A stretch of 63,151 bases of DNA, filler included, from Anaerolineae bacterium (GTDB lineage: Bacteria; Chloroflexota; Anaerolineae; B4-G1; DUEL01), in NCBI GenBank assembly GCA_041082215.1. It is 8 parts of 8 records of this genome, joined end to end, with 100 filler letters (N's around TTAATTAATTAA, not from the genome) between each part and the next. Parts side by side here need not be neighbours in the genome. Positions count along the whole stretch, not along the records: positions 17,168 to 38,268 come from JBDOIF010000033.1; 7 more parts are not named here. One strand, given 5' to 3'. Positions 1 to 63,151 of the stretch are shown here, one piece after another. Positions within the stretch are counted from its first letter, which is position 1. Every line of letters begins with the position of its first letter. The notes beneath the pieces are model-generated. The model was not told where the DNA came from and ran no database searches. It was given only the letters and a program-made list of their open reading frames with translations. A program made the position numbers and the translations under genes.

Positions 1-889
1 TGGAGAGACAGCCGGAGGGGACCCCCGCCCGCACCACCTGCATCGCCGCCGCGTCGGTGGTGCCCCGCTCCAGGACCTCCATCTGTACGGCCACCCCCGC
101 CGCCTCCGCCGCCCGCACCAGCAGGTCCCGCACCCGCGGATGGGCGACCATTCCCCAGTCCTGCACCTTCACCGCCGGGCCTTTGCCCAGCTCCACCGCC
201 ATCGGCCGCGCTTCCGGCGTATCCCCCGTCGTCGTCACATCCACCGCGATCGCCAGGTCCGGCTCGATCCCGAAGGCGGCCGTCCGCGCCCCGGAAAGGG
301 TGGTCTCCTCCTGCACGCTGAAGACAAAATGGACCTCGTTGGGGGTCCGGTCCAGCCAGCGCAGCGCCTCGATCAGCACCGCGCAGCCAATCCGGTCGTC
401 CATCGCCTTGGCGATCAGCCGCCGGCCCTGCACGGCGAAGGGCCGCACAAAGACAGCCGCATCCCCCACCCGCACCGGGCAGTCCTCCTTGCTTGCCACC
501 CCCACATCAATGTATAACTGGTCGAGCCGGGGGACCTTGGTCGGGTCGTCCCGCTTCGCCTCGACGCCGATCACCCCCAGAGTCCCGTCTTCAAACTGCA
601 CTCGACCCCCGATGCAGGTCAGGGGGTTCACGCCGCCAATGGGCGCAAAGCGCAGGAAGCCTCTTTCGTCCACGTGGGTGACGATGACACCGATCTCGTC
701 CATATGGGCGGCCAGCATGATCCGCTGCCCGGTGCCCTTCCCCTTCTTCACCGCTACCAGGCTCCCCAGCGGAGTCACCTGTACCTCGTCAACTAATGGT
801 TCGACCTCCTCCCGGATGACCGCCCGGATGTGGTCCTCAAAGCCCGAAGGTCCGTAGGTTTCGGTCAGTTTGCGAATGAGTTCTTTCAC
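1..889 (-). CDS. M42 family metallo-aminopeptidase (TET-like), 3' end runs off the window
   Basis: Not in the ORF track. GTG at 889 after an AGGGG RBS reads MKELIRKLTETYGPSGFED...IMLAAHMDEIG...GGV; paralogous to the two upstream M42 genes. Confidence 0.9.
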   Translation of the reverse strand, partial: MKELIRKLTETYGPSGFEDHIRAVIREEVEPLVDEVQVTPLGSLVAVKKGKGTGQRIMLAAHMDEIGVIVTHVDERGFLRFAPIGGVNPLTCIGGRVQFEDGTLGVIGVEAKRDDPTKVPRLDQLYIDVGVASKEDCPVRVGDAAVFVRPFAVQGRRLIAKAMDDRIGCAVLIEALRWLDRTPNEVHFVFSVQEETTLSGARTAAFGIEPDLAIAVDVTTTGDTPEARPMAVELGKGPAVKVQDWGMVAHPRVRDLLVRAAEAAGVAVQMEVLERGTTDAAAMQVVRAGVPSGCLS

Positions 890-902
890 ATTAACCCCCT
901 GT

Positions 903-1163
903 TCAAGGATGCGGTAACACTGCGTCGTGGCGGCCAACGTTGCGCAGGATCAACACGTCGTCTCTGATTTCGAACGTGATGCACAGGGCACGGCTGGCCC
1001 TCGCCTCCCAAATCCCCCCTGTGCCCTCCATCTTCTTCACTCGAAGACCAGGGTGACGAGGGTCCTGAGCCAGCCTGCGCAACGCTTTCTGAACCCGCTG
1101 CCGGTCTTCCTGGGACAAGGCGCGATAGGAGCGATAGAAGCGGTCGGTGTACTGCAATCGCAT
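903..1163 (-). CDS. Type II TA toxin, RelE/ParE-like
   Basis: 86 aa, basic: TDRFYRSY...DPRHPGLRVKK...WEARAS...RNVGRHD; translationally coupled to the AbrB-type gene. Confidence 0.8.
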   Translation of the reverse strand: MRLQYTDRFYRSYRALSQEDRQRVQKALRRLAQDPRHPGLRVKKMEGTGGIWEARASRALCITFEIRDDVLILRNVGRHDAVLPHP

Positions 1164-1465
1164 CAGTCTTTGCCTTCAAGGCTGGCGATCAGATCCTCCA
1201 CGTCTTCGAACTCGCGCACCCGACCAGCAGCGATGTCGGCGCTCGCTTCCCGCTCGGCCGCCTGCCACTCGGCTGTCCAGAAGTAACTCTGGCTCTTGTC
1301 AATCAGTTTCTTGGGGGTGAGGACAATGGTGTCTCCCTCCACGCGTACCTCGATATAGTCCCCTTCCTCCACGTTGACAGCCCGCCGCACAATGGCAGGG
1401 AGCGTGATCTGGCCGTGTCGCGTCACCTTCGTCAGGGTCGTCAGAATCTCGCCCATTGCAATCAC
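1163..1465 (-). CDS. AbrB/MazE/SpoVT-family antitoxin
   Basis: KVTRHGQITLPAIVR...VEEGDYIEV (AbrB fold) plus acidic tail FWTAEWQAAEREASADIAAGRV. Confidence 0.85.
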   Translation of the reverse strand: MIAMGEILTTLTKVTRHGQITLPAIVRRAVNVEEGDYIEVRVEGDTIVLTPKKLIDKSQSYFWTAEWQAAEREASADIAAGRVREFEDVEDLIASLEGKD

Positions 1466-1469
1466 CTAG

Positions 1470-1515
1470 ATTACTAGATTAGTAATATTGTACATTACTT
1501 GAGCCAAAGCGTCAA
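1470..1515 (-). promoter_or_regulatory. Sigma70 promoter and palindromic operator of the TA pair
   Basis: TTGACG (1515-1510)-17 nt-TACAAT (1492-1487); palindrome ATTACTA-gat-TAGTAAT at 1470-1486. Confidence 0.7.
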
Positions 1516-2543
1516 CTGATTGTCCGCCGCGTGAGCCGGGCCAGCGCCTCCCGCATCAGCCGCACGGTGTTTTCGAAGTCGGCCAGGCTCAGGAGGCTGA
1601 CCGGGCTGTGGATGTAGCGGCAGGGGACGGCGACGGTGACGCAGGGGACCCCCTCACGCGCCAGGTGAATGGCCCCAGAGTCGGTGCCGCCGACGCCGGG
1701 CTGCTTAAACTGGTAGGGAATGCCCACCCCCTCCGCTGTCTCGACCAGCAACCGCACCAGCCCCCGATGGGCGATAAAGGTGCGGTCCATCACGGTGATC
1801 GCCGGCCCTTTCCCCATCTCGGTGGTCGGGCTGACATCCTTCTCCTTCGGCAGGTCGTCAGCGATGGTACCCTCCAGGGCGAAGGCGCAGTCGGGGCGGG
1901 CGGCGTAGGCGGCCACCCGCGCCCCCCGCAGCCCCACCTCCTCCTGCACAGTGAAGACTCCGTGCAGGTCGTGGGGGAACGGCTCCCCCCGCACCAGCTC
2001 CGCCAGCACCGCACACCCGGCCCGGTCGTCGAAGGCCTTGCCCATCACTGTCGGCCCCAGCTCCCGGAAACGGGTGGCGAAGACGGCCACTGTCCCCACC
2101 GGGGCCAGGTTTTTCGCCTCCTCCTTCCCCTTTGCCCCAACGTCCACCCGCAACTGCTCGATGGGGGCGACCTTCTCCGCCTCCCCCTCCTCCAGCAGGT
2201 GGACCGGCTTGAGGCCAATGACACCGGGGATGCGGTCCGGCCCCACCCAGACCTGCGCACCCGGCAGGACCCGGGGGTCTATCCCACCAACGGGCCGCAC
2301 TTTCAGCGTGCCCGAATCGTCGTGGCCGACGACCATCAGGCCGATCTCGTCCATATGGGCAGTGACCAGCACCCGCAGCCGGTCCTCCCCTGTTCCCCGC
2401 TTTTCGGTGTGCAGGTTTCCCAGCGCATCCACCCATATCCGGTCCACGTGGCCCTCCAGCGCCTGCCGCAGGAGCTGCCGGACCGGTGTTTCATATCCCG
2501 AGGGACCAAAGGCCTCCGAAAGTTCTTTGAGAATCATCCTCAA
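1512..2543 (-). CDS. M42 family aminopeptidase
   Basis: Metal-binding motifs AHMDEIG, KAFDDRAG, QEEVGLRG, GGTD, RYIHSP. Confidence 0.93.
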   Translation of the reverse strand: MRMILKELSEAFGPSGYETPVRQLLRQALEGHVDRIWVDALGNLHTEKRGTGEDRLRVLVTAHMDEIGLMVVGHDDSGTLKVRPVGGIDPRVLPGAQVWVGPDRIPGVIGLKPVHLLEEGEAEKVAPIEQLRVDVGAKGKEEAKNLAPVGTVAVFATRFRELGPTVMGKAFDDRAGCAVLAELVRGEPFPHDLHGVFTVQEEVGLRGARVAAYAARPDCAFALEGTIADDLPKEKDVSPTTEMGKGPAITVMDRTFIAHRGLVRLLVETAEGVGIPYQFKQPGVGGTDSGAIHLAREGVPCVTVAVPCRYIHSPVSLLSLADFENTVRLMREALARLTRRTIS

Positions 2544-2563
2544 CTCCGTAGCAACGTTTGCTG

Positions 2564-3619
2564 CTACCCTTCATCCTCCCACCGCGGCCGGAAGTCCGCC
2601 TCCAGCCCCGCTGCGAAGGATGCCAGCAGCCGCGCCGCCCGCTCCACATCCTTCAGCGCCACCGTCTCTACCGGCTGGTGCATATAGCGGAGCGGGATAG
2701 AGACCAGCCCCGTGGGCACTCCCTCGCGGGCCACCTGGATCGCCCAGGCGTCGGTGCCGCTGCGGCCGGGGGTCGGCTCGATGTGGTAGGGGATCTCCTG
2801 CGCCTCAGCGGTCGCCTTCAGCCGCTCGACCACCTGGGGGTGGAAGTTGGGCCCCACGCCGACCGTCGGTCCCTCCCCCAGCGGGAACGACTCGTCGGCG
2901 GATACACCCGGCTGCTGCCCGAAGGTCACGTCCACTGCCACCGCCATATCGGGGGCGACCCCGTAGGCGCTGGTGGCAGCCCCGTACAGCCCCACCTCCT
3001 CCTGCACCGTCGCTACTGCCACCACATCCCAGGCATGCTCCATCCGGCCCAGTTGCTCCAGCGCCAGCGTCACCGCTGCTACCGAGGCGCGGTTGTCCAG
3101 CGCCTTCCCCGCCGCCAGGCCGTTCTTCAGCTCCACCAGTTCCCGGCTGAAGGAGACGGGATCGCCCACACGGACCCACTCCTGTATTTCTTCCTCCGGC
3201 AGCCCCAGGTCAATGAACAGCTCCTCCCAGGGGACCGGCTTGTTCCGCTGCTCTTGAGGCACCACGTGGGGCGGGCGCATCCCCACGATGCCGGGGAGGT
3301 CTCGCCGGCCATGTACCACCACCTCTATGCCCGGCATCACCCGCCGGTCCGTTCCGCCGACGCGGGCGATGCGCAGGAAGCCCTTTTCGAACCCCGTCAC
3401 CCGCAGGCCGACCTCGTCCATATGGGCGGCCAGCATCAGCCGGGGGCGGGGTTCGGGAGCCGAGCCGCGCTTCAGCCCGATGAGGCTGCCCAATCCGTCC
3501 TCGCGCAGGTCGTCCACCAGCGGGGTCCAGAGCCGCCGCACCGCCTCGCGCACCGGCCCCTCGTGGCCAGGCAGCCCGGGGGTTTCCGAAAGTTCTTTCA
3601 ACAACGGGAACGTTTCCAT
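2564..3619 (-). CDS. M42 family aminopeptidase
   Basis: Motifs AHMDEVG, KALDNRAS, QEEVGLYG, SGTDA, RYMHQP. Confidence 0.93.
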   Translation of the reverse strand: METFPLLKELSETPGLPGHEGPVREAVRRLWTPLVDDLREDGLGSLIGLKRGSAPEPRPRLMLAAHMDEVGLRVTGFEKGFLRIARVGGTDRRVMPGIEVVVHGRRDLPGIVGMRPPHVVPQEQRNKPVPWEELFIDLGLPEEEIQEWVRVGDPVSFSRELVELKNGLAAGKALDNRASVAAVTLALEQLGRMEHAWDVVAVATVQEEVGLYGAATSAYGVAPDMAVAVDVTFGQQPGVSADESFPLGEGPTVGVGPNFHPQVVERLKATAEAQEIPYHIEPTPGRSGTDAWAIQVAREGVPTGLVSIPLRYMHQPVETVALKDVERAARLLASFAAGLEADFRPRWEDEG

Positions 3620-3636
3620 AGCCGCTCCTTTGCAGG

Positions 3637-4134
3637 TTATTCAGGCGTGGAGGTCGGCGTGGGAGTGGGGGTGTCGGTCGGCGTGGGGGTGGGGGTGGGG
3701 GTGGGGGTGTCGGTCGGCGTGGCGGTGGACGTGGGGGTGAGGGTAGGGGTTGGAGTGGGCGTGAAAGTGGGGGTGGCCGTATAGGTCGGCGTGGGCGTCG
3801 GCGTGGCGGTGCTGGTGGCCGTCGGCGTTTCGGTCGGGGTAGGCGTCACCGTGGGGGTTGGGGTCCTGGTGGGTGTGGGGGTCGGTGTGTTGGTGGGGGG
3901 CCAGGATTGGGTCGGCGTCGGCGGGAGGGTGGCTGTAGGCGGGCCGGGAGTGGGCGAGAGGGTGGGGGTGTTGGTGACGACCGTCGGGATGGGGGTGGGC
4001 TGTGCTGGAGTGGAAAGGACATAAAGTAGAAAGAAGCCCACACAATAGCAGGGCAGCGTCAGGAGGATAATGGCCAGCAGGGCCAGATGGATGGGACGAT
4101 TTGTCCCTTCCTTCAACGGGGCTTGCGTGGACAT
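3637..4134 (-). CDS. Membrane-anchored Pro/Thr-rich protein
   Basis: N-terminal hydrophobic helix ([10 protein letters not shown]) then a long (PT)n tail; promoter TTGACA-17-TATCAT at 4171-4143 just upstream (near-leaderless). Confidence 0.7.
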
Positions 4135-4187
4135 ACAGGGCTATGATAACATCGTTGTACGTCCTTGTCAATTTCCGTCCTGGCTGA

Positions 4188-4270
4188 GGTGTATTTCAGT
4201 TTGGGGGCGAGATGTCCCTGGCCCGGGCCGGACCTGGGGAAACACGAATGGCGCGAATGGAAACGAATAC
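4188..4270 (+). repeat. Partial copy (left arm) of the ~190-bp MITE-like element
   Basis: GGTGTATTTCAGTTTGGGGGCGAGATGTCCCTGG...CACGAATGGCGCGAATGGAAACGAATAC matches the copies at 10826-11015 (-) and 14469-14654 (+). Confidence 0.85.
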
Positions 4271-4360
4271 TGCCGCCCGCCTGTAGCGGGCATCCCCTCC
4301 CCTCTCCCGCACGGTGGGAAAGGGGAGGGGGTAGGGGGAGGGGTGAGGGTGGTCTCCCTG

Positions 4361-4762
4361 CTATTGTGTCCAGAGTTCCAGCAGGCCTGAGGCTGTCTGC
4401 TCCCGCCGACAGGTCGGGCAGAGGCCGATCCAGAGGGCCTCCCCGGCCCCCAGAACTTCCTCGATCCGGGCCGGCAGAGCCGCCAGGAGTCGCTCCGGAG
4501 CAAAGGGCTGCCCGCACCGGCTGCACAGACGAAGGGGGAACCGGAGCTGCGCTCCTTCCCGTTCCCGCTCCACCTCCCCAAAGGCGATGGCCTCTTGAGG
4601 GCACACATCCTGGCAACGGACACACTCCTCGTCGCAGGTGCCGGGGAACCGGATCGAGCGCAGGCCATCGGCCTCCTCCAGCCGGATCAGAGCGGCGGGG
4701 CAGACCGACGAGCAGGCGCGGCAGCCGAAGCACAGCGCCTCATCCACCAGCAGGCTTCTCAT
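4361..4762 (-). CDS. 4Fe-4S dicluster protein (formate dehydrogenase-associated)
   Basis: ATG at 4762 overlaps the upstream stop; CFGCRACSSVCP, CDEECVRCQDVCP, plus CSRC and CPTC. Confidence 0.85.
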   Translation of the reverse strand: MRSLLVDEALCFGCRACSSVCPAALIRLEEADGLRSIRFPGTCDEECVRCQDVCPQEAIAFGEVEREREGAQLRFPLRLCSRCGQPFAPERLLAALPARIEEVLGAGEALWIGLCPTCRREQTASGLLELWTQ

Positions 4763-5232
4763 GCCCCCCTCCTTTCCCACCCCTCTGCCCAGACGCGGCC
4801 GGCCACTTCTCTTCGACGGGAGGCGAAGTCGGCGACACAGGCCCGCACCAGCGCCTGACTGGGGCAGGTGAGCACGCAGGCCGGCTCCAGCCCCTCCTCC
4901 TGACGGCCCACACAGAGATCGCACTTGTGGACGCGCCGCACCTCCGCGTCCCACTCCACCGCACCGAAGGGACAGGCCCACAGGCACAGTTCACACCCGG
5001 TGCACTTTTCGATCTCCAGGTCCACCCGTCCGTCATGTCGCTCCAGAGCTCCGGCAGGGCAGACCGCGACGCAGGGGGCCAACTCGCAGTGGCGGCAGGC
5101 GACCGCCGCCCCACGCCCCAGATAGGCCACAACCCATATGCTCCCCCGCCCGCCATGCTCCCGGACGCAGGCCACCTCGCAGGCGTGGCAGAGAATGCAC
5201 CGTTCCGGCCGATAGAGAACCTCCCTGCCCAT
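4759..5232 (-). CDS. Four-cluster 4Fe-4S electron-transfer protein (HycB/HydN/FdhB-like)
   Basis: CILCHACEVAC, CRHCELAPCVAVCP, CTGCELCLWACP, KCDLC...PACVLTCP. Confidence 0.9.
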   Translation of the reverse strand: MGREVLYRPERCILCHACEVACVREHGGRGSIWVVAYLGRGAAVACRHCELAPCVAVCPAGALERHDGRVDLEIEKCTGCELCLWACPFGAVEWDAEVRRVHKCDLCVGRQEEGLEPACVLTCPSQALVRACVADFASRRREVAGRVWAEGWERRGA

Positions 5233-5235
5233 GGC

Positions 5236-7272
5236 CTACCCTCCTCTCCGCACGTCGCAGGCGGATACCTTGAAGGCCGGAATCCGCGACTCCGGGTCGA
5301 GGTCCTTCCGGGTGAGGATGTTGACGCGGGGGAAGTGGAAAGGAAGGAAGACGAGGCCGGGCTGGACCTCGGGGCTTACCCATACCTCGGCCTCCACGTC
5401 CCCCCGGGCGGTGCGGACGACGGCCGTCTCCCCCGCCGTCAGGCCGAGCTGCCGGGCGTCCTCCGGGTGCAGGGCGACCCAGCGGCGCGGGGCGTACCGG
5501 GCCAGGGAGGGGATGCGGCGGCTGAGGGAGCCGGAGTTATAGTGGGTCCCCACACGGCCGGTAGTCATCCACAGTGGGAAGCCGTTGCCGGGCTGCTCCT
5601 CCGGGCTGCGGTAGGTGACCGGCGTGAAGCGGCCCCTGCCGTTGGGGGTGGCGAAGCGGTCGGTGTGGAGGATGGGCGTCCCCGGGTGGGTGGGGTCGGG
5701 GCAGGGCCAGAAGAGGCCGTCGGGGGAGCGCTGAAGCCGGGCGGCGGAGATGCCCCCGTAGGCCGGAGCTGCCCGTCCGGCCTCGTCGAGGACCTGTTCG
5801 GGGGTAGGGACGGATTCCCACAGTCCCAGCCTTCGGCCCAGCTCTCCCACCACCCACAGGTCAGGCCGCGCCTCCCCCGGCGGCTCTACCGCCTTCGGCG
5901 ACCACTGGACGCGCCGTTCCGTTCCGGTGTAGCTTCCCGCCTTCTCGGCCCACGCCGCCGCTGGCAGTACCAGGTCGGCCATCTCTGCCGTCTCCGTCAG
6001 GAAGAGGTCGAGCACCACCAGGAACTCCACCCGCTCCAGCGCCTCGGCAGTATCACCGGCGGCAGGGTCGGAGACCAGGGGGTTTTCCCCCATCACCACA
6101 AGGGCACGGACCTCGCCCTGGCGGGCCGCTTCCATGATTTCCACCACGCTCAGGCCGGGGCTGGCGGGCAGGTCTTCCCGGCCCCAGAGGGCTGCCAGCC
6201 GCCTGCGGCCAGCTTCGTCCACCACTGGCACGTAGCCGGGGAGGAACTCGGCCAGCGCCCCCATGTCGCAGGCCCCCTGGACGTTGTTCTGCCCTCGCAG
6301 GGGGAGGACGCCGGTCCCAGGCCGCCCCACCTGCCCGCAGAGGAGGGCCAGGTTGGCGCAGGCAAGGACGTTGTCGGTGCCGACGGCGTGCTGGGTGATG
6401 CCCATACAGTAAACGATGGATGCGGCCGGAGCGCGGGCGTAGGCGCGGGCAGCGGCGGTGATCTGACCGGGTTCCAGGCCGGTGATGCCTGCCGCCTCCT
6501 CAACCGTATACCCCGCCAGCGCAGCCCGGAAGCCGTCGAACCCTGTGGTGCGTTCGGCGATGAAGGGGAAGTCGGCAAGCCCCTCCTGGAGGATGACGGC
6601 GGCCATCCCGTTGAGCAACGCCACATCCGTTCCGGGCCGCAGCGGCAGGTACAGGTCGGCCATCGCCGCCGTCGGCGTGCGGCGAGGGTCTGCCACAACA
6701 ACGAACGCCCCCCGGTCCCGCGCCTCCCAGACCCAGCGGGAGACGACAGGGTGGTTTTCGGCGAAGTTGGAGCCGATGACCAGGATCGAGCGGGCATGGG
6801 CCAGGTCGGGTATGGGGTTGGTCATCGCGCCGGAGCCGAAAGCACGGCTCAGCCCCACCACCGAGGGGGCGTGACAGAGGCGGGCGCAGTGGTCCACGTT
6901 GTTCGTCCCCAGGAGACGGGCCATTTTCTGGAACAGGTAGTTTTCCTCATTGGTGGCTTTGGCGGAGGCCAGGAAGGCCAGCGCGTCCGGACCGTGCTCC
7001 TGGCGGATGCGGGAAAGGTTCCGGACGACCCGGTCCAGCGCCTCATCCCAGTCCGCTTCCCGGAACCTTTCGTTCTCCCGGACCAGCGGGCGGCGCAGCC
7101 GGTCGGGGTGGTGGATCATCTCGTGGGCGACGTTGCCCTTGGAGCAGAGGGCGCCCTGGGCGACCGGGTGGTCGGTGAGGTACTCCACGCCGACGGCCCG
7201 ACCGTCCTCTACCCTTAGCCCCAGGCGGCACCCGGCGCCGCAGTAGGGACAGAGGACGGAGATAAGGTTCAT
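5236..7272 (-). CDS. fdhF: Mo/W-bisPGD formate dehydrogenase catalytic subunit (Cys type)
   Basis: CPYCGAGC...C 4Fe-4S motif, NNVDHCARLCHAPS active site (Cys, not Sec), PLRGQNNVQGACDMG. Confidence 0.92.
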   Translation of the reverse strand: MNLISVLCPYCGAGCRLGLRVEDGRAVGVEYLTDHPVAQGALCSKGNVAHEMIHHPDRLRRPLVRENERFREADWDEALDRVVRNLSRIRQEHGPDALAFLASAKATNEENYLFQKMARLLGTNNVDHCARLCHAPSVVGLSRAFGSGAMTNPIPDLAHARSILVIGSNFAENHPVVSRWVWEARDRGAFVVVADPRRTPTAAMADLYLPLRPGTDVALLNGMAAVILQEGLADFPFIAERTTGFDGFRAALAGYTVEEAAGITGLEPGQITAAARAYARAPAASIVYCMGITQHAVGTDNVLACANLALLCGQVGRPGTGVLPLRGQNNVQGACDMGALAEFLPGYVPVVDEAGRRRLAALWGREDLPASPGLSVVEIMEAARQGEVRALVVMGENPLVSDPAAGDTAEALERVEFLVVLDLFLTETAEMADLVLPAAAWAEKAGSYTGTERRVQWSPKAVEPPGEARPDLWVVGELGRRLGLWESVPTPEQVLDEAGRAAPAYGGISAARLQRSPDGLFWPCPDPTHPGTPILHTDRFATPNGRGRFTPVTYRSPEEQPGNGFPLWMTTGRVGTHYNSGSLSRRIPSLARYAPRRWVALHPEDARQLGLTAGETAVVRTARGDVEAEVWVSPEVQPGLVFLPFHFPRVNILTRKDLDPESRIPAFKVSACDVRRGG

Positions 7273-7297
7273 AGGGACCTCCGTGAAACGCGAAATG

Positions 7298-7735
7298 TTA
7301 GCGGGCCTCTCTCAACCAGTGGATGGCGGGAAAGACGTCCCGGACAGCGTTGTATAAATGCCCGTCCGCTGTCCAGAATTCGCCCCCTACAACCTCGGTC
7401 AGAGCCAGGTAGCACATATCGCAGGTGGCAGGGCGGTTCAGACGGGCCGCCAGGTCAAACACCCGGAGGGGAAGTTCCGGCGGGTCCAGGAAAGCGATAT
7501 CCAGGGAAAGAGCCGCCTCCAGCGCCCGGCGCGCATCCTCCGCCTGCATCAGGCCGCGGACCACCTTGCGCCACAGGGCCGAAGCCACCTCGTAGCGCAG
7601 CAAATGGGGAGCGATCACCTCCACGTCGCGGCTCATCCAGGCAGCCCAGAGGCTCAGCGCCCGCTCGCTCTGGCTTTCCGGAACCACCAGAGCGACCACA
7701 ACGCTGGCGTCAACGCAGACCGGTAAGTTCCGCAT
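7298..7735 (-). CDS. vapC: PIN-domain toxin (VapC-like)
   Basis: VCVDASVVV...YEVASAL...CDMCYLAL...WTADGHLY acidic tetrad; likely ATG at 7735. Confidence 0.85.
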   Translation of the reverse strand: MRNLPVCVDASVVVALVVPESQSERALSLWAAWMSRDVEVIAPHLLRYEVASALWRKVVRGLMQAEDARRALEAALSLDIAFLDPPELPLRVFDLAARLNRPATCDMCYLALTEVVGGEFWTADGHLYNAVRDVFPAIHWLREAR

Positions 7736-7976
7736 CCCGTTCCTCCCGCATCCGACGGATTTCATCGGACGAATCGGGAAGGGGGCCGTATTTCGCCAGG
7801 AACTCCTGCTGGAGCGACCGAAGCCGCTCTACACTTGCCATCCGCTGGCGGAGCCGGATTTCCCGTTCTGTGGCCCGGGAAATCACACGGGACCGTTCCC
7901 CTGGAGGGATAAGCCGCTTCACTTCCTCCCAGAGAGCACGGGGGAAAACCAGAGAGACCCGAACCGTATCGTTCAT
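7710..7976 (-). CDS. Ribbon-helix-helix antitoxin (VapB-like)
   Basis: VRVSLVFPRALWEEVKRLIPPGERSRVI; C-terminal DSSDEIRRMREERD; overlaps the PIN gene. Confidence 0.8.
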   Translation of the reverse strand: MNDTVRVSLVFPRALWEEVKRLIPPGERSRVISRATEREIRLRQRMASVERLRSLQQEFLAKYGPLPDSSDEIRRMREERDAELTGLR

Positions 7977-7988
7977 ACATACTCCTTA

Positions 7989-8039
7989 TACATACAAATT
8001 TTATGTATTCATTTTACATCACAATAGACCTCCTGTCAA
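7989..8039 (-). promoter_or_regulatory. Sigma70 promoter and operator of vapBC
   Basis: TTGACA (8039-8034)-17 nt-TAAAAT (8016-8011); inverted repeat ATACATA...TATGTAT at 7989-8008. Confidence 0.75.
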
Positions 8040-8110
8040 TTCCCACCCCAGCGCTGAGGGCAGGATAGGTGAAGAGATCGGATTGGCTCTGAGGCTGCGG
8101 GAGGTTCAGC

Positions 8111-8614
8111 CTATGGGGCTATTCGATACCCCCGGGCGACCTCCTCCGCCGCCTCCCGGCGGGCCAGGCGGGCGAATTCCTCCTCCTCCACAAAGACCAG
8201 CGCACGGGTGGGGCAGGCTTCGACGCAGGCGGGCACCTCCCGGTCGGGGCAGCGGTCACACTTGAGGGCGATCCGCCGCTCCCACTCCCGGCCGACCACG
8301 CCGTAAGGACAGACCATCGTGCACATCCAGCAGCCGATGCAGCGGTCGGGGTTGTGGGTCACGATGCGGGTGATCGGATCCTGGACCATCGCGCCGGTGC
8401 GGCACGCGGCCACGCAGGGGGCGTCCTCGCAGTGGCGGCAGAGGAAGGGCATCTTCCGCTCCAGGACGTACTCCACGTAGAGCCGACGACGGGGGCGCGG
8501 GGCCTCGGTGACCGCCCCGAAGAGGGTCCGGGTGCGGGAGTGCTCCACGGCACAGGCCAGTTCGCAGGAATGGCAACCCACACAGCGGTCCAGGCGGACG
8601 AATATCTCTTTCAT
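8111..8614 (-). CDS. cooF: CooF-like 4Fe-4S electron-transfer protein
   Basis: CVGCHSCELACAVEHS, CRHCEDAPCVAAC, CIGCWMCTMVCP, KCDRC...PACVEACP; directly downstream of cooS. Confidence 0.88.
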   Translation of the reverse strand: MKEIFVRLDRCVGCHSCELACAVEHSRTRTLFGAVTEAPRPRRRLYVEYVLERKMPFLCRHCEDAPCVAACRTGAMVQDPITRIVTHNPDRCIGCWMCTMVCPYGVVGREWERRIALKCDRCPDREVPACVEACPTRALVFVEEEEFARLARREAAEEVARGYRIAP

Positions 8615-8627
8615 AGCCCACCTCCCG

Positions 8628-10499
8628 CTATATCCCCAGCGCCGCCCGCTTTGCGGCGACGTGGTCCAGGATCAGGCGGGCGGCTTTGAACGGATCAGGC
8701 TCCACGGCGAACTTGCCGCCGACCACTCCCTCGGCTCCGGCGGTGAGCAGTTGCGCCACGTTGAGGCTGCCCAGGACCGGCGGGACGGTGCCCAGCACGG
8801 TGAAGATGCCGGAAGCAACCACATAGGCGCCGATGCTGACCGCCTTCTCGCTCATCCACTCCGGAGCTGCCCCAGCAACCGGCAGGTCGCTGATGTCCAC
8901 GCCCAGGGCGTTGGCGATGGCGGCGCAGGCGACCAGGATGCGGCTGATGTCCACACAACTGCCCATGTGGAGGACGGGCGGCACGCCCAGGGCCCGGCAG
9001 ACCCCCTTCAGCCCATCGCCTGCCAGTTCCGCCGCTTCGGGCAGGAGCAGGCCCGCCTTGGCGCAGGCGATGGCGTTGCAGCCTGTGGTCACCACCAGCA
9101 CGTTCTCCCGGATCAGCTCCTTGACCAGGTTGACATGGCCGTAGTCCTGCTGGACCTTGGGGTTGTTGCAGCCCACCACGGCCACGATCCCCTGGATCGC
9201 CCCGCTCTTGATAGCGTCCAGGAGCGGAGTCAGGCTGCCGCCCAGCGCGCCCACGATCGCCTCGACGCTGAAGCCGACCACGCACTCGCTTTTGACGTCC
9301 GGGATGTGGACCCGGGCGGGGTTGCGGTTGGGATAGTTTTCCACCGCCGTGCGGACGATGGCTTTGGCCGTCTCGTAGGCCGTCTCCTCGTGGAACTCCA
9401 TATGGAGCGCGCCGGGGAACTTGGCTTTAGGCGAGGTGGAGATGAATTTCGTGTGGTAGCAACTGGCCAGGTCGGCCAGGGCCGGGAAGATGCACTGCAC
9501 GTCCACGACCATCGCCTCCACGGCCCCGGTGATGACTGCCAGTTCCTGATGGAGGAAGTTGCCGGCGATGGGGATGCCGTGGCGCATGAGGACCTCGTTG
9601 CCGGTGCAGCAGATGCCGGCGACCTGGATGCCCCTGGCCCCCTTCGCTTTGGCCAGAGCGACCAGCTCGGGGTCCTGGGCCGCGGCGACGATCATCTCCG
9701 AGAGGATCGGCTCGTGGCCGTGGACGATGATGTTGACCTGGTCGGGCTTCAGCACCCCCAGGTTGGCCTCAGCGCGCTTCGGCTGCGGGACGCCGAACAG
9801 CACGTCCTGGAGTTCGGTGGCGATCATGGACCCGCCCCAGCCGTCGGCCAGGCTGGCGCGCAGGCCGTGGAGGATGAGGTTGACGTAGTCGTTGTCCACC
9901 CCCATATGGGTGCGGTGCATGATCTCCACAATCTCACGGTCTATGCCGCGCGGGTCAATGCCCAGCGACTGCCACAGGGAGACCCGTTTGGCCGGCGCAC
10001 GGCGGGTGAACTGGATGGGCCCTTCCTGTTTGCCGAACTCGGCGTAGGCAGCGCGGGCCAGGTCCAGGGCGATCTCTTCCTTGCTGCGTCCCTCCGTTTC
10101 GATGCCATACTCTGTGGCAAGGGCCTTGAGTTTGACCTCATCTTTAATCTCATAGCCGCCGCCTTTGCCCTCGGCGGTCAGGAGCAGTGTGTGGGCCACA
10201 TCCCGCCCGTGGTCGGAGTGGGCGGCTGCTCCTCCTGCGATCATGCGGCTCAGGTTGCGGGCCACGATGGTGTCGGCCGTAGCGCCGCAGACTCCCCGTG
10301 ATGGCCCCTCACCGAAGGGATCAATACGACAGGGCCCCATGTTGCAGTTGCGGCAACAGAGGCCCAGTTCGCCGAAGCCACATTGGGGCTGCTGTTTTTC
10401 AAACCGATCCCAGGCCGTCTCCAGGTGCTCCTTCTCGGCCACTCCGAGCATCTCCTGGGCAGCCGGATCTATGCTCCTGCGCAGAATCTCTTCACGCAT
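8628..10499 (-). CDS. cooS: Anaerobic Ni,Fe carbon monoxide dehydrogenase catalytic subunit
   Basis: ATG at 10499 with AAGGAGG RBS; D/B-cluster QCGFGELGLCCRNCNMGPC; AHSDH; C-cluster HGHEP, ICCTG, DVQC, GCNN, TGC, GSCVD; EKA lysine. Confidence 0.97.
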   Translation of the reverse strand: MREEILRRSIDPAAQEMLGVAEKEHLETAWDRFEKQQPQCGFGELGLCCRNCNMGPCRIDPFGEGPSRGVCGATADTIVARNLSRMIAGGAAAHSDHGRDVAHTLLLTAEGKGGGYEIKDEVKLKALATEYGIETEGRSKEEIALDLARAAYAEFGKQEGPIQFTRRAPAKRVSLWQSLGIDPRGIDREIVEIMHRTHMGVDNDYVNLILHGLRASLADGWGGSMIATELQDVLFGVPQPKRAEANLGVLKPDQVNIIVHGHEPILSEMIVAAAQDPELVALAKAKGARGIQVAGICCTGNEVLMRHGIPIAGNFLHQELAVITGAVEAMVVDVQCIFPALADLASCYHTKFISTSPKAKFPGALHMEFHEETAYETAKAIVRTAVENYPNRNPARVHIPDVKSECVVGFSVEAIVGALGGSLTPLLDAIKSGAIQGIVAVVGCNNPKVQQDYGHVNLVKELIRENVLVVTTGCNAIACAKAGLLLPEAAELAGDGLKGVCRALGVPPVLHMGSCVDISRILVACAAIANALGVDISDLPVAGAAPEWMSEKAVSIGAYVVASGIFTVLGTVPPVLGSLNVAQLLTAGAEGVVGGKFAVEPDPFKAARLILDHVAAKRAALGI

Positions 10500-10779
10500 G
10501 GTATGCCTCCTTAAAGCATCTGGTTTGCCGGTCAGACTGCACAGAGAGCCTGGGAATGCTTCCGTTTGGCCTGTGGTCCCGGAAATCACCTCCTTTCCAT
10601 ACAGGATGGCCCCGCGGGTGCTGAGGGATTCGGCGCGAAACTACGTGTCCTCCGTGCCTCCGTAGTGGGAAAAGATTGAACTAAGCAAGTCTTGTTATGT
10701 AAGGCTGCATTAGAGGGAGAGGGGGTAGGGGAAGGATAGCCGTCGGGTTAGAATGATAGGTGAATCCTTCTTTATAAAT

Positions 10780-10808
10780 ATTATAGCACAGCTCGGGGCC
10801 AGCGTCAA
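10780..10808 (-). promoter_or_regulatory. Sigma70 promoter upstream of cooS
   Basis: TTGACG (10808-10803)-17 nt-TATAAT (10785-10780); implies a leader of about 275 nt. Confidence 0.7.
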
Positions 10809-10825
10809 ACCGGATTGCACGCAGG

Positions 10826-11015
10826 GGCGTATTTCAATTTCGGGGCGAGTGGTCCTCTCACTCGCCGGTAGATCGCGAATCCCACGAATGGCCCGAACAC
10901 AGCGAACAGGAGGGATACCTGCCCCATTCGCGGTATTCGTTTCCATTCGCGCCATTCGTGTTTCCCCAGGTCCGACCCGCGCCAGGGACATCTCGCCCCC
11001 AAACTGAAATACACC
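10826..11015 (-). repeat. MITE-like element, full copy
   Basis: Terminal inverted repeats GGCGTATTTCAATTTCGGGGCGAG / CTCGCCCCCAAACTGAAATACACC; internal 9-mer (CGAATGG) repeats form a long hairpin. Confidence 0.85.
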
Positions 11016-11087
11016 TCGTGGCTGACTGCGAACGTACCGCCAGCAGGCCGGGCTTCAGCTTGCCCTGCCGGATTTTCAGATAGGCTT

Positions 11088-12842
11088 TCAGGCGAAGATG
11101 CTCAATTGGGGGGCTATCTGGACCTGAACCAGGTGCCGGTAGAGGCCGTCGCAGGCCATCAGCTCCTCATGGGTCCCCATCTCGACGATCCGGCTGCCCT
11201 CCAGGACGACGATCAGATCGGCGTTGCGCACCGTGGAGAGGCGATGGGCGATGATGAGGGTAGTCCTGCCGACCATCAGTCGTTCAAGCGCCTGCTGGAT
11301 GAGCATCTCCGTCTCGGCATCCACCGAAGAGGTGGCCTCATCCAGGATCAGGATGGGGGCATCCTTGAGCACGGCGCGGGCGATGGCGACCCGCTGCCGC
11401 TGGCCCCCGGAGAGCTTGACGCCCCGCTCGCCGATGACGGTGTTGTACCCTTCAGGCAGGCGGACGATGAATTCGTGCGCGTTGGCGACCTGGGCTGCCC
11501 AGATCATCTCCTCTTCGGTAGCGTCGGGGCGGCCGAAGAGGATGTTTTCCCGCACCGTGCCGTGAAAGAGGAACACATCCTGCGTTACGATGCTGATCTG
11601 TCGTCGCAAGCTCTTGAGCGTCAGGTCGCGGATGTCTATGCCGTCCAGCGTGACAGCCCCTTCACAGACGTCGTAGAAGCGGGGGATGAGGCTGGCCAGC
11701 GTCGTCTTGCCCACCCCCGTGGGGCCGACCAGCGCGACAGCGGTGCCAGGCGGGATGTCCAGGTCAATGTGCTCCAGCACCGGGTCCCCCTCCTTGTACC
11801 AGAAGCTGACACCCTGGAACCGGATCGCCCCTTTCGCCCTGCCGGGCAACTCGATGGCGCCGGGCCGATCAACGATCTCGGGCTGCTCGTTCAGCAGTTC
11901 GCTCACCCGCTCCGCCCCCGCCAGGGCCTGCTGGACGCTCTCCCACGCCTGGCTCAGGGCCCGCACAGGCTGGTACAGCATCTCGAGGTAGAGAAAGAAG
12001 GCCACCAGGTCCTCGATGGGCAGAGTCCGGTTCAGGACAAGCCGCCCGCCAAAATAGATGAGGACGATGGTGCCCAGCGAGGAGGCGAACTCGACGAAGG
12101 GATGAAACACGGCCATCAGACGGAGGGCGCGGAGCAGCGAATCCCGGTAACGGACGATGTGGCTCCAGATCCGGGCGGCCTCTATCTCTTCCCGGGTGAA
12201 GGCCTTGATCTCCCGCATGCCGGAGAGGTTGTCGTTCAGGGTGGCGTTCAGTTCCCCCAGCTCCGCCTGCCGCTTGCGGAACGCCGGGCGAACGTATCTG
12301 GATAAGCCCTGCATCGCCACCACGATGAGGGGGATGGGAATGAGGCTGAGCAGGGCCAGTTGCCAGCTCATCTGAAACAGGATCAGGGCGGCCCCTATCA
12401 ATGTCAGCAGGTTGACCGTGACGTCCGGTATGGCATGGGCGATCAGTTGCTCCAGAAGGTCGGAGTCGTTGACTGTGCGGGACATCAGTTGGCCCACCTG
12501 CTTGTCCGCGTAAAAGCGGAGGGAGAGCCGCTGGAGATGGTTGTATATTTCGGCACGGACATTGGCGACCACGTTCCAGCCAGCCACGTGGGCCATATAG
12601 CTCCGCAGGAACTGGAGGACGCCGCGGACTACGTAGACCAGCAGCGCCACCAGGGCCAGCCGGGCGACGAAGTCCACCGCCTTCGGCCCGGCGGCCGGAT
12701 CGGTTACGGTGGCGACCATGCTGCGCACGATCCAGGGGGCCAGCAACTGGACGCCTACCAGCAGCAGCATGCTGATGACGGTGATCACCAGCGGTCGGAC
12801 GTACTGGCGGACATACCGATACACAAACCGAAGGGACTTCAC
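11088..12842 (-). CDS. ABC exporter, fused TMD-NBD (MdlB/MsbA-like)
   Basis: Hydrophobic N-terminal half; Walker A GPTGVGKT, LSGGQ signature, ILDEATSS. Confidence 0.95.
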   Translation of the reverse strand: MKSLRFVYRYVRQYVRPLVITVISMLLLVGVQLLAPWIVRSMVATVTDPAAGPKAVDFVARLALVALLVYVVRGVLQFLRSYMAHVAGWNVVANVRAEIYNHLQRLSLRFYADKQVGQLMSRTVNDSDLLEQLIAHAIPDVTVNLLTLIGAALILFQMSWQLALLSLIPIPLIVVAMQGLSRYVRPAFRKRQAELGELNATLNDNLSGMREIKAFTREEIEAARIWSHIVRYRDSLLRALRLMAVFHPFVEFASSLGTIVLIYFGGRLVLNRTLPIEDLVAFFLYLEMLYQPVRALSQAWESVQQALAGAERVSELLNEQPEIVDRPGAIELPGRAKGAIRFQGVSFWYKEGDPVLEHIDLDIPPGTAVALVGPTGVGKTTLASLIPRFYDVCEGAVTLDGIDIRDLTLKSLRRQISIVTQDVFLFHGTVRENILFGRPDATEEEMIWAAQVANAHEFIVRLPEGYNTVIGERGVKLSGGQRQRVAIARAVLKDAPILILDEATSSVDAETEMLIQQALERLMVGRTTLIIAHRLSTVRNADLIVVLEGSRIVEMGTHEELMACDGLYRHLVQVQIAPQLSIFA

Positions 12843-12902
12843 TCTGGAATCCTCCTCCTGAAAGAGGTGCGCCGATCCCAGCCCCTGCTCCCAGGCTGAT
12901 GG

Positions 12903-13346
12903 TCAGCCTCCGGTGGCCCGCTGCAGGTTCTCCCGAATGCGGGAGAAGAAACCGTGCAGCAATTCCCGCTCCTCAGGGGTGAAGCCAGCGAACGCCTCCT
13001 CGTCGAGGGCCTGCCAGATCTGCAGCACCTTCTCGCGGACGGCCTGCCCGGCCTCTGTGAGGTAGACACGGGAGACACGCTGGTCGCGTTGATCGGGCCT
13101 GCGCTCGACAAAGCCGGAACGCTCCATCCGGCGGATCATCTTCGTGATCGTGGCCGGCTGGACACCCAGCCGTCTGGCCAGCTCCGTGTGGGTCAGTCCA
13201 TCCTTTTCCCACAGTGCCCGCAACACCGCCGGCTGCCCGCGGTAAAGGCCCAACCCTTTCAGCCTGCTGTGTACGTGAGCATGCTTCAAACGGCAGACCT
13301 CCGCAAACAGCCTGTCCAGGGGTTCCGGCTCCGGGGATCGGCTCAT
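12903..13346 (-). CDS. MarR family transcriptional regulator
   Basis: LTHTELARRLGVQPATITKMIRRMERSGFVER...DQRVSRVYLT. Confidence 0.92.
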   Translation of the reverse strand: MSRSPEPEPLDRLFAEVCRLKHAHVHSRLKGLGLYRGQPAVLRALWEKDGLTHTELARRLGVQPATITKMIRRMERSGFVERRPDQRDQRVSRVYLTEAGQAVREKVLQIWQALDEEAFAGFTPEERELLHGFFSRIRENLQRATGG

Positions 13347-13365
13347 TTTGACCGTTCCTCAATTT

Positions 13366-13396
13366 ATTTAGCCAGCAAAATATTGGACGGCTAAAT
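13366..13396. promoter_or_regulatory. Probable MarR operator
   Basis: AT-rich inverted repeat ATTTAGCC-N15-GGCTAAAT about 20 nt upstream of the marR start. Confidence 0.6.
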
Positions 13397-14322
13397 TATA
13401 CGCTCCTTTCGGTCTCTGTCAAGAGCCCCAGCCTTTCGGCCAGCTCCTGAAAGACCGCCTCGTCGGGGCGGAAGGGGATGCCTGTGAAGACCGACCAGGT
13501 TTCCCGGTGGGTCACCGCATCGCCTGGGGCCAGCCGGGTGCGGGGTCCCAGCGTCTCCAGTTCCAGGAAGCGGGGGTCGCAGTAGCACTCGCTGGAGGCC
13601 CCCCGGTCGAAGTAGGGCATGTCGGGCCGGTAGGGGGCTTGTTTGACAAACAGCACATCCCCCAGGGCGTAGGCGAGCCATCCGACGGGGTTGGGAAAGC
13701 CAAGCTTGAGGGCTCCGCTCTCCATCGCGGCCCGGACAAAGATGTACCGGTCTCCCCACTCGATGTAAGGGGAATGAATTGAGGTATAGGGCCACAGCAC
13801 GATATGGCGGTTGGGCAGCACGCCGTACCTGTCGGCTGGGCCGGTGGGCTGGGGGAGGATGGCGACCCCTCCAGGCCTGACCTGGGTGATGGCCCACGCC
13901 GCCAGCTCGACCGGTTCCTCTCCCAGATTGCGCAGCGTGTGATCCACCGCAATAAGCGGCCACTGCTCGTCCAGGACAAGTGTGAGCGACTTCTGGATGC
14001 CGGTCTCCGGTTCAATGGACTGGGTGATGGTTAGCCCTCCCTCCGTCTCCGTGATGAGGACGGGAGCGTCGTCGGGGAGGTAGGTCCGTGGGGGCTCTTC
14101 GGGGGCGTGCCACAGCCGGTGACCCCCGTAGAAAGTAAAGCGTTTCCCATCGGCAAGGGGGATCCCCTCATCGGGGGGGAGCAGGGCGAAGAGATTGTCA
14201 CGGCCCTGGGGGGCCAGCCCGAGGACGCGCGGCCCCACCGTTCGGGCGACCCACACGCACAGGCAGTCGTTTTCCAGCTTTATGCACTTGTAACCTGCCA
14301 GAAGAGCCTCCGTCTTTTTCAT
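13396..14322 (-). CDS. Hypothetical protein (DUF4380/galactose-mutarotase-like fold)
   Basis: VGPRVL, YGGHRLWHAPE and LELETLGP motifs; ATG at 14322 after GGAGG. Confidence 0.65.
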   Translation of the reverse strand: MKKTEALLAGYKCIKLENDCLCVWVARTVGPRVLGLAPQGRDNLFALLPPDEGIPLADGKRFTFYGGHRLWHAPEEPPRTYLPDDAPVLITETEGGLTITQSIEPETGIQKSLTLVLDEQWPLIAVDHTLRNLGEEPVELAAWAITQVRPGGVAILPQPTGPADRYGVLPNRHIVLWPYTSIHSPYIEWGDRYIFVRAAMESGALKLGFPNPVGWLAYALGDVLFVKQAPYRPDMPYFDRGASSECYCDPRFLELETLGPRTRLAPGDAVTHRETWSVFTGIPFRPDEAVFQELAERLGLLTETERSV

Positions 14323-14468
14323 CGTCTCTGCTCCCTCCTGATGAACTGGACTCACCCAGAGCGTCCGACCCTCCGCTCGGCGCGCTGCCGGTAGGCTATA
14401 CACACTTCGGCCTTTTTGTCAAATCTTCCCCTCTTGTAGCTGCTCACCGCAGAGCTTCGAAAGCCTTC

Positions 14469-14654
14469 TATTTCAGTTTGGGGGCGGGATGTCCCTGGCC
14501 CGGGCCGGACCTGGGGAAACACGAATGGCGCGAATGGAAACGAATGCTGCGAATGGAGCAGGTGTCCCTCCTGTTCGCGGTATTCGGGCCATTCGTGGGA
14601 TTTGCGATCCACCGGCGAGCGAGAGGACCACTCGCCCCGAAATTGAAATACGCC
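14469..14654 (+). repeat. MITE-like element copy
   Basis: TATTTCAGTTTGGGGGCG...CGCCCCGAAATTGAAATACGCC, highly similar to the reverse complement of 10826-11015. Confidence 0.85.
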
Positions 14655-14759
14655 CGCCCGGCATCCTTTCTTGCTCAAAAGGTCGCCGGGTAGTATACTA
14701 AATAAATCCATTTGAACCGGCCCGGTTGGACGGTTCTAAATAGATTCAGGAGGATAGCA

Positions 14760-15797
14760 ATGGATCGAAGGCTGTGGATTGTAGCGGTGATCTTGCTGCT
14801 GACGGCGTCGCTGGCCTGTTCGTTAGTTGGCAGGGGGGCAACTGAGCAGCCGGGTGCAGGAGGTGAGGCGGCCACGCCCGCCGGGACTGAGGTGCAGGAG
14901 CCAGCGGAGGAGACGGGCGGGGAAACGGCCCCGCCGCCCGAAGTCTCCTCAAACGCACTCGCCGGTCTCAATAGCTACCGGGCCCGCATAGCTTACAGGT
15001 GGGCAACCGACTCCGGGACTGTAGAGAGCATGGTCGTCGAGATGGACGAAACTCGCGAACCCCCGGCGAGACGGTACCGGGTCTCCTCTGAGGATGAAGC
15101 CGAGGCTGTGGAGTACGTCCAGATCGGGAATACCGCCTGGTACTGCTTCGGAGGGACATGTGGACAGACCGAGCAGGATCCCGAGGAGGCGATCGAACAG
15201 TTTGGGGCCGATCTGAAGTTCGACCCTGCCGGGTTCTTGAGCGGGGACTACCGGTACGCTGGCCGGGAAACGGTGAACGGGATCGCGTGCCGGCACTATG
15301 AACTGCTCCTCTCGCCTGCAGAGGTGGCGGCGATCACCGCCAGCGAAGACGTCACCGACGTAGAGGCTGAGGCCTGGATCGCCGATGAGAGCGGTCTTCC
15401 CTCGTTCGTCGTGCGGTTCATCCTGACCTGGAGGGGAACGACTAACGGTCAACCGGGCGAGGGACAATACCAGTACGACATCTACGAGGTCAATTCTGCT
15501 TTCACTATCGAGCCCCCCGAAGGTGCTCCAACCGGGCTTCCTGAAGACATCCCGCTGTACCCGAATGCCTCTGGTGTTTCTTTAATGCAAGGGATGGCCT
15601 CCTTCACGACTTCCGACGCCGTCGAGGCTGTGGGCCAGTTCTACAAGGACCAGCTACCCGGCATGGGCTGGACGTTGCAGGAGGAGACCGCGATCTCCGG
15701 GACGATCATGCAGACCTGGGTAAAGGGCGATCGCAGCCTGAGCGTGATGGTCAGTTCCAGCGACAGCACCACACAGGTCGTGCTGATGGAGCAGTAG
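14760..15797 (+). CDS. Lipoprotein, function unknown
   Basis: Signal peptide with lipobox SLAC, acidic linker, beta-rich domain (GRETVNGIACRHY), C-terminal LPEDIPLYP domain. Confidence 0.75.
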   Translation: MDRRLWIVAVILLLTASLACSLVGRGATEQPGAGGEAATPAGTEVQEPAEETGGETAPPPEVSSNALAGLNSYRARIAYRWATDSGTVESMVVEMDETREPPARRYRVSSEDEAEAVEYVQIGNTAWYCFGGTCGQTEQDPEEAIEQFGADLKFDPAGFLSGDYRYAGRETVNGIACRHYELLLSPAEVAAITASEDVTDVEAEAWIADESGLPSFVVRFILTWRGTTNGQPGEGQYQYDIYEVNSAFTIEPPEGAPTGLPEDIPLYPNASGVSLMQGMASFTTSDAVEAVGQFYKDQLPGMGWTLQEETAISGTIMQTWVKGDRSLSVMVSSSDSTTQVVLMEQ

Positions 15798-15814
15798 AGG
15801 GACTCGGAAAGCAA

Positions 15815-15845
15815 CAGGGACCCCGGTTATGTAACTGGGATCCTG
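15815..15845 (+). terminator. Hairpin after the lipoprotein gene
   Basis: Imperfect stem CAGGGACCCCGGTTA / TAACTGGGATCCTG. Confidence 0.4.
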
Positions 15846-15947
15846 CTATGTCATGGCACCTGTGGGCATAATGTGCGGGGGACGATCATGGACGGGGAAA
15901 ACCCCTTGCGGTTATAAAGAAGGTATGATAACATGAATAGGCAACCC

Positions 15948-16019
15948 TGGGGCGTGGCCAAGTGGTAAGGCAACGGACTTTGGATCCGTGATTCGCAGGT
16001 TCGAATCCTGCCGCCCCAG
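15948..16019 (+). tRNA. tRNA-Gln (anticodon TTG)
   Basis: Acceptor TGGGGCG/CGCCCCA, anticodon arm ACGGA-CTTTGGA-TCCGT, GTTCGAATC T-loop; CCA not encoded; promoter TTGCGG-17-TAACAT at 15906-15934. Confidence 0.95.
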
Positions 16020-16156
16020 CCTTGGGAATACCGGTTTGGTGGAAGAGGAAGGGTGCCGTCTGTGATGGATTGGCTTGAAGAATGGGCGGGGGCGGGCCGT
16101 ATGGCTTGCCCTCGCCCATTTTACCTTCCATCACAGAGACCGAGGAAAACAGTCCG

Positions 16157-17067
16157 ATGCCCCGAAGAGCCCGAGAAAGCACCTGGTTGGTCATCTCCCG
16201 GTGTCTGGCTATCATCCGGCGGGTTCAGCGCGGGCCCGCCACCTGGAAGGAACTGGTGGAGGCCGTCCGCCGGGAGGTCGGAGAGGAGGCCTACGGCGAC
16301 GCGGAAGGGAAACCCCTCCACCGGCGGCTGGAAAACGACCTGGCCCGGATCCGGCAGTGGCTGGGGGTAGAACTCCGGTACTCCCGACAGGAAAAGGGGT
16401 ACATTATCTATTCCCTCTGGACTCCCCTCCTGGACCTCCCCGAGGAAGACCTCCGGACCATGGCCTGGCTGGGCCGAATATTTGACGAGGAGTCCCCTTA
16501 CCACGACGAGGTCAACGCATTCCTGGACCGCATCGTCTTTTACCTGGGCCATCGGCGGGCGCCGGCCGTCCGCCGGTATCGGGAGGGGCTGGAGCTGGAT
16601 CTGCGTCAGCGGGATGGGGACGAGATTTCGCCGGATGTCGTGCTCCGGCTGGAGCGGGCGGTGGCGGAGAAGCGGTGGGTAGAGTTTGACTACCTCTCGC
16701 CCCAGTATGAAGACGGCAATCCCCGTCGGCACCGTGTGGCCCCAGTACGGGTCTACTTTGACCCGGGCCGGGGCCACTATTATCTCTATGGCTGGTGTCA
16801 GAGCATTGCCGGACCCGAGGGCATCGCTGATTGCCAGGAGCACCTCTACTATCGCGTTGGCCGGATCCAGCGCCTGCGCATTTTGCCGGATGTTGTCCCC
16901 CCTGTGCTCCCTCGGGGCCGGGTGTATGAAGTGGTCTACGAACTGGCCCCAGAGATCGCCCGTATGGGGGTCACCCGCCACCCGGAAATCACGGTGCACG
17001 AGGTTGAGCATCGGGAAGACGGGAGTGCGGTCGTGCGGGGCGAAACCCACAATCTCTTCTGGGCCGT
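16157..17067 (+). CDS. WYL-domain transcriptional regulator (wHTH-WYL-WCX), truncated by contig end
   Basis: RLENDLARIRQWLG HTH; VEFDYLSP...RHRVAP...HYYLYGWC...YRVGRI WYL core. Confidence 0.85.
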
Positions 17068-17167
17068 NNNNNNNNNNNNNNNNNNNNNNNNNNNNNNNNN
17101 NNNNNNNNNNNTTAATTAATTAANNNNNNNNNNNNNNNNNNNNNNNNNNNNNNNNNNNNNNNNNNNN
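17068..17167. other. Artificial contig spacer
   Basis: N44-TTAATTAATTAA-N44 with stops in all six frames; also at 38269, 48830, 50609, 53072, 54391 and 61647. Confidence 0.99.
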
Positions 17168-18677
17168 TCTGGGGGAGCCGGTGACCCAGGCGGTGATCAC
17201 CGTCCCTGCCTACTTCAACGACAGCCAGCGACAGGCCACCAAGGACGCCGGCAAGATCGCCGGCCTGGAGGTGCTGCGCATCATCAACGAGCCGACCGCC
17301 TCCTCCCTCGCCTATGGCCTGGACAAACAGGGGGCCGAAACGATCCTGGTCTTCGACCTGGGCGGCGGTACCTTCGACGTCTCCATCCTGGAGGTCGGTG
17401 AGGGAGTGGTCGAGGTCAAGGCCACCAGCGGCGATACCTTCCTCGGCGGCGATGACTGGGACCAGCGGATCATCAACTACATCGCCGACGAGTTCAGGAA
17501 GGAGCAGGGGATTGACCTGCGGCAGGACCGGCAGGCGCTGCAACGGCTGAAGGAGGCGGCGGAGAAGGCGAAGATCGAGCTCTCCTCGATGCTGGAGACG
17601 GAGATCAACCTGCCCTTCATCTCCGCCGATGCCTCCGGCCCCAAGCACCTGCAGATGAAGCTCACCCGCGCCAGGCTGGAGCAACTGACCGAGGACCTGG
17701 TCCAGAGGTGTCGGGGACCCTTCGAGCAGGCGCTGCGGGATGCTAAGATGAGCGCCCGCGACCTGGACGCCGTGGTCCTGGTGGGCGGCGCCACCCGCAT
17801 GCCGATGATCCAGGAGCTGGTACGGGAGCTGACCGGCAAGGAGCCCCACAAGGGCGTCAACCCGGACGAGGTGGTGGCCGTCGGCGCGGCGATCCAGGCT
17901 GGCGTGCTGGCCGGCGAGGTGAGGGATGTGGTCCTTCTGGACGTGACCCCGCTGACGCTGGGCGTGGAGACGCTGGGCGGGGTGATGACGCCGCTCATCG
18001 AACGCAACACCACCATCCCGGTGCGCAAGAGCGAAATCTTCACCACCGCCGAGGACGGCCAGACCATTGTCACCATCCACGTCCTGCAGGGGGAGCGGCC
18101 GATGGCCGCCGACAACATCAGCCTGGGCCGGTTCAACCTGGAGGGGATCCCGCCCGCCCCGCGCGGGGTGCCCCAGATCGAGGTCACTTTCGATATAGAC
18201 GCCAACGGCATCCTCAATGTCTCGGCCAAAGATAAGGCCACCGGCAGGGAGCAGTCCATCGTTATCACCGCCACCACCAACCTGAGCAAAGAGGAGGTGG
18301 AGCGGCTGGTGGGGGAGGCCAAGCGGCACGAGGCGGAGGACCGCCGGCGAAAGGAGCTGGTGGAGGCCCGCAACCAGGCCGATACGCTCATCTACCAGAC
18401 CGAGAAGTTTCTGCGGGAACTGGGCGACAGGGTCCCCGGCTCCGACCGCTCCCGCATCGAACAGACGATCAGGGACCTGAAGGAGGCGATGAAGGGGGAG
18501 GACACCGCCCGCATCCGGCAGTTGATCGAGCAATTGCAGCACGCCAGTATGGCGCTGGGCCAGCAGATGTACGCCCGGCAACAGCAGGCGGCTGGCGGGC
18601 CTTCGACCGGCCCCCGTCCGGGGGGCGGCCCTTCCGGCGAAGGGGACGTGATCGAGGGCGAGTTCGAGGAGACATAA
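17168..18677 (+). CDS. dnaK: Chaperone DnaK (5' truncated)
   Basis: [51 protein letters not shown]. Confidence 0.97.
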
Positions 18678-18727
18678 AGTAGGGGCGAGGCGATGCCTCG
18701 CCCGGCTCGCCCCCAGGAGGTAAAACC

Positions 18728-19348
18728 TTGCCGATGCAGAGGCGAATCCCTATCCGGGTCAAGCAGCAGGTGCTGGAGGAACGGCCACGACCGGCGGCTC
18801 CCCTCCCGGTGGTGGAGGCCGCGCCGCCGGTCGTGGAGGCCGGGGAACCGTTGCCTCCTCTCCCCGAAGCCGGACCCGCTGAGAAGATGCAGATCGAGGA
18901 GACGCAGGACATCGAGGGAACTGAAGAACTTGAAAGATGGAAGGATCGGGCGCTGCGGCTGGAGGCGGAGATGGATAACTTCCGCAAGCGACAGCAGCGG
19001 CTGGCGGAAGACCGCATCGCCGCCGACCGGGAGCGGCTCCTGCGCGCTTTCCTCACCGTCGCCGACGACCTGGCCCGCGCCCTCTCCGCCAACGGGGCAG
19101 ACCCCGAGAGCCTGCGGCAAGGGGTGGACATCACCTACCAGAGCCTGATGCGAATCCTGGACCGGGAGGGGGTGGAGACGATCCAGGCCCGGGGCCGGCC
19201 CTTCGACCCGTCCTGGCACGAGGCCGTGGGCACGGTCTCCCACCAGGAGGTCGGCGCGGAGCCGGAGACGGTGGTGGAAGTGGTCCAGCCCGGCTACCGC
19301 ATTGGCGACCGGCTGCTGCGCCCGGCACGGGTGATCGTGGCGACCTGA
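18728..19348 (+). CDS. grpE: Nucleotide exchange factor GrpE
   Basis: AEMDNFRKR, PFDPSWHEAV, GYRIGDRLLRPARVIV. Confidence 0.93.
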   Translation: MPMQRRIPIRVKQQVLEERPRPAAPLPVVEAAPPVVEAGEPLPPLPEAGPAEKMQIEETQDIEGTEELERWKDRALRLEAEMDNFRKRQQRLAEDRIAADRERLLRAFLTVADDLARALSANGADPESLRQGVDITYQSLMRILDREGVETIQARGRPFDPSWHEAVGTVSHQEVGAEPETVVEVVQPGYRIGDRLLRPARVIVAT

Positions 19349-19435
19349 CCTCACCTCCTCCCCGGATGCCTTCAGCGACTTTCCCTTACCGCTGGGGGAG
19401 GAGGTGAGGTATCCCACCGAAGGGGACAAAGAGCT

Positions 19436-20380
19436 GTGGAGTACAAGGACTACTACCAGATCCTCGGCGTCAGCCGGGATGCGGACGAACAGGAGATCAA
19501 GCGCGCCTACCGGCGTCTAGCCCGCCAGTACCACCCGGACGTCAATCCGGGCGACAAGGCGGCGGAAGAGCGCTTCAAGGAGATCAACGAGGCCTACGAG
19601 GTCCTCTCCGACCCCGATAAGCGGCGCAAGTACGACCAGCTGGGGGCCGCGTGGCGGGATTGGGAGCGGATGGGGGGCCGGCCAGGCGACTTCGACTGGG
19701 GCCCCTGGGTCTCCACCGCTCCCGGTGGCCAGCGCGTCTACGTCCGCTACGGCACAGCCGAGGACCTGGAAGACCTGTTCGGCAACGAAAGCCCCTTCTC
19801 CGACTTCTTCACCCAGCTCTTCGGGGGCCTGGGCGGCTTCGCCCACCAGGCCCGGCCCCGCCGTGGACAGGACCTGGAGCAGGAGGTGGAGATCAGCCTG
19901 GAAGAGGCGTACCACGGCGCTACCCGCCTGCTTCAGAAGGACGGCCGCCGCCTCCAGGTGAGGGTCCCGCCCGGCGCCGCCACCGGCACCCGCATCCGAA
20001 TGGCTGGAGAGGGCAGCCCCGGGACGGACGGCGGGGAGCCGGGCGACCTGTACCTCCGGGTGCGGGTTGCGCCTCACCCCCGCTTCGAGCGGCGCGGCGA
20101 TGACCTCTATACCACCGTTCCCGTGGACCTCTATACGGCGGTGCTGGGGGGAAAGGTGCAGGTAGATACCCTCGCCGGTCCGGTGACCCTCACCATCCCG
20201 CCCCACACCCAGAACGGGCAGATTTTCCGGCTGCGGGGTAAGGGGATGCCCAAACTGCGCCGGAAGGGGGAATACGGCGATCTCTACGCCCGGGTGGAGG
20301 TGCAGCTCCCCACCCGGCTCACCGCCCGTCAACGCGAGCTTTTCGAAGAGCTACGCCGTCTCTCAGAGGAAGGGCGATAA
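19436..20380 (+). CDS. DnaJ-family co-chaperone lacking the zinc finger (CbpA-like)
   Basis: J-domain with HPD and a DnaJ_C domain; no CxxCxGxG repeats. Confidence 0.9.
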
Positions 20381-20480
20381 GCGGAGACACAGGGACACGG
20401 AGAATTCAGGGCTTTCTCCAGATTCCCTCTGCGTTCTCGGCGTCTCTGTGGTCAGAAAAAAATAGAGGAGGCACTCTCAA

Positions 20481-21656
20481 ATGCGGAAGTGGCTGATTCT
20501 CGCACTTCTGTTTGGCGCGACGCTGGGATGCAGTCTGCCGGCATCGGTGTTGCCCCCGACAACAGCGACGCCTGCCCCCACACTGCCCCCCACTCCCACG
20601 GCTGCCCAGCCTCAGATAACCCCCCTCCCGGCAGCGGAGCCGGCCAACGCGCTGGAAGCTCAGGTGGAAGCGGTCTATGAGCGGGCCGCGCCGGCGGTGG
20701 TCAACATCACCGTGCGCAGCATCGCGTATGACTTCTTTATGAACCCCGTCCCTCAAGAGGGGACCGGGTCCGGCTTCCTCTACGACAGAGAGGGGCATAT
20801 CGTCACCAACTACCACGTGGTCGAGAACGCTGAGGAGGTGACGGTGACGCTGGCGGATGGGAGGACCTTCCCGGCTCAGGTCGTGGGGGTGGACCCCTCC
20901 AGCGACCTGGCGGTGATCCGCATCGAGGCGGGGGAGCTGCCTGAACCGATCCCCCTGGGGGACTCCGATCAGTTGAGGGTGGGGCAGTTCGTCGTCGCCA
21001 TCGGCAACCCCTTCGGCCAGGCGGGCACGTTGACCGTCGGCGTGATCAGCGCCCTGGGCCGGGTGATCGAAAGCCCGGACGGCCGCTTCATCGGCGAGGC
21101 GATCCAGACCGACGCGGCCATCAACCCCGGCAACTCCGGCGGCCCGCTGCTCGACCTGCAGGGACGGGTGATCGGCGTCAACTCTCAGATCATCAGCCCG
21201 AGCCAGGCCAGTGCCGGGATCGGCTTCGCCGTCTCTTCCAACACCGTGCGGAGGGTGGTCCCCCACCTCATCGCCGAGGGGCGTTACCCCCACCCGTGGC
21301 TGGGAGTACAGCTCCTGGAGCTGACGCCGGAGCGGGCGGAGGTCTTCCGCCAGGCGGGGGTGGATATGCCGGTGGACCAGGGGCTGCTGGTTATGGAGGT
21401 TGTCTCGGGCGGACCGGCAGCGCAGGCGGGCGTCCGTGGCGGCAACCGGATGGTCCGTATTGGCCGGTATATCATCCCGCTGGGCGGGGATATCCTCACC
21501 GCCGTCAACGGCCATCCCGTCCTCACCCTGAAGGAACTGACCGTCTATCTGGAGACGGAGACCCAGGTAGGGGATGTGGTACAGGTCACCGTCATCCGTG
21601 GAGGGGAGGAGATGACGATTCCCCTGAGGCTGGAGGCCCGGCCGGATAGATATTGA
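20481..21656 (+). CDS. htrA: HtrA/DegP serine protease with PDZ domain, lipoprotein
   Basis: TNYHVV, DLAV, QTDAAINPGNSGGPL; lipobox TLGC. Confidence 0.92.
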   Translation: MRKWLILALLFGATLGCSLPASVLPPTTATPAPTLPPTPTAAQPQITPLPAAEPANALEAQVEAVYERAAPAVVNITVRSIAYDFFMNPVPQEGTGSGFLYDREGHIVTNYHVVENAEEVTVTLADGRTFPAQVVGVDPSSDLAVIRIEAGELPEPIPLGDSDQLRVGQFVVAIGNPFGQAGTLTVGVISALGRVIESPDGRFIGEAIQTDAAINPGNSGGPLLDLQGRVIGVNSQIISPSQASAGIGFAVSSNTVRRVVPHLIAEGRYPHPWLGVQLLELTPERAEVFRQAGVDMPVDQGLLVMEVVSGGPAAQAGVRGGNRMVRIGRYIIPLGGDILTAVNGHPVLTLKELTVYLETETQVGDVVQVTVIRGGEEMTIPLRLEARPDRY

Positions 21657-21731
21657 CAAGGGCTATGCGCCTGCGACAGGGGAAAAACCATAGAGACACG
21701 GAGGGTACCAAAGAGATACGGAGGGAGCGCT

Positions 21732-22694
21732 ATGGACAAAAGAAGGGGAGGGGGGCATTCCGGCCGGTTTCCCCTGGCCCACACCTTTTCCATCGTCGCC
21801 CGCGACCCGCAGACGGGCCAGCTCGGTGTGGCCGTCCAGTCCCACTGGTTCTCCGTTGGTTCCATTGTGGCCTGGGCGGAGGCGGGGGTAGGGGCAGTAG
21901 CGACCCAGGCTCTGGTGGAGGAGAGTTACGGCCCCCTCGGCCTGGCATTGATGCGGGCAGGGAAGTCGGCCCGGGAGACGCTGGCGGCTCTCCTGGCGGC
22001 CGACGAAGGGCGGGAGCTGCGGCAGGTGGCGATGGTGGACGCCCGGGGCGAGGTGGCCGTCCATACCGGCGCTCGCTGCATTGCCGAGGCAGGCCATGAG
22101 ATGGGGGAATGCTTTTCCGTCCAGGCCAACATGATGGCCACGGCCGACGTCTGGCCGGCGATGGCGGCGGCCTATCGGGAGTCGCAGGGAGAGCTGGCAG
22201 AGCGGCTGCTGGCTGCCCTGGAGGCCGGACAGGCGGCTGGGGGGGACATCCGTGGGCAGCAGAGCGCCGCCATCCTCATCGTAAAGGCCACCTCGACAGG
22301 CCGGCCCTGGGCCGATACGGTGATGGACCTCCGCGTGGAGGACCACCCCGAGCCGATCCGGGAATTACGGCGACTGATCCAGCTCCATCGAGCCTACGAG
22401 TTTATGAACGAGGGGGACGAGCGGCTGGGCGCGGGGCAGATAGAACAGGCTCTGGAAGCATACAGCGCGGCAGCCGAACTGGCCCCTCATATCGAGGAAC
22501 TCCCCTTCTGGCATGCCGTTACCCTGGCCGACCTGGGTCGCCTGGAGGAGGCGCTGCCCATCTTCCGGCGGGTGTTCATGGTCAACCCTGCGTGGGCCAC
22601 GTTGCTGGAGCGACTCCCGGCAGCGGGGCTGCTGCGGGAAGACCCGGAGATGATGGCGCGGGTCCTGGCTCTGGTCGGAAAGGCGGGGGGATAA
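21732..22694 (+). CDS. DUF1028 (Ntn-hydrolase-like) protein with C-terminal TPR
   Basis: HTFSIVARD...GVAVQSH, GGDIRGQQSAA, DLRVEDHPEPIREL; TPR-like helices. Confidence 0.8.
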   Translation: MDKRRGGGHSGRFPLAHTFSIVARDPQTGQLGVAVQSHWFSVGSIVAWAEAGVGAVATQALVEESYGPLGLALMRAGKSARETLAALLAADEGRELRQVAMVDARGEVAVHTGARCIAEAGHEMGECFSVQANMMATADVWPAMAAAYRESQGELAERLLAALEAGQAAGGDIRGQQSAAILIVKATSTGRPWADTVMDLRVEDHPEPIRELRRLIQLHRAYEFMNEGDERLGAGQIEQALEAYSAAAELAPHIEELPFWHAVTLADLGRLEEALPIFRRVFMVNPAWATLLERLPAAGLLREDPEMMARVLALVGKAGG

Positions 22695-22707
22695 GGCAGG
22701 AGCGGGT

Positions 22708-23448
22708 TCAGCGGCGGCGCATCCAGGCCGCCATCCCTCCTGTCACTCCCCAATGGACCAGTATGGCCAGCCACAGGTTAGCTGTCTTCAGATAGAGGAC
22801 GCCGCTGAGGACCGCCAGTCCGGCCCGGACCAGCGCAGCAGGGGCGCGGGCCGGGTCGCCCAGGTCGGCCCGCCACCAGGGGTTGACCACTGCCTCCACT
22901 GTCACCAGCCCCAGCCCGATCCAGGTGCCCCAGTAGGTTCCCAGGGCGGCAATCGGCCCGTTGCGGTAGAACGCCCAGTGGACTTCGTGGAAGGCGGCCT
23001 CTCGCAGCAGCACCCAGGAGGGGCTTTCGCTCCCGACCGGAGCCAGGCCACTCCCGGCGTGGCGTACAGTCTGCCAGCCTGCCGCCAGGACGGCCCAGGC
23101 CGCCAGGCCAAGCCCGACCGCCCAGGCCACATCCCCGGCCCAGTCCGCCCAGTTGGCCGCCAGTTCGCCCGGAGGGATGGGGCCGGGGGAGAGCGCCAGC
23201 AGGGGCTGGAGGCCCAACAGCCGGCCCACCACGGCGTCGCGCCCCCAGATCAGCGCCGCAAACGGCAGGCCGATGTAGAAGAGAAGCCGGACGATTTGCA
23301 GAAGGGGAGGAAAAAGGGAGGAACGGACAAAGGGAGCAAGCCTCGCCTGTCCCCTCTCCCACCGCCAGAGCCACCACGACGCCTGGACCGCGGCTATAGC
23401 CAGAAGGAGAGAGCCGCCCAGCCAGACCCAGCGCTCCGCCTCAGCCAC
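22708..23448 (-). CDS. Multi-pass membrane protein (possible CPBP/CAAX-protease-like)
   Basis: Several hydrophobic helices; REAAFHEVHWAFYR and a terminal VHW motif. Confidence 0.55.
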   Translation of the reverse strand: MAEAERWVWLGGSLLLAIAAVQASWWLWRWERGQARLAPFVRSSLFPPLLQIVRLLFYIGLPFAALIWGRDAVVGRLLGLQPLLALSPGPIPPGELAANWADWAGDVAWAVGLGLAAWAVLAAGWQTVRHAGSGLAPVGSESPSWVLLREAAFHEVHWAFYRNGPIAALGTYWGTWIGLGLVTVEAVVNPWWRADLGDPARAPAALVRAGLAVLSGVLYLKTANLWLAILVHWGVTGGMAAWMRRR

Positions 23449-25195
23449 GCTTCCTTTCCAGCGGTATCCGTAGAATCACCCTGGTTCCCTGACCCGGGGC
23501 CGAGCGGACCTCCAGCCTGCCGCCTGCCAGCTCCGCCCGCTCGCGCATGTTGAGCATCCCCAGACTGCCCCGCCGTTCGTAGCCGTCATCCAGCACGCTT
23601 GTGTCGAAGCCCACCCCGTCGTCCTCGACCTCGGCGACGAAAGCGTTGCCCTCTATCTTCAGGCGAATCCAGATGTTGTGGGCCCTGGCGTGCTTGCGGG
23701 TGTTGCTCATCGCCTCTTCGATGATATAGAAGGCCATCCCCTGCTGGTCTCTATCCAGCAACTGGTCAACCGATTCCTGGGCCTCCAGGTGGATGGGGAG
23801 GGGATCGGTTTCCGCCCGCTTGGCGATATACTGCTCCAGAGCCGCACACAGCCCCTGGGTCTCCAGGATCAGCGGACGGAGGGTGAAGAGCATCTGCCGG
23901 ATCTCCTTGGTCGTGCGTCGGGCCAGCTCCTCGATACGGGCCAGCTCCTCCGGGACCTCTTCCGGCCTCTTTTCCAGGAGGGCTCGCACGTAGTTGGTCC
24001 GCATCGCGATGGCGGCGATGGACTGGGTTGGGCCGTCGTGCAGGTCCCGGGCGAGCTTCTTTCGGGCGTCCTCCTCCACGGCGACGATCCGCTCTTTTTC
24101 CTCCATCAGGCTCTGGTAGAGCTGGGCGTTCTGGAGGGCCACCACCCCCTGGTTGCAGAGGGCCACCAGCAGGTCCTGATAATCGGGGCCGAAGACCCCT
24201 TCCACCGGGCTGCCGAAGACGGTGACGCCGAAGTTCTCGAAGCCGGCCCGCAGGGGGAGGACGACGGCCTCTTTGCACTGGTGCATGGCGATGAACTGGC
24301 CGAGTTCCGGGTCCTGTCCCGGCTGGGGGCACAGGGTCAGCTCCGCCGAGGTGAGCGCCTGGGAGATGACCCCTCTCTGGCCGGACAACACGGCCCGCTG
24401 GTCCCGGGGGGGAAGGTGACGGGAGGCGGCGACGTGAAGCTTCTCTCCCTGGAAGAGGAGGACAACACTGACCAGCGGCATTTCCCGACCCTCCAGCTCC
24501 CGCAGGCCGATCTCCCCCACATCCAGCATCGCCTCCAGGACCCGCTGGTAATTGAGTGTCGCGCTCAGGGTGCTGGCCAGCTCGAAGATCAGGCGGGACT
24601 GCTGGTGTCGGGCGCGGAGGCGGCGGAGTTCCTGCTCCTCTTCGCGACGGCGAAGCAGGGTGATCCGTCGGTGCATCTGCTGGCCCACCAGGCCGGTCAA
24701 CAGGGCGGCCAGGATGAGGATGACCACGTTCCCCGACTTGAGGGCCAGGACGGAAAGGGGGGCCTTATAGGGCGGAAGCAGCCCTATTCCGAAGTAGCCG
24801 AGGGAGATAAAGAAGGAGACGATCAGGCTGGAAAGGAGGGAAAACCGCAGGGCGGCGGTGATGATGGGCAGCAGGCTAAAGAAGAGCAGGGGACTATCCA
24901 GCCCTCCTGACGTCGCCACCAGCCCCACTGCCAGGACTGCGTCAACGCCCAGCGTGATCGCGGGAAACGGATGGGGGAAGAGACGGGCGATCAGCAGCAG
25001 GGTCACGACCAGGTTGTAGAAGGCCGCCAGCCCGATAAGGAGGACGAGATATAAAGAGGCGGGGTTTCCGAAACCGTGCTCCTGGTCGAGGGAGGCGACA
25101 GCGACGACAAAGAGGAGCAATAACCAGCGGAGGTTGCTGACCAGCCAGTCAATCTGCAGGCGACGTCGGACGCTATCGAGCATAGGGTCATCCAC
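23441..25195 (-). CDS. Membrane sensor histidine kinase (GAF, HisKA_3, HATPase)
   Basis: LARDLHDGPTQ H-box, EEAMSNTRKHA, DDGVGFD, GMLNMRERA, SAPGQGT. Confidence 0.92.
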   Translation of the reverse strand: MDDPMLDSVRRRLQIDWLVSNLRWLLLLFVVAVASLDQEHGFGNPASLYLVLLIGLAAFYNLVVTLLLIARLFPHPFPAITLGVDAVLAVGLVATSGGLDSPLLFFSLLPIITAALRFSLLSSLIVSFFISLGYFGIGLLPPYKAPLSVLALKSGNVVILILAALLTGLVGQQMHRRITLLRRREEEQELRRLRARHQQSRLIFELASTLSATLNYQRVLEAMLDVGEIGLRELEGREMPLVSVVLLFQGEKLHVAASRHLPPRDQRAVLSGQRGVISQALTSAELTLCPQPGQDPELGQFIAMHQCKEAVVLPLRAGFENFGVTVFGSPVEGVFGPDYQDLLVALCNQGVVALQNAQLYQSLMEEKERIVAVEEDARKKLARDLHDGPTQSIAAIAMRTNYVRALLEKRPEEVPEELARIEELARRTTKEIRQMLFTLRPLILETQGLCAALEQYIAKRAETDPLPIHLEAQESVDQLLDRDQQGMAFYIIEEAMSNTRKHARAHNIWIRLKIEGNAFVAEVEDDGVGFDTSVLDDGYERRGSLGMLNMRERAELAGGRLEVRSAPGQGTRVILRIPLERKRG

Positions 25196-25276
25196 CCCTC
25201 AACGGGGGAAGGCTACAAGGCCGCGGGCCTCCTGAAGGGAGAAACAGCCGTCAGGTCCGCGGCCTCGAAGCAACAG

Positions 25277-25350
25277 TGGGCGCGAAGGGACTCGAACCCC
25301 TGACCTCCACAATGTGAGTGTGGCGCTCTGACCAACTGAGCTACGCGCCC
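25277..25350 (-). tRNA. tRNA-Val (anticodon CAC)
   Basis: GGGCGCGTAGCTCAGTTGG...CCACA-CTCACAT-TGTGG...GTTCGAGTC...CGCGCCCA; promoter TTGCCT-17-TATAAT at 25392-25364. Confidence 0.95.
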
Positions 25351-25407
25351 CCACGCTGCTTATATTATAACATTATCCGTCGGACAAGGCAAATCGCTCC
25401 TGTGGAG

Positions 25408-25583
25408 GGCGCATTTCAGTTTGGCGGCGAGTTACACCTTAATTTTGCCCACCTGATGGTGGTTTGATCCCTCACCCCTCCCCCTACCCCCTCCCAGGGC
25501 CAGGGGGTGGGGTGAGGGCCAGGGGGAGCAATTAGCCTCCAGCGCAGGCAGTTACCACATCTTCCAAAAAACTGAAATGCACC
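25408..25583. repeat. MITE-like element with the same termini but a different interior
   Basis: GGCGCATTTCAGTTT...AAACTGAAATGCACC ends; interior CCCTCACCCC...GGGGTGAGGG hairpin resembles 4294-4350. Confidence 0.65.
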
Positions 25584-25599
25584 CCGGGGGGCAAAAGAT

Positions 25600-25625
25600 G
25601 TAGCGCAAGATTCATCTTGCGCTAT
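25600..25625. repeat. GTAG-type REP palindrome
   Basis: GTAGCGCAAGATTCATCTTGCGCTAT; near-identical copy at 63071-63096. Confidence 0.75.
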
Positions 25626-25683
25626 GGATCCCCGTTTTTTGCCAAAGCAGGTGGGTAGTTACATCCGAAACCCCAAACGGGGC

Positions 25684-25761
25684 TTGCACAACCCCCTTCT
25701 CCATGTTATAATGTAGCACAGTAAATGGGTGTGGTGGGAAAGTGGGCCTGGTCCCACTTTC
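25684..25761 (+). promoter_or_regulatory. nusA operon promoter and leader hairpin
   Basis: TTGCAC-17-TATAAT (25684-25712); GAAAGTGGG-cctggt-CCCACTTTC hairpin (25738-25761) resembling the rimP/nusA leader. Confidence 0.7.
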
Positions 25762-25820
25762 TTTACGTAAATAGAAGGACGCAGACGACGTGGCGATTGT
25801 GCAGGGGGTAGATCGGAAAC

Positions 25821-27818
25821 ATGAAAAGCGAGTTCCTGCTGGCCTTTAACCAAATCTGTGCCGAGCGGAACCTGCCTCGGGAGGTGGTGCTGGAGGCCAT
25901 TCAGACCGCCCTCGTCTCCGCATATCGGCGGAACGTCGGCGCGCCTGCTGCCCAGAACGTCACCGCCCAGGTTGACCTGGAGTCCGGAAAGGCTCGCATC
26001 TACACCGAGCGCCGGGTGGTCGCCGAGGTGTCGGATCCGCAGGTGGAGATCTCCCTGGAAAAGGCCAGGGCCATCAAGCCGAACGCCCAGTTGGGGGATC
26101 TGATTATGGTGGACAGCACCCCCCACGACTTCGGCCGGATCGCCGCACAGTCCGCCCGCCAGATGATCCTGCAGCGGATCCGCGAGGCGGAACGGGACAT
26201 TCAGTACGCCCACTACGTGGAGCAGGAAGGGGAGCTGGTCTACGGGACCGTCCAGAGCGTCACGCCCCAGCAGGTCACCCTTCATCTGGAGCGGACCGAG
26301 GCGATCCTCCCCCGCAAGGAGATGGTGCCGGGCGAGCGGTACAGACTGCACGACCGTATCCGGGCTTACGTGGTCGAGGTGAAAAAGACCGGCCGGGGGC
26401 CTCAGATCATCGTCTCCCGCAGCCATAAGAAGATGCTCCAGCGACTGCTGGAACTGGAGGTCCCGGAGATCGCCAGCGGCGCGGTGGAGATCAAGGCCAT
26501 CGCCCGTGAGGCGGGCTCCCGCTCCAAGGTGGCCGTCATCGCCCGCCAGGAGGGACTGGACCCCGTGGGGGCGTGCGTCGGCATGCGGGGGATGCGTATC
26601 CAGTCCATCGTCAAAGAGCTAGGCGGGGAAAAGGTGGATATCATCGAGTGGAGCCCCGACCCGGTGACCTTCATCGCCAAGGCGCTGGGGCCGGCAAAGG
26701 TCCTCAGCGTGCTTCTGGAGGAGGACCCGGTTGAGGGTAAGACCGCCAATGTGGTCGTCCCCGACGATCAGCTCTCCCTCGCTATCGGCAAGGCGGGGCA
26801 GAACGCCCGGCTGGCAGCCAAACTGACCGGCTGGCGGATTGACATCCAGGGTGTGACGGAAGCCGCCGAGTGGGCTCTCCAGCAGGTCAATACCGATCCT
26901 GAGGTGCTCCCTGCATTGGGGCAGGCGGCGGAGCTTTTGCCGACAGTAGCCGCCGCCCTCCGGCGATACAACCAGGAGGGGATGCCCTACAACGCCGAAG
27001 AACTGGTGGCTATGCGTCGGGTTATCGAGGGGGTTCGCCTCCACTACATCGCCGGCCGGGATGCCCAGCGGGCCCGCCTGCGAGCGGAGGAGGCGGCCCG
27101 TCGCGCTGCGCTGGAGGAGGCCCGAACTGCCCGGGAGGCCGCCATCCGTGAGGCCCGGTCCCGCATCCCCCAGGCCGCCTACGCGATCCCCCTGGCCGAT
27201 GCTGGCTTCAGCGCCCGCGTGCTGGGCCACCTGGAACGGAACGGCGTGGTGAATGTAGGACAGTTGATGGAGCGCCTGGCCGAAGGGGATGAGGGGCTTT
27301 TAAAGCTGGACGGCATCGGCCCGAAGGCCCTCACCGAAATCCGCAAGGCGCTGGAAAGCCTGGACCTCCCGGAGGTGACGGCGGAGGCCGTTCCCGTCGA
27401 GGCGGCCCTGCCTGAGGTTCAGCCTGTCGTCGAAGAGGTCGAGGCCGTTGAGGAAGCCCTGCCGGTAGAGGCGGAGGCCGCAGAGGAGGCCCCCGTTCTG
27501 GCCGCGGAGGGGGTCCCGGCGGGGCCTGTTGCGGTGGAAGAGATGCCGGCCCCGGCCATCACAGCGGCGGCCGAACCGGTCCGGCCGGCCGTTATCGAAG
27601 AAAAGCCGCCCAGGGAGGAAGAGGAGACCTTCGAGGAGTGGGAGGAATTCTTCGAGGAGGCTGAAGAAGAAGAGGAGGAGATCGCAGTCCTGCGGAGGAG
27701 GGGAAAGCGCCGCAAGAAGCGCTCCCGGGAGCTGATTTACGACGAAAAGCTGGGCCGTGTGGTCGCCGTCCGCCGACACCGACGGGGCGAAGAGGAGGAG
27801 TGGGAGGAGCATCTGTAG
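25821..27818 (+). CDS. nusA: Transcription factor NusA with C-terminal alpha-CTD-like domain and acidic tail
   Basis: FGRIAAQ, S1 and KH motifs ([39 protein letters not shown]); 665 aa. Confidence 0.96.
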
Positions 27819-28169
27819 ATGTCCGGGAAGAAGGGGCGTCGCAGGCATATCCCTCAGCGGACCTGCGTGGCCTGCCGAACGGTACGGGCCAAGCGGGAGC
27901 TGGTCCGCATCGTCCATACGCCGGAGGGGGAGGTCGTGGTGGACGAGGGGGGGAAGAGAAACGGCCGCGGCGCTTACCTCTGTCGTCAGCGGGTTTGCTG
28001 GGAGAAGGGGCTGAAAGGGCACCGGCTGGAGGCTGCCCTGCGTACCTCCCTGAATGAAGCAACGGTGGAGATGCTGCGGGCTTATGCCCAGGGCTTGCCT
28101 GAGCGGCTGGAAGAAACGGATACGCCGGAAGAGTCCAGGGTGGAGCTGGGAGATGAGGAGGGGTTATGA
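27819..28169 (+). CDS. ylxR: YlxR/RnpM family RNA-binding protein
   Basis: PQRTCVACR...KRELVRIV...GRGAYLC; canonical position after nusA. Confidence 0.9.
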   Translation: MSGKKGRRRHIPQRTCVACRTVRAKRELVRIVHTPEGEVVVDEGGKRNGRGAYLCRQRVCWEKGLKGHRLEAALRTSLNEATVEMLRAYAQGLPERLEETDTPEESRVELGDEEGL

Positions 28170-29965
28170 GAGAACAACATGCGACTCGAGTGATCGAATT
28201 GCCGGCCTATCTGACGGTCCGCGAACTGGCCCAACGGATGGATGTCAGCCCCATTGATGTCATCAAGCAGTTGATGAGCGATGGCATTATTGCCACGATC
28301 AATCAGCAGATTGACTACGAGACCGCCGCGATCGTTGCCTCGGAGCTGGGTTTTGAGCCAAGAGAAGAGGCCCCCCCTGTCTCCGAAGAGGCCGGGGAGG
28401 AAGGACCGGCCCCTCTGTGGGAGCGGCTCTACGCCCACGAGGACCCGGCCAAGCTGCGTCCCAGGCCGCCGGTGGTTACAGTGCTTGGCCACGTGGATCA
28501 CGGGAAGACCTCTCTCCTGGATGCGATCCGTCAGACTGATGTGGTGGCCAGCGAGGCGGGTGGGATCACCCAGCACATTGGCGCCTATCAGGTCGAGCAT
28601 CGGGGACGGCTGATCACATTTCTGGACACCCCTGGCCACGAGGCCTTCACTGCGATGCGGGCCCGGGGCGCCCATACCACCGATATCGCCGTGCTGGTCG
28701 TCGCTGCCGATGATGGGGTGAAGCCCCAGACCGTTGAGGCGATCAACCACGCCCGCGCTGCCCGTGTCCCCATCATCGTCGCGCTGAACAAGATAGATAA
28801 GCCCAATGCCCAGCCTGAAAAGGTCAAGCAGCAACTGAGCGAGGTCGGGCTGACCCCCGATGACTGGGGAGGGGATACCCTCTGCGTGCCCGTCTCCGCC
28901 AAGAAGCGGATCGGCCTGGACGACCTGCTGGAGGCGATCCTCCTGGTGGCCGACTCCCACGAAATCAAGGCCAACCCCGACCGACCGGCTGTCGGCACCG
29001 TCCTGGAGGCCCGGCTGGACCGGAGCCGGGGGCCTACGGCTACCGTTCTGGTGCAGAACGGCACCCTCCGGCTGGGAGATGCACTGGTGGCCGGGACGGT
29101 GAGCGGACGGGTCCGACGCATGCTGGACGAACAGGGGCGACCGGTAGAGGAGGCCCCGCCTTCCACCCCTGTCCTCATCATCGGCCTCTCCGATCTGCCG
29201 ACGGCGGGCGATATCTTTGAGGTGGTGCCCGATGAGCGGACCGCCCGCGCCATTACGGCGCGGAGGGTGCAGGAAAAAGAGCAGCGGGCGGCCGAAACAC
29301 CCGCTGCCCTCACCCTCGACGATCTCTCCCGACGGGTTCGCGAGGGTAAGATTAAGGAGTTGAACCTTATCGTCAAGGCCGATGTCCAGGGCTCGATCGA
29401 GCCGATCGTGGCCTCGCTGGAACGGCTGGGGGGTGAGGGGTTAAAGCTCAACATTATCCACGCCGCTGCCGGCAATATCACCGAATCCGATATCAACCTG
29501 GCGGTGGCCTCCCGCGCCATCGTTGTCGGCTTCCAGGTGGCGGTTGACCCCGCCGCACGGCGGATGGCCGAGAGCGAGGGGGTGGATGTCCGCATCTACG
29601 ACATCATCTACAAACTGGTTGATGAGGTGGAGCTGGCCCTGAAAGGGCTGCTGGAACCCACCTACGTGGATAAGGTCATCGGCCGGGCCGAGGTTCGAGC
29701 GACCTTCGATATCCCCAGGGTGGGCCGGGTGGCAGGGTGTTATGTCGTGGAAGGAGAGGCCCGCCGCAACGCCAGGGCACGGGTCCTGCGGGGTGGAGAG
29801 CGGCTGTACGACGGCCAGGTGGCCTCCCTCAAACGGTTCACCAAGGACGTGCGAGAGGTGCGGACCGGGTTTGAGTGCGGCGTGGGGCTGGAGGGTTTTC
29901 ACGACCTGGAGGTCGGCGACATCATCGAGTTCTACGTCAAGGAGCGGGAAGCCCAGCCCTCTTAG
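28166..29965 (+). CDS. infB: Translation initiation factor IF-2
   Basis: [34 protein letters not shown]. Confidence 0.97.
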
Positions 29966-29976
29966 CGGGAGGTTTG

Positions 29977-30324
29977 ATGGGCAAGAAGTATCAGAAACGG
30001 GCAGCCGACCTGGTCCAGACGCATCTCACGGAGCTGTTGCGGACACAGGTCAATGACCCCCGCCTGGAAATGGTGACGATCACCGACGTCGAGGTGACCC
30101 CCGATGCCCGCAGAGCCGACATCTACTTCACCGTGCTGGGCGGGTCGCAGGCCCAGGCCGAGGCGCAGGCGGGCCTGGAAGGTGCGGCGGGCTTTCTCCG
30201 GCGAGAGCTGGGCCGCCGTATCCGGCTCCGCAATACCCCCGAACTGGTCTTCCACTGGGATGAATCCGTGGAGCGGGGAGAGCGAATCTCTGCTCTCTTG
30301 GATCGGTTGCAGGACGAACAATAA
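29977..30324 (+). CDS. rbfA: Ribosome-binding factor A
   Basis: NDPRL...VTITDVEVTPD...IRLRNTPELVF; ATG at 29977 after GGAGG. Confidence 0.93.
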   Translation: MGKKYQKRAADLVQTHLTELLRTQVNDPRLEMVTITDVEVTPDARRADIYFTVLGGSQAQAEAQAGLEGAAGFLRRELGRRIRLRNTPELVFHWDESVERGERISALLDRLQDEQ

Positions 30325-30342
30325 GGATACCCATAAGGTCAA

Positions 30343-31353
30343 ATGGACTCGAAAGATCTGGAGCAGAGCCGTGATCTCCTCCTTTCCTGCTCCCGTCCGT
30401 TCCTCGTCACCCATATCGCCCCCGATGGAGACGCCGCAGGCAGCCTCCTGGGACTGGGGTGGGTGCTGAGGAAGCTGGGTAAGGACCCTGTCCTGGTCTG
30501 TCAGGACCCCCTGCCTCTCCGCTTCAACTTCCTGCCCGGCTTCGAGACGGTGACCAGCCGGCCCCACGGCCGCTTCGACCTGCTGGTCTCTCTGGACTGC
30601 TCTGATTTGGGCCGGATGGGAGAGGTGGGAACCTACCCGGGAGTCCACGGAGCGCCGGTGCTGAACGTGGACCATCATCTGACCAATCTGGAGTACGGCA
30701 CGGCCAATCTGGTGGATGTAGACGCCGTCTCCACCACCGAGGTCCTCTATCGCCTGGTCCGCTTCATGGGCGTGGAGCTGGACGAGCGGATCGCTACCTG
30801 TCTCCTGACCGGTCTGGTCACCGACACGCGGGGCTTCCGCACATCCAATGTGACCCCCGAGGTGATGGGGGTGGCGATGGAGCTGATGGAGGCTGGCGCT
30901 CCGCTGCCCGTGATCACCCGTAACGGGCTGGACCGGCGCTCTCTGGAGGTGCTCCGTCTGTGGGGCGCCGCCTTTTCGCGGCTGGTGGTCGAGGACGGGA
31001 TGATCTGGACCAATCTCCCGCTGGCAACACAGAAGGCTATTGGCTACGACGGTCACGAGGATGTCGGCCTGGCCAACATGCTGATCAGTGTGGAGGGGAT
31101 GCAGATGGCCGCCGTCTTCACGGAGCGGGAGGATGGACAGGTCGAGGTGGGGTTCCGGGCTGTCCCCGGCTACGACGTGGCCAGGATCGCGCTTGCCTTT
31201 GGGGGAGGAGGCCACGCCCTCGCCTCCGGCTGTCTGGTGCCGGGGCCGCTGGAAGAAGCCCAGCGCCGGGTGGTGAGGGTGCTGCGAGAGGAGCTGGCCC
31301 GGCAGCGGGAACGAAACGCGGGCAGCGATGGACGGCATCCTCAACCTGAATAA
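30343..31353 (+). CDS. nrnA: DHH/DHHA1 phosphoesterase (NrnA-like)
   Basis: HIAPDGDA, VDHH, TDT, GGGH. Confidence 0.88.
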   Translation: MDSKDLEQSRDLLLSCSRPFLVTHIAPDGDAAGSLLGLGWVLRKLGKDPVLVCQDPLPLRFNFLPGFETVTSRPHGRFDLLVSLDCSDLGRMGEVGTYPGVHGAPVLNVDHHLTNLEYGTANLVDVDAVSTTEVLYRLVRFMGVELDERIATCLLTGLVTDTRGFRTSNVTPEVMGVAMELMEAGAPLPVITRNGLDRRSLEVLRLWGAAFSRLVVEDGMIWTNLPLATQKAIGYDGHEDVGLANMLISVEGMQMAAVFTEREDGQVEVGFRAVPGYDVARIALAFGGGGHALASGCLVPGPLEEAQRRVVRVLREELARQRERNAGSDGRHPQPE

Positions 31354-32203
31354 GCCCCGGGGGCTGACCTCCCACGACGTTGTGGACCGGGTGCGGATGG
31401 TGGCCGGGCAGCGCAGGGTGGGCCACGCCGGCACCCTGGACCCGATGGCCACCGGTGTTCTCCTTATCTGCCTCGGACGTGCTACCCGCCTGGCCGAATA
31501 CCTGATGGCTTCCCCCAAGACCTACCGGGCCCGCGTCCGTCTGGGCATCACAACCGATACCGGCGATGCCGGGGGGACGGCGCTGGAAGAACAGCCAGTG
31601 GAGGTCGGCAGGGAGGCCGTGGAGCAGGCACTGGAGCGGTTCCGGGGCCCCATCCTCCAGGTCCCTCCGATGTACTCCGCTCTGAGGTCTGGAGGAAAGC
31701 GGCTCTACGAGCTGGCGCGGGAGGGGAAGGTTGTGGAAAGAAGGCCCCGGCCGGTGGAGGTCTACCGGATCGAGCTGGTGGAATGGGCGCCGCCGGAGCT
31801 GGTGCTGGAGCTGGATTGCTCTCCGGGGACCTACGTCCGTGCCCTGGCCCGCGACCTGGGGGAGGCGCTGGGGTGCGGCGGGCACCTGAGCGGCCTGGTC
31901 CGGCTGGCCTCCGGCGACTTTCGGCTGGAGGAGGCGGTTCGGCTGGAGGAATTGACGCGGGAGCGGCTTCCCTCCCTGCTGCTGCCCCTTGATACTGCGC
32001 TGCGCCGCTGGCCGGCCCTGTACCTGGATGAGGCGGCGGCGCAGACGGTGCGGTCGGGCCGGCCGGTGGCCGCCTGGTTGCTGGAGCCGGAGGGGGACGT
32101 CTCCTCCCTGGCCCGTGCCTACGGCCCGGACGGCGCCTTCCTGGCCGTGATGGAGTACCGGCCCGATCAGGAAGTCTGGCATCCACGCAAGGTCTTTGGC
32201 TGA
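31328..32203 (+). CDS. truB: tRNA pseudouridine(55) synthase
   Basis: TSHDVV, GHAGTLDPMATG, QVPPMYSA, CSPGTYVRALARD. Confidence 0.95.
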   Translation: MDGILNLNKPRGLTSHDVVDRVRMVAGQRRVGHAGTLDPMATGVLLICLGRATRLAEYLMASPKTYRARVRLGITTDTGDAGGTALEEQPVEVGREAVEQALERFRGPILQVPPMYSALRSGGKRLYELAREGKVVERRPRPVEVYRIELVEWAPPELVLELDCSPGTYVRALARDLGEALGCGGHLSGLVRLASGDFRLEEAVRLEELTRERLPSLLLPLDTALRRWPALYLDEAAAQTVRSGRPVAAWLLEPEGDVSSLARAYGPDGAFLAVMEYRPDQEVWHPRKVFG

Positions 32204-32204
32204 T

Positions 32205-33140
32205 ATGCGGATCGTCCACTCTCTGGAAGAGGCGATGCTCTCTTCCCCTTCCCACCTCACCATCGGGGCCTTCGACGGGGTCCATCGGGGCCATCAACAC
32301 CTGATCGGCTCGATGGCGGAGGAGGCGCACGCGGCAGGCCGGGCAGCGGTGGCACTGACTTTCGACCCCCATCCGGGGGCGCTGCTGGGTCGGAGTCCGG
32401 TGGCCGCCCTCTCGACCATCGAGGAGCGGGCTGCGCTGATGGCGGACCTGGGGGTGGACCTTCTGGTGGTGTTGCGGTTTACCCCCGCCCTGGCCGGGAC
32501 CCCGGCCTACCGTTTTGTCCATTCCCTTTGCCACTACCTCGGGCTGAAGGAGCTCTGGGCCGGACCGGATTTCGCCCTTGGCCACCGGCGGGAAGGGGAC
32601 GTCCCGTATCTCCGTCGGCTGGGAGAGCGAATGGGGTTCGAGGTCCGTGTGGTGGAACCGCTCCGCTGGCGGGGGGAGGTGGTCAGTTCCACACGCATTC
32701 GGGCGGCCCTCACTGCTGGCGACATAGAGGAAGCCAACGGTTGTCTGGGCCGTCCCTACCATCTGACCGGCACCGTCGTCCGTGGGCGGGGGTTGGGGCG
32801 GACGCTGGGGATTCCCACCGCCAACCTGGAGCTGCCGCCGGGCCGCCTGATCCCGGCCAACGGAGTCTATGCGTGCCTGGCGCGGCCGGAGAGGGGAGGG
32901 GAGTGGCCGGCGGTGGTCAACGTGGGGGTGCGTCCCACCATCGCCGCTGACCATCTGACGGTGGAGGCCCATCTCCTGGATTTCGATGGGGACCTGTACG
33001 GCCAGGAGCTGGGGCTGGATTTCATCGCCTGGCTGCGGGATGAGGAGATTTTCCCCAGCCTGAACGCGCTGGTGGACCAGATTCAACAGGACATCGTCCA
33101 GGCCAGGCGTGTTCTGGAGGACCAGAGGGGTCCGGTTTGA
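32205..33140 (+). CDS. ribF: Bifunctional riboflavin kinase/FAD synthetase
   Basis: GAFDGVHRGH, VSSTRIR, GIPTAN, GVRPT, VEAHLLDF. Confidence 0.95.
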   Translation: MRIVHSLEEAMLSSPSHLTIGAFDGVHRGHQHLIGSMAEEAHAAGRAAVALTFDPHPGALLGRSPVAALSTIEERAALMADLGVDLLVVLRFTPALAGTPAYRFVHSLCHYLGLKELWAGPDFALGHRREGDVPYLRRLGERMGFEVRVVEPLRWRGEVVSSTRIRAALTAGDIEEANGCLGRPYHLTGTVVRGRGLGRTLGIPTANLELPPGRLIPANGVYACLARPERGGEWPAVVNVGVRPTIAADHLTVEAHLLDFDGDLYGQELGLDFIAWLRDEEIFPSLNALVDQIQQDIVQARRVLEDQRGPV

Positions 33141-33164
33141 CAAATCCCCGGTTCTCGTTATAAT
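33137..33164 (+). promoter_or_regulatory. Consensus promoter for rplU-rpmA-rpmE
   Basis: TTGACA-16 nt-TATAAT. Confidence 0.75.
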
Positions 33165-33221
33165 ATCAGGGTGGCCGGGCCACTGGGCGCGGCCTGTATC
33201 GTGCTTTTGGGAGGCGTCATC

Positions 33222-33533
33222 GTGTACGCGGTGATTCGATCGGGAGGACGACAATATCGAGTTCAGGCGGGCGACCAGATTCTGGTTGAAAAACTGCCCG
33301 TCGAGGCCGGGCAACAGGTCTCTCTGGATGAGGTTCTGCTGGTGGCCGGTGAGGGGGAAGTGAAGATCGGTGCCCCGCTGGTGGAAGGTGCGCGGGTTCA
33401 GGCAACGGTGATGGCTCACGAAAAGGGGCCGAAGATCCGCATCTTCAAATACCGGCCCAAGGAGCGGTACCGGCGGCGGATGGGCCACCGGCAGACCTAT
33501 ACCCGCCTGCGCGTGGATGAAATTGTGGTGTAG
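33222..33533 (+). CDS. rplU: 50S ribosomal protein L21
   Basis: [14 protein letters not shown]...GHRQTYT; GTG at 33222. Confidence 0.95.
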
Positions 33534-33547
33534 TGGGAGGTTGAGGG

Positions 33548-33808
33548 ATGGCCCACAAAAAAGGCGGCGGAAAGAGTCGGAACGGACGAGATAGCCTCAG
33601 CAAGCGGCTGGGGGTCAAGAAATACGGCGGCGAATGGGTCCGCGCAGGCCACATCATCGTCCGGCAGCGCGGTATGACGATCAAGCCGGGCACGAACGTG
33701 GGGATGGGGAAGGACTACACCCTTTTTGCCCTGAGCGACGGGTTCGTCCGCTTCGAGCCGGTCCGTGGCGGACGGAAGCGGGTTTCCGTACTTCCGGAGG
33801 GGAGGTAG
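33548..33808 (+). CDS. rpmA: 50S ribosomal protein L27
   Basis: [16 protein letters not shown]...IIVRQRG. Confidence 0.96.
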
Positions 33809-33814
33809 AGGATC

Positions 33815-34312
33815 GTGAAAGCAGGTATCCATCCCGAGTTCTATCCCGAGGCCCAGGTGATCTGCGCCTGCGGCAACACCTGGACCGTTGGGGCTACTGT
33901 CCCCGTCATCCGGACCGATGTTTGCTCCAAGTGCCATCCGTTCTTCACCGGCGAGCAGCGGATCGTGGACGCTGAGGGGCAGGTGGATCGGTTCCTGAGC
34001 CGGCTTCGCCGTCGAGATGAGCGGCTGGCCGAGGAGAGGGCCCGCAGGGAGGCGGAGCGCTCGCCGGATCAGCCGATCAGTGTGCTGGAGCTGGGAGCCC
34101 GGGCTGAGTCCGCGTTGATGGAGGCGGGGGTCAGGACCATCGGCGACGCGCTGGAAAAGCTGGCCCAGGGGGATGAGACCCTGACGGATCTGCGGGGGTT
34201 CGGCCTGAAGTCGCTGGCCACGCTGAAGAAGCGGCTCCGCGCCCGGGGGTTTGTCCTGCCCGGCGATGAGCTTACACAAGGGGAAGTGCCGGGCGAGGGG
34301 GAGACGGAGTAG
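33815..34312 (+). CDS. rpmE: 50S ribosomal protein L31 (Zn-binding type) fused to an RNAP alpha-CTD-like domain
   Basis: MKAGIHPE...CACG...CSKCHPFFTG...GQVDRF, followed by about 95 extra residues. Confidence 0.92.
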   Translation: MKAGIHPEFYPEAQVICACGNTWTVGATVPVIRTDVCSKCHPFFTGEQRIVDAEGQVDRFLSRLRRRDERLAEERARREAERSPDQPISVLELGARAESALMEAGVRTIGDALEKLAQGDETLTDLRGFGLKSLATLKKRLRARGFVLPGDELTQGEVPGEGETE

Positions 34313-34382
34313 AAGAGCAGGGCAGACCGGCGGGGGCAGGTGACTTCCTTCATCTGCCCCCGCTTTCATTGGAGAGAGGTGT

Positions 34383-34982
34383 ATGTACGGCAAGCCCAGC
34401 AGCGGTTGGATCGAGGTGATCTGCGGCAGCATGTTCTCCGGAAAGACCGAAGAGCTGATCCGACGGGTGCGCCGGGCGCAGATCGCCCACCAGAAGGTGC
34501 AGGTATTCAAACACAGCCTGGATGCGCGGTATGCCCAGCGGGAGGTGGCCTCCCATAACGGGCTGCAGATCGCGGCCGTCCCGGTGGAGAACGCCGCCCA
34601 GTTAGAAGAGCTGATCGAGCCAGATACGACAGTGGTCGCTATTGACGAGGGCCAGTTCTTCGATGGGGAATTGGTCCGGCTCTGTAAGGGGCTGGCCGAC
34701 CGGGGCGTGCGGGTCATCGTCGCAGGGCTGGATATGGATTTCCGGGGGGAGCCGTTCGGCCCGATGCCCTACCTGATGGCCGAGGCGGAGCGGGTGGATA
34801 AGCTCCAGGCCATCTGCGTGGTCTGCGGAGGCCCTGCCAGCCGAACCCAGCGGCTCATCAACGGCCGCCCCGCCGCCTACGACGATCCGGTGATCCTGGT
34901 CGGGGCCAGAGAGGTGTATGAAGCACGTTGCCGTGGATGCCATGAGGTCAGAGAAAGCAGTGGGCGGAATGAAAATGAGTAG
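34383..34982 (+). CDS. tdk: Thymidine kinase
   Basis: [27 protein letters not shown], two CxxC zinc motifs. Confidence 0.95.
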
Positions 34983-35535
34983 GAGAAAAGTCGAGCTGCC
35001 CAAGGCTGTGGACCGGGTGCTGCTGGATGAGGAGACGATCCAGCGGCGGGTGGAAGAGCTGGCGGCGCAGATCAGCGCCGACTACGCCGATGCTGGCGAC
35101 CTGGTGCTGGTAGGGGTCCTGAAAGGAGCCTTCATCTTCATGGCCGATCTGGCCCGGAGGCTGACCATCTCCCACCATGTGGACTTCATCGCCCTCTCCA
35201 GCTACAACCGGGGAGCGACCAGCACCGGCGCTGTCCGGTTGATCATGGACACCCGAACCCCGGTGACGGGGCGACATGTCCTGATTGTGGAGGACATCGT
35301 TGACACTGGCTACACGCTTGACTACCTGCTGAGCACCTTCCAGGCCCGCCGTCCCGCTTCCTTAAAAACCTGTGTCCTCCTGAGCAAGCCGGAGCGGCGC
35401 AAGGTCAACGCCCCAATCCACTACCTGGGGTTTGAGATCCCCGATGTCTGGGTGGTGGGATACGGGCTGGACTACGCCGACCGGTATCGGACCCTCCCCT
35501 ACATTGCTGCGTTGAAGCGGGAGGTGTATGAGTAG
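34975..35535 (+). CDS. hpt: Hypoxanthine phosphoribosyltransferase (paralog 1)
   Basis: [33 protein letters not shown]. Confidence 0.9.
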
Positions 35536-35578
35536 CTGGTAGCTGGTAGCTGAGTGGTAGTTGGCTAGGAGGGGGGCG

Positions 35579-36127
35579 ATGGGGCTGCGGGATGATGTGG
35601 CGAAAGTGCTGATTCCGGAGGAGAAGCTCCAGGCCCGGATCGCCGAGCTGGCGCGGGAGATTGATGCCACCTATTCCAGGGACGACCGTCCCCTTCTGGT
35701 CTGTGTCCTGAAGGGGGCCTTTATGTTTCTGGCCGACCTGACACGCCACCTGGAGACCCCCCACGAGGTGGATTTCATGGAGATCTCCTCTTACGGCAGG
35801 GGGACGGTGAGCAGCGGCGTGGTGCGGATTCTGCTGGACCTGGCGCAGAGCATCGAGGGGCGTCACGTGCTGATTGTGGAGGATATCATTGATACGGGGC
35901 GGACGCTGGATTACATCACCCGCAACCTGCGCACGCGCGGCCCGGCCAGCCTCCGGGTCTGCACGCTCCTGAGCAAGCCGTCCAGGAGGGAGATCGAGAT
36001 CCCGCTGGACTTCGTGGGCTTCGAGATTCCCGACGAGTTCGTGGTGGGTTACGGGCTGGATTTCGCCGAGATCTACCGGAATCTCCCGTTCATCGGCGTG
36101 TTGAAGGAAGAGGCATACCGGCAGTAA
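35579..36127 (+). CDS. hpt: Hypoxanthine phosphoribosyltransferase (paralog 2)
   Basis: VLKGAFMFLADL, VEDIIDTGRTL, EFVVGYGLD. Confidence 0.92.
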   Translation: MGLRDDVAKVLIPEEKLQARIAELAREIDATYSRDDRPLLVCVLKGAFMFLADLTRHLETPHEVDFMEISSYGRGTVSSGVVRILLDLAQSIEGRHVLIVEDIIDTGRTLDYITRNLRTRGPASLRVCTLLSKPSRREIEIPLDFVGFEIPDEFVVGYGLDFAEIYRNLPFIGVLKEEAYRQ

Positions 36128-36155
36128 GAATAGGACAGGCTGTCAGCCTGTCCTG

Positions 36156-37088
36156 CTACGATCGGGGGTACTCGGTCGCTTCGAAAGAAGGGGCCGGGAC
36201 GATCTGCTTGGTGCTCTTCACGACCTCCCACACTGCGTGCTTCCGCTTCCATACCCGGTAGTCCATCATCCCCAGCAGCCGTGCCCAGACCTCCAGAGCG
36301 ATAACCGCAGGTCCCCACAGGAAATACCGCCAATCCCGCTTCACCCCCGGACGGGTCAGCAGCAGCCACAGGATGCGCCGGCCTTTCATTGTCGAAACCC
36401 GGTAGCCCAGTGTATCCCGCACGTAGACGTGGCCAGCGTAAATCCGCCGCCGCTGCCGCAGGAAGTCATCCACCGTCTCCGGCCCCCGGTTATAGACCAC
36501 CGCCTCAGGGACGTAGCGAAGCTGGAGGCCCTGCCCCCGGATCAGTGGCTCAATGCTCGCCTCATCTACCGCTGAATCGTGGGGAATCTGGTGGAAGAAG
36601 TTGCGGAAGGCGATCATCTCTCCCATTTTCGGCTTCTGTAGCGATATCTGATGATGGAGGGTCCAGAGCAGGTGGACCGCGTATCCCATGAAGGAGTGCG
36701 GGTCGTTGGTCGGCACAGGGCGGCCTCCGGTCATCCCCACACTGGCGTCCTCAAAGGGAGCGACCAGGTTTTCTATGGCATCGGGTGCGGGGATGGTGTC
36801 GGCGTTGGCCAGCACGATGATCTTCTGGCCGGTATTTCGGAGCAGGAAGTTGATGGCGGAAGCCTTCCCCTGGCGACGGGTCTGGCTGATCAGGCGGACC
36901 CGCGGATCTCGCTGGCAGAATTCCCGCACAATCTCCTCTGTGCGATCCTCGCAGCCGCTGGCGACGACGATGATCTCAGCGATCTCCACCTGCCTGAGCC
37001 GCTGCCCACAGAGGGCCTCCAGCATCCGGCCGATGTTGGCCTCCTCGTTGTAGGCCATAACAGCCACGCAACAGTAGAGCCTTGGCAT
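36156..37088 (-). CDS. Glycosyltransferase family 2
   Basis: AYNEEANI, GKASAIN, ANADT (DxD variant), RQRRRI. Confidence 0.85.
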   Translation of the reverse strand: MPRLYCCVAVMAYNEEANIGRMLEALCGQRLRQVEIAEIIVVASGCEDRTEEIVREFCQRDPRVRLISQTRRQGKASAINFLLRNTGQKIIVLANADTIPAPDAIENLVAPFEDASVGMTGGRPVPTNDPHSFMGYAVHLLWTLHHQISLQKPKMGEMIAFRNFFHQIPHDSAVDEASIEPLIRGQGLQLRYVPEAVVYNRGPETVDDFLRQRRRIYAGHVYVRDTLGYRVSTMKGRRILWLLLTRPGVKRDWRYFLWGPAVIALEVWARLLGMMDYRVWKRKHAVWEVVKSTKQIVPAPSFEATEYPRS

Positions 37089-37155
37089 CCCAGCACCTTT
37101 CCTGGTCGGTAGGGGCGCTGTCAGCGCGCCCCTACCGACTGGACCTGTCCTGCTC

Positions 37156-38268
37156 CTATGGAGAGGACCACGCTCTGACGACCAGGGGCAGATAGACCCG
37201 TACCAGCAGGCTTACCTGCGTTTCCCCACTGGCCGTTCCGGCGGCAGCGGTGACGGTGGCCCTCCCAGGCTCAGTGCCTGCCGTAAGGGTGGTCTGGGCA
37301 AGGCCGTTCACCGTACCCACGTTCGTTGGAGTCACCGACCCCAGAGTGGTGGCGAAGATGACCTCCGTGCCGTCCTGGACCGGGTTACCGTACCGGTCGG
37401 TCACGAAAGCTGTGATGGTGGAGGTGCTGACACCGTCCGCGTTGATCTTTTCGGGATCGGCGGTCACCGTCACCGTAAACGGATCGCCAGCCAGGACGGT
37501 CAGTGTAGCTGTGTCCTGATACGAACCGTAGGTGCCGGTGACCGTCCAGGTCCCCGCCACCGCCGAAGTGTAAACGTTGGCGGTCCATATCCCGCCTGCG
37601 GCGGGTGAGATGGTGAAGGTTGTGTCTGCCGTTACATCCATCAGGAAGTTGTCGTAGGCATCCCGTGCCTCTGCGGTATAGGCCTGCGCTTCTCCTGCGG
37701 TGATCGTAACCGATGAGGGCAGGATGACGATGTGGTGTGTTCCGGCAGGTGTCACCGTCAACGTGGCCGTGTCGCTCCGACCGCCGTAGGTGCCGGTGAC
37801 GATCCAGGTGCCAGCCACTTCGGTGGTGTAGACGTTGGCCGCCCAGATGCCACCCGCGCCAGCCTCGATGGTGTAGACACCGCTGGCGGTGACGTCCCAG
37901 GAGTTGTCATCAGCGTCGTAGGCGGTGAGGGTGTAGGCGACCGATTGCCCGGCCGTCCGTGTCGCATCCTCCGGCGTCAGCTCCACGCGGGCCAGGGCGC
38001 CCCTGGTCACTGTGATCGTCCCGGTGTCGTCGTCGGCTGCGGTGGGGTGGTCGGCGTGGACGTGGCCGGTGCCCGGTGTCGTTGCGTCGAACGTCGTCGA
38101 GGTTCCTGTGGTCGGTGCGACGGTTCCGATCCCGCCCACCACCGACCAGGTGACGGACTGGTTGGCGATGAAGTTGTTGTCGGCGTCGAAGCCTGCGGCG
38201 TAGAGGGTCCAGGTTTCGTCGGTGGTCATCGTGTGGTTGCCGGCGGGGTTCTGCCCGTTGGGGTCGGT
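37156..38268 (-). CDS. Surface protein with tandem Ig-like/invasin domains (5' truncated)
   Basis: Repeated ~85-aa Thr-rich beta domains (YDADDN / RDAYDN), Big_1-like INADGVSTSTITA...DRYGNPV, C-terminal YLPLVVR. Confidence 0.8.
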   Translation of the reverse strand, partial: TDPNGQNPAGNHTMTTDETWTLYAAGFDADNNFIANQSVTWSVVGGIGTVAPTTGTSTTFDATTPGTGHVHADHPTAADDDTGTITVTRGALARVELTPEDATRTAGQSVAYTLTAYDADDNSWDVTASGVYTIEAGAGGIWAANVYTTEVAGTWIVTGTYGGRSDTATLTVTPAGTHHIVILPSSVTITAGEAQAYTAEARDAYDNFLMDVTADTTFTISPAAGGIWTANVYTSAVAGTWTVTGTYGSYQDTATLTVLAGDPFTVTVTADPEKINADGVSTSTITAFVTDRYGNPVQDGTEVIFATTLGSVTPTNVGTVNGLAQTTLTAGTEPGRATVTAAAGTASGETQVSLLVRVYLPLVVRAWSSP

Positions 38269-38368
38269 NNNNNNNNNNNNNNNNNNNNNNNNNNNNNNNN
38301 NNNNNNNNNNNNTTAATTAATTAANNNNNNNNNNNNNNNNNNNNNNNNNNNNNNNNNNNNNNNNNNNN

Positions 38369-38536
38369 CGACCGGCGGGGGCGACCGGCGGGGGCGACCG
38401 GCAGGGGCGACCGGCAGGCAGGGGCGACCGGCGGGGGCGACCGGCGGGCAGGGGCGACCGGCGGGGGCGACCGGCAGGGGCGACCGGCAGGCAGGGGCGA
38501 CCGGCAGGTAGGGGCGACCTGCCGGTCGCCCCTACC
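38369..38536. repeat. Tandem array of REP half-sites ending in a full REP
   Basis: About 10 units of GGGGCGACCGGC(A/G), then GTAGGGGCGACCTGCCGGTCGCCCCTAC. Confidence 0.85.
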
Positions 38537-38539
38537 GTT

Positions 38540-40969
38540 TTATCGTTCCCGCACCCACCTCGGGCTCCATCCGGCGCGGAAGTCGTAGCTGCAGTCGTCG
38601 GTGTCGGCGTAGGCGGGGACTCGCTCCAGCGTGTCTCCCCACTCCACCCCGGGATGGGGGGTCACGCCGGGGTAGCTCCCGTCCCCATAGACGACCACGT
38701 CTACGGCCCGCCCCTGCGGGTCCAGCAGAAGCACCTCGTCACCGCTGTTGCCCAGGCCGAACGTCCCGGTGCCCCATGAGGGGTCCCGCATCAGGTCCGG
38801 CACAGCAGGGTCTCCGCCGATCATCTCGTAGTCCGGCCTGAAGGCGACACACTCCCGGGCATCACCCGCTACGACGATCACCCTCCCCGGCCCCAGCTCC
38901 TGCTGGGGGAACCGGTACATCCCCTCATACCGGTCGGGGGTCTGTGCATCCCCCAGGCCGTAGCCGGTGAGGGTGGCGGTGAAGGGAGTGGGGTTGTAGA
39001 CCTCCACCCATTCGCAGCCGGACCAGTACATCACTTCGCTGATGAGCAGATGGTCGGCGGGAGGGACCAGCCGTTGGGCTACCAGGGGAAGATAGATGGG
39101 ATGGGCCCACTGCCAGTCCCGGTCGAACATCTCCTTCAGGTAGGCGTAGGCTTCATCGGAGCGGACCTGCAGGACCAGTTCCCGGTTGAGCTTGCTGGAG
39201 GTCTCGCTGCCGTTGAGGGAGCCGACGTGAATGAAGCTCCCTTCTCCGTGGAGCCGGACCAGCACCATTTTGTTGTGGATGCCCCAGCGGGTGGGGTCGC
39301 CGAGAGCAGCCTCCAGGTCCAGCCCCTCGGCCCGGGCGATCCCGTTGACGTAGGCAACTGTAGCGGTGTTTTCGCTGGTGTAGCCCGGCTGGTCGAAGGT
39401 GCCGCTGTTGAGGAGGATACGGACCCGCGCTCCTCGCCGGGCGGCGGCGATGCAGGCCTCCAGGCGGGGATTGGGGATGTGGACGGGGGCTACTCCCCAG
39501 CTGGCCTGCTCGTAAAGCTGCTCCACGTACACCTCATCGCCGGGACCGGCCCGGTCCACCAGCCCCAGCAACCCATCGGAGCGCCTCAGGGCTGCCTCCG
39601 GCGCGGTGAACAGCTCGAAGTTGAAGGCCCCTTCGACGATCAACGGCTGGGAGAAGCGGACGGTCACGCTGGCGTAATCGGGGACGGTCAACTGAGGGGT
39701 GTAGGTGATCACCGGCGGGCCGTAAGTGCCAGTGAGGAGAGGACTCCAGCGCAGGATGTCGTTGTGATGGTCCGGGTCCAGGTCCAGCCGGAAGATCAGG
39801 GCGGCGCGGGCCACCACGGAGGGGGCATCCGTCGCCACCACCACGCCGCGGGAGCCCCAGGTGCCATTAGAACGGTCGTCGGAAGGGAGGGAGCTGTCGG
39901 TGAGGTTCTGAGAGCCCAGGAGCAGCCATTCGTCATCCACGATGAGGAACTTGGCGTGGAGGTAGCTGTAGCGGTTGAAGATGCGTTCATCCTCATTATG
40001 GACCATAAACCAGCAGCGCCCGCCGGCCGCTTCGATCTCCTGACAGGCCCATAGCTCCTGCTGCCAGCGGGGGTCGGAATGGGCCATGCCGACCAGCTGT
40101 CCCTCCAGGAGAACAGTCACCTCCACCCCTTCCCGCGCCTTCTGTGCCAGCGCGCGGGCCAGGTCCGGGTGGCTGAGGCTGTAGACTTCGACAGAGATGG
40201 TCCGGCGAGCGCGGGCGATGGTTTGAGAAACGACGTCGAAGCCGTTATCCGGGGTGATACCGACGATCAGGGTAGCTGACTCGGTGACGGAAAGGGGCCA
40301 GAAGAGGGGGTCCAGGTCCCACCCGGGGTAGAGCACCCGCTGCCCGTGGGTGAAGTCGGCTGTGGACTGGATCCAATCGGCGGCGGTATCGGTGTCGGCG
40401 AGGGGGAGGCCAGTGGCCTCGTCGGGGATGCGGTAGAGCACCTGTCCTTCTTCCCGGCCTACATTGCAGGGCCATAGGGCTGGGCCGGACCAGCCGGCCG
40501 TGGTGGTGAGGCCCTCTTTGTAGACCACGGCGTCCACCACGGTGCCCGTCCCATCCCGCAGCACCACCTCATCGCCGGCGTTGCTCAGGCCGTAGACCAG
40601 CCAGGGGGAAAGCTCCCCGTCGGGGGAAAAGCCGAAGGTCGCGGCGAAGGCCGGGGCGTGGCGGGCTATCCAGAGCCGGGCGGTGGGGGAGAGGACGGCC
40701 GGAGGGAGGGAGCGGCAGTTCAGGCCGGAGCTGGTCGCTTTGCAGAGCTCCCAGCCGGCCAGGTCGGCGGGGGCCGTGCCGACGTTGACCAGTTGCACCG
40801 CCTCATCGGGGTCGCCGGACTGGTAGCCGTCGTAGAGGACGGCGGAGATGAGCACCGCCGGCCCCTCTGCCGCCGTCGCCGGGGAACGGAAGGCGAGGAG
40901 TAACCCCAGGGCCAGAAGGCCTCCCGGGAGAGAGGCAAGCAGAATGCGGACGTTCCTTTTCAAGCGCAT
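38540..40969 (-). CDS. Secreted lamin-tail-domain / phospholipase D-superfamily protein (LTD-PLD-PLD-LTD)
   Basis: Signal peptide; LISAVLYD...EAVQLVN and LLISEVMY...EWVEVYNP LTDs; HAKFLIVD and HNKMVLV HKD motifs. Confidence 0.85.
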   Translation of the reverse strand: MRLKRNVRILLASLPGGLLALGLLLAFRSPATAAEGPAVLISAVLYDGYQSGDPDEAVQLVNVGTAPADLAGWELCKATSSGLNCRSLPPAVLSPTARLWIARHAPAFAATFGFSPDGELSPWLVYGLSNAGDEVVLRDGTGTVVDAVVYKEGLTTTAGWSGPALWPCNVGREEGQVLYRIPDEATGLPLADTDTAADWIQSTADFTHGQRVLYPGWDLDPLFWPLSVTESATLIVGITPDNGFDVVSQTIARARRTISVEVYSLSHPDLARALAQKAREGVEVTVLLEGQLVGMAHSDPRWQQELWACQEIEAAGGRCWFMVHNEDERIFNRYSYLHAKFLIVDDEWLLLGSQNLTDSSLPSDDRSNGTWGSRGVVVATDAPSVVARAALIFRLDLDPDHHNDILRWSPLLTGTYGPPVITYTPQLTVPDYASVTVRFSQPLIVEGAFNFELFTAPEAALRRSDGLLGLVDRAGPGDEVYVEQLYEQASWGVAPVHIPNPRLEACIAAARRGARVRILLNSGTFDQPGYTSENTATVAYVNGIARAEGLDLEAALGDPTRWGIHNKMVLVRLHGEGSFIHVGSLNGSETSSKLNRELVLQVRSDEAYAYLKEMFDRDWQWAHPIYLPLVAQRLVPPADHLLISEVMYWSGCEWVEVYNPTPFTATLTGYGLGDAQTPDRYEGMYRFPQQELGPGRVIVVAGDARECVAFRPDYEMIGGDPAVPDLMRDPSWGTGTFGLGNSGDEVLLLDPQGRAVDVVVYGDGSYPGVTPHPGVEWGDTLERVPAYADTDDCSYDFRAGWSPRWVRER

Positions 40970-41091
40970 CGGGCCTCCTTGTAAGCGATGATGTCTGCGC
41001 TTTTCCTGTTCAACTATAGAGGACGCAGGGGGCGGAAAGTCTCAGGGGATCTTCTCGCGTCCTCTGAGCTGGCCGTCTTCCCACGGCGTGA

Positions 41092-42024
41092 CTACAGTCC
41101 CTCCAGCAGATGATGGATCTCCAGCGGTTCTGGACGGGCCGGGTCGCGCAGGAGGGATAGGGCCTCGTTGGGGCAGTGGGAGACGCAGATGCCACAGCCC
41201 ATACAGGTGGCGGCGTCCACCACAGCGAGTCCATCCCGCAGGGCGATGGCGCCGAAGGGGCAGAGGTCGGCGCAGAGGCCACATCCGACGCATCGGTCGG
41301 GGTCTACCTGGCTGATGTAGCCGGAGGAAGCGAGCATCGGAGTGCCGTGCCGGTGGGCCTGCATCGCCCCGCAGCAGCAGGAGCAGCAGTTGCAGATGGC
41401 GTAGAACCGGTCCAGCATCGCGTCTTTGAAAAAAGCGTGGTGGACATGACCCCGCTCCTCCTCGGCGTGGAGGATCTCCACTGCCTCCTCAGCGGTGATC
41501 CGGCGGGAGCGGCGGGGGTGGTGTTCGACAACGAAGCTGACAAAGGGTTCGCCTACGATGAGGCAGACATCAAGGGGAAGGCAGGGATCGGCGCGGGAGG
41601 CGCGACAGGGGCAGTCTATGACAGCGATGTGGTCGGGGTTCTTGAGGACGATGTCGCGGGCGCGGGCGTAGGGGACCACCTGTTCCAGGTCCGGGAGGCG
41701 GACCTCCTCGCCGACGGTGACCAGTTGGGTTGCCGCCTCCAGTGGGACGACCTTGCCGTGGTAGGTGTCGGCGAAGGTGTACTGGGCCGATACACGGGCG
41801 GGACGGGGGGGCAGGAACCGGCCCAGCGTCCGCGCCAGCGGGCCGAGGAGTGGGGCCAGGGGATGCTCTCCTGTACCGATGCCGATGTAGAGGTAAGGCC
41901 AGCGGGCATAGACGTAGCCGTGGAGGAGGTCGAAGAGGGAGTAGCCGGGGATCTGGCGGGCCTCCTGGAGGAAAGCGCGGGTGGAGGGGGAGAGCCAGCG
42001 TTCGAGCCAGGACGGCAGGTTCAT
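41092..42024 (-). CDS. 4Fe-4S ferredoxin-domain protein
   Basis: CPCR, ICNCCSCCCG, CVGCGLCADLCP, CMGCGICVSHCP; ATG at 42024. Confidence 0.8.
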   Translation of the reverse strand: MNLPSWLERWLSPSTRAFLQEARQIPGYSLFDLLHGYVYARWPYLYIGIGTGEHPLAPLLGPLARTLGRFLPPRPARVSAQYTFADTYHGKVVPLEAATQLVTVGEEVRLPDLEQVVPYARARDIVLKNPDHIAVIDCPCRASRADPCLPLDVCLIVGEPFVSFVVEHHPRRSRRITAEEAVEILHAEEERGHVHHAFFKDAMLDRFYAICNCCSCCCGAMQAHRHGTPMLASSGYISQVDPDRCVGCGLCADLCPFGAIALRDGLAVVDAATCMGCGICVSHCPNEALSLLRDPARPEPLEIHHLLEGL

Positions 42025-42037
42025 CGGACGATCTCCT

Positions 42038-43189
42038 TTATGGCTGCAACAGCCGCTCAAACAGGGCCTCGTACTCCGCCGCCGTGCGGTCGGTGCTCCA
42101 GCGGGAGGCGATCTCCTGGCGGGGACGGACATACCGTGCCCGCTGGCTCACCACACGGAGGATCGCCTCTGCCAGGGCGCGGGCATCTCCGATCGGCACC
42201 ACCTCCCCCATCCCTGTCTGCAGCACCGGCTGACGCACGCCCGGCAGGTCGCTGGCGATGGAGGGGGTCCCGCACAGCATCGCCTCCACCTGTACCAGAC
42301 CGAAGGACTCGGTGGAATTGAGGCTGGGCACGACCAGCACGTCCAGGTTGGGGTAGAAGGCGGCCATCTCCTGTGGGCCCAGCACACCCAGGAAGGTCCA
42401 GCGGTCCCGATACTGTTCGAAGAGGGGGGCCAGCCGTCGGGCATAGGCCTCCTCTCCGAGGACGTTCTGGTACTGCCCGGCGAAGAGAACCCGCGCGTCA
42501 GGATAGACCTCCAGCACGCGCGGCAGCGCCTCCAGCAGCACTTCCACCCCCTTCTCCGCTGCCAGCCTGGCCGCCATCCCGATCACCGGGCCGCACCCGT
42601 TCAGGCTGTGCCGGGAAGCAAAGGCCCGGACCGAATCCACAGGTACAGGGGGGAGTTCCACCGGCGGAGGGATGACCTCCACCTTATGGGCGAAGCGGGA
42701 AAGGTAAGGGGAATGGGCGGCGAAGTCCTCGGTGTAGGCGATAATCCGATGCGCCAGCAGTCCGGCCAGGTGGTTCATCCCGTGGACCACCAGGTTGACG
42801 AAGCGGTTAAAGGGGCCGGGGGGGAGCTTCAGGTCGCAGTGGTAGGTGAGGGTGGAGGGTTTCCCCATCAGTCGGGCGCGGGCCGCCACACCTGCTGCGT
42901 CGAACTGGGGGAGGTGGAGGCTGACCACGTCGTGTTCCCGCACCAGCCGGGTGGCGAGGAAGCCGAAAGTGGGCATAATGACCCCCTTGCTGATCCGGAA
43001 GGCGACCGGCACCCGCACCACCCGCACCCCATCGCGGACTTCCTCCAGTGGCAGCGACCGGTCGTAGCGGGAGGTCATCACCGTTACCTGGTGGCCTCGC
43101 CGGGCCAGGCCCTGTGCCAGTCGCTCGGCGTAGATGGTCAGGCCGCTGACGTGGGGGCGGTAGTAGGTCAGGACAATCAGCACTTTCAT
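42038..43189 (-). CDS. Glycosyltransferase family 4
   Basis: MKVLIVLTYYRPHVSG, RLAAEKG, ESFGLVQVEAM (EX7E). Confidence 0.9.
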   Translation of the reverse strand: MKVLIVLTYYRPHVSGLTIYAERLAQGLARRGHQVTVMTSRYDRSLPLEEVRDGVRVVRVPVAFRISKGVIMPTFGFLATRLVREHDVVSLHLPQFDAAGVAARARLMGKPSTLTYHCDLKLPPGPFNRFVNLVVHGMNHLAGLLAHRIIAYTEDFAAHSPYLSRFAHKVEVIPPPVELPPVPVDSVRAFASRHSLNGCGPVIGMAARLAAEKGVEVLLEALPRVLEVYPDARVLFAGQYQNVLGEEAYARRLAPLFEQYRDRWTFLGVLGPQEMAAFYPNLDVLVVPSLNSTESFGLVQVEAMLCGTPSIASDLPGVRQPVLQTGMGEVVPIGDARALAEAILRVVSQRARYVRPRQEIASRWSTDRTAAEYEALFERLLQP

Positions 43190-43263
43190 CGGCAATCCCT
43201 GAAACAACGGACACGGAGACGCGGGGACACAGAGATACATCACCGTGTCACCGCGTCACCCCG

Positions 43264-45288
43264 TTACCGCATCTCAAACAACCCCCGGTTCTCGACAACC
43301 CACTCGTACAGTCGCCCGATCCCCTCCTCCACCCCCACGCGAGGCTCCCATCCCAGCTCCCGTTGCGCTTTGCGGATGTCGGATATATAGACCCGCTGAT
43401 CTCCAGGCCGCCAGTTGCCGTAGGAGACCGGGACGGGATGCCCCACCAGCCGCTCCAGCAGCGGGCCGAACTCCGCCCAGACGGAAAGGGTGTTCGCCGG
43501 GCCGCCACCGATGTTGTAGACCTGTCCGGCGGCGACATCTATGCGGGCCACCGCCGCGTCGTAGACGTCCAGCAGGTCATCTATGAAGAGCACATCCCGT
43601 ACCTGCTTGCCGTCCCCATAGATGGTGATGGGCCGCCCGGTGACAGCGGCGATGACGAACCAGGCCACCCACCCCTGGTCCTCTACCCCCATCTGTCGGG
43701 GGCCATAGATGCAGCTCTGGCGGAAGACCACCGTGGGCAGGCCGTAGATGCGGGCGTAGTCGCGGACATACTGGTCGCCTGAGCCCTTAGAGTTTCCGGA
43801 AAAGTAGGCATGCCCGCCCTGCCGAACCATCACTGTACCGTTCGGCACCTCTACACAGTAGATCATTCCGGTGTAATCTACCCAACGGCTTCGGTTCTTC
43901 CCGAGATTGCACATAGCCGTTCGGGTCGTGCTGATATAAACACGGTAAAAGCCCTCCCTGTCCTGAACAACCGAGGCGGCCATCCCGCATTTCAGGGCGA
44001 TCTCCTGAACATCATCGGCCAATTGGCGTGAGACAGTAGTGTATTTCCATCCGTGTTTGCTATGCCGGGTACCATCGCCTTCCAGGAGTGCGTCTAACAA
44101 GATCCGCAGTTTTTGGGGATGCAGGTGTTTTATTTCCGGGGGAATGTATTTCTCCCGGCTCTTCCCCAAGAGTTTGAGATATTCGTACAATTGGCGGGAA
44201 GCGGCTCTAATATGATGGCCATCAACCACCGGAGAAAGACCAATCGCCCGCATTACAGAGAGGGCTTCTTCCTGGCGAAAATGGGTGGTTAAAAAGACTG
44301 TACACGCGCCCTTTTTGTCCTCGGAGCAATGTCCCTCCGAAATGTACCAGCCCAGGAACTTTAACCAATCATCCATCGGGATCGTCCGTGCTGGAAACAG
44401 ATGCTTACGCTTCCCTGCCTTGACTTCCGGCAAAATGAAATGTTCCGGCTTTTCGCCCCCCTCCCAGGGCGCAGCCAGCAGATAAGCCATCGGCTTCCCC
44501 GCAATTTGTTGAGCCTCCAACAGTTGAGGTTTTTTCAGGCCATTGTGATCTCGTTCCCAGGAAACCAGCATTCGGTGGTTGGGTGTTACACAGGTCTTCA
44601 GACGACGATTGACCTGAACATACATCTTGCCGCTATAAGAATAGGCGAAATGTTTCGTCGGTTTTTGAAATTCAGCAATCCCCTTTTCCAGATCATAGGT
44701 CAGGACCCGGTCTTCCGGGCCTAATTCGTTGAACTTCTTCCAGCCCTGCTCAGTAAGAACTTCCGTATCCGCCGAAAAGCAACACCCGTAGGGTGAATGG
44801 AAATCTAATAGCGCCGTTTCCGGCATCCCCCAGGGAAGGTCCCGATAGCGGTACCGGGCCGCCTCCTCTACGATGACCACATCCTCCATCCCGCCGTACA
44901 CCTTGTTGGTGGAGGCGTAGAGGATGACAGGGTTGCGGCCGGAAAGGCGGGCTGCTTCCAGCACGTTGAAGGTCCCCAGCGCGTTGACCTCGAAGTCGGT
45001 CCGGGGGTCCTCCACTGAGGTGGTCACCGCCACCTGGGCGGCAAGATGGACGATGACATCGGCCCTCTTTGCCGCCTCCGCCAGCCGGTCGAAATCCCGC
45101 ACATCGGCCACCATCAGCTCGAAGCTCCCCGCTCCGTGCCCGGCCCGGAGCCACTCCAGGTTGGCCCGGGTGCCGTGGCGGGAGAGGTTGTCGTAAACGG
45201 TGACGCTTTCCCCCCGGCTCAGGAGCCGGTGGACGTAGTTGGCGCCGATGAAGCCAGCGCCGCCGGTGATGAGGTAATGTTTGGACAT
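43264..45288 (-). CDS. Extended-SDR NDP-sugar epimerase (CDP-paratose 2-epimerase-like) containing an intein
   Basis: TGGAGFIG, STNKVYG, FHSPYGC|intein|SKG, QGWVAWF; 344 aa after splicing. Confidence 0.9.
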   Translation of the reverse strand: MSKHYLITGGAGFIGANYVHRLLSRGESVTVYDNLSRHGTRANLEWLRAGHGAGSFELMVADVRDFDRLAEAAKRADVIVHLAAQVAVTTSVEDPRTDFEVNALGTFNVLEAARLSGRNPVILYASTNKVYGGMEDVVIVEEAARYRYRDLPWGMPETALLDFHSPYGCCFSADTEVLTEQGWKKFNELGPEDRVLTYDLEKGIAEFQKPTKHFAYSYSGKMYVQVNRRLKTCVTPNHRMLVSWERDHNGLKKPQLLEAQQIAGKPMAYLLAAPWEGGEKPEHFILPEVKAGKRKHLFPARTIPMDDWLKFLGWYISEGHCSEDKKGACTVFLTTHFRQEEALSVMRAIGLSPVVDGHHIRAASRQLYEYLKLLGKSREKYIPPEIKHLHPQKLRILLDALLEGDGTRHSKHGWKYTTVSRQLADDVQEIALKCGMAASVVQDREGFYRVYISTTRTAMCNLGKNRSRWVDYTGMIYCVEVPNGTVMVRQGGHAYFSGNSKGSGDQYVRDYARIYGLPTVVFRQSCIYGPRQMGVEDQGWVAWFVIAAVTGRPITIYGDGKQVRDVLFIDDLLDVYDAAVARIDVAAGQVYNIGGGPANTLSVWAEFGPLLERLVGHPVPVSYGNWRPGDQRVYISDIRKAQRELGWEPRVGVEEGIGRLYEWVVENRGLFEMR
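43792..44781 (-). mobile_element. Intein with LAGLIDADG homing endonuclease, 330 aa
   Basis: Starts CFSADTEV (block A), VTPNH (block B), FLGWYISEG and LLDALLEGDG (endonuclease motifs), YCVEVP (block F), ends SGN|S; visibly lower GC than the host gene. Confidence 0.92.
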
Positions 45289-45299
45289 GGTTTTCCCGT

Positions 45300-46277
45300 T
45301 TATTCAGCGACCTGCTCCCGCACCCAGCCGAGGGAGAGGCTTTCCCGCGCCAGGCCGACGAGGCCCAGGAAGCACATCATCACGTACTGGAAAGCGTGGA
45401 TGGCAAAGGCGACGGTGAGCGCCTGATCCACCGGCACGTCGAAGGGGACGGTGAGGGCATAGCGGGCGATGGCGTGGAAGACCCCCACGGTGCCCGGGGA
45501 AGAGGGGATCGCCATTCCCAATCCGACGACACAGACCAGAAAGGGGGCGGCCAGGGCCGGGGGCCGGGGGAGAAAGGCCCGGAGCATGGTCCAGTAGAAG
45601 AGGACCACGAAGGCCCAGGCCACCACCGACCAGGCCAGGACCGCCAGCCCGCGCCGCCCGGACCGGAGGGGGGCCAGTCCCTCGAAGAGGCCGTCCATTG
45701 CAGACGCCCATCGTTCCACATCCAGCCGGGGGACCCGATCCAGCGCCCACCGCACTGCCCGCCGGCCCCATTCGGGCCGGAAGGCCAGGACCAGGAGCGC
45801 CGCCGAGGCTGCCAGTGCCGCGCCTCCCCCGATCAGTGCCGCTCCCAGGGCGCTTTCCGCTCCGGTGACGAAGGGGGCAAGCCCTGCCAGCAACGCCACA
45901 ACCATCAGCATATCCAGCACCCGCTCCACGACGACCGTGGAGAGGGCAGCCGCTGTGGAGACCTCCCCTCCCCGCCCGACCACCACTGCGCGGGCGGGAT
46001 CGCCCAGCCGGAAGGGGAGGATGTTGCTCACCAGGTAGCCGATGTTGGTGATCCAGAAGCAGCGGACGAGGCTCACCGTCGGCCCCAGAAGCAGTCGCCA
46101 GCGGATGGCCCGGGCGAGGAGGTAGACCAGGATGGCCAGGGTGGTGGGCAGGAACCAGAAATAATCCGCCTGGGCCAGCGTTTCCCCTACGTGGCCCAGG
46201 TCAATCCCAACAAGGGCCAGAATCAGCGCGGCCACGCTGATGGCCAGGCCTGTCCAGAGACGGAGTTGTTTCTTCAC
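45300..46277 (-). CDS. Lysylphosphatidylglycerol-synthase TM / flippase-like membrane protein
   Basis: RAIRW, NILPFRLGD, VVERVLD, PSSPGTVG. Confidence 0.85.
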   Translation of the reverse strand: MKKQLRLWTGLAISVAALILALVGIDLGHVGETLAQADYFWFLPTTLAILVYLLARAIRWRLLLGPTVSLVRCFWITNIGYLVSNILPFRLGDPARAVVVGRGGEVSTAAALSTVVVERVLDMLMVVALLAGLAPFVTGAESALGAALIGGGAALAASAALLVLAFRPEWGRRAVRWALDRVPRLDVERWASAMDGLFEGLAPLRSGRRGLAVLAWSVVAWAFVVLFYWTMLRAFLPRPPALAAPFLVCVVGLGMAIPSSPGTVGVFHAIARYALTVPFDVPVDQALTVAFAIHAFQYVMMCFLGLVGLARESLSLGWVREQVAE

Positions 46278-46327
46278 AGCGACCGATTATACCACCTGGA
46301 CTCAGCTCCAGCAATGCGGGTTCGCTC

Positions 46328-47932
46328 CTACGGATACCCTGGTGGGCAGGAGTTATCCAGCACGCAGGGGTCGCGCAGGACGCTCTGGACCTCGATTACG
46401 GGCACGCGGACCGTGTCGCCGGGGTTGGGGTCGGCGTACTCGAAGGCGCACCAGTTTCCCCTTCCCGTTGTGATCACCGCCCAGGAGGTGTAGTACCAGG
46501 TGGGGCTGTCGTAGTTTCGCAGGTCTATCGGATGCCAGCCGTCGAAGTGGTGGACCCAGCCGTACTCCGGTTCCCCCACCTTTCCGCACCATCCCGAACA
46601 GCCGGAGCAGGCGGGGGCCGTGGCGGAGCAGGACTGGTGGGGAACCCCCAGCGGCTCTCCCTCTGCCCGACAGAAGCAGTCTCCCCAGTCCATATCCACC
46701 ACCTCCCAGGCATCCCACTGGACCGCCCACTCTGCCGCCCAGGTGGTGTAGACCTTTACCTGATAGGCGGGCATATCCCACTGCCCGTCTTCGCCTGGGA
46801 CCTGCTCGCAGCAGTGCTCCTCCCAGGGCTTGCAGGCGTCCTCCGGCAGGAGGAAGCGTGGCCCGTTGTGGGGCTTGCCCCAGGAGGAGGTTTCGTAGAT
46901 GTGGGTGACGCTGGTTGAGCCGCACTCCATAGCTGGGATGCGGCCATAGCCGTAGTTCTGGCCGATGTTCCACTCCCGCTCGTCGAAGTCCCAGCAGACG
47001 GGAGGTACAGGTCCCAGGTCGTTGGGGTTGGGCAGGTCGTTGCGGACCCGTCGCCAGCGGAGGCCGATTTTGAAGTCCTTGATATCGCCGGGCTGGGGGT
47101 CCTGCCGCAGTGGGTCGGGGAGGTTCACCGCATCGGACCAGCAGCCGTTGGAGAAGCCGGGGCCGTTGGGGGCGCAGAGGCCTGGGGGTGTGAAGGCGGG
47201 GTAGTCCTGGAGGGTGAGGCGGCCGGGCTGGCCGGACTGGAAGGGTTGGGGGAGGGGAGCGCCCATTGCCACCAGCCATCTGGGGAAGGGGTCCACCTGG
47301 ACGATGTGGGGTGGGACGCGGGCGGAGACCGAGATGTTGTAGCCCCAGTTCCAGCCCTGGTAGCCGTCGCAGTGGTCGAGGTTGAAGCCGCCGTTGCCGC
47401 CGGAGGGGGTGCAGGGTGGCGTGTCATCCTGGTTGTCTGGCGGGGGCGGGGTGGCTTCGCAGGCGGCGGTATTGCCCATACAGGACCAGGTGCTCACCCA
47501 GGTGGCGTTTACCACGCAGAAGCGGTCGGCATACCCGCTGGGGCAGTACGGCCAGGGGAAGCAGGTGTAGCAGACCATTCCCGGCTCCGGGGTTGGCTCA
47601 GGTGTTCCTCCTGGCGCAGGCGTTCCTCCAGGTGGGGGTGTCTCTCCTGGCGGGGGTGTCCCGCCGCCTCCCCCACCACCCCCACTCCCACCACCGCTGC
47701 CACCGCCGCTGCCTCCGCCGCCTCCCCCACCACCCGGAGGGGCTGGCGGCTGGCCGCCGCCGCCGGAACAGCGCCAGTTGCAAGTGCTCCCATCGCACAC
47801 CTGGCTACAAGATTGTCCTGGCGGGCAGGAGCCGCACTGCGCTGCGGCGGGATGGGACGGCAAGAAGGCGAACAGCAGGAGCAGGGTCAACGTCAAGGCA
47901 ACCCAGCCCAGCAACAACCATTTCCTTCGCAT
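46328..47932 (-). CDS. Secreted Cys/Gly/Pro/Trp-rich protein
   Basis: Signal peptide ending AAA-Q, Cys-rich modules, poly-Gly linker, HIYETSS...YQVKVYTTWAAEW...VPVIEVQSVL C-terminal domain; ATG at 47932. Confidence 0.7.
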   Translation of the reverse strand: MRRKWLLLGWVALTLTLLLLFAFLPSHPAAAQCGSCPPGQSCSQVCDGSTCNWRCSGGGGQPPAPPGGGGGGGGSGGGSGGGSGGGGGGGGTPPPGETPPPGGTPAPGGTPEPTPEPGMVCYTCFPWPYCPSGYADRFCVVNATWVSTWSCMGNTAACEATPPPPDNQDDTPPCTPSGGNGGFNLDHCDGYQGWNWGYNISVSARVPPHIVQVDPFPRWLVAMGAPLPQPFQSGQPGRLTLQDYPAFTPPGLCAPNGPGFSNGCWSDAVNLPDPLRQDPQPGDIKDFKIGLRWRRVRNDLPNPNDLGPVPPVCWDFDEREWNIGQNYGYGRIPAMECGSTSVTHIYETSSWGKPHNGPRFLLPEDACKPWEEHCCEQVPGEDGQWDMPAYQVKVYTTWAAEWAVQWDAWEVVDMDWGDCFCRAEGEPLGVPHQSCSATAPACSGCSGWCGKVGEPEYGWVHHFDGWHPIDLRNYDSPTWYYTSWAVITTGRGNWCAFEYADPNPGDTVRVPVIEVQSVLRDPCVLDNSCPPGYP

Positions 47933-47985
47933 AACCCCTCCATTGAAACAGCAAAAGGCGGGCGGGGACAATGCCCCCGCCGCCC

Positions 47986-48768
47986 CTATTGGCCCGGTGG
48001 CGCAATGAATTGCAAGAACTGGGCGATCTTCCACCGCCCATCGGTCGGGTCGTAGCGCATCCGCCAGAGGATCAGGCCGGAGAGGTCACGGTGCTCGCTC
48101 CACACCAACTGGCCCGTATAGTCATACTCATAGGCTGTCCCGTTGGAGCAGGTCTGGCCCAGGGTGCATTCCAGCCCGTCCTCGCTCCACTCCTGGACCT
48201 GGTAGAAACAGCCATCCTCCCACTCGCCCCAGGAAATGCCATTGATGCCAGCTTGCAGGCTGTCAAGGTATCCTTGGCGGGATTCCAATTCTGCTCCTAT
48301 CCGGTATCTCGCAAGAACAGCCCTGTACCCATCAATATCGGGCGGCTTGGCTTCGACCAAGTATTTGTAGTGAGCCTGTTCAGCTTCTACGAAGTGCTGG
48401 CGGACCATTTCCGTCACTTCTTCCGGTGGCCACCAGTTGCCATCCTGGTCCTGGGTCATCTGGTCGGACCACCAGGCGGGGTAGGCGGGGGTTGGCTCCG
48501 GGGTGGGGGAGATCATCCCCTCATACCAGGCCGTAGGCGTGGCCGTCGGCCCGACGGTGGGGTTGGGGGTGGCGGTTGCCGTGGCCGTCGGGGTGGGGGT
48601 CCACCACACTTCCGTGGACCTTCTGCCGCCGAGGGTCAGCGCCGCCCCGACGACGGCCAGCAGGGCCACCAGCACGGCCACACCGATCAGCGCCCAGGCT
48701 GCAGGGGTGAGCCGCTGGTGAAGGGGGCGTTTTGCGGGAGAGGTTTTGAAGGTTGGTTGATGGTTCAT
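47986..48768 (-). CDS. Membrane-anchored protein with TP linker and extracellular domain
   Basis: Single TM helix, (TP/TA)n linker, C-terminal MRYDPTDGRWKI. Confidence 0.65.
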   Translation of the reverse strand: MNHQPTFKTSPAKRPLHQRLTPAAWALIGVAVLVALLAVVGAALTLGGRRSTEVWWTPTPTATATATPNPTVGPTATPTAWYEGMISPTPEPTPAYPAWWSDQMTQDQDGNWWPPEEVTEMVRQHFVEAEQAHYKYLVEAKPPDIDGYRAVLARYRIGAELESRQGYLDSLQAGINGISWGEWEDGCFYQVQEWSEDGLECTLGQTCSNGTAYEYDYTGQLVWSEHRDLSGLILWRMRYDPTDGRWKIAQFLQFIAPPGQ

Positions 48769-48929
48769 CCTGATGTCCTCCGATTGGTTGGTTTGTGATT
48801 TTGGCGAAACGAATTATTTTCCACACTTTNNNNNNNNNNNNNNNNNNNNNNNNNNNNNNNNNNNNNNNNNNNNTTAATTAATTAANNNNNNNNNNNNNNN
48901 NNNNNNNNNNNNNNNNNNNNNNNNNNNNN

Positions 48930-49431
48930 CGACCAGCAGGTCGCCCATTGTACGGGCGACCGGCAGGTCGCCCGTACAGGCCGCATCGCAGGCGGCCCGC
49001 AGGCGGGCGTTGGCCTCCGATGCCTCCATCACCGCCTGTAATGCCGCCGGGTCGCCCCCGGCGTATCCTTCCAGCCCATCGGCCAGGGCCTCCAGCACCC
49101 CGGCCAGCACCCCGCCCCCTTCCAGACCGGCGGCCTGCACCGCCAGGCCGCGCACCAGGGCCGCCGCCTCCCGCGCCCGTGCGGGCCGCTCCCCGGCCTC
49201 CACCAGCGCCAGCGAGCCGGTGAGGGCGGCAGCCTGCTCGGAGAGGGCATACAGCTCCGCACAGTCCGCCGGGCCGGGGGTGGGGAGAGCCGACAACGCC
49301 ACCCACTCCTGTACGTTCCCCACCTCCGGCCCGGATGGGGCTGTCGCCTCACTCCTCGGCCAGGCCAGGGCAAGGAGCACCCCCAGCAGGGAAAGCAGCC
49401 AGGGATACAGACGAACGCTATTTCTTCCCAT
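48930..49431 (-). CDS. Hypothetical exported helical protein (3' truncated)
   Basis: N-terminal hydrophobic segment; overlaps the upstream ORF as in an operon. Confidence 0.5.
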
Positions 49432-50044
49432 TCCCCGTCCTCTGTTGGGGCGACCTGCCGGTTGCCCCGGCCCTCACCACCAGGAACCACCCCGCCTGTC
49501 GGGGCAGGGTAGTACCCCCGACCCCGCTGGCGGGGCGAGGGGTTAGCCGCTGGGCAGCCAGGTGCTCCCACACCGCCTGCACCTCCGCCCGCGCCGCCGG
49601 ATGGAGGGAGGCGTCCAGCGGCAGCGGCTCCTCCCTCCGCCCCACCAGCCCCACCTTCCGCAGCAGCTCCGGCGCGGTGGTGAACAGATACAGCCGCCCG
49701 TTCTCCCCGGAGACCGTGAACCGTGGGGCAGGCTCGACGGAGAGGTCCAGCACGCCAGCAGGCCCAACCGACGCCCCCGCCTCCCCCAGCGCGTCGGCCA
49801 GGAGCTGGTCCAGCACTTTCCGCCAGCCGTCAGGCCGGGCCAGCGCCGCCTCCACCTCCGCCCGCCGCCCGGCCACCAGTTGGGCCTGGAGCTGCTCCAG
49901 CTCCAGACTCTTCTGCTGGCGGTACGTCCGCTCCAGGCGGCGGATCGCCCCCGTCACCGCCCCGTTGGAGAGCGTCACCGCCGCCCCTGCGGTCACGCCG
50001 ACAATGAGCAGGATGATAAAGGCCAGCCATTCCAGAGCAGTCAC
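49418..50044 (-). CDS. Hypothetical membrane-anchored protein
   Basis: N-terminal TM, coupled to neighbours, GGAGG RBS. Confidence 0.55.
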   Translation of the reverse strand: MTALEWLAFIILLIVGVTAGAAVTLSNGAVTGAIRRLERTYRQQKSLELEQLQAQLVAGRRAEVEAALARPDGWRKVLDQLLADALGEAGASVGPAGVLDLSVEPAPRFTVSGENGRLYLFTTAPELLRKVGLVGRREEPLPLDASLHPAARAEVQAVWEHLAAQRLTPRPASGVGGTTLPRQAGWFLVVRAGATGRSPQQRTGNGKK

Positions 50045-50608
50045 AACTCACCTCCCGATTCCATCAAAGCTTTCTCCAGACTGCGGATCGCTTTTGCCCG
50101 CCGGTCCAGCACGCTGGTCAGCGCCAGGGCAAAGAGCAGACCCGCCGCCCCCAGGGGGATGAACACCCCAACCCGTTGGGGGACCAGCCCGAAGGCGAAG
50201 GCCACGTCTGCGGCCATTCCGACCGGCAGGGCCTTTCCACCCCCAACCCCGCTGGCGGGGCCAGGGGTGGGGAGCAGCGTCACCGAGCCGTCCTCCCCGA
50301 CGCGGACCTCCACCGCCAGCCGGGTCGTCGGCTCCCACCCCGCCCCTGGCCGGTCAACCAGATAGACGGTGTACACCCCCGCCCCCGGCAGCGTCACCGT
50401 CACCACGCCGGAGGGGTCGGGGAGGAGCATCTGTACCCACCCGTCGGGGCCGTCCACCCGTACCCGCAGCCCTGCCAGCCCCGGCTCTCCCGACTGGCGG
50501 AAAGCGTCGGCGTTGGCGTCCTCGAAGACCGCCACCCGCAGGACCACCCCTGGCAGAGGTTCCGGTTCGACCATCGGAGGGGGGGTGGTCGGCGCTGGTG
50601 TCGGTGTT
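50041..50608 (-). CDS. SdrD-B-like domain protein with C-terminal TM anchor (5' truncated)
   Basis: VFEDANADAFRQSGEPGLAG...GVYTV motif; C-terminal hydrophobic helix. Confidence 0.65.
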
Positions 50609-50708
50609 NNNNNNNNNNNNNNNNNNNNNNNNNNNNNNNNNNNNNNNNNNNNTTAATTAATTAANNNNNNNNNNNNNNNNNNNNNNNNNNNNNNNNNNNN
50701 NNNNNNNN

Positions 50709-50769
50709 AGACACCAGCCCGCCGGGCCACATCGGCGATCGTCGCCCGTTTGGTTACCGCACCATGCAT
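50709..50769 (-). CDS. LacI-family regulator, N-terminal fragment
   Basis: Not in the ORF track; reads MHGAVTKRATIADVARRAGV (LacI HTH start). Confidence 0.75.
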
Positions 50770-50806
50770 CGAGCGGACCCCCCAGGGGAGAACGGGAACA
50801 GGGTTC

Positions 50807-50848
50807 TGAAAGCGCTTTCATTATAGCAGATGAAAAAACTACTGTCAA
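50807..50848 (-). promoter_or_regulatory. Consensus promoter with LacI-type operator
   Basis: TTGACA (50848-50843)-17-TATAAT (50825-50820); perfect palindrome TGAAAGCGCTTTCA at 50807-50820. Confidence 0.85.
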
Positions 50849-50855
50849 GCCAGAC

Positions 50856-52696
50856 TGTAGTGGGATGATAGGTTCGTCCGCTATGTAGTGGGCAGAGAGG
50901 TTTGTCCGCTTGTCGGCTGGCTCTGCGGTGAGGGGATCAGCCTGGCAGTGGTGGGCGGGGCTGTTTAGGGGCATCATAGGGGCATCTCCGTGGGGGAAAG
51001 GAGGTGCGACGGATGCCTCGTTGCCCGGCCAAAGATTATGCCGATCGGTGCGCTGCAGTGGAGTTGGAGCGGCAGGGGATGAGTCGCCGCGAGATTGCTC
51101 AGGTGCTCCATCGTCCGGAGCGGTGGGTTCGTCGCACGCTGGCCCGGCACGATCCTCAGGTAGGTCTGGAAAGCCTGAAAGACCGCTCCTCCCGTCCTGA
51201 CCGATCTCCGAATCGCACGCCTGGGGAGGTCGAAGAGGCCATTTGTGCGCTGAAGCGTGCCCACCCCTCCTGGGGGCGACGTCAGATCACGCGCCAACTG
51301 CGCTGGCAGTGGCGGGATGAGCCCACCCTCCTGCTTTGGGTGAGTGAGGGGAGGGTTCGTTGTGTGCTGGCTCGCCATCCTGAACTGGCCCCACCGGTTG
51401 AGGAGCAGAGCCATCCCCCTCCCCGCCGGATTGATTACCTCTCCTGCAACCTCCTCTGGGGCGCCGACATCCAGCAGACCACCCTCGCCGACGGTTCCGT
51501 GTGGGAGACCCTTCACTGGCTGGACCTGTACAGCCGGTATGAACTGGGGCAGGTGACCGCCCCTCGCCTGACGGAAGAGCTGGTCGTGTGCAGCTTCCTC
51601 CAGCTGGCGGCGAAATACGGCCTTCCGTCGCTGGTGAAGACCGACCGGGACAAGCTCTTCTACGACGGCAATAGCGGCTTGCCGACCCTGCCAGCGCGGG
51701 TCTTCGCTGCTTTGGGTGTCCTGCACCTGCTGACCCCCAGGCGTCAGCCGTGGTGGAATGGGGTGGTGGAGCGCTCCATCCGCACCTGCCGCGAGGAAGC
51801 TCACCTCCCCGCCAGGGGAGACCCGGCCCTGATGGCCCAGGCTATGGAGGACTACCGCTTCTTCTACAACCACCAGCGGTGCCACAGCCGGTGCAACGAT
51901 CAACCCCCTGCCACCCTCTACCAGCCCAGCCCCCGCCCCCTCCCACCCGACTTCGACCTCAACCAGGTGCCCATCACCCTCAAGCCGGTCGTTGTCACCC
52001 GCCAGGTACAGGCCAGTGGCAGGGTCTCCCTCGCCGGCCGCACCTACCCCTTCAGCCGGCAATACGCTGGCCAGACCCTCACCATCACCGTCGAGGGCTG
52101 GTCGGCAATCGCCCGGGCCCAGGACGGCTGGCAACGGACCTGGGACCTCCACCCCCTCCAGGAGCAGCCTCCTCCCACACCCCTCCCCATAGGGGCGCAG
52201 AGCACCTGCACCCCTACTCCTCAACCCCTCACCCGCCAGGTCAGCCGGCGAGGCTGCATCTCCCTCAACCGCTCCCTCTACTATGTGGGCATCGCCTGGG
52301 CCGGTCAGAAGGTGACCCTCCGACGTCAAGAAGAATCCTGGCAAGTCACCCTCCCTGATGGCTCGACCAGGACCTTGCCTGACAAACACCTCCTCCCCCC
52401 AACCCCCTCCCCCCCTCCACCTCACCGGCCCACCACCCCCCCAACCCCCCAGCCCCCCACCGCCGCCTTTCACTCCCGACGAGTCACCCGCACCGGTCAG
52501 ATCGCTTTCTATCACCACCTCTACTATGTGGGCATTGCCCATCGCGGAGAAACCGTCTTCGTCGCCCCCACACCCAACGGCCTCGCCGTCTACAACGCTG
52601 ACTACGCCTGGATCACCACCTGCCTCTGGAAAACCCAACCCCACGAGGACAAACCTCTCTGCCCTACATAGCGGACAAACCTATCATCCCACTACA
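50856..52696 (+). mobile_element. IS481-like insertion sequence, 1841 bp
   Basis: TIRs TGTAGTGGGATGATAGGTTCGTCCGCTATGTAG / CTACATAGCGGACAAACCTATCATCCCACTACA (1 mismatch in 33 bp, extending to about 50 bp); TGT...ACA ends; no TSD visible. Confidence 0.88.
51013..52671 (+). CDS. DDE (rve) transposase with HTH and three C-terminal beta-barrel repeats
   Basis: HTH, RSSRP, WGADI (D), KTDRD (D), NGVVER (E), YNHQRCHS. Confidence 0.88.
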   Translation: MPRCPAKDYADRCAAVELERQGMSRREIAQVLHRPERWVRRTLARHDPQVGLESLKDRSSRPDRSPNRTPGEVEEAICALKRAHPSWGRRQITRQLRWQWRDEPTLLLWVSEGRVRCVLARHPELAPPVEEQSHPPPRRIDYLSCNLLWGADIQQTTLADGSVWETLHWLDLYSRYELGQVTAPRLTEELVVCSFLQLAAKYGLPSLVKTDRDKLFYDGNSGLPTLPARVFAALGVLHLLTPRRQPWWNGVVERSIRTCREEAHLPARGDPALMAQAMEDYRFFYNHQRCHSRCNDQPPATLYQPSPRPLPPDFDLNQVPITLKPVVVTRQVQASGRVSLAGRTYPFSRQYAGQTLTITVEGWSAIARAQDGWQRTWDLHPLQEQPPPTPLPIGAQSTCTPTPQPLTRQVSRRGCISLNRSLYYVGIAWAGQKVTLRRQEESWQVTLPDGSTRTLPDKHLLPPTPSPPPPHRPTTPPTPQPPTAAFHSRRVTRTGQIAFYHHLYYVGIAHRGETVFVAPTPNGLAVYNADYAWITTCLWKTQPHEDKPLCPT

Positions 52697-53171
52697 AAAA
52701 GGGGATTGACCTGGAGGGAAATTTGGGTACAATAGACGTAGAAAGAAAAACGCCTCGCGGCTCTGCACCAGCCCGAGGCAGTGGCCGAGGCGGTGAGGGC
52801 CCGCCTGGCAGGAAGAATTCTACTACAAGGCCCGCCCGCCGTCAAGGCTTCCGTCTGACATCCGGTCATAAATCCCTGGCTGCACGCCGCCCGAGAAACG
52901 CAGCGATACGAGGTGGTAGGGCGCCATGCTCAGCAATGTAACGATCCAGAAACACCTCAGTGGTGAGCATATCCATCAGACGTTGCAAGCCTCTGGTCAT
53001 GACGATCTTGCCCGGCTTGCGGTCGGGTCGTGCTACCCAGCCGCCCAGACGGGCCAGCAGTTGGACTTCGGNNNNNNNNNNNNNNNNNNNNNNNNNNNNN
53101 NNNNNNNNNNNNNNNTTAATTAATTAANNNNNNNNNNNNNNNNNNNNNNNNNNNNNNNNNNNNNNNNNNNN

Positions 53172-54163
53172 CCCAGCAGGTGGTGGCTCCACACGCCCAG
53201 GGAGACCAGAAGGTCCACCATAATGACCGTCCGCACCACCGACTCGCCGTAGAGCCGCCGGCCCACCAGCAGCGGGATGAGCAGGTACCAGACCCCGGCG
53301 GTGTAGATGAGGACATTCCCGTCGGCCACCATGTCCAGCCCCCACCAGAACCAGTTCTTGTAGACCAGCGCGTCTACGGCCATCGGGTTGAGGGGGTGGC
53401 CGAAGAGGGCAGCCAGCCCGTAAACCAGGATGAGCGCGCCGGCGGTGAGCAGGACAATGGCGTTGATGACGGTGTCTATGGACCCCCGCGCCACGGCGAC
53501 GATGAAGACGGGCAGGCCGTTGTAGTCCAGCGGGACGGCGGTCTTATCCTCCTTGCCGAAGAGGCGCATCAGGCGCGGGATGCCGAACGCCGCTCGCAGG
53601 AACTGACCGAAGGTGTAGGACTGGGGGTTGCTCCTGGCCAGGACGGTGCTGAAGGTGTTGAAGGAAAAGAGCAGGATGTTGACCATAATCACTGCCGCAC
53701 CGACCGTGAAGGGAATGGTCCCCACCAGCGGCACCCGGTCAAAGGAGACGGGCAGGGGCCAGTAAAGGGTGTAGAGGGAGTTGAAGATGGCGAAGAAGCC
53801 GGAGAGCCAGCAGAGGAGAACCCCTCCCGTCTGCAACCAGAAGTTGACCGGGACCAGTTTCTTGTGGCGGATTTCCCGCTTAAGCAGGTAGGGGACCAGG
53901 AAGTAGAACGCGCCCATGACGGCCATATAGGCGAAGCCGTAGACACCGACGATGGGATGGACGGTCATCATCCCGTAGAAGAGTTCGGCCTCGGTGGGTT
54001 CGTGGTCGGTAATGCGGATGGCGTTGAGGGCACGCTCCATGCCCGCCAGCGCCTGCGGCGCGGCCATGTGGGTGCGCATCAGGATGCCCTCAAAGCCGGT
54101 CATCGCCAAAAAAATGAGGGCAACGACGGCGACGCGCAGGGTCCACTTCTCGTTCCAGCCCAT
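53172..54163 (-). CDS. Heme-copper oxidoreductase subunit I, gNOR-like (3' truncated)
   Basis: TVHP (helix II His), YTLYWPL, WWGLDMVADGNVLIY in place of W..GHP.VY, WSHH (helix VII). Confidence 0.8.
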
Positions 54164-54183
54164 TCTTGCACCTCCTGTGAGAC

Positions 54184-54211
54184 GTAGGACAACTGCTCGC
54201 AGTTGTCCTAC
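54184..54211. repeat. GTAG-type REP palindrome
   Basis: GTAGGACAACTGCTCGCAGTTGTCCTAC, overlapping the subunit II stop codon. Confidence 0.7.
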
Positions 54212-54390
54212 GGCACTACCTGGATGGCGTCGGGGACGAACATCTCCGGATGGCGGGGGCCGGAGTACTCGGTGGAGCGGACGTCGTAGAGGCCGGGTTC
54301 GTCAAACCGCCAGAGGATGCGGTTCTCATACCCCGGAACCACCTGCATCTGGAAGACCATCCGGCCGTCCTTGCGGAAGACGCCGAAGCC
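54208..54390 (-). CDS. Heme-copper oxidase subunit II C-terminus lacking the CuA cysteines (5' truncated)
   Basis: Not in the ORF track; reads GFGVFRKDGRMVFQMQVVPG...PGLYDVRSTEYSGPRHPEM (CxExCG replaced by STEYSG). Confidence 0.8.
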   Translation of the reverse strand, partial: GFGVFRKDGRMVFQMQVVPGYENRILWRFDEPGLYDVRSTEYSGPRHPEMFVPDAIQVVP

Positions 54391-54490
54391 NNNNNNNNNN
54401 NNNNNNNNNNNNNNNNNNNNNNNNNNNNNNNNNNTTAATTAATTAANNNNNNNNNNNNNNNNNNNNNNNNNNNNNNNNNNNNNNNNNNNN

Positions 54491-54606
54491 GGGGCGCGGC
54501 TCGCTGCCAGACGAGGGGCCAGCACCATCACGCCGACCAGCCCGCCCAGCACTACCAGGTCGGCCACTCCCAGAAGAAGGATCACCAGCCACTGCTTCCG
54601 CGTCAT
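54491..54606 (-). CDS. Membrane protein N-terminus (truncated)
   Basis: MTRKQWLVILLLGVADLVVLGGL with an AGGGGAG RBS. Confidence 0.5.
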
Positions 54607-54746
54607 CGCTCCCCTCTCCACCATGAAATCCTGTCCGGATGTGAGCCTCGCCGCCAGGTTGGCCACGGTGCGGGACAGGTCGCACACGTACTTCAAGCGG
54701 GCGACGGCTTTGACCGCGCGCACCGGCCAGGCGCCCTCGGCCAGTG

Positions 54747-56045
54747 CTACTCAACGGCCGTCCCCTTCTTGGGCTGGCAAAGAGCCGTCAGTTTCTCCAG
54801 GATGCGTGTGCGCGTTCCATCGTCTATGGTTCGTTCCTGCCAGAGGTTGCCCAGCTCTTCGGGCAGCCGGTCGAGCGTCCACACGGCAACCGCCGGGTTC
54901 TCCACCGTCACAGTGCTTTCCGCATCTGCCCAGACCACAGCTGGCGTAACCCACTGGTGGATGCCACCCACGCGTAAGAAACGGGAGAGACGGGCAGCGT
55001 TGTCCTGCGCCTGGCGGCTGGGGCTCCTGCGCAGGGGCTTCCAGCGTCGCCCAGCCCGCACCTCCCAGTGCTCACCGACGTTACGGTATTTGCCGCTGAG
55101 CGACTTGACCTCCAGCGCCCACACCCCTGGCGGGCCGATCAGCACAGCGTCGATGTCGCTCGGCCTCCGCCCCGGCAGAGCCACATTGCGAAAGAGGGTC
55201 CAGTTTCCATCAAGAACCTGGCGCATAGCCTCGACGGCCTGCTCCTCTCCCTCCTGGCCCTTGCGGTAGCGCTCGATCTCTTTTTCCAGCCAATTAACAG
55301 CAATCCTGATCAGAAAGTTGAACAGCCAAGAGATGGCAGCCATAAGGGCCAGCGCTATGAGTAGTGCGATGAGGCCTTCAGGTGTTGATAGCACCTCGGT
55401 CAGCGGCCTGCTGGGCCGGGCTGACCGCGAGCGGAGAAAAGTTAGTATACCCCAGGTCATCACAGCCCCAAAAGATACCCCGAGGATTAACCCTTCAGCC
55501 ATCATCAACTGCAACTGCTTGCGTTCGGCGAAACTCCTGCCGCCGGAGACCACCTTCAGCGGACCCGCTGGCGGCGGAGGCTCCTTCACGGCCTGTTCCA
55601 GGCTCAGAGCGGCCAGCACAATCGCCGCCCGGCGCACGCGGTCATCCCAGGCGTTTTCGATCGCGTAGACCAGGTCTTTGAGCAACAGGCGCTTGGCATC
55701 CACCAGCGCGCCCATCGGCTGGCCCTTGAGCGGCCCAAAAGGCCAGGGAGTAGCCCGCGCCTGCTCGATGGTCAGACCGGCGGCAACGGTTGGGGCGGGA
55801 GCAGGAGAAGCGGGTGGTGGAGGCTGGGCATGCTCCAGATGCTCCAGGAGCACCGCCGCAGCGGCCTTGAGCTTGGGATTATAAGCCCACCTGGCAGCCC
55901 ATTGGAGGCGTTCCCTATCCAGGTAGCCCTCGTCCAGCAACTCGCCCAGCGGCCGGGGATTGCTGCGCAGCCACAGGACGGAACGGGCCTCCTCGACGCT
56001 CATGGGCAATTTTGATTTATCGGTGGTGGCGGCTTTCTCCCGCAT
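54747..56045 (-). CDS. NERD (nuclease-related) domain membrane protein
   Basis: Two TM helices, then KGQEGE...DIDAVLIGPPGVWALEVKS...SPSRQA. Confidence 0.8.
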   Translation of the reverse strand: MREKAATTDKSKLPMSVEEARSVLWLRSNPRPLGELLDEGYLDRERLQWAARWAYNPKLKAAAAVLLEHLEHAQPPPPASPAPAPTVAAGLTIEQARATPWPFGPLKGQPMGALVDAKRLLLKDLVYAIENAWDDRVRRAAIVLAALSLEQAVKEPPPPAGPLKVVSGGRSFAERKQLQLMMAEGLILGVSFGAVMTWGILTFLRSRSARPSRPLTEVLSTPEGLIALLIALALMAAISWLFNFLIRIAVNWLEKEIERYRKGQEGEEQAVEAMRQVLDGNWTLFRNVALPGRRPSDIDAVLIGPPGVWALEVKSLSGKYRNVGEHWEVRAGRRWKPLRRSPSRQAQDNAARLSRFLRVGGIHQWVTPAVVWADAESTVTVENPAVAVWTLDRLPEELGNLWQERTIDDGTRTRILEKLTALCQPKKGTAVE

Positions 56046-56090
56046 AGCACCTTCCCGGTCACAACAGTTGTACTGATTATGAGACGATTT

Positions 56091-57398
56091 CTATATATAA
56101 TGCAGCTCTTTCGCCGCCTTCGTCAGCTCGTCCCGGAACCTGGGGTGGGCGATGCGGATGAGCGCCTGCGCCCGCTGCCGGATCGTCTTCCCGTACAGAT
56201 CGGCCACCCCGTACTCCGTCACCACGAAATGGACGTGGTTACGGGTAGTGACGACCCCCGCGCCGGGCTTGAGCATTGGCACGATCCGGCTGACCTCATC
56301 CCCCTTCGCCGTGCTGGGCAGGGCGATGATGGGGATGCCGCCCTCGGAGCGGGAAGCACCGTAGATGAAATCCAACTGCCCCCCCACCCCACTGTACAGC
56401 TTGGGGCCGATGGAGTCGGCGCAGACCTGGCCGGTCAGGTCCACTTCAATAGCGGAATTGATCGCCACCTGCCGGTAATTCTGGGCGATGACGAAAGGAT
56501 CGTTGATATATTCGGTGCGGTGAAGCTCGATGATGGGGTTGTCGTGGGCCCACTCGTAGAGCCGGCGGGTTCCCAGCATGAAGCCTGCGGTGATCTTGCC
56601 CGGATGGAGGGTCTTGCGGGCGTTGGTCACCACCCCTGCCTCCACCAGGTCTATGACGCTATCCGAGAACAGCTCCGTGTGAACGCCCAGGTCCCTCTTG
56701 TGGTAAAGGAACTGGAGCACTGCGTCGGGGATTTCGCCGATCCCCATCTGCATCGTCGCGCCGTCGGGGATCAGTTCGGCGATGTGCTCGGCGATGCGGG
56801 TATGCAGCTCCGAAGGCCCTCCCTCCGTCATCGGCAGTTCCATCAGAGGGTAGTCCACCGGCACAATATAGTTCAGTCGGCTGACGTGGATGAAGCTGTC
56901 TCCCAGGCAGCGGGGCATATTGGGGTTGACCTCAGCGATGATGATCCTGGCCGACTCGGCCGCCGTCTTGGTCAGCCCCGTCTCGATGCCGTAGGAGCAG
57001 AAGCCATGCTCGTCGGGGGGGGAAAGGTGGACAAAAGCTACATCCACCGGCAGGATGCCCTTGCTGAAAAGCAGGGGAAACTCGGAAAGGAGCACCGGCG
57101 TAAAGTCGGCCCGGCCTTCCTGCACCGCCTTGCGCACGTTGGGGCCGATAAACAGGGAGTTGGCCCGGATATGCCCCTCCATTTCCGGCGCCACGTAGTC
57201 GCTGGAGCCGATGGTCAGCGCGTGGCAGATTTCCACGTTCTCCAGTTCAGGGGCCCGCTCGACCAGCGCCTTCAACAGCACCTGAGGGACGCTGCAGTTG
57301 CCGGTGAGGAAGACCCGGTCCCCCGATCGGATCGCCTTGACCGCCTCAGCGGCCGTTGTGACCTTGCTTTCGTAAATCTTACTCCAACCTGTCGGCAT
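56091..57398 (-). CDS. Acetyl-CoA hydrolase / 4-hydroxybutyrate CoA-transferase family
   Basis: QMGIGEIP, GVHTELFSD, SGVGGQLDF, VTEYGVADL. Confidence 0.9.
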   Translation of the reverse strand: MPTGWSKIYESKVTTAAEAVKAIRSGDRVFLTGNCSVPQVLLKALVERAPELENVEICHALTIGSSDYVAPEMEGHIRANSLFIGPNVRKAVQEGRADFTPVLLSEFPLLFSKGILPVDVAFVHLSPPDEHGFCSYGIETGLTKTAAESARIIIAEVNPNMPRCLGDSFIHVSRLNYIVPVDYPLMELPMTEGGPSELHTRIAEHIAELIPDGATMQMGIGEIPDAVLQFLYHKRDLGVHTELFSDSVIDLVEAGVVTNARKTLHPGKITAGFMLGTRRLYEWAHDNPIIELHRTEYINDPFVIAQNYRQVAINSAIEVDLTGQVCADSIGPKLYSGVGGQLDFIYGASRSEGGIPIIALPSTAKGDEVSRIVPMLKPGAGVVTTRNHVHFVVTEYGVADLYGKTIRQRAQALIRIAHPRFRDELTKAAKELHYI

Positions 57399-57407
57399 GG
57401 TTCCCCC

Positions 57408-58502
57408 CTAAGCGCCAGCGTTGTAGGCCGCCGCGAGAGCCTCGTGGACGATCCTGCCATCCCGCACAGCCACGCCCCGCGCCAGGGCAGGCATCTGCTC
57501 GACTGCCCGGTCCAGCCCCACCTCGGCGATGTGCCGGATATAAGGCCAGGCGGCGTTGTTAAAGGCATGGGTGGAGGTGCGGGGCAGCACCCCGGGGGCG
57601 TTGGGGACGCAGAAATGGACCACCCCCTCCTCGATAAAGATGGGATCCCTCAGGGTAGTCGGGCGGCTGGTCTCCACGCACCCTCCCTGGTCTATACTGA
57701 AGTCGAGGATCACCGCTCCCTTCTTCATCGAGCGCACCATCTCCCGGGTAACGAGGATGGGGGCGCGGGCGCCCGGCACCAGCACTGCGCCGATAAGGAC
57801 CTCGACGAATCGGGCGACGCGGGCGATGTTGAAGGGGTAAGCGACCATGGTGGTCACCTGCCCGCGGAATAGCTCGTCAATGTAACGCAGCCTCTCCTGG
57901 TTGCGGTCCAGCATATACACGGCGGCCCCCAGGCCCAGGAAGGCCCGCGCGGCGTTGGTCCCCAGCACCCCTGCGCCGATGATGGCGACCCGTGCCGCCG
58001 GGATGCCCGGCACGCCGCTCAGGAGCACGCCGCGCCCGCCCCAGTTGCTCTGGAGGAAGGTGGCGGCAAGTTGCGGAGCCATCCGTCCGGCCACCTCGCT
58101 CATCGTCCTGAGCACCGGCAGGCTGCCGTCGTCCTCTTCGATCGTCTCGTAAGCGATAGCCGTCACTCTCTTTTCCAGAAGGGCCTGTACCGTATCCCGG
58201 CTGGCGGCAGCCAGATGAAGGAAGCCGCAGAGGATCTGCCCCTCGTGCAGCCACTCCAGCTCCTCCCTGGTCGGCCGGACCGCCTTGAGGACCATATCGG
58301 CGCGGCGGTAGGCCTCCTCGGTGGCATAGACGATCCGCCCGCCGGCCCGTTCATAGTCGTAATCGGTGAAACCCGCCTGCTCGCCAGCCCCCTTCTCCAC
58401 ATAGCAGATATGGCCTGCCTGGGTGAGCAACTGCACCCCATAGGGAGTCAGCCCCACCCGCATCTCCAGATCGCGTCGCTCTTTTGGAATGCCGATGTTC
58501 AT
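57408..58502 (-). CDS. ald: Alanine dehydrogenase-like protein
   Basis: IGIPKE...RVGLTP, FLHLAA, AYETI, MSEVAGR, IDQGGCVET; the KVKEP motif reads KAVRP. Confidence 0.8.
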   Translation of the reverse strand: MNIGIPKERRDLEMRVGLTPYGVQLLTQAGHICYVEKGAGEQAGFTDYDYERAGGRIVYATEEAYRRADMVLKAVRPTREELEWLHEGQILCGFLHLAAASRDTVQALLEKRVTAIAYETIEEDDGSLPVLRTMSEVAGRMAPQLAATFLQSNWGGRGVLLSGVPGIPAARVAIIGAGVLGTNAARAFLGLGAAVYMLDRNQERLRYIDELFRGQVTTMVAYPFNIARVARFVEVLIGAVLVPGARAPILVTREMVRSMKKGAVILDFSIDQGGCVETSRPTTLRDPIFIEEGVVHFCVPNAPGVLPRTSTHAFNNAAWPYIRHIAEVGLDRAVEQMPALARGVAVRDGRIVHEALAAAYNAGA

Positions 58503-58520
58503 AATGCACCCCCCATCTGC

Positions 58521-59021
58521 CTACTCGCTCTCCCGCGCCCGCACCAGAAGCACCGGACACGGTGCACCGCGCAACACCCGGTCCGTAACACTTCCATATA
58601 CCCAGCGGCTCACGCCGGAGAGGCCGTGGGAGCTCATCACAATCAGGTCCACTCCGAACTCTCCAGCGCAGCGGAGGATCTCCTCGGCCGGATTCCCCTC
58701 CCGCACCCAGTATTGTACCGAAGCACCGTACCCCCGCAACTGGTTGGCCACCCCACGCAGGTAGAGCTCCATCTGGGCCTTTGCCCTCGCCAGCGCCGTG
58801 GTGGAAAGCTGCATCCCCGGCGGGTAAGATGAGAGCAAAGCGACCGTCCGATCCCCCAACCCCGTACTCAAAACCGAAATCAGGTGAACCTGGGTCTCCC
58901 CTGGACGGACCAGCGCCCGGACGTGGGGCAGGACGCATTCGGCCAGCTCCGACCCATCCAGCGGCACCAGAATACACCGATGGGCTATCGGTTCAACAGC
59001 CGGTCGCTCCAGACGGCCCAT
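58521..59021 (-). CDS. Universal stress protein
   Basis: ILVPLDGSELAE, GNPAEEI, MSSHGLSG...GSVTDRVL. Confidence 0.88.
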   Translation of the reverse strand: MGRLERPAVEPIAHRCILVPLDGSELAECVLPHVRALVRPGETQVHLISVLSTGLGDRTVALLSSYPPGMQLSTTALARAKAQMELYLRGVANQLRGYGASVQYWVREGNPAEEILRCAGEFGVDLIVMSSHGLSGVSRWVYGSVTDRVLRGAPCPVLLVRARESE

Positions 59022-59056
59022 CTCCCCCCGGGTCCTGAAACCGGATACCCACGACG

Positions 59057-59533
59057 CTACTTCGGCGGCCGCACCCGCACCAGGAGCACAGGGCAGTTGG
59101 CCCCCCGCAGGACCTTGTCTGCCACGCTCCCGTAAACCCAACGGCTGAGCCCGGAGCGACCATGGGTACACAGCGCGATCAGGTCCGCCCCGATCTCTTC
59201 GGCGTACTGGAGGATCTCCTCTGCTGGCTGGCCGAAACGGACCACCGTGTGGATCTTCAGCGCTCCGGACTGTAGCCGTTTGGCCACTCCTTCCAGGTAT
59301 TCCCCCAGCTCTCGCTCGATCCGCTTCCGCTCCGCCGTCTCCATCGCCAGGAAGTCGGCTGTCATATAGAAGGGGTAGACCTCCACGGCGGGGGCCACTG
59401 TGGGCACCACCACCGGCGCGACAGAGAGCAGGTGGACCTCGCTATCCCGTCCGCGGACGATCTCCGCCACGTGCGGCAGCACCTGCTCGGCCAGTTCCGA
59501 CCCGTCCAGCAGAACGACGATTTTCCGGTACAT
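59057..59533 (-). CDS. Universal stress protein
   Basis: MYRKIVVLLDGSELAE, THGRSGLSRWVYGSVADKV. Confidence 0.9.
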   Translation of the reverse strand: MYRKIVVLLDGSELAEQVLPHVAEIVRGRDSEVHLLSVAPVVVPTVAPAVEVYPFYMTADFLAMETAERKRIERELGEYLEGVAKRLQSGALKIHTVVRFGQPAEEILQYAEEIGADLIALCTHGRSGLSRWVYGSVADKVLRGANCPVLLVRVRPPK

Positions 59534-59556
59534 CGCACCCTCCTGGCGGGCTGAGG

Positions 59557-60018
59557 TCACTCAACTGGAGATGAAGGATTGGGAGTGATCCTCTCCTCAA
59601 AGGTGGTTGGCCGTATGGTCTGAGCGATCGCCTGCAGTTCACCTGCCGCCCCGGTCAGGCTCCGATCGCCGGTCGCTTCCAGCTTCTCCAGCGCGGAGAG
59701 CAGATACATCCGCACCGTGGTCGGATCGGCGGCGGGGTCCAGCGCCGCATCCAGCAGGTCAACCGCCTCGGGCGCCATGCCACTGGCCGCCATCTCATCC
59801 CGTATCGCTGCGACGCGCGCCCGAGATTCCTGGCTCAATGCCCGGTCGCTCCCAATCGAATACCACCACGTGCCCTGGGCCAGCGTCAGACCGAGAAGAA
59901 CACAGGCCAATACGGTTGAGAGGGTCCCAATCAGGACAATACCGATGCGCCGCCCGCGTTTGGAACCACGGGGTCTCATCCCCGCGCCACCTGGCCCTGT
60001 CCCATTCAGTGAGGCCAT
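59557..60018 (-). CDS. Hypothetical membrane-anchored protein
   Basis: One TM helix; tightly packed in the operon. Confidence 0.55.
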   Translation of the reverse strand: MASLNGTGPGGAGMRPRGSKRGRRIGIVLIGTLSTVLACVLLGLTLAQGTWWYSIGSDRALSQESRARVAAIRDEMAASGMAPEAVDLLDAALDPAADPTTVRMYLLSALEKLEATGDRSLTGAAGELQAIAQTIRPTTFEERITPNPSSPVE

Positions 60019-60019
60019 C

Positions 60020-60580
60020 TCATGCCTCCGCCAGCATTGCCCCCCTGCGCAGAGCCTCTTTATTCAAATCCAGCAGTTTGCGATGTCGCTCCGGCAGATG
60101 GTTCTCGAGCGCCTGCTCCACCGCCTCCAGCGGCACCACGCCGGTGGCCTTCACCAGCGCCCCCAGACAGACCACGTTGGCCAGGCGGACGTTGCCCAGC
60201 TCTGTAGCCAGGTCGCTGGCAGGGACGTAGATCACACGAATATCCTCCCGTCCACTCCGCTGAGGGACCAGGGAGGAGTTGACCACCAGCACCCCTCCTG
60301 GCCTGACCAGCGGCTCGAACGCCTCCATTGAAGGGATGTTGAGGACAACCGCAGCGCTGGGCCGGCGGACCAGGGGGGAGCCGATCTCTTCGTCCGAGAC
60401 GACCACCGTGCAACGGGCCTTTCCGCCGCGCATCTCGGGGCCGTAGGAAGGGATCCAGGTGACGTGGAACCTCTCGTCCATCGCCGCGTAGGCCAGGAGC
60501 TGCCCGGCGAAGAGCGCCCCCTGACCGCCGAAACCGGAGAAGATGATCTCCTCCTGTACCTTCCGTTTCGCCTTCTGCAT
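60020..60580 (-). CDS. 2-oxoacid:ferredoxin oxidoreductase gamma subunit
   Basis: [19 protein letters not shown]. Confidence 0.92.
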
Positions 60581-60581
60581 C

Positions 60582-61373
60582 CTACTTTCCCTCCTCCAGC
60601 GCTCGCACCGCATCCGTCACTTTCGTATCCCCCAGCGGGAAGTAGGCCACCATATGCTCTTTGGCCCACTCCAGCGCTTCCACCGGCCCCATGTGCCAGT
60701 TGGTGTTACAGGTGGAGAGGATCTCCACCATCGAGAAGCCCAACCCGGCCAGTTGCGTCTGGAAGGCCAGCCTGATCGCCTTTTTGGTGCGCCGGATGCC
60801 CGGCACGTCCAGCACCGCCTGGCGGGTGACGTAGGCCGCGCCGGGAAGCATGCCGATCAGTTCGGCCATCTTCATCGGCCAGCCCGCTGTCTCCACATCC
60901 CGCCCGCGCGGGGAGGAGGTGGTGACCTGCCCGGGCAGGGTGGTGGGGGCCATCTGCCCGCCCGTCATCCCGTAGATGGCGTTGTTGACGAAGATGGTGG
61001 TGATGAGTTCTCCCCGGTTGGCGGTGTGGATGATCTCCGAGGTGCCGATGGCGGCGAGATCCCCATCGCCCTGGTAGGTGAAGACCACTTTGTCCGGGCT
61101 GACCCGTTTGATGCCGGTGGCCATCGCCGGGGCTCGCCCGTGGGCCGCCTCGCAGAAGTCCATATTGAAGTAGTCATACGCCAGCACCGCGCACCCAACC
61201 GGCGCCACGCCAATCGTCCGCTCCCGGACGCCCAGTTCGTCAATCACTTCGGCGATGAGCCGGTGGATGACCCCGTGGGTGCAGCCGGGGCAGTAGTGGG
61301 TGAATCGGGGCGTCAGGCTCTCCGGGTACTGGTAGACCAGCTCCATATCGGCTGGGATCTCAACAGTTGCCAT
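60582..61373 (-). CDS. 2-oxoacid:ferredoxin oxidoreductase beta (TPP-binding) subunit, Vor-like
   Basis: [41 protein letters not shown]. Confidence 0.92.
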
Positions 61374-61497
61374 TTCGCTCCTCCTGGGTTCTCCAGTTCT
61401 TGTCTATGGTGAGACCAGGCCCGTTTCAAAATGGAATACCTGTAGTTCTTCTGACGCAACTCTCCCACTCATTGAGAATTTCTATACCAACTGCCTC

Positions 61498-61646
61498 TTA
61501 TCTTGTTTCCGCGTCCAGTTCCTCCAGTTTGGGCAGAATCTCATCCGGCAGGGGGATGATGCCGCCCATGCGGCCGTAGAAGCGGACGGGGCAGCGGCCC
61601 TCCACCGCCAGCCGGACGTCCTCCAGCATCTGCCCGGCGTTCATCT
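61498..61646 (-). CDS. 2-oxoacid:ferredoxin oxidoreductase alpha subunit C-terminus (VorB-like, truncated)
   Basis: Reads [29 protein letters not shown]. Confidence 0.85.
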
Positions 61647-61746
61647 NNNNNNNNNNNNNNNNNNNNNNNNNNNNNNNNNNNNNNNNNNNNTTAATTAATT
61701 AANNNNNNNNNNNNNNNNNNNNNNNNNNNNNNNNNNNNNNNNNNNN

Positions 61747-61881
61747 CAATGCAGGGGCGCGCGGCGGTGCGCCCAATGCAGGGGCGCGCGGCGGTGCGCC
61801 AAATGCAGGGGCGCACGGCAATGCACCCAATGCAGGGGCGCACGGCAGTGCGCCCAATGCAGGGGCGCGCGGCGGTGCGCC
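61747..61881 (+). repeat. Five tandem 27-bp REP-derived units, in frame within the aldolase gene
   Basis: CAATGCAGGGGCGC(G/A)CGGC(G/A)(G/A)TGC(G/A)CC x5, encoding NAGA(R/H)G(G/N/S)AP. Confidence 0.85.
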
Positions 61882-63085
61882 CCTGGTCATCGCCGGATGC
61901 GGGGCTTCCGGGACCCCCGAGGCGCTGGCCCTGGCCCGGGATGCCAGAGAGGCCGGCGCCGATGCCATCCTGGTCGTCACTCCCTACTTCCTCCACCCGT
62001 CCGACAAGGAGGTCTACCAGCATTTCTACGACATCGCCACACAGGTGGACATCCCCCTGATTCTCTACAACATCCCTCAGGTAGTGGACGCCGTTCTCCC
62101 CCGTGAGGTGGTCGAGGACCTGGCTGATTTGCCCAACGTGGTCGGCCTGAAGGACTCCTCCGGCAACCTGACCTACACGATGGAGATCCTGGAGTACGCC
62201 GGAGACCGGATTGACGTCCTCATCGGCCACGATGAGGTGGTGGTGCCGGCTTTGGCCGGTGGAGTGCGAGGGATGATCCTGGCCAGCGCCCAGGTCTACC
62301 CCGAGGTCTGGCAGGAGGTGCTGCGGCTGGTCGAGGAGGGCCGCCTGGCGGAGGCCCGCGCCCTCCAGCGGAAGGTGCAGAAGCTTTCCCGCATCTTCTG
62401 TCGCTATGGAGGCGGCGTGGCGGTCAAAGCGGCCCTCAACATGATGGGGATCCCCGTAGGGAACCCACGTCGCCCGCTCAAGGCGGTCGGCGGGGCGCTC
62501 ATCCACGAGACCCGGGCGGAGATCCAGCTGGAGCTGGAGCGGCTGGGCAAGATTCAGGTGGAGGAGGAGCCCTTCGAGTACCCGGGCGGCCCGCTGGAGG
62601 CCCGCTTCGGCGACCTGGAGCTGACGCCGGAGGTCATCCGCGCCTATCACCTCCGCGTCGGCAGCGGCGCGGCAGGGGAGGGGCTGAACCGGGTGCAGTT
62701 GGACCTGGTCGCCGGGCGGAAGGGGACGCCGCTGGGGGAGGCCTACGCGCTCCAGTTGACCTATCCCCTTCACGGCCGGGAGGCGCTGACCACGATCCTG
62801 GAGCCAGGGCTGACAGTCCGCCCGTCCACCCTGCTTCTTCCGACGCTGCCACAGAAGAACCTCCGGCAGGCCAATATGATCTACGGCCCCACTCAGTCGG
62901 CGCTGGCCCGGGCCATCGTGGACGCGCTGGAGGCGGGGGCGATCCCGGAGTCGGCGGTGGACGAAGAGGTGATGATCGTCCTGGCGACGGTCCATCCCAA
63001 GGCACTGGACCGGCGCGCGCTCTATCACAGCGTCTATGAGGCCGCCCGCGCCGCCATCGCCCAGGCTTTCGTAGCGCAAGATTGA
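61748..63085 (+). CDS. DapA/NAL-family class I aldolase fused to an Fae-like domain (5' truncated)
   Basis: LVIAGCG...GADAILVVTPYF, LYNIP, VGLKDSSG (Schiff-base Lys); C-terminal 62651-63082 aligns with formaldehyde-activating enzyme (RQANMIYGPTQ, GAIP, TVHP, YEAARAAI). Confidence 0.85.
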   Translation, partial: NAGARGGAPNAGARGGAPNAGAHGNAPNAGAHGSAPNAGARGGAPLVIAGCGASGTPEALALARDAREAGADAILVVTPYFLHPSDKEVYQHFYDIATQVDIPLILYNIPQVVDAVLPREVVEDLADLPNVVGLKDSSGNLTYTMEILEYAGDRIDVLIGHDEVVVPALAGGVRGMILASAQVYPEVWQEVLRLVEEGRLAEARALQRKVQKLSRIFCRYGGGVAVKAALNMMGIPVGNPRRPLKAVGGALIHETRAEIQLELERLGKIQVEEEPFEYPGGPLEARFGDLELTPEVIRAYHLRVGSGAAGEGLNRVQLDLVAGRKGTPLGEAYALQLTYPLHGREALTTILEPGLTVRPSTLLLPTLPQKNLRQANMIYGPTQSALARAIVDALEAGAIPESAVDEEVMIVLATVHPKALDRRALYHSVYEAARAAIAQAFVAQD

Positions 63086-63108
63086 TCTTGCGCTACAAGG
63101 AGGACTCT

Positions 63109-63151
63109 ATGGGCTATAAAACTGAGTGGTTCCGGGGCATCTATCCCGCGC
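63109..63151 (+). CDS. Start of a probable second DapA-family protein
   Basis: AAGGAGG RBS; MGYKTEWFRGIYPA matches the F.G..PAL.TP DapA N-terminus; only 14 codons visible. Confidence 0.55.
   Translation, partial: MGYKTEWFRGIYPA

Follow-up and report, generated by a model that had tools for sequence, protein, structure and literature searches.

The window analysed here, a DNA stretch of 63,151 nucleotides, raises the question of whether a CO dehydrogenase (CODH) and a formate dehydrogenase (FDH) whose genes lie together in it work as a single enzyme. Bases 1-17067 of the window are a single contig, C112, of which about 2.5-14.4 kb is covered by the annotation, and cooS, cooF, fdhF and two more Fe-S protein genes were found there much as a first-pass annotation had described them, all on the minus strand. 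The features of the locus are the following:

10780..10808, minus strand: promoter-like site upstream of cooS (TTGACG-17-TATAAT, with TG; consensus match only)
8628..10499, minus strand: cooS, monofunctional Ni-CODH catalytic subunit, 623 aa (TIGR01702, PF03063, ligand motifs)
8111..8614, minus strand: cooF, HycB/WorS-type electron-transfer protein with four [4Fe-4S] clusters, 167 aa (PF13247 at 9.9e-19, 16 Cys)
8011..8039, minus strand: promoter-like site upstream of vapB, within the insert (TTGACA-17-TAAAAT; consensus match only)
7710..7976, minus strand: vapB-like antitoxin candidate, 88 aa, between the module halves (ORF overlapping the PIN gene by 26 nt)
7298..7735, minus strand: vapC-like PIN-domain toxin candidate, 145 aa (PF01850, 29.5 bits vs 23.6)
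5236..7272, minus strand: fdhF, Cys-type Mo/W-bis-PGD formate dehydrogenase catalytic subunit, 678 aa (TIGR01591, PF00384, PF01568, PF04879)
4759..5232, minus strand: hycB-like protein with four [4Fe-4S] clusters and a C-terminal helix, 157 aa (PF13247 at 2.3e-18, 16 Cys)
4361..4762, minus strand: hycF-like protein, 133 aa (two-cluster ferredoxin core, then CxxC...CxxC and a C-terminal helix)
4294..4350, no strand assigned: GC-rich palindromic repeat directly 3' of the last gene, the hycF-like one (RNA fold -33.3 kcal/mol)

The genes are tightly packed, with 13 nt between cooS and cooF, 25 nt between vapC and fdhF and 3 nt between fdhF and hycB, while the hycF-like start overlaps the hycB end in ATGA. 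Genes for an M42 peptidase, a Pro/Thr-rich protein, an ABC exporter and MarR flank the module, the host of which is a hot-spring bacterium. As the first-pass annotation had claimed, the cluster lacks a hydrogenase, ACS, a flavin reductase and a membrane redox subunit, none of which was encoded among the 12 ORFs of C112 scanned with Pfam over about 2.5-14.4 kb. The start of cooS is an ATG at 10499 with GGAGG 7 nt upstream. No terminator-like site was seen between cooF and fdhF, and the promoter-like site upstream of vapB, which we call strong, could drive fdhF-hycB-hycF as well. The palindromic repeat, present in 18 copies over 15 contigs of the genome, is a possible transcript end. The cluster is also flanked by an 88-bp repeat that occurs genome-wide. 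In one metatranscriptome library, parts of fdhF, cooF and cooS are matched by five, one and two contigs, respectively, with 0-1 differences; none of the contigs in this library, where DNA carry-over is possible, bridges the cooF-fdhF gap.

CooS is a monofunctional Ni-CODH that matches TIGR01702 with 765.4 bits (cut-off 478) and PF03063 at 4.8e-194, its best solved relative being 6t7j_B (847 bits). All eight ligand motifs are present (C-x7-CC-x2-C-x4-C, GVCG, HGH, CCTG, VQC, GCNN, TGC and GSC), so that the claim of complete D, B and C cluster ligands stands; their assignment to these clusters follows the C. hydrogenoformans CODH-II literature. Both CooS clades that occur in the module keep the full set of ligands. 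The cluster itself contains no cooC (Ni-insertion ATPase gene); with CooC of L049 as the tblastn query, CooC-like genes were located on contig C100 (50% and 33% identical). CooF, whose 16 cysteines are invariant across 22 sequences, finds its best solved relatives in the nanowire subunit WorS (9mqx_E, 102 bits) and in HycB4/HycB3 of HDCR (7qv7_B/A).

FdhF is assigned as a formate dehydrogenase alpha subunit by score (TIGR01591, 788.6 bits, cut-off 666.25) and by motifs, and formate/CO2 activity is predicted for it. It is of the cytoplasmic type, with flavin and 2Fe-2S domains absent, and its solved relatives include 9t1s_L (660.7 bits) and the FdhF of HDCR. The active site reads CARLCH with no in-frame stop, as expected of the Cys type announced in the first-pass annotation, and the same type is present in all module copies; we take CARLCH to be the Cys-His metal site, RGQNNVQG to hold the conserved Arg and CPYCGAGC to be the N-terminal 4Fe-4S cysteines. 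The nitrate reductase models score far below their own cut-offs. The HycB-like protein, again with 16 cysteines invariant (31 sequences), is related to 7z0s_B (HycB of FHL), 9mqx_E and 7qv7_A among solved structures.

The third Fe-S protein (4361-4762) scores 43.7 bits with the HycF model (NF009053; cut-off 204) and 36 with the HyfH model (NF006076; cut-off 270); each of the 10 family members matches both models, and none reaches a curated cut-off. Its profile retrieves 7z0s_F from the PDB at 1.9e-15 over residues 7-122, a span that takes in the C-x2-C-x-RPFA and CPxC motifs; WorA (9mqx_A) is retrieved at 4.9e-6. The AlphaFold model of the protein (pLDDT 83.5) hits 7z0s_F in Foldseek with an E value of 1.5e-9. 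By profile and fold, this protein is thus a HycF homologue, a shortened relative and not an equivalog.

The two halves of the module are separated by a PIN-domain gene preceded by a small overlapping ORF, the layout of VapBC. The 88-aa ORF has no Pfam or NCBIfam match, and decayed remnants were observed at the equivalent site in four relatives (L086, L109, L111 and L114), while tblastn detected no copy of the vapC-like gene in the relatives' loci. Another insert, a PF04199 cyclase lipoprotein gene, stands between cooF and fdhF in G014 and G018. Unrelated genes are tolerated at this position.

The synteny search proposed in the first-pass annotation, a negative outcome of which would have told against its idea, showed conservation of cooS-cooF-fdhF-hycB-hycF in two domains of life. 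Among the 16 species genomes of a single genus, Methanothrix, nine carry the five genes, with vapBC missing; so do 12 of the 38 metagenome loci that have a HycF-like gene, and three more of these loci begin with cooF at a contig cut. Two of the best 80 CooS loci (genome_contigs), both labelled Methanothrix, have this order with gaps of 3-91 bp. Within the window's family, the Cys-FdhF ortholog occurs in eight genomes, and of the four in which adjacency could be resolved it is present in two (G014, G018) and absent in two. Decayed module copies were seen in L107, L113 and L110. The genes also co-diverge: between the window and Methanothrix, the identity of CooF, FdhF and HycB drops to 62%, 52% and 45% and the three group alike, and some CooS is always upstream of CooF in this comparison. 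In one lineage (L086, L116, L119), CooS belongs to a different clade (53%), yet CooF remains at 85-92%; therefore, CooF travels with the FDH side.

Partners are exchanged on the other side as well. The closest CooS relatives carry cooS/cooF with the NAD(P) flavoprotein FNOR (L003, G048, G060, G038, G046), including the nearest of all at 80% identity (L003), and FNOR occupies the partner position there and in six relatives' genomes. Three genomes (G011, G054, G056) combine cooS/cooF with NuoF and NuoG-like genes. It looks, from these gene orders, as if redox modules combine in a plug-and-play manner.

We consider it somewhat better than even, with a probability of roughly 0.55, that the five redox genes encode an HDCR/FHL-like soluble complex in which CODH replaces the hydrogenase. 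The parts match this proposal of the first-pass annotation, and the HDCR analogy is sharpened because the last "polyferredoxin" turns out to be a HycF homologue. The replacement itself is something that we infer, since the trio exists without cooS-cooF, and cooS-cooF with other partners.

Modelling of the complex, likewise suggested beforehand, gave partial support. With custom alignments and cofactors left out, CooF against the HycB-like and HycF-like proteins reached ipSAE values of 0.85, 0.86 and 0.83 in three runs, compared with 0.50 for the best of three controls; the mark is attained by 116 of 157 solved complexes and by 2 of 215 mismatched pairs. The runs share at least 90% of contacts with partner pLDDT of at least 86, and place the Cys-rich segment 90-109 of CooF against HycB residues 47-53, the HycB C-terminal helix (133-152) and residues 103-130 of the HycF-like protein. 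The model thus suggests that CooF physically contacts both partners, although the result may reflect memory because the contact resembles solved look-alike complexes (7QV7, 9MQX).

As to the direction of electron flow and the physiological role of the module, we infer one cytoplasmic, hydrogenase-free unit, kin to HDCR and to the soluble FHL arm, with Ni-CODH as the electron input. CooS would oxidize CO to CO2, and the electrons would leave it via the B and D clusters, entering the four clusters of CooF and next the four of the HycB-like protein. The HycF-like protein would dock on this Fe-S backbone by its Zn-finger-like CxxC...CxxC and C-terminal helix, and the electrons would arrive at the [4Fe-4S] cluster and Mo/W centre of FdhF, where CO2 would be reduced to formate. 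The net reaction would be CO + H2O -> formate + H+, for which textbook potentials give about -17 kJ/mol, and would be reversible at low CO. The formate may supply the methyl branch of the host Wood-Ljungdahl pathway: a complete acs/Wood-Ljungdahl cluster lies on C100 with no FDH gene in it, and the only other FdhF in the genome is a Sec (TGA) paralogue. PF02906, the [FeFe] hydrogenase model, has no match in the MAG (96.1% complete), the cluster included; PF00346 matches there on C118 alone, and the NiFe large subunits were located on C10 and C83.

A more ambitious version, a natural "CO hydratase" nanowire in which CooF and the HycB-type protein form the backbone, the HycF-like protein caps it and CODH and FDH sit side by side, turning CO + H2O into formate with no diffusible carrier, is tentative, and we would put it somewhat below even odds. 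Equally tentative is its corollary, a transfer of the module between Methanothrix and thermophilic Chloroflexota-like bacteria.

The strongest competitor, which we judge unlikely though by no means negligible, holds that two independent ferredoxin-linked enzymes are adjacent for co-regulation only and need no direct contact: CooS-CooF would reduce the free ferredoxin pool, and FdhF-HycB-HycF would work on its own as a CO2 reductase or formate dehydrogenase that depends on ferredoxin. Free-standing fdhF-hycB-hycF trios speak for it. G025 and G017 carry the trio without cooS-cooF within at least 3.4 kb, window-type CooS not being found in the 89%-complete G017; contigs L109 and L111 do so too, and a paralogous trio was counted at 15 further loci, spread over 14 of the 16 Methanothrix genomes; no cooS/cooF was seen within 1.5 kb of these. 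It also gains from the other partners that serve cooS-cooF elsewhere, from the inserts and internal promoter-like site that split the halves, and from HDCR reportedly accepting ferredoxin as a donor, to go by a title cited in PMC11338639. Against it, however, more than 20 independent-looking loci keep the order cooS-cooF-fdhF with cooF-fdhF gaps of 31-91 bp, replacement of CooS leaves CooF on the FDH side, the model sets CooF on the HycB-like and HycF-like proteins above controls, and a purely diffusible link needs no dedicated four-cluster CooF.

Considerably less probable is an Fe-S hub, in which a CooS-CooF-HycB-HycF core would feed, through the HycF-like plug, a partner encoded elsewhere (ferredoxin, Hdr or a membrane complex), with FdhF as an optional second input and formate as donor, not product. 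It counts in favour of the hub that HycF of FHL relays the electrons of HycB onward. So does the linkage of the HycF-like gene, which is more consistent with cooS-cooF than with fdhF: seven metagenome contigs, one cut contig and 2 of 16 Methanothrix genomes have cooS-cooF-hycB-hycF but lack fdhF there. In the cooS-cooF-nuoF clusters L145, L146 and L149, moreover, the NuoG-like protein ends in a HycF-like domain. On the other hand, no candidate acceptor lies in or beside any module examined, and the genomes with fdhF-less modules hold fdhF paralogues elsewhere that could act in trans. Furthermore, fdhF-hycB-hycF is also found with FNOR (FNOR-hycB-fdhF-hycB-hycF on contig L147), which points to FdhF as the true end of the chain. 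Finally, the two operons might have come to lie together by chance, at a hot spot of insertion and with no functional link. The vapBC or cyclase gene between the halves and the flanking 88-bp repeat would fit this, but the synteny counts make it very unlikely, as the order recurs in two domains of life and dozens of contigs, mostly insert-free.

The soluble CODH-FDH complex that we favour can be set against known systems. HDCR (FdhF, a HycB3/HycB4 filament and HydA2; PDB 7QV7) shares with the module an FdhF of the same type (7qv7_S, 636.6 bits), two four-cluster proteins of the HycB type, each with a C-terminal helix (CooF and the HycB-like protein both match 7qv7_A as well as 7qv7_B), and a soluble, flavin-free build. 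In contrast to HDCR, the module has Ni-CODH where HDCR has its [FeFe] hydrogenase, a Cys-type FdhF and a third Fe-S protein of the HycF type; because HydA2 is absent, it is not an HDCR and is only built like one. The soluble arm FdhF-HycB-HycF of E. coli FHL (7Z0S/7Z0T) agrees in the order and identity of fdhF, hycB and the hycF-like gene, and the HycF-like model superposes on 7z0s_F with a TM of 0.74, the profile being aligned over its full length including the C-terminal Cys motifs. The module protein is about 35 N-terminal residues shorter than E. coli HycF, and the C112 cluster has neither the HycE/HycG hydrogenase nor the HycC/HycD membrane subunits. The input pair CooS-CooF is that of CooS-CooF-FNOR and of the CODH/energy-converting hydrogenase clusters (CooS-CooF-CooX...CooH; we take CooX to be NuoI/HycF-like), whereas here the partner is a formate dehydrogenase trio with no flavoprotein, hydrogenase or membrane part.

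Among solved structures, CooF matches WorS of the tungsten aldehyde oxidoreductase WorABCSL (9MQX) best, and for the HycB-like protein WorS ranks second. The HycF-like profile matches WorA in its C-terminal half, which consists of a ferredoxin domain, a Zn finger and a helix. According to PMC12318220, WorS, HycB3/4 and AorA proteins build Fe-S nanowires via the C-terminal helix, WorA plugs into the nanowire by Zn finger and helix, and CooS-CooF modules (CodhABCSF) are predicted to form nanowires as well. Unlike WorABCSL and CodhABCSF, the module lacks the bifurcating BfuABC core and has FdhF as its catalytic partner. The synthetic CFOR of Thermococcus onnurineus shares the proposed net chemistry and a direct CODH-FDH Fe-S path, but is an engineered fusion of Fe-S subunits, whereas the Fe-S proteins of the module are separate and natural; according to that study, a natural enzyme for this coupling was not known (Lim et al. 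2022, PMC9166738). A 2026 review likewise states that a native CODH-FDH interaction is not known. The literature searched contained no paper describing a natural CODH-FDH gene module, and direct coupling appeared there only as the engineered Fe-S fusion. A natural CO-to-formate enzyme, the counterpart of the hand-engineered one, probably already exists.

CODH-FDH coupling is a target of C1 biotechnology. Ready-made parts and a design rule, namely a C-terminal-helix nanowire plus a HycF-like plug, would come from a natural, conserved operon that encodes wire proteins dedicated to this task. If the proposed reaction holds, the module would provide a hydrogenase-free, and therefore CO-insensitive, route from CO into the Wood-Ljungdahl methyl branch. 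It also bears on the fate of CO electrons in Methanothrix methanogens (PMC4652020). The function of their "monomeric FdhA" genes has been called unclear (PMC6687939), and the presence of the module in 9 of 16 Methanothrix species genomes gives these genes a testable role. On the more tentative "CO hydratase" reading, the module would set the tiny pools of CO and formate observed in Methanothrix growing on acetate, and these hydrogenase-poor organisms would gain a sink for CO electrons.

The gene cluster described here lies on contig C112 (positions 1-17067) of a MAG of 3.53 Mb (174 contigs, 96.1% complete, 3.4% contaminated), and the public runs containing this stretch carry the label hot springs metagenome. 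The window joins several contigs by runs of N (the first at 17068-17167, followed by contig C114 at 17168-38268), and the finding concerns C112 only. Seven genes, every one on the minus strand, are located within 4361-10499:

8628-10499, minus strand, cooS (Ni-CODH); TIGR01702 765.4 bits against a cut-off of 478, with the D, B, and C cluster motifs all present
8111-8614, minus strand, cooF (Fe-S protein); 16 Cys
7710-7976, minus strand, vapB-like ORF of 88 aa, overlapping the PIN gene
7298-7735, minus strand, PIN-domain gene (PF01850)
5236-7272, minus strand, fdhF; TIGR01591 788.6 bits against 666.25, with CARLCH, hence a Cys and not a Sec enzyme
4759-5232, minus strand, HycB-type protein; 16 Cys
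4361-4762, minus strand, small HycF-like Fe-S protein of 133 aa, assigned by family models, profile, and fold

Gaps of 13 nt (cooS/cooF), 25 nt (vapC/fdhF), and 3 nt (fdhF/hycB) separate neighboring genes, and hycB and the hycF-like gene share an ATGA overlap. The first-pass annotation had described a co-oriented set of cooS, cooF, Cys-type fdhF, and further Fe-S proteins, which coordinates, family scores, and motifs confirm. It had also noted that hydrogenase, ACS, flavin reductase, and membrane subunit are missing, and indeed none of the 12 scanned ORFs of C112 (spanning about 2.5-14.4 kb of the 17-kb contig) encodes a hydrogenase, ACS, flavoprotein, or membrane redox subunit. An ABC exporter and MarR border one side of the cluster, a Pro/Thr-rich protein and an M42 peptidase the other. 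The Pro/Thr-rich ORF (3637-4134, minus strand, 165 aa) has one hydrophobic N-terminal stretch followed by ~110 residues of nearly pure Pro/Thr repeats, no Pfam match, and its own promoter-like site at 4171-4143. A tRNA gene is present at 15948-16019 on the plus strand (Rfam RF00005, 69.7 bits).

In the literature searched, we found no description of a natural cooS-cooF-fdhF-hycB-hycF operon, which appears to be undescribed; supplementary tables of the two 2026 surveys cited below may list such operons. The CO:formate oxidoreductase of Lim et al. (2022; PMC9166738) is a synthetic construct, and in the portion of the text available its authors stated that a natural enzyme coupling both activities is not known. 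A term search of the accessible text of a genomic-context survey (PMC6344411) returned no mention of formate, and two 2026 surveys (PMC13056359, PMC13240472), in their accessible portions, pool CODH genes near fdh or WL genes as 'one-carbon pool'. For Methanothrix, the role of the monomeric FdhA is called unclear in the accessible part of PMC6687939, and Zhu et al. (2012) mention neither fdh nor cooS. The available portions of these surveys and of PMC6687939, as well as those of PMC11338639 and PMC3349665, contain no description of the module.

The last gene of the cluster encodes a HycF-like protein. The HycF and HyfH NCBIfam models match 10/10 members of its family, all under the curated cut-offs, and the family profile aligns with E. 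coli HycF (7z0s_F) over 7-122 (E 1.9e-15), including the C-terminal C-x2-C-x-RPFA and CPxC motifs; a further match of this profile is to WorA (9mqx_A), in its C-terminal half. An AlphaFold model (pLDDT 83.5) superposes on HycF with a TM of 0.74 (E 1.5e-9). Given this likeness, the fdhF-hycB-hycF trio reproduces the soluble arm of formate hydrogenlyase, and both CooF and the HycB-like protein are near the nanowire-forming proteins WorS, HycB3, and HycB4. Methanothrix HycF-like proteins (L008:5750-6226, L070:13012-13464; alignment A1) have lost 4/8 of the ferredoxin-core Cys, leaving ligands for one cluster, and retain the C-terminal CxxC...CxxC.

Complex modelling, a check proposed in the first-pass annotation, was performed with CooF as partner of HycB plus the HycF-like protein, using a custom alignment for each. 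The scores were 0.85, 0.86, and 0.83, compared with 0.50 for the best of three controls, and the same mark was attained by 116/157 solved complexes and 2/215 mismatched pairs. At least 90% of the contacts agree between runs, with a partner pLDDT of at least 86. In the modelled interface, the Cys-rich CooF segment 90-109 lies against HycB, at residues 47-53 and at its C-terminal helix, and against the C-terminal portion of the HycF-like protein; the arrangement follows the mode in which WorS, AorA, HycB3/4, and the WorA plug assemble, as far as the accessible part of PMC12318220 describes it. As such complexes have already been solved, the pass may reflect memory of them; the model shows a likeness to solved nanowire complexes rather than proof of binding.

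CooS loci were sought in 185,579 species genomes, and the flanks of the best 80 were inspected for an FdhF-like gene, which was present at 11, nine of them annotated and the other two (L034, L061) distant matches (36% and 32%). Four of the nine are acs/WL clusters (L017, L020, L062, L073), two combine an NAD-type FdhA with cooC-cooS (L024, L038), and two, in records titled Methanothrix sp., have the exact cooS-cooF-fdhF-hycB-hycF order (L005, L008). At the ninth, L049 (record titled Thermovorax subterraneus DSM 21563), an HDCR-like set adjoins cooS; a single strand (1645-14947) carries AOR, HydA-like, fdhF, hydA, HycB-like, cooS, cooC, an ECF component, and FTHFS, the fdhF being Sec-type and split at a stop, so that the locus resembles an HDCR-like set with CODH attached. 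Across the genus of L005 and L008, the full module occurs in 9/16 species genomes, a version without fdhF in 2/16, and neither in 5/16, while paralogous fdhF-hycB-hycF trios are found in 14/16. In four Methanothrix loci (L172, L173, L174, L186) the paralogous trio has a second fdhF in tandem, before or after it, and for several of the HycF-like genes there the search table has a TAG in frame.

Scanning metagenomes with the HycF-like alignment as seed yielded 55 loci, 38 with a HycF-like gene, many contigs being near-duplicates from related samples, so that the counts are not independent. Among these 38, the full module is present at 12, three start with cooF at the contig cut, eight are cut too short for a context call, and one is distant. 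Seven, plus one that is cut, read cooS-cooF-hycB-hycF; two (L109, L111) have fdhF-hycB-hycF preceded by 5 kb of other genes, and one has FNOR-hycB-fdhF-hycB-hycF. The remaining three (L107, L113, L110) are deletion remnants: L107 and L113 retain the 3' half of cooS together with cooF and hycF, and L110 joins fragments of cooS and fdhF. A third module type, cooS-cooF-hycF, was considered for L107 and L113 and rejected, the CooS match covering only ~307/624 residues. In L109 and L111, cooS-cooF is missing and a CooF-like fragment persists, and a Mut7-C RNase gene marks a common upstream neighborhood in L109 and L113; these five contigs probably come from close relatives. In the family of the window's organism, 8/25 genomes contain a Cys-type FdhF ortholog (70-78% identity), with cooS-cooF upstream in two (G014, G018) across a 1.1-kb cyclase gene, absent within 3.4 kb in two (G025, G017), and masked by contig ends in four. 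In two relatives (L085:7074-7907, L086:7999-8796) the cooF-fdhF gap is filled by a gene for a 277-aa lipoprotein of the PF04199 cyclase family, and L086 carries frameshifted vapB remnants with DNA 83-85% identical to the window vapB. The conserved cooS-cooF-fdhF-Fe-S synteny that had been proposed as a check is thus found in Methanothrix, in metagenome loci, and in two family relatives.

The two halves of the module could also be co-located without contact, each drawing on a shared ferredoxin pool. The FDH trio stands alone in G017, G025, L109, L111, and the Methanothrix paralogs, and against a coupled complex speak the existence of cooS-cooF-hycB-hycF without fdhF, the tolerated inserts between the halves, and the decayed module copies; we regard a shared pool as the less likely explanation. 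For the reading that we prefer, a coupling of CODH and FDH, the divergence of the partners is informative. Between the window and Methanothrix, identities fall together for CooF (62%), FdhF (52%), and HycB (45%), with CooS at 73%, and CooF, FdhF, and HycB group identically across copies. In one bacterial lineage, L086 (G018), L116, and L119, CooS belongs to another clade (53% identity to that of the window, all ligands kept), and the CooF behind it is 85-92% identical to the window's; with L092 (G021), where CooS is replaced as well, the CooF range extends to 95%. The exchange point is therefore the cooS/cooF boundary and not cooF/fdhF.

The closest CooS relatives elsewhere have FNOR, or NuoF plus NuoG-like proteins, at the acceptor position, the NuoG-like subunit of such cooS-cooF clusters ending in a HycF-like domain. 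L147 (121-5371) encodes an FNOR-like flavoprotein, hycB, fdhF, hycB, and a hycF-like protein, with mobA on the opposite strand; there the FDH trio has a pyridine-nucleotide head, whereas the window module has CODH. Taken together, these arrangements resemble a single type of Fe-S backbone onto which different catalytic heads can be fitted. That the Fe-S proteins serve as a hub whose main output is another partner is an explanation to which we give little credence.

Promoter-like sites precede cooS (10808-10780) and, within the insert, vapB (8039-8011). A terminator scan gave three sites where chance alone would give 3.5, with none in the stretch from cooF to fdhF, and is uninformative; an Rfam scan of C112 (E up to 0.1) detected a tRNA only, with no riboswitch in the ~270-nt cooS leader or before fdhF. 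In one metatranscriptome library, 22% of the sampled words were present, and contigs with 0-1 differences matched portions of fdhF, cooF, and cooS, DNA in the library being possible. These contigs span no junction, and vapBC, hycB, and hycF are uncovered to any depth, which proves nothing. The cluster flanks lack RNA cover despite a DNA depth 50-100x that of the cluster, which carries no evidential weight; this depth in hot-spring DNA runs, where many contigs diverge at 4187 and 10825, is due to an 88-bp repeat (4186-4273, plus; 10933-11017, minus; 14469-14550, plus). The cluster as a whole sits between two inverted copies; with 93 copies on 48 MAG contigs, such flanking copies are expected by chance and need not mark a mobile cassette. 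The stop codon of the last gene is immediately followed by a 57-bp GC-rich palindrome (4294-4350; fold -33.3 kcal/mol; 18 copies on 15 contigs).

Elsewhere in the MAG, contig C100 contains a complete acs/WL cluster (FTHFS, CooS/AcsA, AcsB, AcsD, AcsC, RACo, CooC, AcsE, FolD) with no FDH gene in it, and genes for FdhD, MobA, FocA, and CooC are present. A second FdhF (G000 C83:44612-46696; L083:6601-8748) has an in-frame TGA in its active site (CARL*HAP) and is thus a selenocysteine paralog of the window's Cys enzyme; mobA adjoins it, and within 27 kb are two HdrA/MvhD/HdrBC-like sets, a FocA fused to a response-regulator receiver, and a group-3-like NiFe hydrogenase set. No [FeFe] hydrogenase was found in the 96.1%-complete MAG. 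The proposal that CODH replaces the hydrogenase has survived a synteny search that could have overturned it, and the HycF-like plug sharpens it: we infer a module of FHL/HDCR-like parts plus this plug, with CODH in the place of the hydrogenase. In such an arrangement, CO oxidation would feed the Cys-type FDH directly and may thereby supply formate for the methyl branch without a hydrogenase.

Follow-up and report, generated by a model that had tools for sequence, protein, structure and literature searches.

Why would a ribosomal protein end in a domain of RNA polymerase (RNAP)? The question is raised by rpmE, the gene for ribosomal protein bL31, in a 63,151-nucleotide stretch of DNA from an Anaerolineae bacterium (NCBI GenBank assembly GCA_041082215.1); this whole stretch is referred to here as the window. 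A sequence-only reading had described the product as an L31 core followed by a charged helical linker and a domain resembling the C-terminal domain (CTD) of the RNAP alpha subunit (RpoA), and had proposed either a lineage-specific tether for transcription-translation coupling or an added RNA-binding module on the ribosome. The three-part architecture is upheld by Pfam matches to both families and by a helix at residues 56-81 of the AlphaFold2 (AF2) model.

Architecture of the fused rpmE gene

rpmE is the last gene of an rplU-rpmA-rpmE operon and starts 6 nt after the end of rpmA (Table 1). The promoter-like site ahead of rplU agrees with the consensus at 12/12 positions (2 sites vs. 0.3 expected from shuffles), and the true start of rplU is probably later than the listed GTG. 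A terminator-like hairpin closes the operon (-32.8 kcal/mol, z -2.8, 12-pair stem); it is absent from the output of a simple terminator scan. The encoded protein begins with a zinc-type bL31 core, continues through a charged helix into an alpha-CTD-type helix-hairpin-helix (HhH) domain and ends in an acidic tail.

Table 1. Positions of the rpmE operon, its flanking signals, the parts of the fused protein and nusA, counted along the window.
Feature	Position	Strand	Basis or remark
Sigma-70-type promoter-like site, TTGACA-16-TATAAT, 5' of rplU	33137..33164	+	Consensus match only
rplU (ribosomal protein L21), operon gene 1	33171..33533	+	Named from reading of the translation, without family scan
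rpmA (ribosomal protein L27)	33548..33808	+	Named from reading of the translation, without family scan
rpmE, bL31 fused to alpha-CTD-type domain	33815..34312	+	GTG start, 165 aa, whole gene with stop (ORF list and family scans)
bL31 core, residues 1-63, zinc type (C17, C19, C37, C40)	33815..34003	+	Pfam, E 1.1e-25
Charged helix, residues 56-81	33980..34057	+	AF2 model
Alpha-CTD-type HhH domain, residues 84-150	34064..34264	+	Pfam, BLASTP, structure comparison
Acidic, disordered tail, residues 151-165	34265..34309	+	AF2 model, alignment, dN/dS
GC-rich hairpin, then UUUCAUU, directly 3' of rpmE stop	34332..34361	+	RNA fold
nusA, 665 aa; a 56-residue helix precedes its paralogous alpha-CTD-type domain (residues about 450-513, nt 27168-27359)	25821..27818	+	

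The core scores 90 bits against Pfam Ribosomal_L31 (PF01197; cut-off 27) and passes the thresholds of two NCBIfam equivalogs (NF000612, 85.8, cut-off 70; TIGR00105, 80.1, cut-off 38.35); Thermus bL31 chains share 57% identity with it. The four cysteines are invariant across 48 fused L31 sequences, and their CxC ... CxxC arrangement is the zinc-binding motif of type A bL31. The gene is also the sole place in the genome (96% complete) that matches PF01197. The protein is thus like type A bL31 in its family and equivalog models, in its solved counterparts, in its cysteines and in being the only genome copy; it is unlike the canonical protein of about 65-80 aa in the roughly 100 residues that the fusion adds, which include a second folded domain.

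About 45% of the spacer residues between core and CTD are charged. Between the VDRF motif and the CTD lie exactly 30 spacer residues in 46/46 sequences of the main clade of L31 CTDs (see below) and 35 in both sequences of family f120 (n = 2). The spacer sequence drifts despite the constant length, with dN/dS up to about 0.9. Being helical and 30 residues long throughout the main clade, the spacer suggests that the domain docks at a fixed place, unlike an alpha-CTD on its flexible tether. The tail is modeled with pLDDT < 50 at residues 154-165, varies in length and sequence in the alignment, and has dN/dS of at least 0.6 or saturated.

The extension matches Pfam RNA_pol_A_CTD (PF03118) at residues 79-141 of the L31 protein (27.8 bits vs. 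cut-off 23.8, E 2e-6). It reaches 29.7 bits in a whole-genome scan, in which RpoA, NusA and L31 were the only proteins to match, and the C-terminal ends of the NCBIfam rpoA models match it weakly. By BLASTP it is 38% identical to RpoA of the same genome over 61 ungapped residues (E 2e-11). The range earlier assigned to the domain, nt 34064-34258, is correct and corresponds to residues 84-148; the peptide quoted with it begins at residue 87 (nt 34073).

The alpha-CTD fold, put forward in the sequence-only reading as a refutable prediction, is borne out by an AF2 model with pLDDT of about 90 in the CTD. Foldseek aligned this model with 9dvt_A at TM 0.88 and rmsd 1.0 Å over 62 columns. In VIA-align comparisons the top 31 rows are all RNAP alpha chains (Z 9.2-11.0), headed by the alpha-CTD of 8y5l, which comes from a transcription-translation coupling complex. 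Solved alpha-CTDs superpose with rmsd 0.9-2.5 Å across 57-68 residues, and the fold is the same as in the alpha-CTDs of E. coli, Synechococcus, Streptomyces, Bacillus and Thermus. Next in rank come Rad51/Dmc1 (Z 8.3-9.2), matched through their DNA-binding N-terminal HhH domains. Pfam gave no match to RNA_pol_L or RNA_pol_A_bac in the fusion protein, and the true rpoA of the genome sits on a different contig from rpmE. Since the N-terminal partner is bL31 and not the alpha N-terminal (dimerisation) domain, the extension is an alpha-CTD-type domain and not an RNAP alpha subunit.

The residues by which the E. coli alpha-CTD contacts DNA, the '265 determinant', are R265, N268, C269, G296, K298 and S299. 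The window protein has equivalents of R265, G296, K298 and S299, and they are largely retained in the main clade (R96, 40/46; G130, 40/46; K132, 39/46; S133, 36/46). At the N268-equivalent position the window protein has S, where most relatives have K or R, and A stands in the place of C269; K or R occupies position 99 in 30/46 main-clade sequences. Genus g220, a close relative (6 sequences), has lost all four of the R, G, K and S equivalents, and the canonical contact residues are also lost in genome G714. The last 22 residues of the L31 CTD carry a net charge of +4.7, vs. +0.2 in RpoA and -1.2 in NusA. The basic residues of this last helix are nearly constant in the main clade (K138, 45/46; K139, 44/46; R142, 46/46), and g220 keeps the basic helix though its canonical contact residues are gone. 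The L31 domain differs from the RpoA CTD in having a ribosomal protein as its N-terminal partner where RpoA has the alpha N-terminal domain, in sitting on a helix of fixed length and not on a flexible linker, in its strongly basic last helix and in the changed N268 equivalent.

Spread and conservation of the fusion

The extension was expected to be conserved in relatives, and the fusion indeed recurs in at least 67 of 401 sampled class genomes, spread over 13 of 62 families. In a phylum-wide sample, 35 of 45 genomes of the same class carry it, and it was not seen in the other sampled classes. Database names bearing the fusion are exclusively Chloroflexota/Anaerolineae, in line with the lineage specificity first proposed. 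Both Pfam domains occur in 108 of the best 120 homologues and in 12 ESM Atlas clusters, all from Chloroflexota. Unfused L31 proteins of the class often have a helical extension only, in frames of about 100-130 aa. Judged by dN/dS against close relatives, the L31 CTD is under purifying selection (CTD, 0.11-0.21 for four relatives; core, 0.04-0.12).

The genome assembly is in 174 contigs, which could favor an error as the source of the fusion, be it mis-assembly of this metagenome-assembled genome, an overlooked stop or a frameshift. The same uninterrupted frame, however, is found in the genomes counted above, some of them single-contig (G076, G043 and others), in 16 named records, one a chromosome-level metagenome-assembled genome, and in thousands of database proteins; selection on the CTD also speaks against an artefact. 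Because the fusion recurs across independent assemblies, we regard this explanation as already refuted and its probability as practically nil.

Some apparent relatives were set aside. A match to residues 1-148 in Nocardioides lijunqiniae is false, as L31 there has 77 aa and is followed by prfA. A genome of another class (G384, match 1-145) was left out of the count of fusions; its sequence contains TAG and scores no higher than a bare L31 core. Seemingly stand-alone 'helix + CTD' proteins (representatives of 99-108 aa) are actually N-terminally truncated L31 fusions. One of the short representatives, P0247, looks chimeric.

Related domains in RpoA and NusA

The alpha-CTD-type domain of NusA in the window is related to the L31 extension (BLASTP E 6e-8) and to the RpoA CTD (E 1e-13), and its AF2 model has the same five-helix pattern as the L31 CTD (pLDDT about 90). 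NusA of relatives also carries such a domain. The L31, RpoA and NusA CTDs of the genome align without gaps, and all three exceed both the Pfam model and every solved alpha-CTD compared by 3 residues. This common insert indicates that the L31 CTD arose by duplication inside the lineage.

Main-clade L31 CTDs form a clade of their own (support 100/98). In family f120 (G722), the L31 CTD shares 81% identity with the genome's own NusA CTD2, vs. 52% with the L31 CTD of the window, and nests among NusA CTDs (support 100/94). The high identity to NusA suggests that the CTD was acquired a second time or exchanged, and the tree and the two identities favor two independent origins of L31 CTDs. A single L31 CTD clade was not rejected by an AU test (p 0.39) on a group that was defined after the tree had been seen, so that 'second acquisition or exchange with NusA' is the wording we adopt for f120, as an unproven reading. 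Among unfused f120 genomes, 5/5 have a NusA-sized frame with an alpha-CTD-type domain; as the domain occurs in this family on L31 or on NusA-sized frames, it seems to serve on either carrier. L31 proteins of families f105, f125 and f131 have a third, divergent CTD type, which lacks the basic helix. The typing of CTDs covers the loci in which a motif search picked out L31; the locus of G667 (family f8) is not among them.

The spread of the NusA CTD is narrower than that of the L31 fusion: at E ≤ 0.01 it had no match in genomes with the fusion from families f2, f4, f105, f125, f131 and f8. We accordingly rejected the NusA CTD as a general partner of the L31 CTD.

A wider set of alpha-CTD-like modules comprised 488 representatives at E ≤ 0.001 (39 at E ≤ 1e-10), and Pfam confirmed the CTD domain in 38 of 40 representatives scanned. 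Proteins of the same domain subfamily include tandem arrays with Sigma70_r4 and HARE-HTH, two-CTD RpoA, and GH18, bactofilin and TPR fusions. They differ from the L31 fusion in that no partner is a ribosomal protein and in that main-clade L31 CTDs stand apart in the tree.

Possible roles on the ribosome

We tentatively read the L31 CTD as a docking module that the ribosome carries on its 30S head and that receives NusA, RNAP or nucleic acid, a role that we consider quite possible if somewhat short of probable. The prolonged C-terminal helix of bL31 would hold the CTD roughly 4 nm from its anchor on the 30S head, where the domain would act as the ribosome's copy of the module by which RNAP and NusA dock on each other. 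Its partner might be NusA, RNAP or the nucleic acid that runs between the two machines, and such a contact would tie the transcription elongation complex to the leading ribosome. That the CTD can reach the area where RNAP docks is our assumption, drawn from general geometry rather than computed. According to PMC10931766, bL31 of other bacteria has its C-terminal part on the 30S head, at bridge B1b.

A link to the transcription machinery would fit the paralogous CTD of NusA, the NusA-like L31 CTD of f120 and the docking of alpha-CTD and NusA in E. coli. Docking is also in keeping with the best structural match, an alpha-CTD from a coupling complex, and with the DNA-contact equivalents that most main-clade sequences keep. 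A preprint on E. coli coupling complexes (bioRxiv 10.1101/2020.03.01.972380) describes NusA AR2 and NusA-N as each binding one alpha-CTD, and the 30S head as carrying RNAP and NusG. In E. coli TTC-B, an HhH-type module on a coupling factor (NusA AR2/NusA-N) pairs with alpha-CTD and helps to bridge RNAP and ribosome. NusA of the window lineage likewise ends in an HhH-type domain, and ribosomal L31 has one too; the NusA domain is here alpha-CTD-like rather than AR-like. As fused genomes of six families yielded no NusA CTD, that domain cannot be the general partner. Also against docking, the main-clade L31 CTD has diverged, with a basic last helix that looks more like an RNA-binding surface of a ribosomal protein; the invariant helical spacer and the loss of contact residues in g220 and G714 likewise count against it.

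These same features are the case for the main rival, an add-on internal to the ribosome. Here the CTD would dock at one fixed site of 16S rRNA or head protein and reinforce or regulate the B1 bridge region or 30S head movement, with no partner outside the ribosome. The unvarying spacer length amid sequence drift favors it, as does the L31-specific basic helix, which is typical of rRNA-binding surfaces and is what g220 retains when it dispenses with the canonical contacts. The f120 L31, however, bears its NusA-type CTD without a basic helix and on the longer spacer, and the third CTD type lacks the helix as well, so the basic surface is not required for retention of a CTD on L31. We judge this account possible but on the unlikely side. 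Quite unlikely, in our estimate, is a general nucleic-acid clamp, in which the HhH domain would bind duplexes by their backbone whatever the sequence, be it structured mRNA close to the entry site or DNA of the chromosome, and keep ribosomes on the template or near the nucleoid. Retention of the four contact equivalents in 36-40 of 46 main-clade sequences, the frequent K/R at position 99, the resemblance to Rad51/Dmc1, and the tandem arrays of related modules with Sigma70_r4, HARE-HTH and MerR-type DNA-binding domains would suit a clamp; the loss of those contacts in g220 and G714, and the replacement of the asparagine that RpoA has at the N268-equivalent position, would not.

A role of free bL31 off the ribosome appears very unlikely. 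The CTD would there mimic alpha-CTD to titrate a transcription factor, or aid autoregulation of the operon. The alpha-CTD is a frequent target of transcription activators. Free bL31 is, according to PMC10931766, an autogenous translational repressor in gamma-proteobacteria. Nothing in our data points to such a role, however; the gene encodes the sole L31 within a ribosomal-protein operon, and the conserved spacer length argues for a function in the assembled particle.

Returning to the docking module, its most far-reaching form would give the Anaerolineae 30S head a built-in alpha-CTD mimic that docks NusA or RNAP directly. This would be a hard-wired coupling route in a large part of the class that evolved at least twice, by an ancient alpha-CTD duplication in the lineage and from the NusA CTD; in this full form we think it unlikely.

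A literature search covering the main texts of open papers returned no description of an L31/alpha-CTD fusion, nor of any ribosomal protein that itself carries an RNAP domain. To our knowledge, the physical couplings of transcription and translation described so far depend on free factors (NusG, NusA, RfaH) or on RNAP and ribosome touching directly.

The fusion marks a clade within the Anaerolineae, a widespread and poorly studied class of bacteria. If the L31 CTD binds NusA, RNAP or the intervening nucleic acid, it would represent a coupling device of a new kind, simple in genetic terms and open to testing; if it docks on the ribosome instead, the ribosome would have taken over a transcription domain as a structural part. 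In both cases experiments have a direct point of attack in a single small domain, a spacer of fixed length and a clear set of candidate residues.

Domain architecture, fold and gene context of the L31 protein

The rpmE product as a whole is a bL31, and its extension is an alpha-CTD-type domain (CTD; alpha-CTD being the C-terminal domain of the RNA polymerase alpha subunit, RpoA) by sequence and by fold. Pfam Ribosomal_L31 matches residues 1-63 (E 1.1e-25) and RNA_pol_A_CTD matches residues 79-141 with 27.8 bits (curated cut-off, 23.8); the L31 equivalog models of NCBIfam are matched, and several rpoA models match weakly at their C-terminal ends. The core can be aligned with bL31 chains of known structure (e.g., Thermus, 57% identity) and is of the zinc type, with four cysteines that are invariant across 48 fused homologues. 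It is the single L31 place in the genome (3.53 Mb, 174 contigs, 96% complete). The extension is not an RNA polymerase (RNAP) alpha subunit, since the alpha N-terminal domain is absent.

An AF2 model computed from 48 fused sequences (mean pLDDT 81; ~90 or more across the extension domain) contains a single long helix (56-81), then five helices packed into a compact domain (88-143), and an acidic disordered tail. The top Foldseek matches outside L31 were alpha-CTDs (9dvt_A: TM 0.88, rmsd 1.0 Å, 62 columns). When Foldseek's 341 chains were re-scored with VIA-align, the top 31 rows were all RNAP alpha chains, most with Z 9.2-11.0 and rmsd 0.9-2.5 Å over 57-68 residues, and row 1 was the alpha-CTD in a complex that couples transcription to translation in E. 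coli. The next-ranked family was the N-terminal helix-hairpin-helix domain of Rad51/Dmc1 (Z 8.3-9.2). These results argue against a different fold for the extension, and the alpha-CTD fold proposed in the sequence-only reading is thus borne out.

The rpmE gene starts 6 nt past the stop of the L27 gene, itself downstream of the L21 gene (both putative names, assigned from translations read by eye). With this gene order, a promoter consensus and a 3' hairpin, rpmE looks like the final cistron of an rplU-rpmA-rpmE operon. The perfect promoter consensus stops 7 nt short of the listed L21 GTG start, and the true rplU start is probably a later codon, preceding 'YAVIRSGG'. Two antisense frames that overlap real genes are most likely by-products of high G+C content.

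Features in and around rpmE, and the other alpha-CTD genes of the genome
Feature	Position	Strand	Details
Part on rpmE's contig (C114)	17168-38268		21101 bases; sole part of the window on this contig, remainder N or off it
nusA with CTD	25821..27818	+	665 aa; 6 kb upstream of rpmE
Antisense frame	31548..33488	-	646 aa; Pro/Arg/Gly-rich
Sigma-70-type consensus TTGACA-16-TATAAT	33137-33164		upstream of L21 gene; 12/12 matches
Promoter consensus and listed L21 start	33137..33216
Antisense frame	33497..34717	-	406 aa; Pro/Arg/Gly-rich
rpmE	33815..34312	+	165 codons; GTG start
GC-rich hairpin	34332-34361		3' of rpmE stop, then UUUCAUU; -32.8 kcal/mol, z -2.8
Thymidine-kinase-like ORF	34383..34982
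Hypoxanthine phosphoribosyltransferase-like ORF	34918..35535	+	downstream of thymidine-kinase-like ORF; by reading of translation
Adjacent, apparently paralogous ORF	35561..36127	+	as preceding
rpoA	other contig		314 aa

Spread of the fusion and origins of its CTD

In the precomputed annotation of the 120 top-ranking database homologues (66-100% identity), 108 have both Pfam domains and the remaining 12 are of equal length; the names given are those of L31 from Anaerolineae, Anaerolineales or Chloroflexi MAGs. Counting as fused an uninterrupted match extending to residue 141 or further, we found a fused match in 35 of 45 genomes of the same class within a phylum sample (401 genomes), and no fused genome of another class among the 150 matches listed of 692. 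An even sample of the class (401 genomes) gave a fused match in at least 67 genomes (150 of 989 matches listed). At least 13 of 62 families are fused (f1, f84, f85, f96, f130, f2, f4, f3, f105, f125, f131, with f8 and f120 in part), and in many other families of the class L31 is ~100-130 aa, with a helical extension only. Both sample totals take in eight unpublished genomes, none of them fused. Of the 80 best loci from a scan of GTDB species genomes, 16 were fused, all named Chloroflexota or Anaerolineae, and Chloroflexota is the commonest phylum of the 12 ESM Atlas clusters with both domains. An apparent actinobacterial fusion in the GTDB scan proved false on inspection of the locus, and a match reaching residue 145 in G384, a genome of another class, was rejected (it is interrupted by TAG and scores as the bare core does). 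Mis-assembly is excluded as the source, because the fused set includes single-contig genomes. The database label is simply '50S ribosomal protein L31', and full-text searches outside subscription journals and supplements found no account of an L31/alpha-CTD fusion. We rate the fusion as a lineage-specific ribosomal-protein extension built from a transcription domain.

Within the genome, alpha-CTDs occur in three places: rpoA, L31 and the C-terminal part of nusA. The genome scan found none on ribosomal proteins other than L31, which answers the call in the sequence-only reading for a survey of further carriers. In BLASTP comparisons the L31 CTD shares 38% identity with that of RpoA (61 aa, no gaps, E 2e-11) and 38% with that of NusA (96 aa, E 6e-8), and the latter two share 37% (73 aa, E 1e-13). 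Each exceeds by three residues both the Pfam model (L31 and RpoA, 63 on 60 positions; NusA, 59 on 56) and every solved alpha-CTD with a given range (E. coli, Synechococcus, Streptomyces, Bacillus, Thermus, plastid). The same length is seen in RpoA CTDs of the class, whether the family is fused or not. The L31 and NusA CTDs are therefore duplicates of the lineage's own alpha-CTD, with no outside source.

The L31 CTDs are of several kinds. By maximum likelihood, 93 CTDs (67 columns) fall into a main L31 clade (44 rows, support 100/98), RpoA (6 rows, 93/93), NusA CTDs from relatives of this organism (39 rows, 100/100), and a group of four joining two L31 CTDs of family f120 with both NusA CTDs of the sampled genome G722 (100/94); none of the 200 bootstrap trees recovers L31 as a single clade. 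In G722, nusA (673 aa, two tandem CTDs) adjoins rplU-rpmA-rpmE in divergent orientation, and the L31 CTD is 81% identical to its own NusA CTD2 and 52% to the L31 CTD of the window; that of genome G512 is of the same type. The fusion is present in only three of the 14 f120 genomes sampled, and all five unfused f120 genomes tested carry a CTD on a NusA-sized frame (603-662 aa; NusA judged by size alone). The simplest reading would be a second, recent transfer of the CTD from nusA to rpmE in f120. A single L31 clade survives the AU test (p 0.39), so an exchange between L31 and NusA, in either direction, may have occurred instead. A third, divergent type (f105, f125, f131) has 28-37% identity to the window's CTD, no basic helix and a longer spacer (36 residues, counted on the f105 sequence); in one genome with this type, G714, the hallmark residues are lost.

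NusA homologues (≥69% identity) are all ~610-790 aa, with PF03118 in 72 of 120 (precomputed annotation). Searches of fused genomes from f2, f4, f105, f125, f131 and f8 gave no NusA CTD at E ≤ 0.01; the spread of this CTD is narrower than that of the L31 fusion. The C-terminal half of the window's NusA is unusual, with a 56-residue helix (392-447), the alpha-CTD-like domain (~450-513), a ~110-residue acidic disordered stretch and a conserved basic C-terminal peptide that forms a small beta-hairpin in the model, with an invariant Trp (W661) after it near the C-terminus. This peptide is also present in G722 NusA and P0241 (P, representative protein matched in the CTD search).

With residues 79-152 as query, a full HMMER search of 1.84 billion representatives returned 488 proteins with E ≤ 0.001, of which 39 had E ≤ 1e-10. 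Of the 150 matches listed, 40 were scanned with Pfam; among them are L31 fusions and their fragments, RpoA bearing a pair of CTDs, arrays in which 3-7 CTDs accompany Sigma70_r4 and HARE-HTH, and GH18, bactofilin and TPR proteins to which a CTD is attached. This range of partners points to a mobile module, often beside DNA-binding and transcription domains. The large proteins with 3-7 tandem repeats (P0252, P0254, P0261, P0265, P0266, P0277, P0280, P0289, P0293, P0294) have Sigma70 region 4 in most cases and HARE-HTH or MerR-type HTH in some; a 1374-aa frame in G722 (contig C71, ~58800-60760, minus strand) has six such repeats. P0245, P0263 and P0243 are RpoA fragments or proteins bearing two tandem alpha-CTDs, and P0282, P0283, P0297, P0314 and P0353 join the domain to GH18 plus an Ig-like domain, bactofilin or TPR repeats.

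Constraint on the domain and its possible role

Pairwise Nei-Gojobori dN/dS between the window's rpmE and four close relatives is 0.11-0.21 in the CTD, 0.04-0.12 in the L31 core and 0.6 or more, or saturated, in the acidic tail, all rough values because dS is high (0.6-1.2). The CTD is under purifying selection. The spacer, measured from the conserved VDRF motif to the CTD's first Leu-x-Leu (where the alignment is gap-free in the main clade), is 30 residues in all 46 main-clade sequences and 35 in both f120 sequences. Its sequence is variable, with ~45% of residues charged. It has the look of a rigid connector whose length is fixed, whereas the true alpha subunit has a flexible linker before its CTD.

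With the VIA-align offset (model 81..149 = 1lb2_E 250..315), R96, G130, K132 and S133 align with E. coli alpha R265, G296, K298 and S299, which we take to be DNA-contact residues. They are kept in 40, 40, 39 and 36 of the 46 main-clade rows, respectively; in genus g220, a close relative, six rows have lost the equivalents of all four. At the position of N268, 6/6 RpoA CTDs have N and 30/46 L31 CTDs have K or R, while the protein encoded in the window has S. A basic last helix is found in L31 CTDs alone (K138, 45/46; K139, 44/46; R142, 46/46; R144, 37/46); net charge over the last 22 CTD residues is +4.7 in L31, +0.2 in RpoA and -1.2 in NusA.

According to PMC10931766, the N-terminal domain of bL31 binds uL5 in the central protuberance and its C-terminal part binds uS13 on the 30S head. 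For E. coli NusA-NusG coupling complexes, bioRxiv 10.1101/2020.03.01.972380 locates RNAP and NusG on the 30S head, with NusA AR2 and NusA-N holding one alpha-CTD each. The L31 helix would hold the CTD ~4 nm off the 30S head (26 residues x 1.5 Å per residue), and the projected CTD would be a docking module of the RNAP/NusA kind, offered to the transcription machinery or to nucleic acid between both machines. We tentatively suggest that the L31 CTD may be such a ribosome-borne module. The invariant spacer length and the basic last helix speak for the main rival, a fixed ribosome-internal contact with rRNA or protein, which we consider somewhat less likely. A non-specific nucleic-acid clamp seems improbable, and an extraribosomal role very improbable.

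The docking function is one that we infer, and as a hypothesis it lends itself to direct testing; finding an alpha-CTD on the ribosome would surprise a specialist in transcription-translation coupling.

Follow-up and report, generated by a model that had tools for sequence, protein, structure and literature searches.

A conserved pair of aldolase–Fae fusion proteins in anaerobic bacteria and archaea, probably linking an aldol reaction to formaldehyde handling

Both natural and engineered routes of C1 assimilation are built around aldolases that are linked to formaldehyde. The formaldehyde-activating enzyme (Fae) is a pentamer, and to our knowledge tetrahydromethanopterin (H4MPT) is the only pterin with which Fae activity has been established. 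The only Fae fusion known to us is Fae-Hps of methanogenic archaea (H4MPT hydro-lyase/3-hexulose-6-phosphate synthase, NF009833). PMC5241800 regards the fusion of Fae to Hps, which releases formaldehyde, as a means of capturing formaldehyde immediately, so that the analogy to Fae-Hps drawn in the original prediction for the present locus is a reasonable one. The locus described here resembles Fae-Hps in joining Fae to a TIM-barrel aldolase-type enzyme, the Hps reaction being formaldehyde-linked. However, the partner here is a class I Schiff-base aldolase of the DHDPS family instead of Hps with its OMP-decarboxylase fold, Fae is C-terminal here and N-terminal there, there are two paralogous subunits, one of them with a degenerate Fae domain, and most of the carriers are without the H4MPT pathway. 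The literature was searched for an aldolase–Fae fusion and no description was found, in agreement with the original claim that the fusion had not been described before.

Two aldolase systems are also close to this locus. With the DHDPS/NAL aldolases (DapA, NanA, YagE/KDG, MosA) the proteins share the fold (TMt 0.94-0.95 for the barrel of the subunit B model against DHDPS structures), the Schiff-base Lys, the Tyr, the GTTGE motif and the predicted tight-dimer interface; unlike these enzymes, they lack the DHDPS Arg and have an invariant YNIPQ signature and a C-terminal Fae domain. The other is the 4-hydroxy-2-oxobutanoate (HOB) aldolase step of the synthetic homoserine cycle, carried out by the promiscuous RhmA of Escherichia coli; the pair would share with it the formation of HOB from pyruvate and formaldehyde, if the reaction proposed below is correct. 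RhmA is a metal-dependent class II aldolase, and differs from the present proteins in being another enzyme and unfused. The review PMC8879981 describes HOB as a metabolite that is not native and is produced by a promiscuous aldolase.

The window, that is, the whole analysed stretch of 63,151 nucleotides from an Anaerolineae bacterium (genome G000), consists of contigs strung together by N-linkers. An artificial linker (61647-61746), formed by runs of N around TTAATTAATTAA, has another contig on its left side, and the contig holding both genes (C128) begins at 61747. All features given below with window coordinates are on the plus strand. The contig opens with five copies of a 27-bp tandem repeat (61747-61882), the 9-residue unit of which is in frame with gene 1, and the frame at 61883-63085 gives a stop-free translation of 400 amino acids, corresponding to the last 400 codons of gene 1 (subunit A) and its stop codon. 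Position 61883 (C128:137), from which the element was originally taken to begin, is not the gene start; the first 74 codons, with the ATG at C78:101806, are at the end of contig C78, and C78 and C128 both terminate within the repeat. Gene 1 is split by an assembly break inside the in-frame repeat, and is not truncated. The insertion site is the aldolase-barrel loop preceding the strand PLVIAG; inserts at the same loop occur in two close relatives (loci L008 and L012), and the spacing at this loop is canonical in 132 of 134 ORFs. A 23-nt spacer containing a Shine-Dalgarno-like AAGGAGG, as read from the sequence (63097-63103), separates gene 1 from gene 2 (subunit B), which starts at 63109, reaches the end of the window at 63151 and continues to C128:2835 (490 amino acids).

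Gene 1 had been predicted to encode a DapA-family aldolase fused to Fae, and the Pfam matches bear this out: a DHDPS/NAL-family class I aldolase barrel at 61886-62488 (E 1.2e-50; residues 2-202, profile 73-274 of 289) and a degenerate Fae domain at 62657-63070 (E 2.7e-32; residues 259-396, profile 1-138 of 159), which lacks the final ~20 Fae residues. The predicted active-site features were also found. The Schiff-base Lys of GLKDSSG has its codon at 62150-62152; the codon at 62066-62068 specifies the Tyr of the invariant YNIPQ, which corresponds to the catalytic Tyr of DHDPS, and no Arg follows at the DHDPS position; and in VQLDL a Gln codon (62696-62698) replaces the conserved Fae His of AH(I/V)DL, which we take to be the catalytic His of Fae. 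The probable DapA paralog noted downstream proved to be a paralog (40% identical to gene 1), but not a plain DapA, since gene 2 is a second DHDPS-Fae fusion, with a full DHDPS barrel and a Fae domain that has AHVDL, the RHPF tail and a complete C-terminus. Both genes score above the gathering scores of PF00701 (172.4 bits for gene 1 and 240.3 bits for gene 2; gathering score 22.1) and PF08714 (112.4 and 106.2 bits; gathering score 27), and in both the linker from the aldolase to Fae is ~55 residues long. An AF2 model of B had a pLDDT of 89.4 and a pTM of 0.87. The assignment of the C-terminal domain to Fae holds by the Pfam match and also by comparison with a solved Fae, 1Y5Y (E 3.7e-18 for the domain of B, residues 6-166 of 169). 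Judged from these sequences, A and B are paralogous class I (Schiff-base) pyruvate-type aldolases of the DHDPS/NAL family, each joined to Fae.

The position of gene 1 at a contig end, inside a repeat, might raise the suspicion that the fusion is an artefact of assembly or gene calling. However, both domains are present in 120 of 120 homologues among the matches listed, and 80 further loci were found in other assemblies (81 loci in all), so that this is no misassembled singleton; in addition, a 1712-nt DNA contig from another study spans the end of gene 1 into gene 2. Because of the homologues, the other loci and this bridging contig, we consider the artefact reading refuted, with practically no chance of being correct. 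Contigs from an RNA library also align to both genes with 0-2 differences, which does not in itself prove transcription; they leave parts of the stretch uncovered, which carries no weight in either direction. A is located 5' of B on the same strand in 62 of the 81 loci, where the gap is at most 60 nt in 40, 61-400 nt in 12 and more than 400 nt in 10, and the loci span Chloroflexota, Thermoplasmata, Bathyarchaeia and two other phyla. Several groups of anaerobic bacteria and archaea have conserved the gene pair as a module. In a quick tree, A (18 rows) and B (24 rows) were on opposite sides of one branch (SH-aLRT 99), and the two clades were mirror images of each other, with the same branching order of Bathyarchaeia, then Thermoplasmata, then Chloroflexota. 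The named database copies that we saw are all labelled either generically or as DapA ("dihydrodipicolinate synthase family protein", "4-hydroxy-tetrahydrodipicolinate synthase" or "hypothetical protein"), and the name "4-hydroxy-tetrahydrodipicolinate synthase" is probably wrong for them.

Whether one of the two proteins is the dihydrodipicolinate synthase of the organism, serving lysine/diaminopimelate synthesis with an added domain, has to be considered, because the pair is the only set of DHDPS-family genes in G000 and in two other genomes (G002 and G015), and the top PDB matches are DHDPS enzymes. The catalytic set is complete in both barrels: GTTGE (G48-T-T-G-E52), Y137 and K166 together with the YNIPQ motif are invariant in all 42 aligned A and B sequences, and the barrel Lys of B is aligned with the Lys of GIKDATG in the DHDPS 3pud. 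However, the Arg after YNxP (Arg138 in E. coli numbering), which binds aspartate semialdehyde, is replaced in both: YNVPGRTG of 3pud is aligned to YNIPQCAG in B, and A reads YNIPQVVD, as the original prediction had it. Both proteins miss the dapA equivalog cut-off of TIGR00674 (206.15 bits; 150.7 for the partial gene 1 and 187.4 for the full gene 2), and the barrels were below every NCBIfam equivalog cut-off tried (dapA, nanA, KdgD, archaeal KDG aldolase and HpaI-type). Furthermore, DapB_C (PF05173) had no match in G000 (96.13% complete), in a search whose control was positive in 11 of 14 named genomes. On the loss of the Arg, the dapA scores and the lack of a DapB match in the genome, we conclude that neither subunit is a lysine-pathway DapA; a plain DHDPS is largely ruled out, and such an identity is very improbable.

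The two Fae domains differ in what they keep. Among 64 A-type ORFs, 55 have another residue in place of the His (Q in 46) and 9 have H, and an RHPF-type C-terminal tail is present in 2 of 64, versus 65 of 69 B ORFs. All 69 B ORFs retain the His (His348), and all 24 aligned B sequences, from Archaea and Bacteria, have Asp350, the VHP motif and the C-terminal H484-P485. B is thus like the stand-alone Fae of Methylobacterium extorquens (1Y5Y/1Y60), which it matches in AH(I/V)DL, the internal His and the C-terminal HPF; the differences from that enzyme are the fusion, the occurrence in H4MPT-free organisms, and the loss of the His and the tail in A. The original account took the His-less Fae, as a channel, sensor or scaffold, for the whole story, which does not hold now that the partner is seen to carry a canonical Fae; the degenerate domain of A is one half of a pair. 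On the NCBIfam models, TIGR03126 was narrowly missed (equivalog cut-off 118.05 bits; 112.9 for gene 1 and 113.4 for gene 2), which is a point against the reading that we prefer below, and on the Fae-Hps model NF009833 (cut-off 274 bits) gene 1 scored 95.1 and gene 2 scored 78.9, in the Fae part only. Pfam detected no OMP-decarboxylase-type domain in gene 1 or gene 2.

Modelling supports a heteromer of A and B. The predicted A/B complex had a score of 0.69, versus 0.00 for the best of three controls; this mark was attained by 116 of 157 solved complexes, compared with 2 of 215 mismatched pairs, counts that are only a rough guide here because our own alignments were used for the prediction. Contact agreement between the runs was at least 96%, and the partner pLDDT was at least 89. 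The predicted interface consists of the DHDPS tight-dimer surface and the C-terminal tail of B. Since solved DHDPS dimers exist, the score may reflect likeness to them only.

Besides the pair itself, no gene family was conserved in more than 15 of the 81 loci, and no transaminase or other pathway gene was conserved beside the pair in these loci, which also counts against our preferred reading. Threonine synthase and AdoHcy hydrolase were neighbours in one Anaerolineales clade only, and transaldolase/FSA and an unassigned TIM-barrel protein adjoin the pair in subsets of loci. A family of 316 amino acids without Pfam or NCBIfam match (c5) is immediately 5' of the pair in eight loci and one gene further in a ninth; G000 has a homologue (72% identity) away from the pair. 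c5 occurs in 21 of 301 genomes of the phylum, and is not strictly coupled to the pair, because many of these genomes are without any Fae domain. An Atlas search with c5 gave a weak pointer to U32-like clusters (17-23% of members with the U32 Pfam family). Its AF2 model (pLDDT 78) is a generic TIM barrel, for which class II aldolases came first among the structure matches, tied with many other barrel families (Foldseek TMt about 0.5; best VIA match Z 15.2, rmsd 3.7, 218 aligned, with rows down to Z 12.4). Another family without Pfam or NCBIfam match (c7; ~425 amino acids) adjoins the pair in 10 loci; a search of G000 with the one query used gave no match, and Atlas gave no usable match for it. 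The profiles of c5 and c7 align weakly (hhalign probability 16.6%).

The original prediction called for a search of the genome for H4MPT-pathway genes. The marker Mch (PF02289) was found in 5 of 6 Bathyarchaeial carriers; outside Bathyarchaeia it was found in none of 16 carriers, G000 (96% complete) and 15 others. The only pterin with established Fae activity is therefore missing there, a further point against our preferred reading, and any pterin partner in these carriers would be tetrahydrofolate. Formaldehyde and tetrahydrofolate condense spontaneously, so that an enzyme might not be needed, which again weighs against our preferred reading. G000 carries SHMT twice, FolD and homoserine dehydrogenase; thus it lacks neither a C1 source nor a homoserine route, another point against our preferred reading, and we reject the idea that the pair provides its only source of C1 units or its only route to homoserine.

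The uncharacterised pair probably links an aldol reaction to formaldehyde handling. As a tentative explanation, which we consider quite possible, A and B would be a hetero-oligomeric aldolase in which a formaldehyde-releasing or -consuming step is coupled to a pterin via the Fae domain of B. The two subunits would associate through the DHDPS-type tight-dimer interface, and the aldolase would make or split a 4-hydroxy-2-oxo acid with formaldehyde as the aldehyde part, in the simplest case 4-hydroxy-2-oxobutanoate from pyruvate and formaldehyde. The Fae domain of B would then transfer formaldehyde onto a tetrahydropterin or take it from one. The pterin would be H4MPT in Bathyarchaeia and, in H4MPT-free carriers such as G000, tetrahydrofolate; we infer these substrates and pterins, and the scheme parallels Fae-Hps of methanogens. 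A bolder version, speculative and in its full form unlikely, is that A/B would be a natural, dedicated 4-hydroxy-2-oxobutanoate aldolase, with a Fae that uses tetrahydrofolate, not H4MPT (the first such Fae), interconverting pyruvate plus methylene-H4F and the keto acid of homoserine. Such an enzyme, the natural counterpart of the engineered homoserine-cycle/HOB route, would have come from Bathyarchaeia and reached H4MPT-free anaerobes by gene transfer. In this version, the combination of a dimer-forming barrel with a ring-forming Fae might also give a large A5B5-type or cage-like assembly.

An alternative possibility, which we regard as rather unlikely, is an aldolase for an ordinary larger 2-keto-3-deoxy or 4-hydroxy-2-oxo acid of the sugar-acid type, with Fae as an oligomerisation or regulatory module without formaldehyde chemistry. 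The absence of the H4MPT pathway by the Mch marker (16 of 16 non-Bathyarchaeial carriers), the loss of the His and the tail from the Fae domain of A, and the transaldolase/FSA and TIM-barrel neighbours would be consistent with it. So would an invariant G-H-D-E motif in both barrels, which is similar to the G-x-D-E found in sialic-acid and KDG aldolases; this likeness would suit a substrate larger than C4, and we count it against our preferred reading. However, a mere scaffold would not need the Fae motifs that B keeps in Archaea and Bacteria, and the scores of 106-112 bits on the Pfam Fae model also speak against this alternative. Another explanation, unlikely in our estimate, is that the Fae of B is catalytic on another aldehyde or carrier, for example by condensing some other small aldehyde, set free by the aldolase, with tetrahydrofolate or another amine cofactor, outside formaldehyde metabolism. 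The catalytic motif is kept though H4MPT is absent, and the specificity loop after YNIPQ differs sharply between the subunits (W149-W150 in B versus R149 in A), suggesting two different ligands. However, the present data point to no specific alternative aldehyde, and we know of no Fae-family member that acts on one.

A second, independent fusion of Fae, to another class of aldolase, would make the formaldehyde-capture design a recurring principle; the pair is conserved as a module of two subunits and appears to have moved between Archaea and Bacteria. Synthetic methylotrophy borrows the pyruvate plus formaldehyde step from promiscuous enzymes, according to PMC8879981, and the module could supply a natural enzyme for this step. 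It also raises a sharp question, namely, what role a well-conserved Fae active site may have in organisms without tetrahydromethanopterin.

Gene 1 is open over 400 codons (window positions 61883-63085) and encodes a barrel of the DHDPS family (DapA-type class I aldolases; Pfam, E 1.2e-50, residues 2-202, profile positions 73-274 of 289) followed by a formaldehyde-activating enzyme (Fae) domain (E 2.7e-32, residues 259-396, profile positions 1-138 of 159). The original prediction of an aldolase fused to Fae is therefore borne out by both matches in one open frame, as are the residues that it named: the Lys of GLKDSSG (62150-62152), the Arg-free YNIPQVV, and the Gln codon of VQLDL at 62696. Gene 2 follows after a 23-nt spacer with AAGGAGG and extends from 63109 to position 2835 of contig C128 (490 aa). 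It had been taken for a probable second DapA; it is indeed a paralog (40% identical to gene 1), but not DapA alone, being itself a DHDPS (E 2.4e-71) and Fae (E 2.3e-30, profile positions 1-158 of 159) fusion. It retains AHVDL and the complete Fae C-terminus, and a comparison with solved structures pairs its Fae domain with Fae 1Y5Y (E 3.7e-18). In PDB entries 8ub7-8ube ("Avd"), chain residues 127-287 match the Methylobacterium extorquens Fae chain, with alignment lines identical to those of 1Y5Y; this chain looks like an engineered fusion, and thus PDB matches to Fae are not all natural Fae. Genes 1 and 2 contain the sole Fae domains and are the sole DHDPS-family genes of this genome. Hereafter, gene 1 and its counterparts are called A, and gene 2 and its counterparts B.

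An artificial linker (N runs around TTAATTAATTAA) occupies 61647-61746, and the sequence from 61747 to the window end is the start of C128 (76,923 bp). Such N runs occur elsewhere in the window, which is several contigs and not a single DNA piece, so that genes on two sides of a linker are not genomic neighbours; within the window, contig C114 was reported for 17168-38268 only. C128 opens with a 27-bp tandem repeat (61747-61882), five copies of a 9-residue unit in frame with gene 1. When the genome was searched for DHDPS domains, a third match (profile positions 2-68) appeared at the extreme end of contig C78. There, an ATG and 74 codons encoding a DapA-type N-terminus, GTTGE included, precede the same 9-residue repeat (14029-14154 of locus L092), and the last bases of C78 are those after the repeat in C128. 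In the organism's DNA gene 1 is thus intact, and it was the assembly that divided it between C78 and C128; the N-terminus on C78 and the common repeat make it the usual A-type gene of about 474 aa with an in-frame repeat insertion. About 45 residues or more are inserted, in a surface loop of the barrel that precedes the strand PLVIAG. Since the A-type genes of two close relatives (L008 and L012) have shorter, different inserts at this loop and the spacing is canonical in 132 of 134 ORFs, the insertion is probably real and lineage-specific. The repeat units of the two contig ends are not identical; thus, the array may exceed five copies or be strain-variable. Near-identical DNA was present in hot-spring metagenome runs from four studies, and the end of gene 1 is joined to gene 2 on a DNA contig of 1712 nt that comes from a different study than the probable source. 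Contigs from one metatranscriptome library match both genes with 0-2 differences, which is not proof of transcription.

The domain architecture is not a singleton: both Pfam domains were present in 120 of 120 gene 2 homologues among the matches listed (71-91% identical), named, where a name is given, "dihydrodipicolinate synthase family protein", "4-hydroxy-tetrahydrodipicolinate synthase" or "hypothetical protein". Species genomes were also scanned, which yielded 632 pattern matches and, from these, 508 confirmed relatives. Anaerolineae and other Chloroflexota form the majority of the best 80 loci, which also include Thermoplasmata or Methanomassiliicoccales (6), Bathyarchaeia (6), Thermodesulfobacteriota (1) and Spirochaetota (1). 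When C128 is added to these 80, A lies upstream of B on the same strand in 62 of 81 loci, with a gap of 60 nt or less in 40 of the 62. In a quick tree, 18 A and 24 B rows were split to opposite sides of one branch (SH-aLRT 99), and both clades branch alike, from Bathyarchaeia to Thermoplasmata to Chloroflexota, with the two other bacterial phyla nested inside. By this matching order, the duplication predates the spread, and both genes travelled together. The module is rare in the phylum: of 301 genomes sampled, 7 have Fae domains, and 3 of these 7 have the pair. In one Chloroflexota genome (G200), a Fae domain (C9:33492-33968) lies inside a 382-aa open frame, and in three further genomes of the phylum the frames with the domain are 184-346 aa long; thus, other Fae architectures exist there. 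The Fae family as a whole has few members, a 50%-identity library containing 267 representatives at E <= 0.001, and 7 full-length proteins of 467-500 aa with a C-terminal Fae domain, among the representatives listed, are read as DapA-Fae by length and Fae position alone.

An alignment of 24 B and 18 A sequences shows that both barrels retain GTTGE, a G-H-D-E motif, the Lys that forms the Schiff base and, within an invariant YNIPQ, the Tyr. The loop that comes next differs, with W149-W150 in B and Arg in A. The conserved Fae His is kept in 69 of 69 B ORFs and 9 of 64 A ORFs, the other 55 A ORFs having a replacement (Gln in 46), and an RHPF-type C-terminal tail is found in 65 of 69 B and 2 of 64 A ORFs. 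Complex prediction for the A/B pair of one genome scored 0.69 (best of three controls, 0.00). Among solved complexes, 116 of 157 attained that mark; among mismatched pairs, 2 of 215 did. Both counts are approximate because self-made alignments were used. The runs shared at least 96% of contacts with partner pLDDT of at least 89, and the predicted interface comprises the classical DHDPS tight-dimer surface and contacts of the B tail. A and B may assemble through this surface, although the score may reflect no more than likeness to solved DHDPS homodimers and does not distinguish a heterodimer from homodimers.

Lysine DapA is rejected as the function: where DHDPS proper has its Arg after YNxP, B has Cys and A has Val, both genes fall under the dapA equivalog cut-off, and DapB was not found in this genome (96% complete). 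No DHDPS-family gene besides the pair was found in two other pair-bearing genomes, and two relatives without the pair have ordinary genes of DapA size (about 295 aa). A formaldehyde-coupled aldolase is inferred by analogy with the methanogen fusion of Fae to 3-hexulose-6-phosphate synthase (Hps), where Fae is joined to a formaldehyde-releasing enzyme and is thought to capture formaldehyde on release (PMC5241800). The aldolase would form or cleave a 4-hydroxy-2-oxo acid with formaldehyde as the aldehyde part, and the Fae domain of B would couple that formaldehyde to a pterin. The simplest substrate would be 4-hydroxy-2-oxobutanoate, described in a review (PMC8879981) as a non-native metabolite, the product of a promiscuous aldolase in a synthetic homoserine cycle. 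Against this proposal, C1 and homoserine routes are already in the genome, the pair has no conserved pathway neighbour, and the G-H-D-E motif could point to a larger substrate. Genes for threonine synthase, AdoHcy hydrolase and a CysK-like protein are near the pair in one Anaerolineales clade only.

As for the pterin, the original prediction had suggested a look for H4MPT pathway genes; the pathway marker Mch was not found in this genome, nor in 15 other carriers outside Bathyarchaeia. Of six Bathyarchaeial carriers, five have Mch, and the assembly of the remaining one is just 0.8 Mb. Genes for SHMT, in two copies, and for FolD are present in this genome. On contig C100 (62000-80000, locus L087), a gene for a methylene-tetrahydrofolate reductase C-terminal domain (DUF5981) is flanked by genes for an HdrD-like CCG/4Fe-4S protein and an HdrA-like flavoprotein (L087 12359-18000), which may be a folate-linked, electron-bifurcating reductase cluster. 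The module probably originated in an H4MPT setting and was then transferred to folate-only organisms. The Fae motifs of B are intact even in folate-only carriers, where the domain would have either a tetrahydrofolate partner or another role.

Two unassigned families adjoin the pair. One, very conserved, of 316 aa and with no Pfam or NCBIfam match, is immediately upstream in 8 loci, and in a ninth one gene lies between (L040 5170-6120, L049 5582-6523 and 7 others); over Chloroflexota and Thermoplasmata its column identity averages 76%, and its predicted model is a TIM barrel of no clear family. In this genome it is at C100:71838-72812 (L087 9836-10813, minus strand), adjoining class I fumarate hydratase subunit genes. 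The other, also very conserved and of about 425 aa, adjoins the pair in Anaerolineae and Bathyarchaeia (L057 5282-6550, L083 6500-7783 on the minus strand, and 8 other loci); it had no Pfam, NCBIfam or Atlas match and was not found in this genome with the query applied.

No description of a DHDPS-Fae fusion was found in the main texts of non-subscription literature, and the pair is apparently undescribed. It is a real, conserved variation on the theme of Fae joined to an aldolase, made up of two paralogous subunits, and by analogy with Fae-Hps the function proposed for it is plausible.
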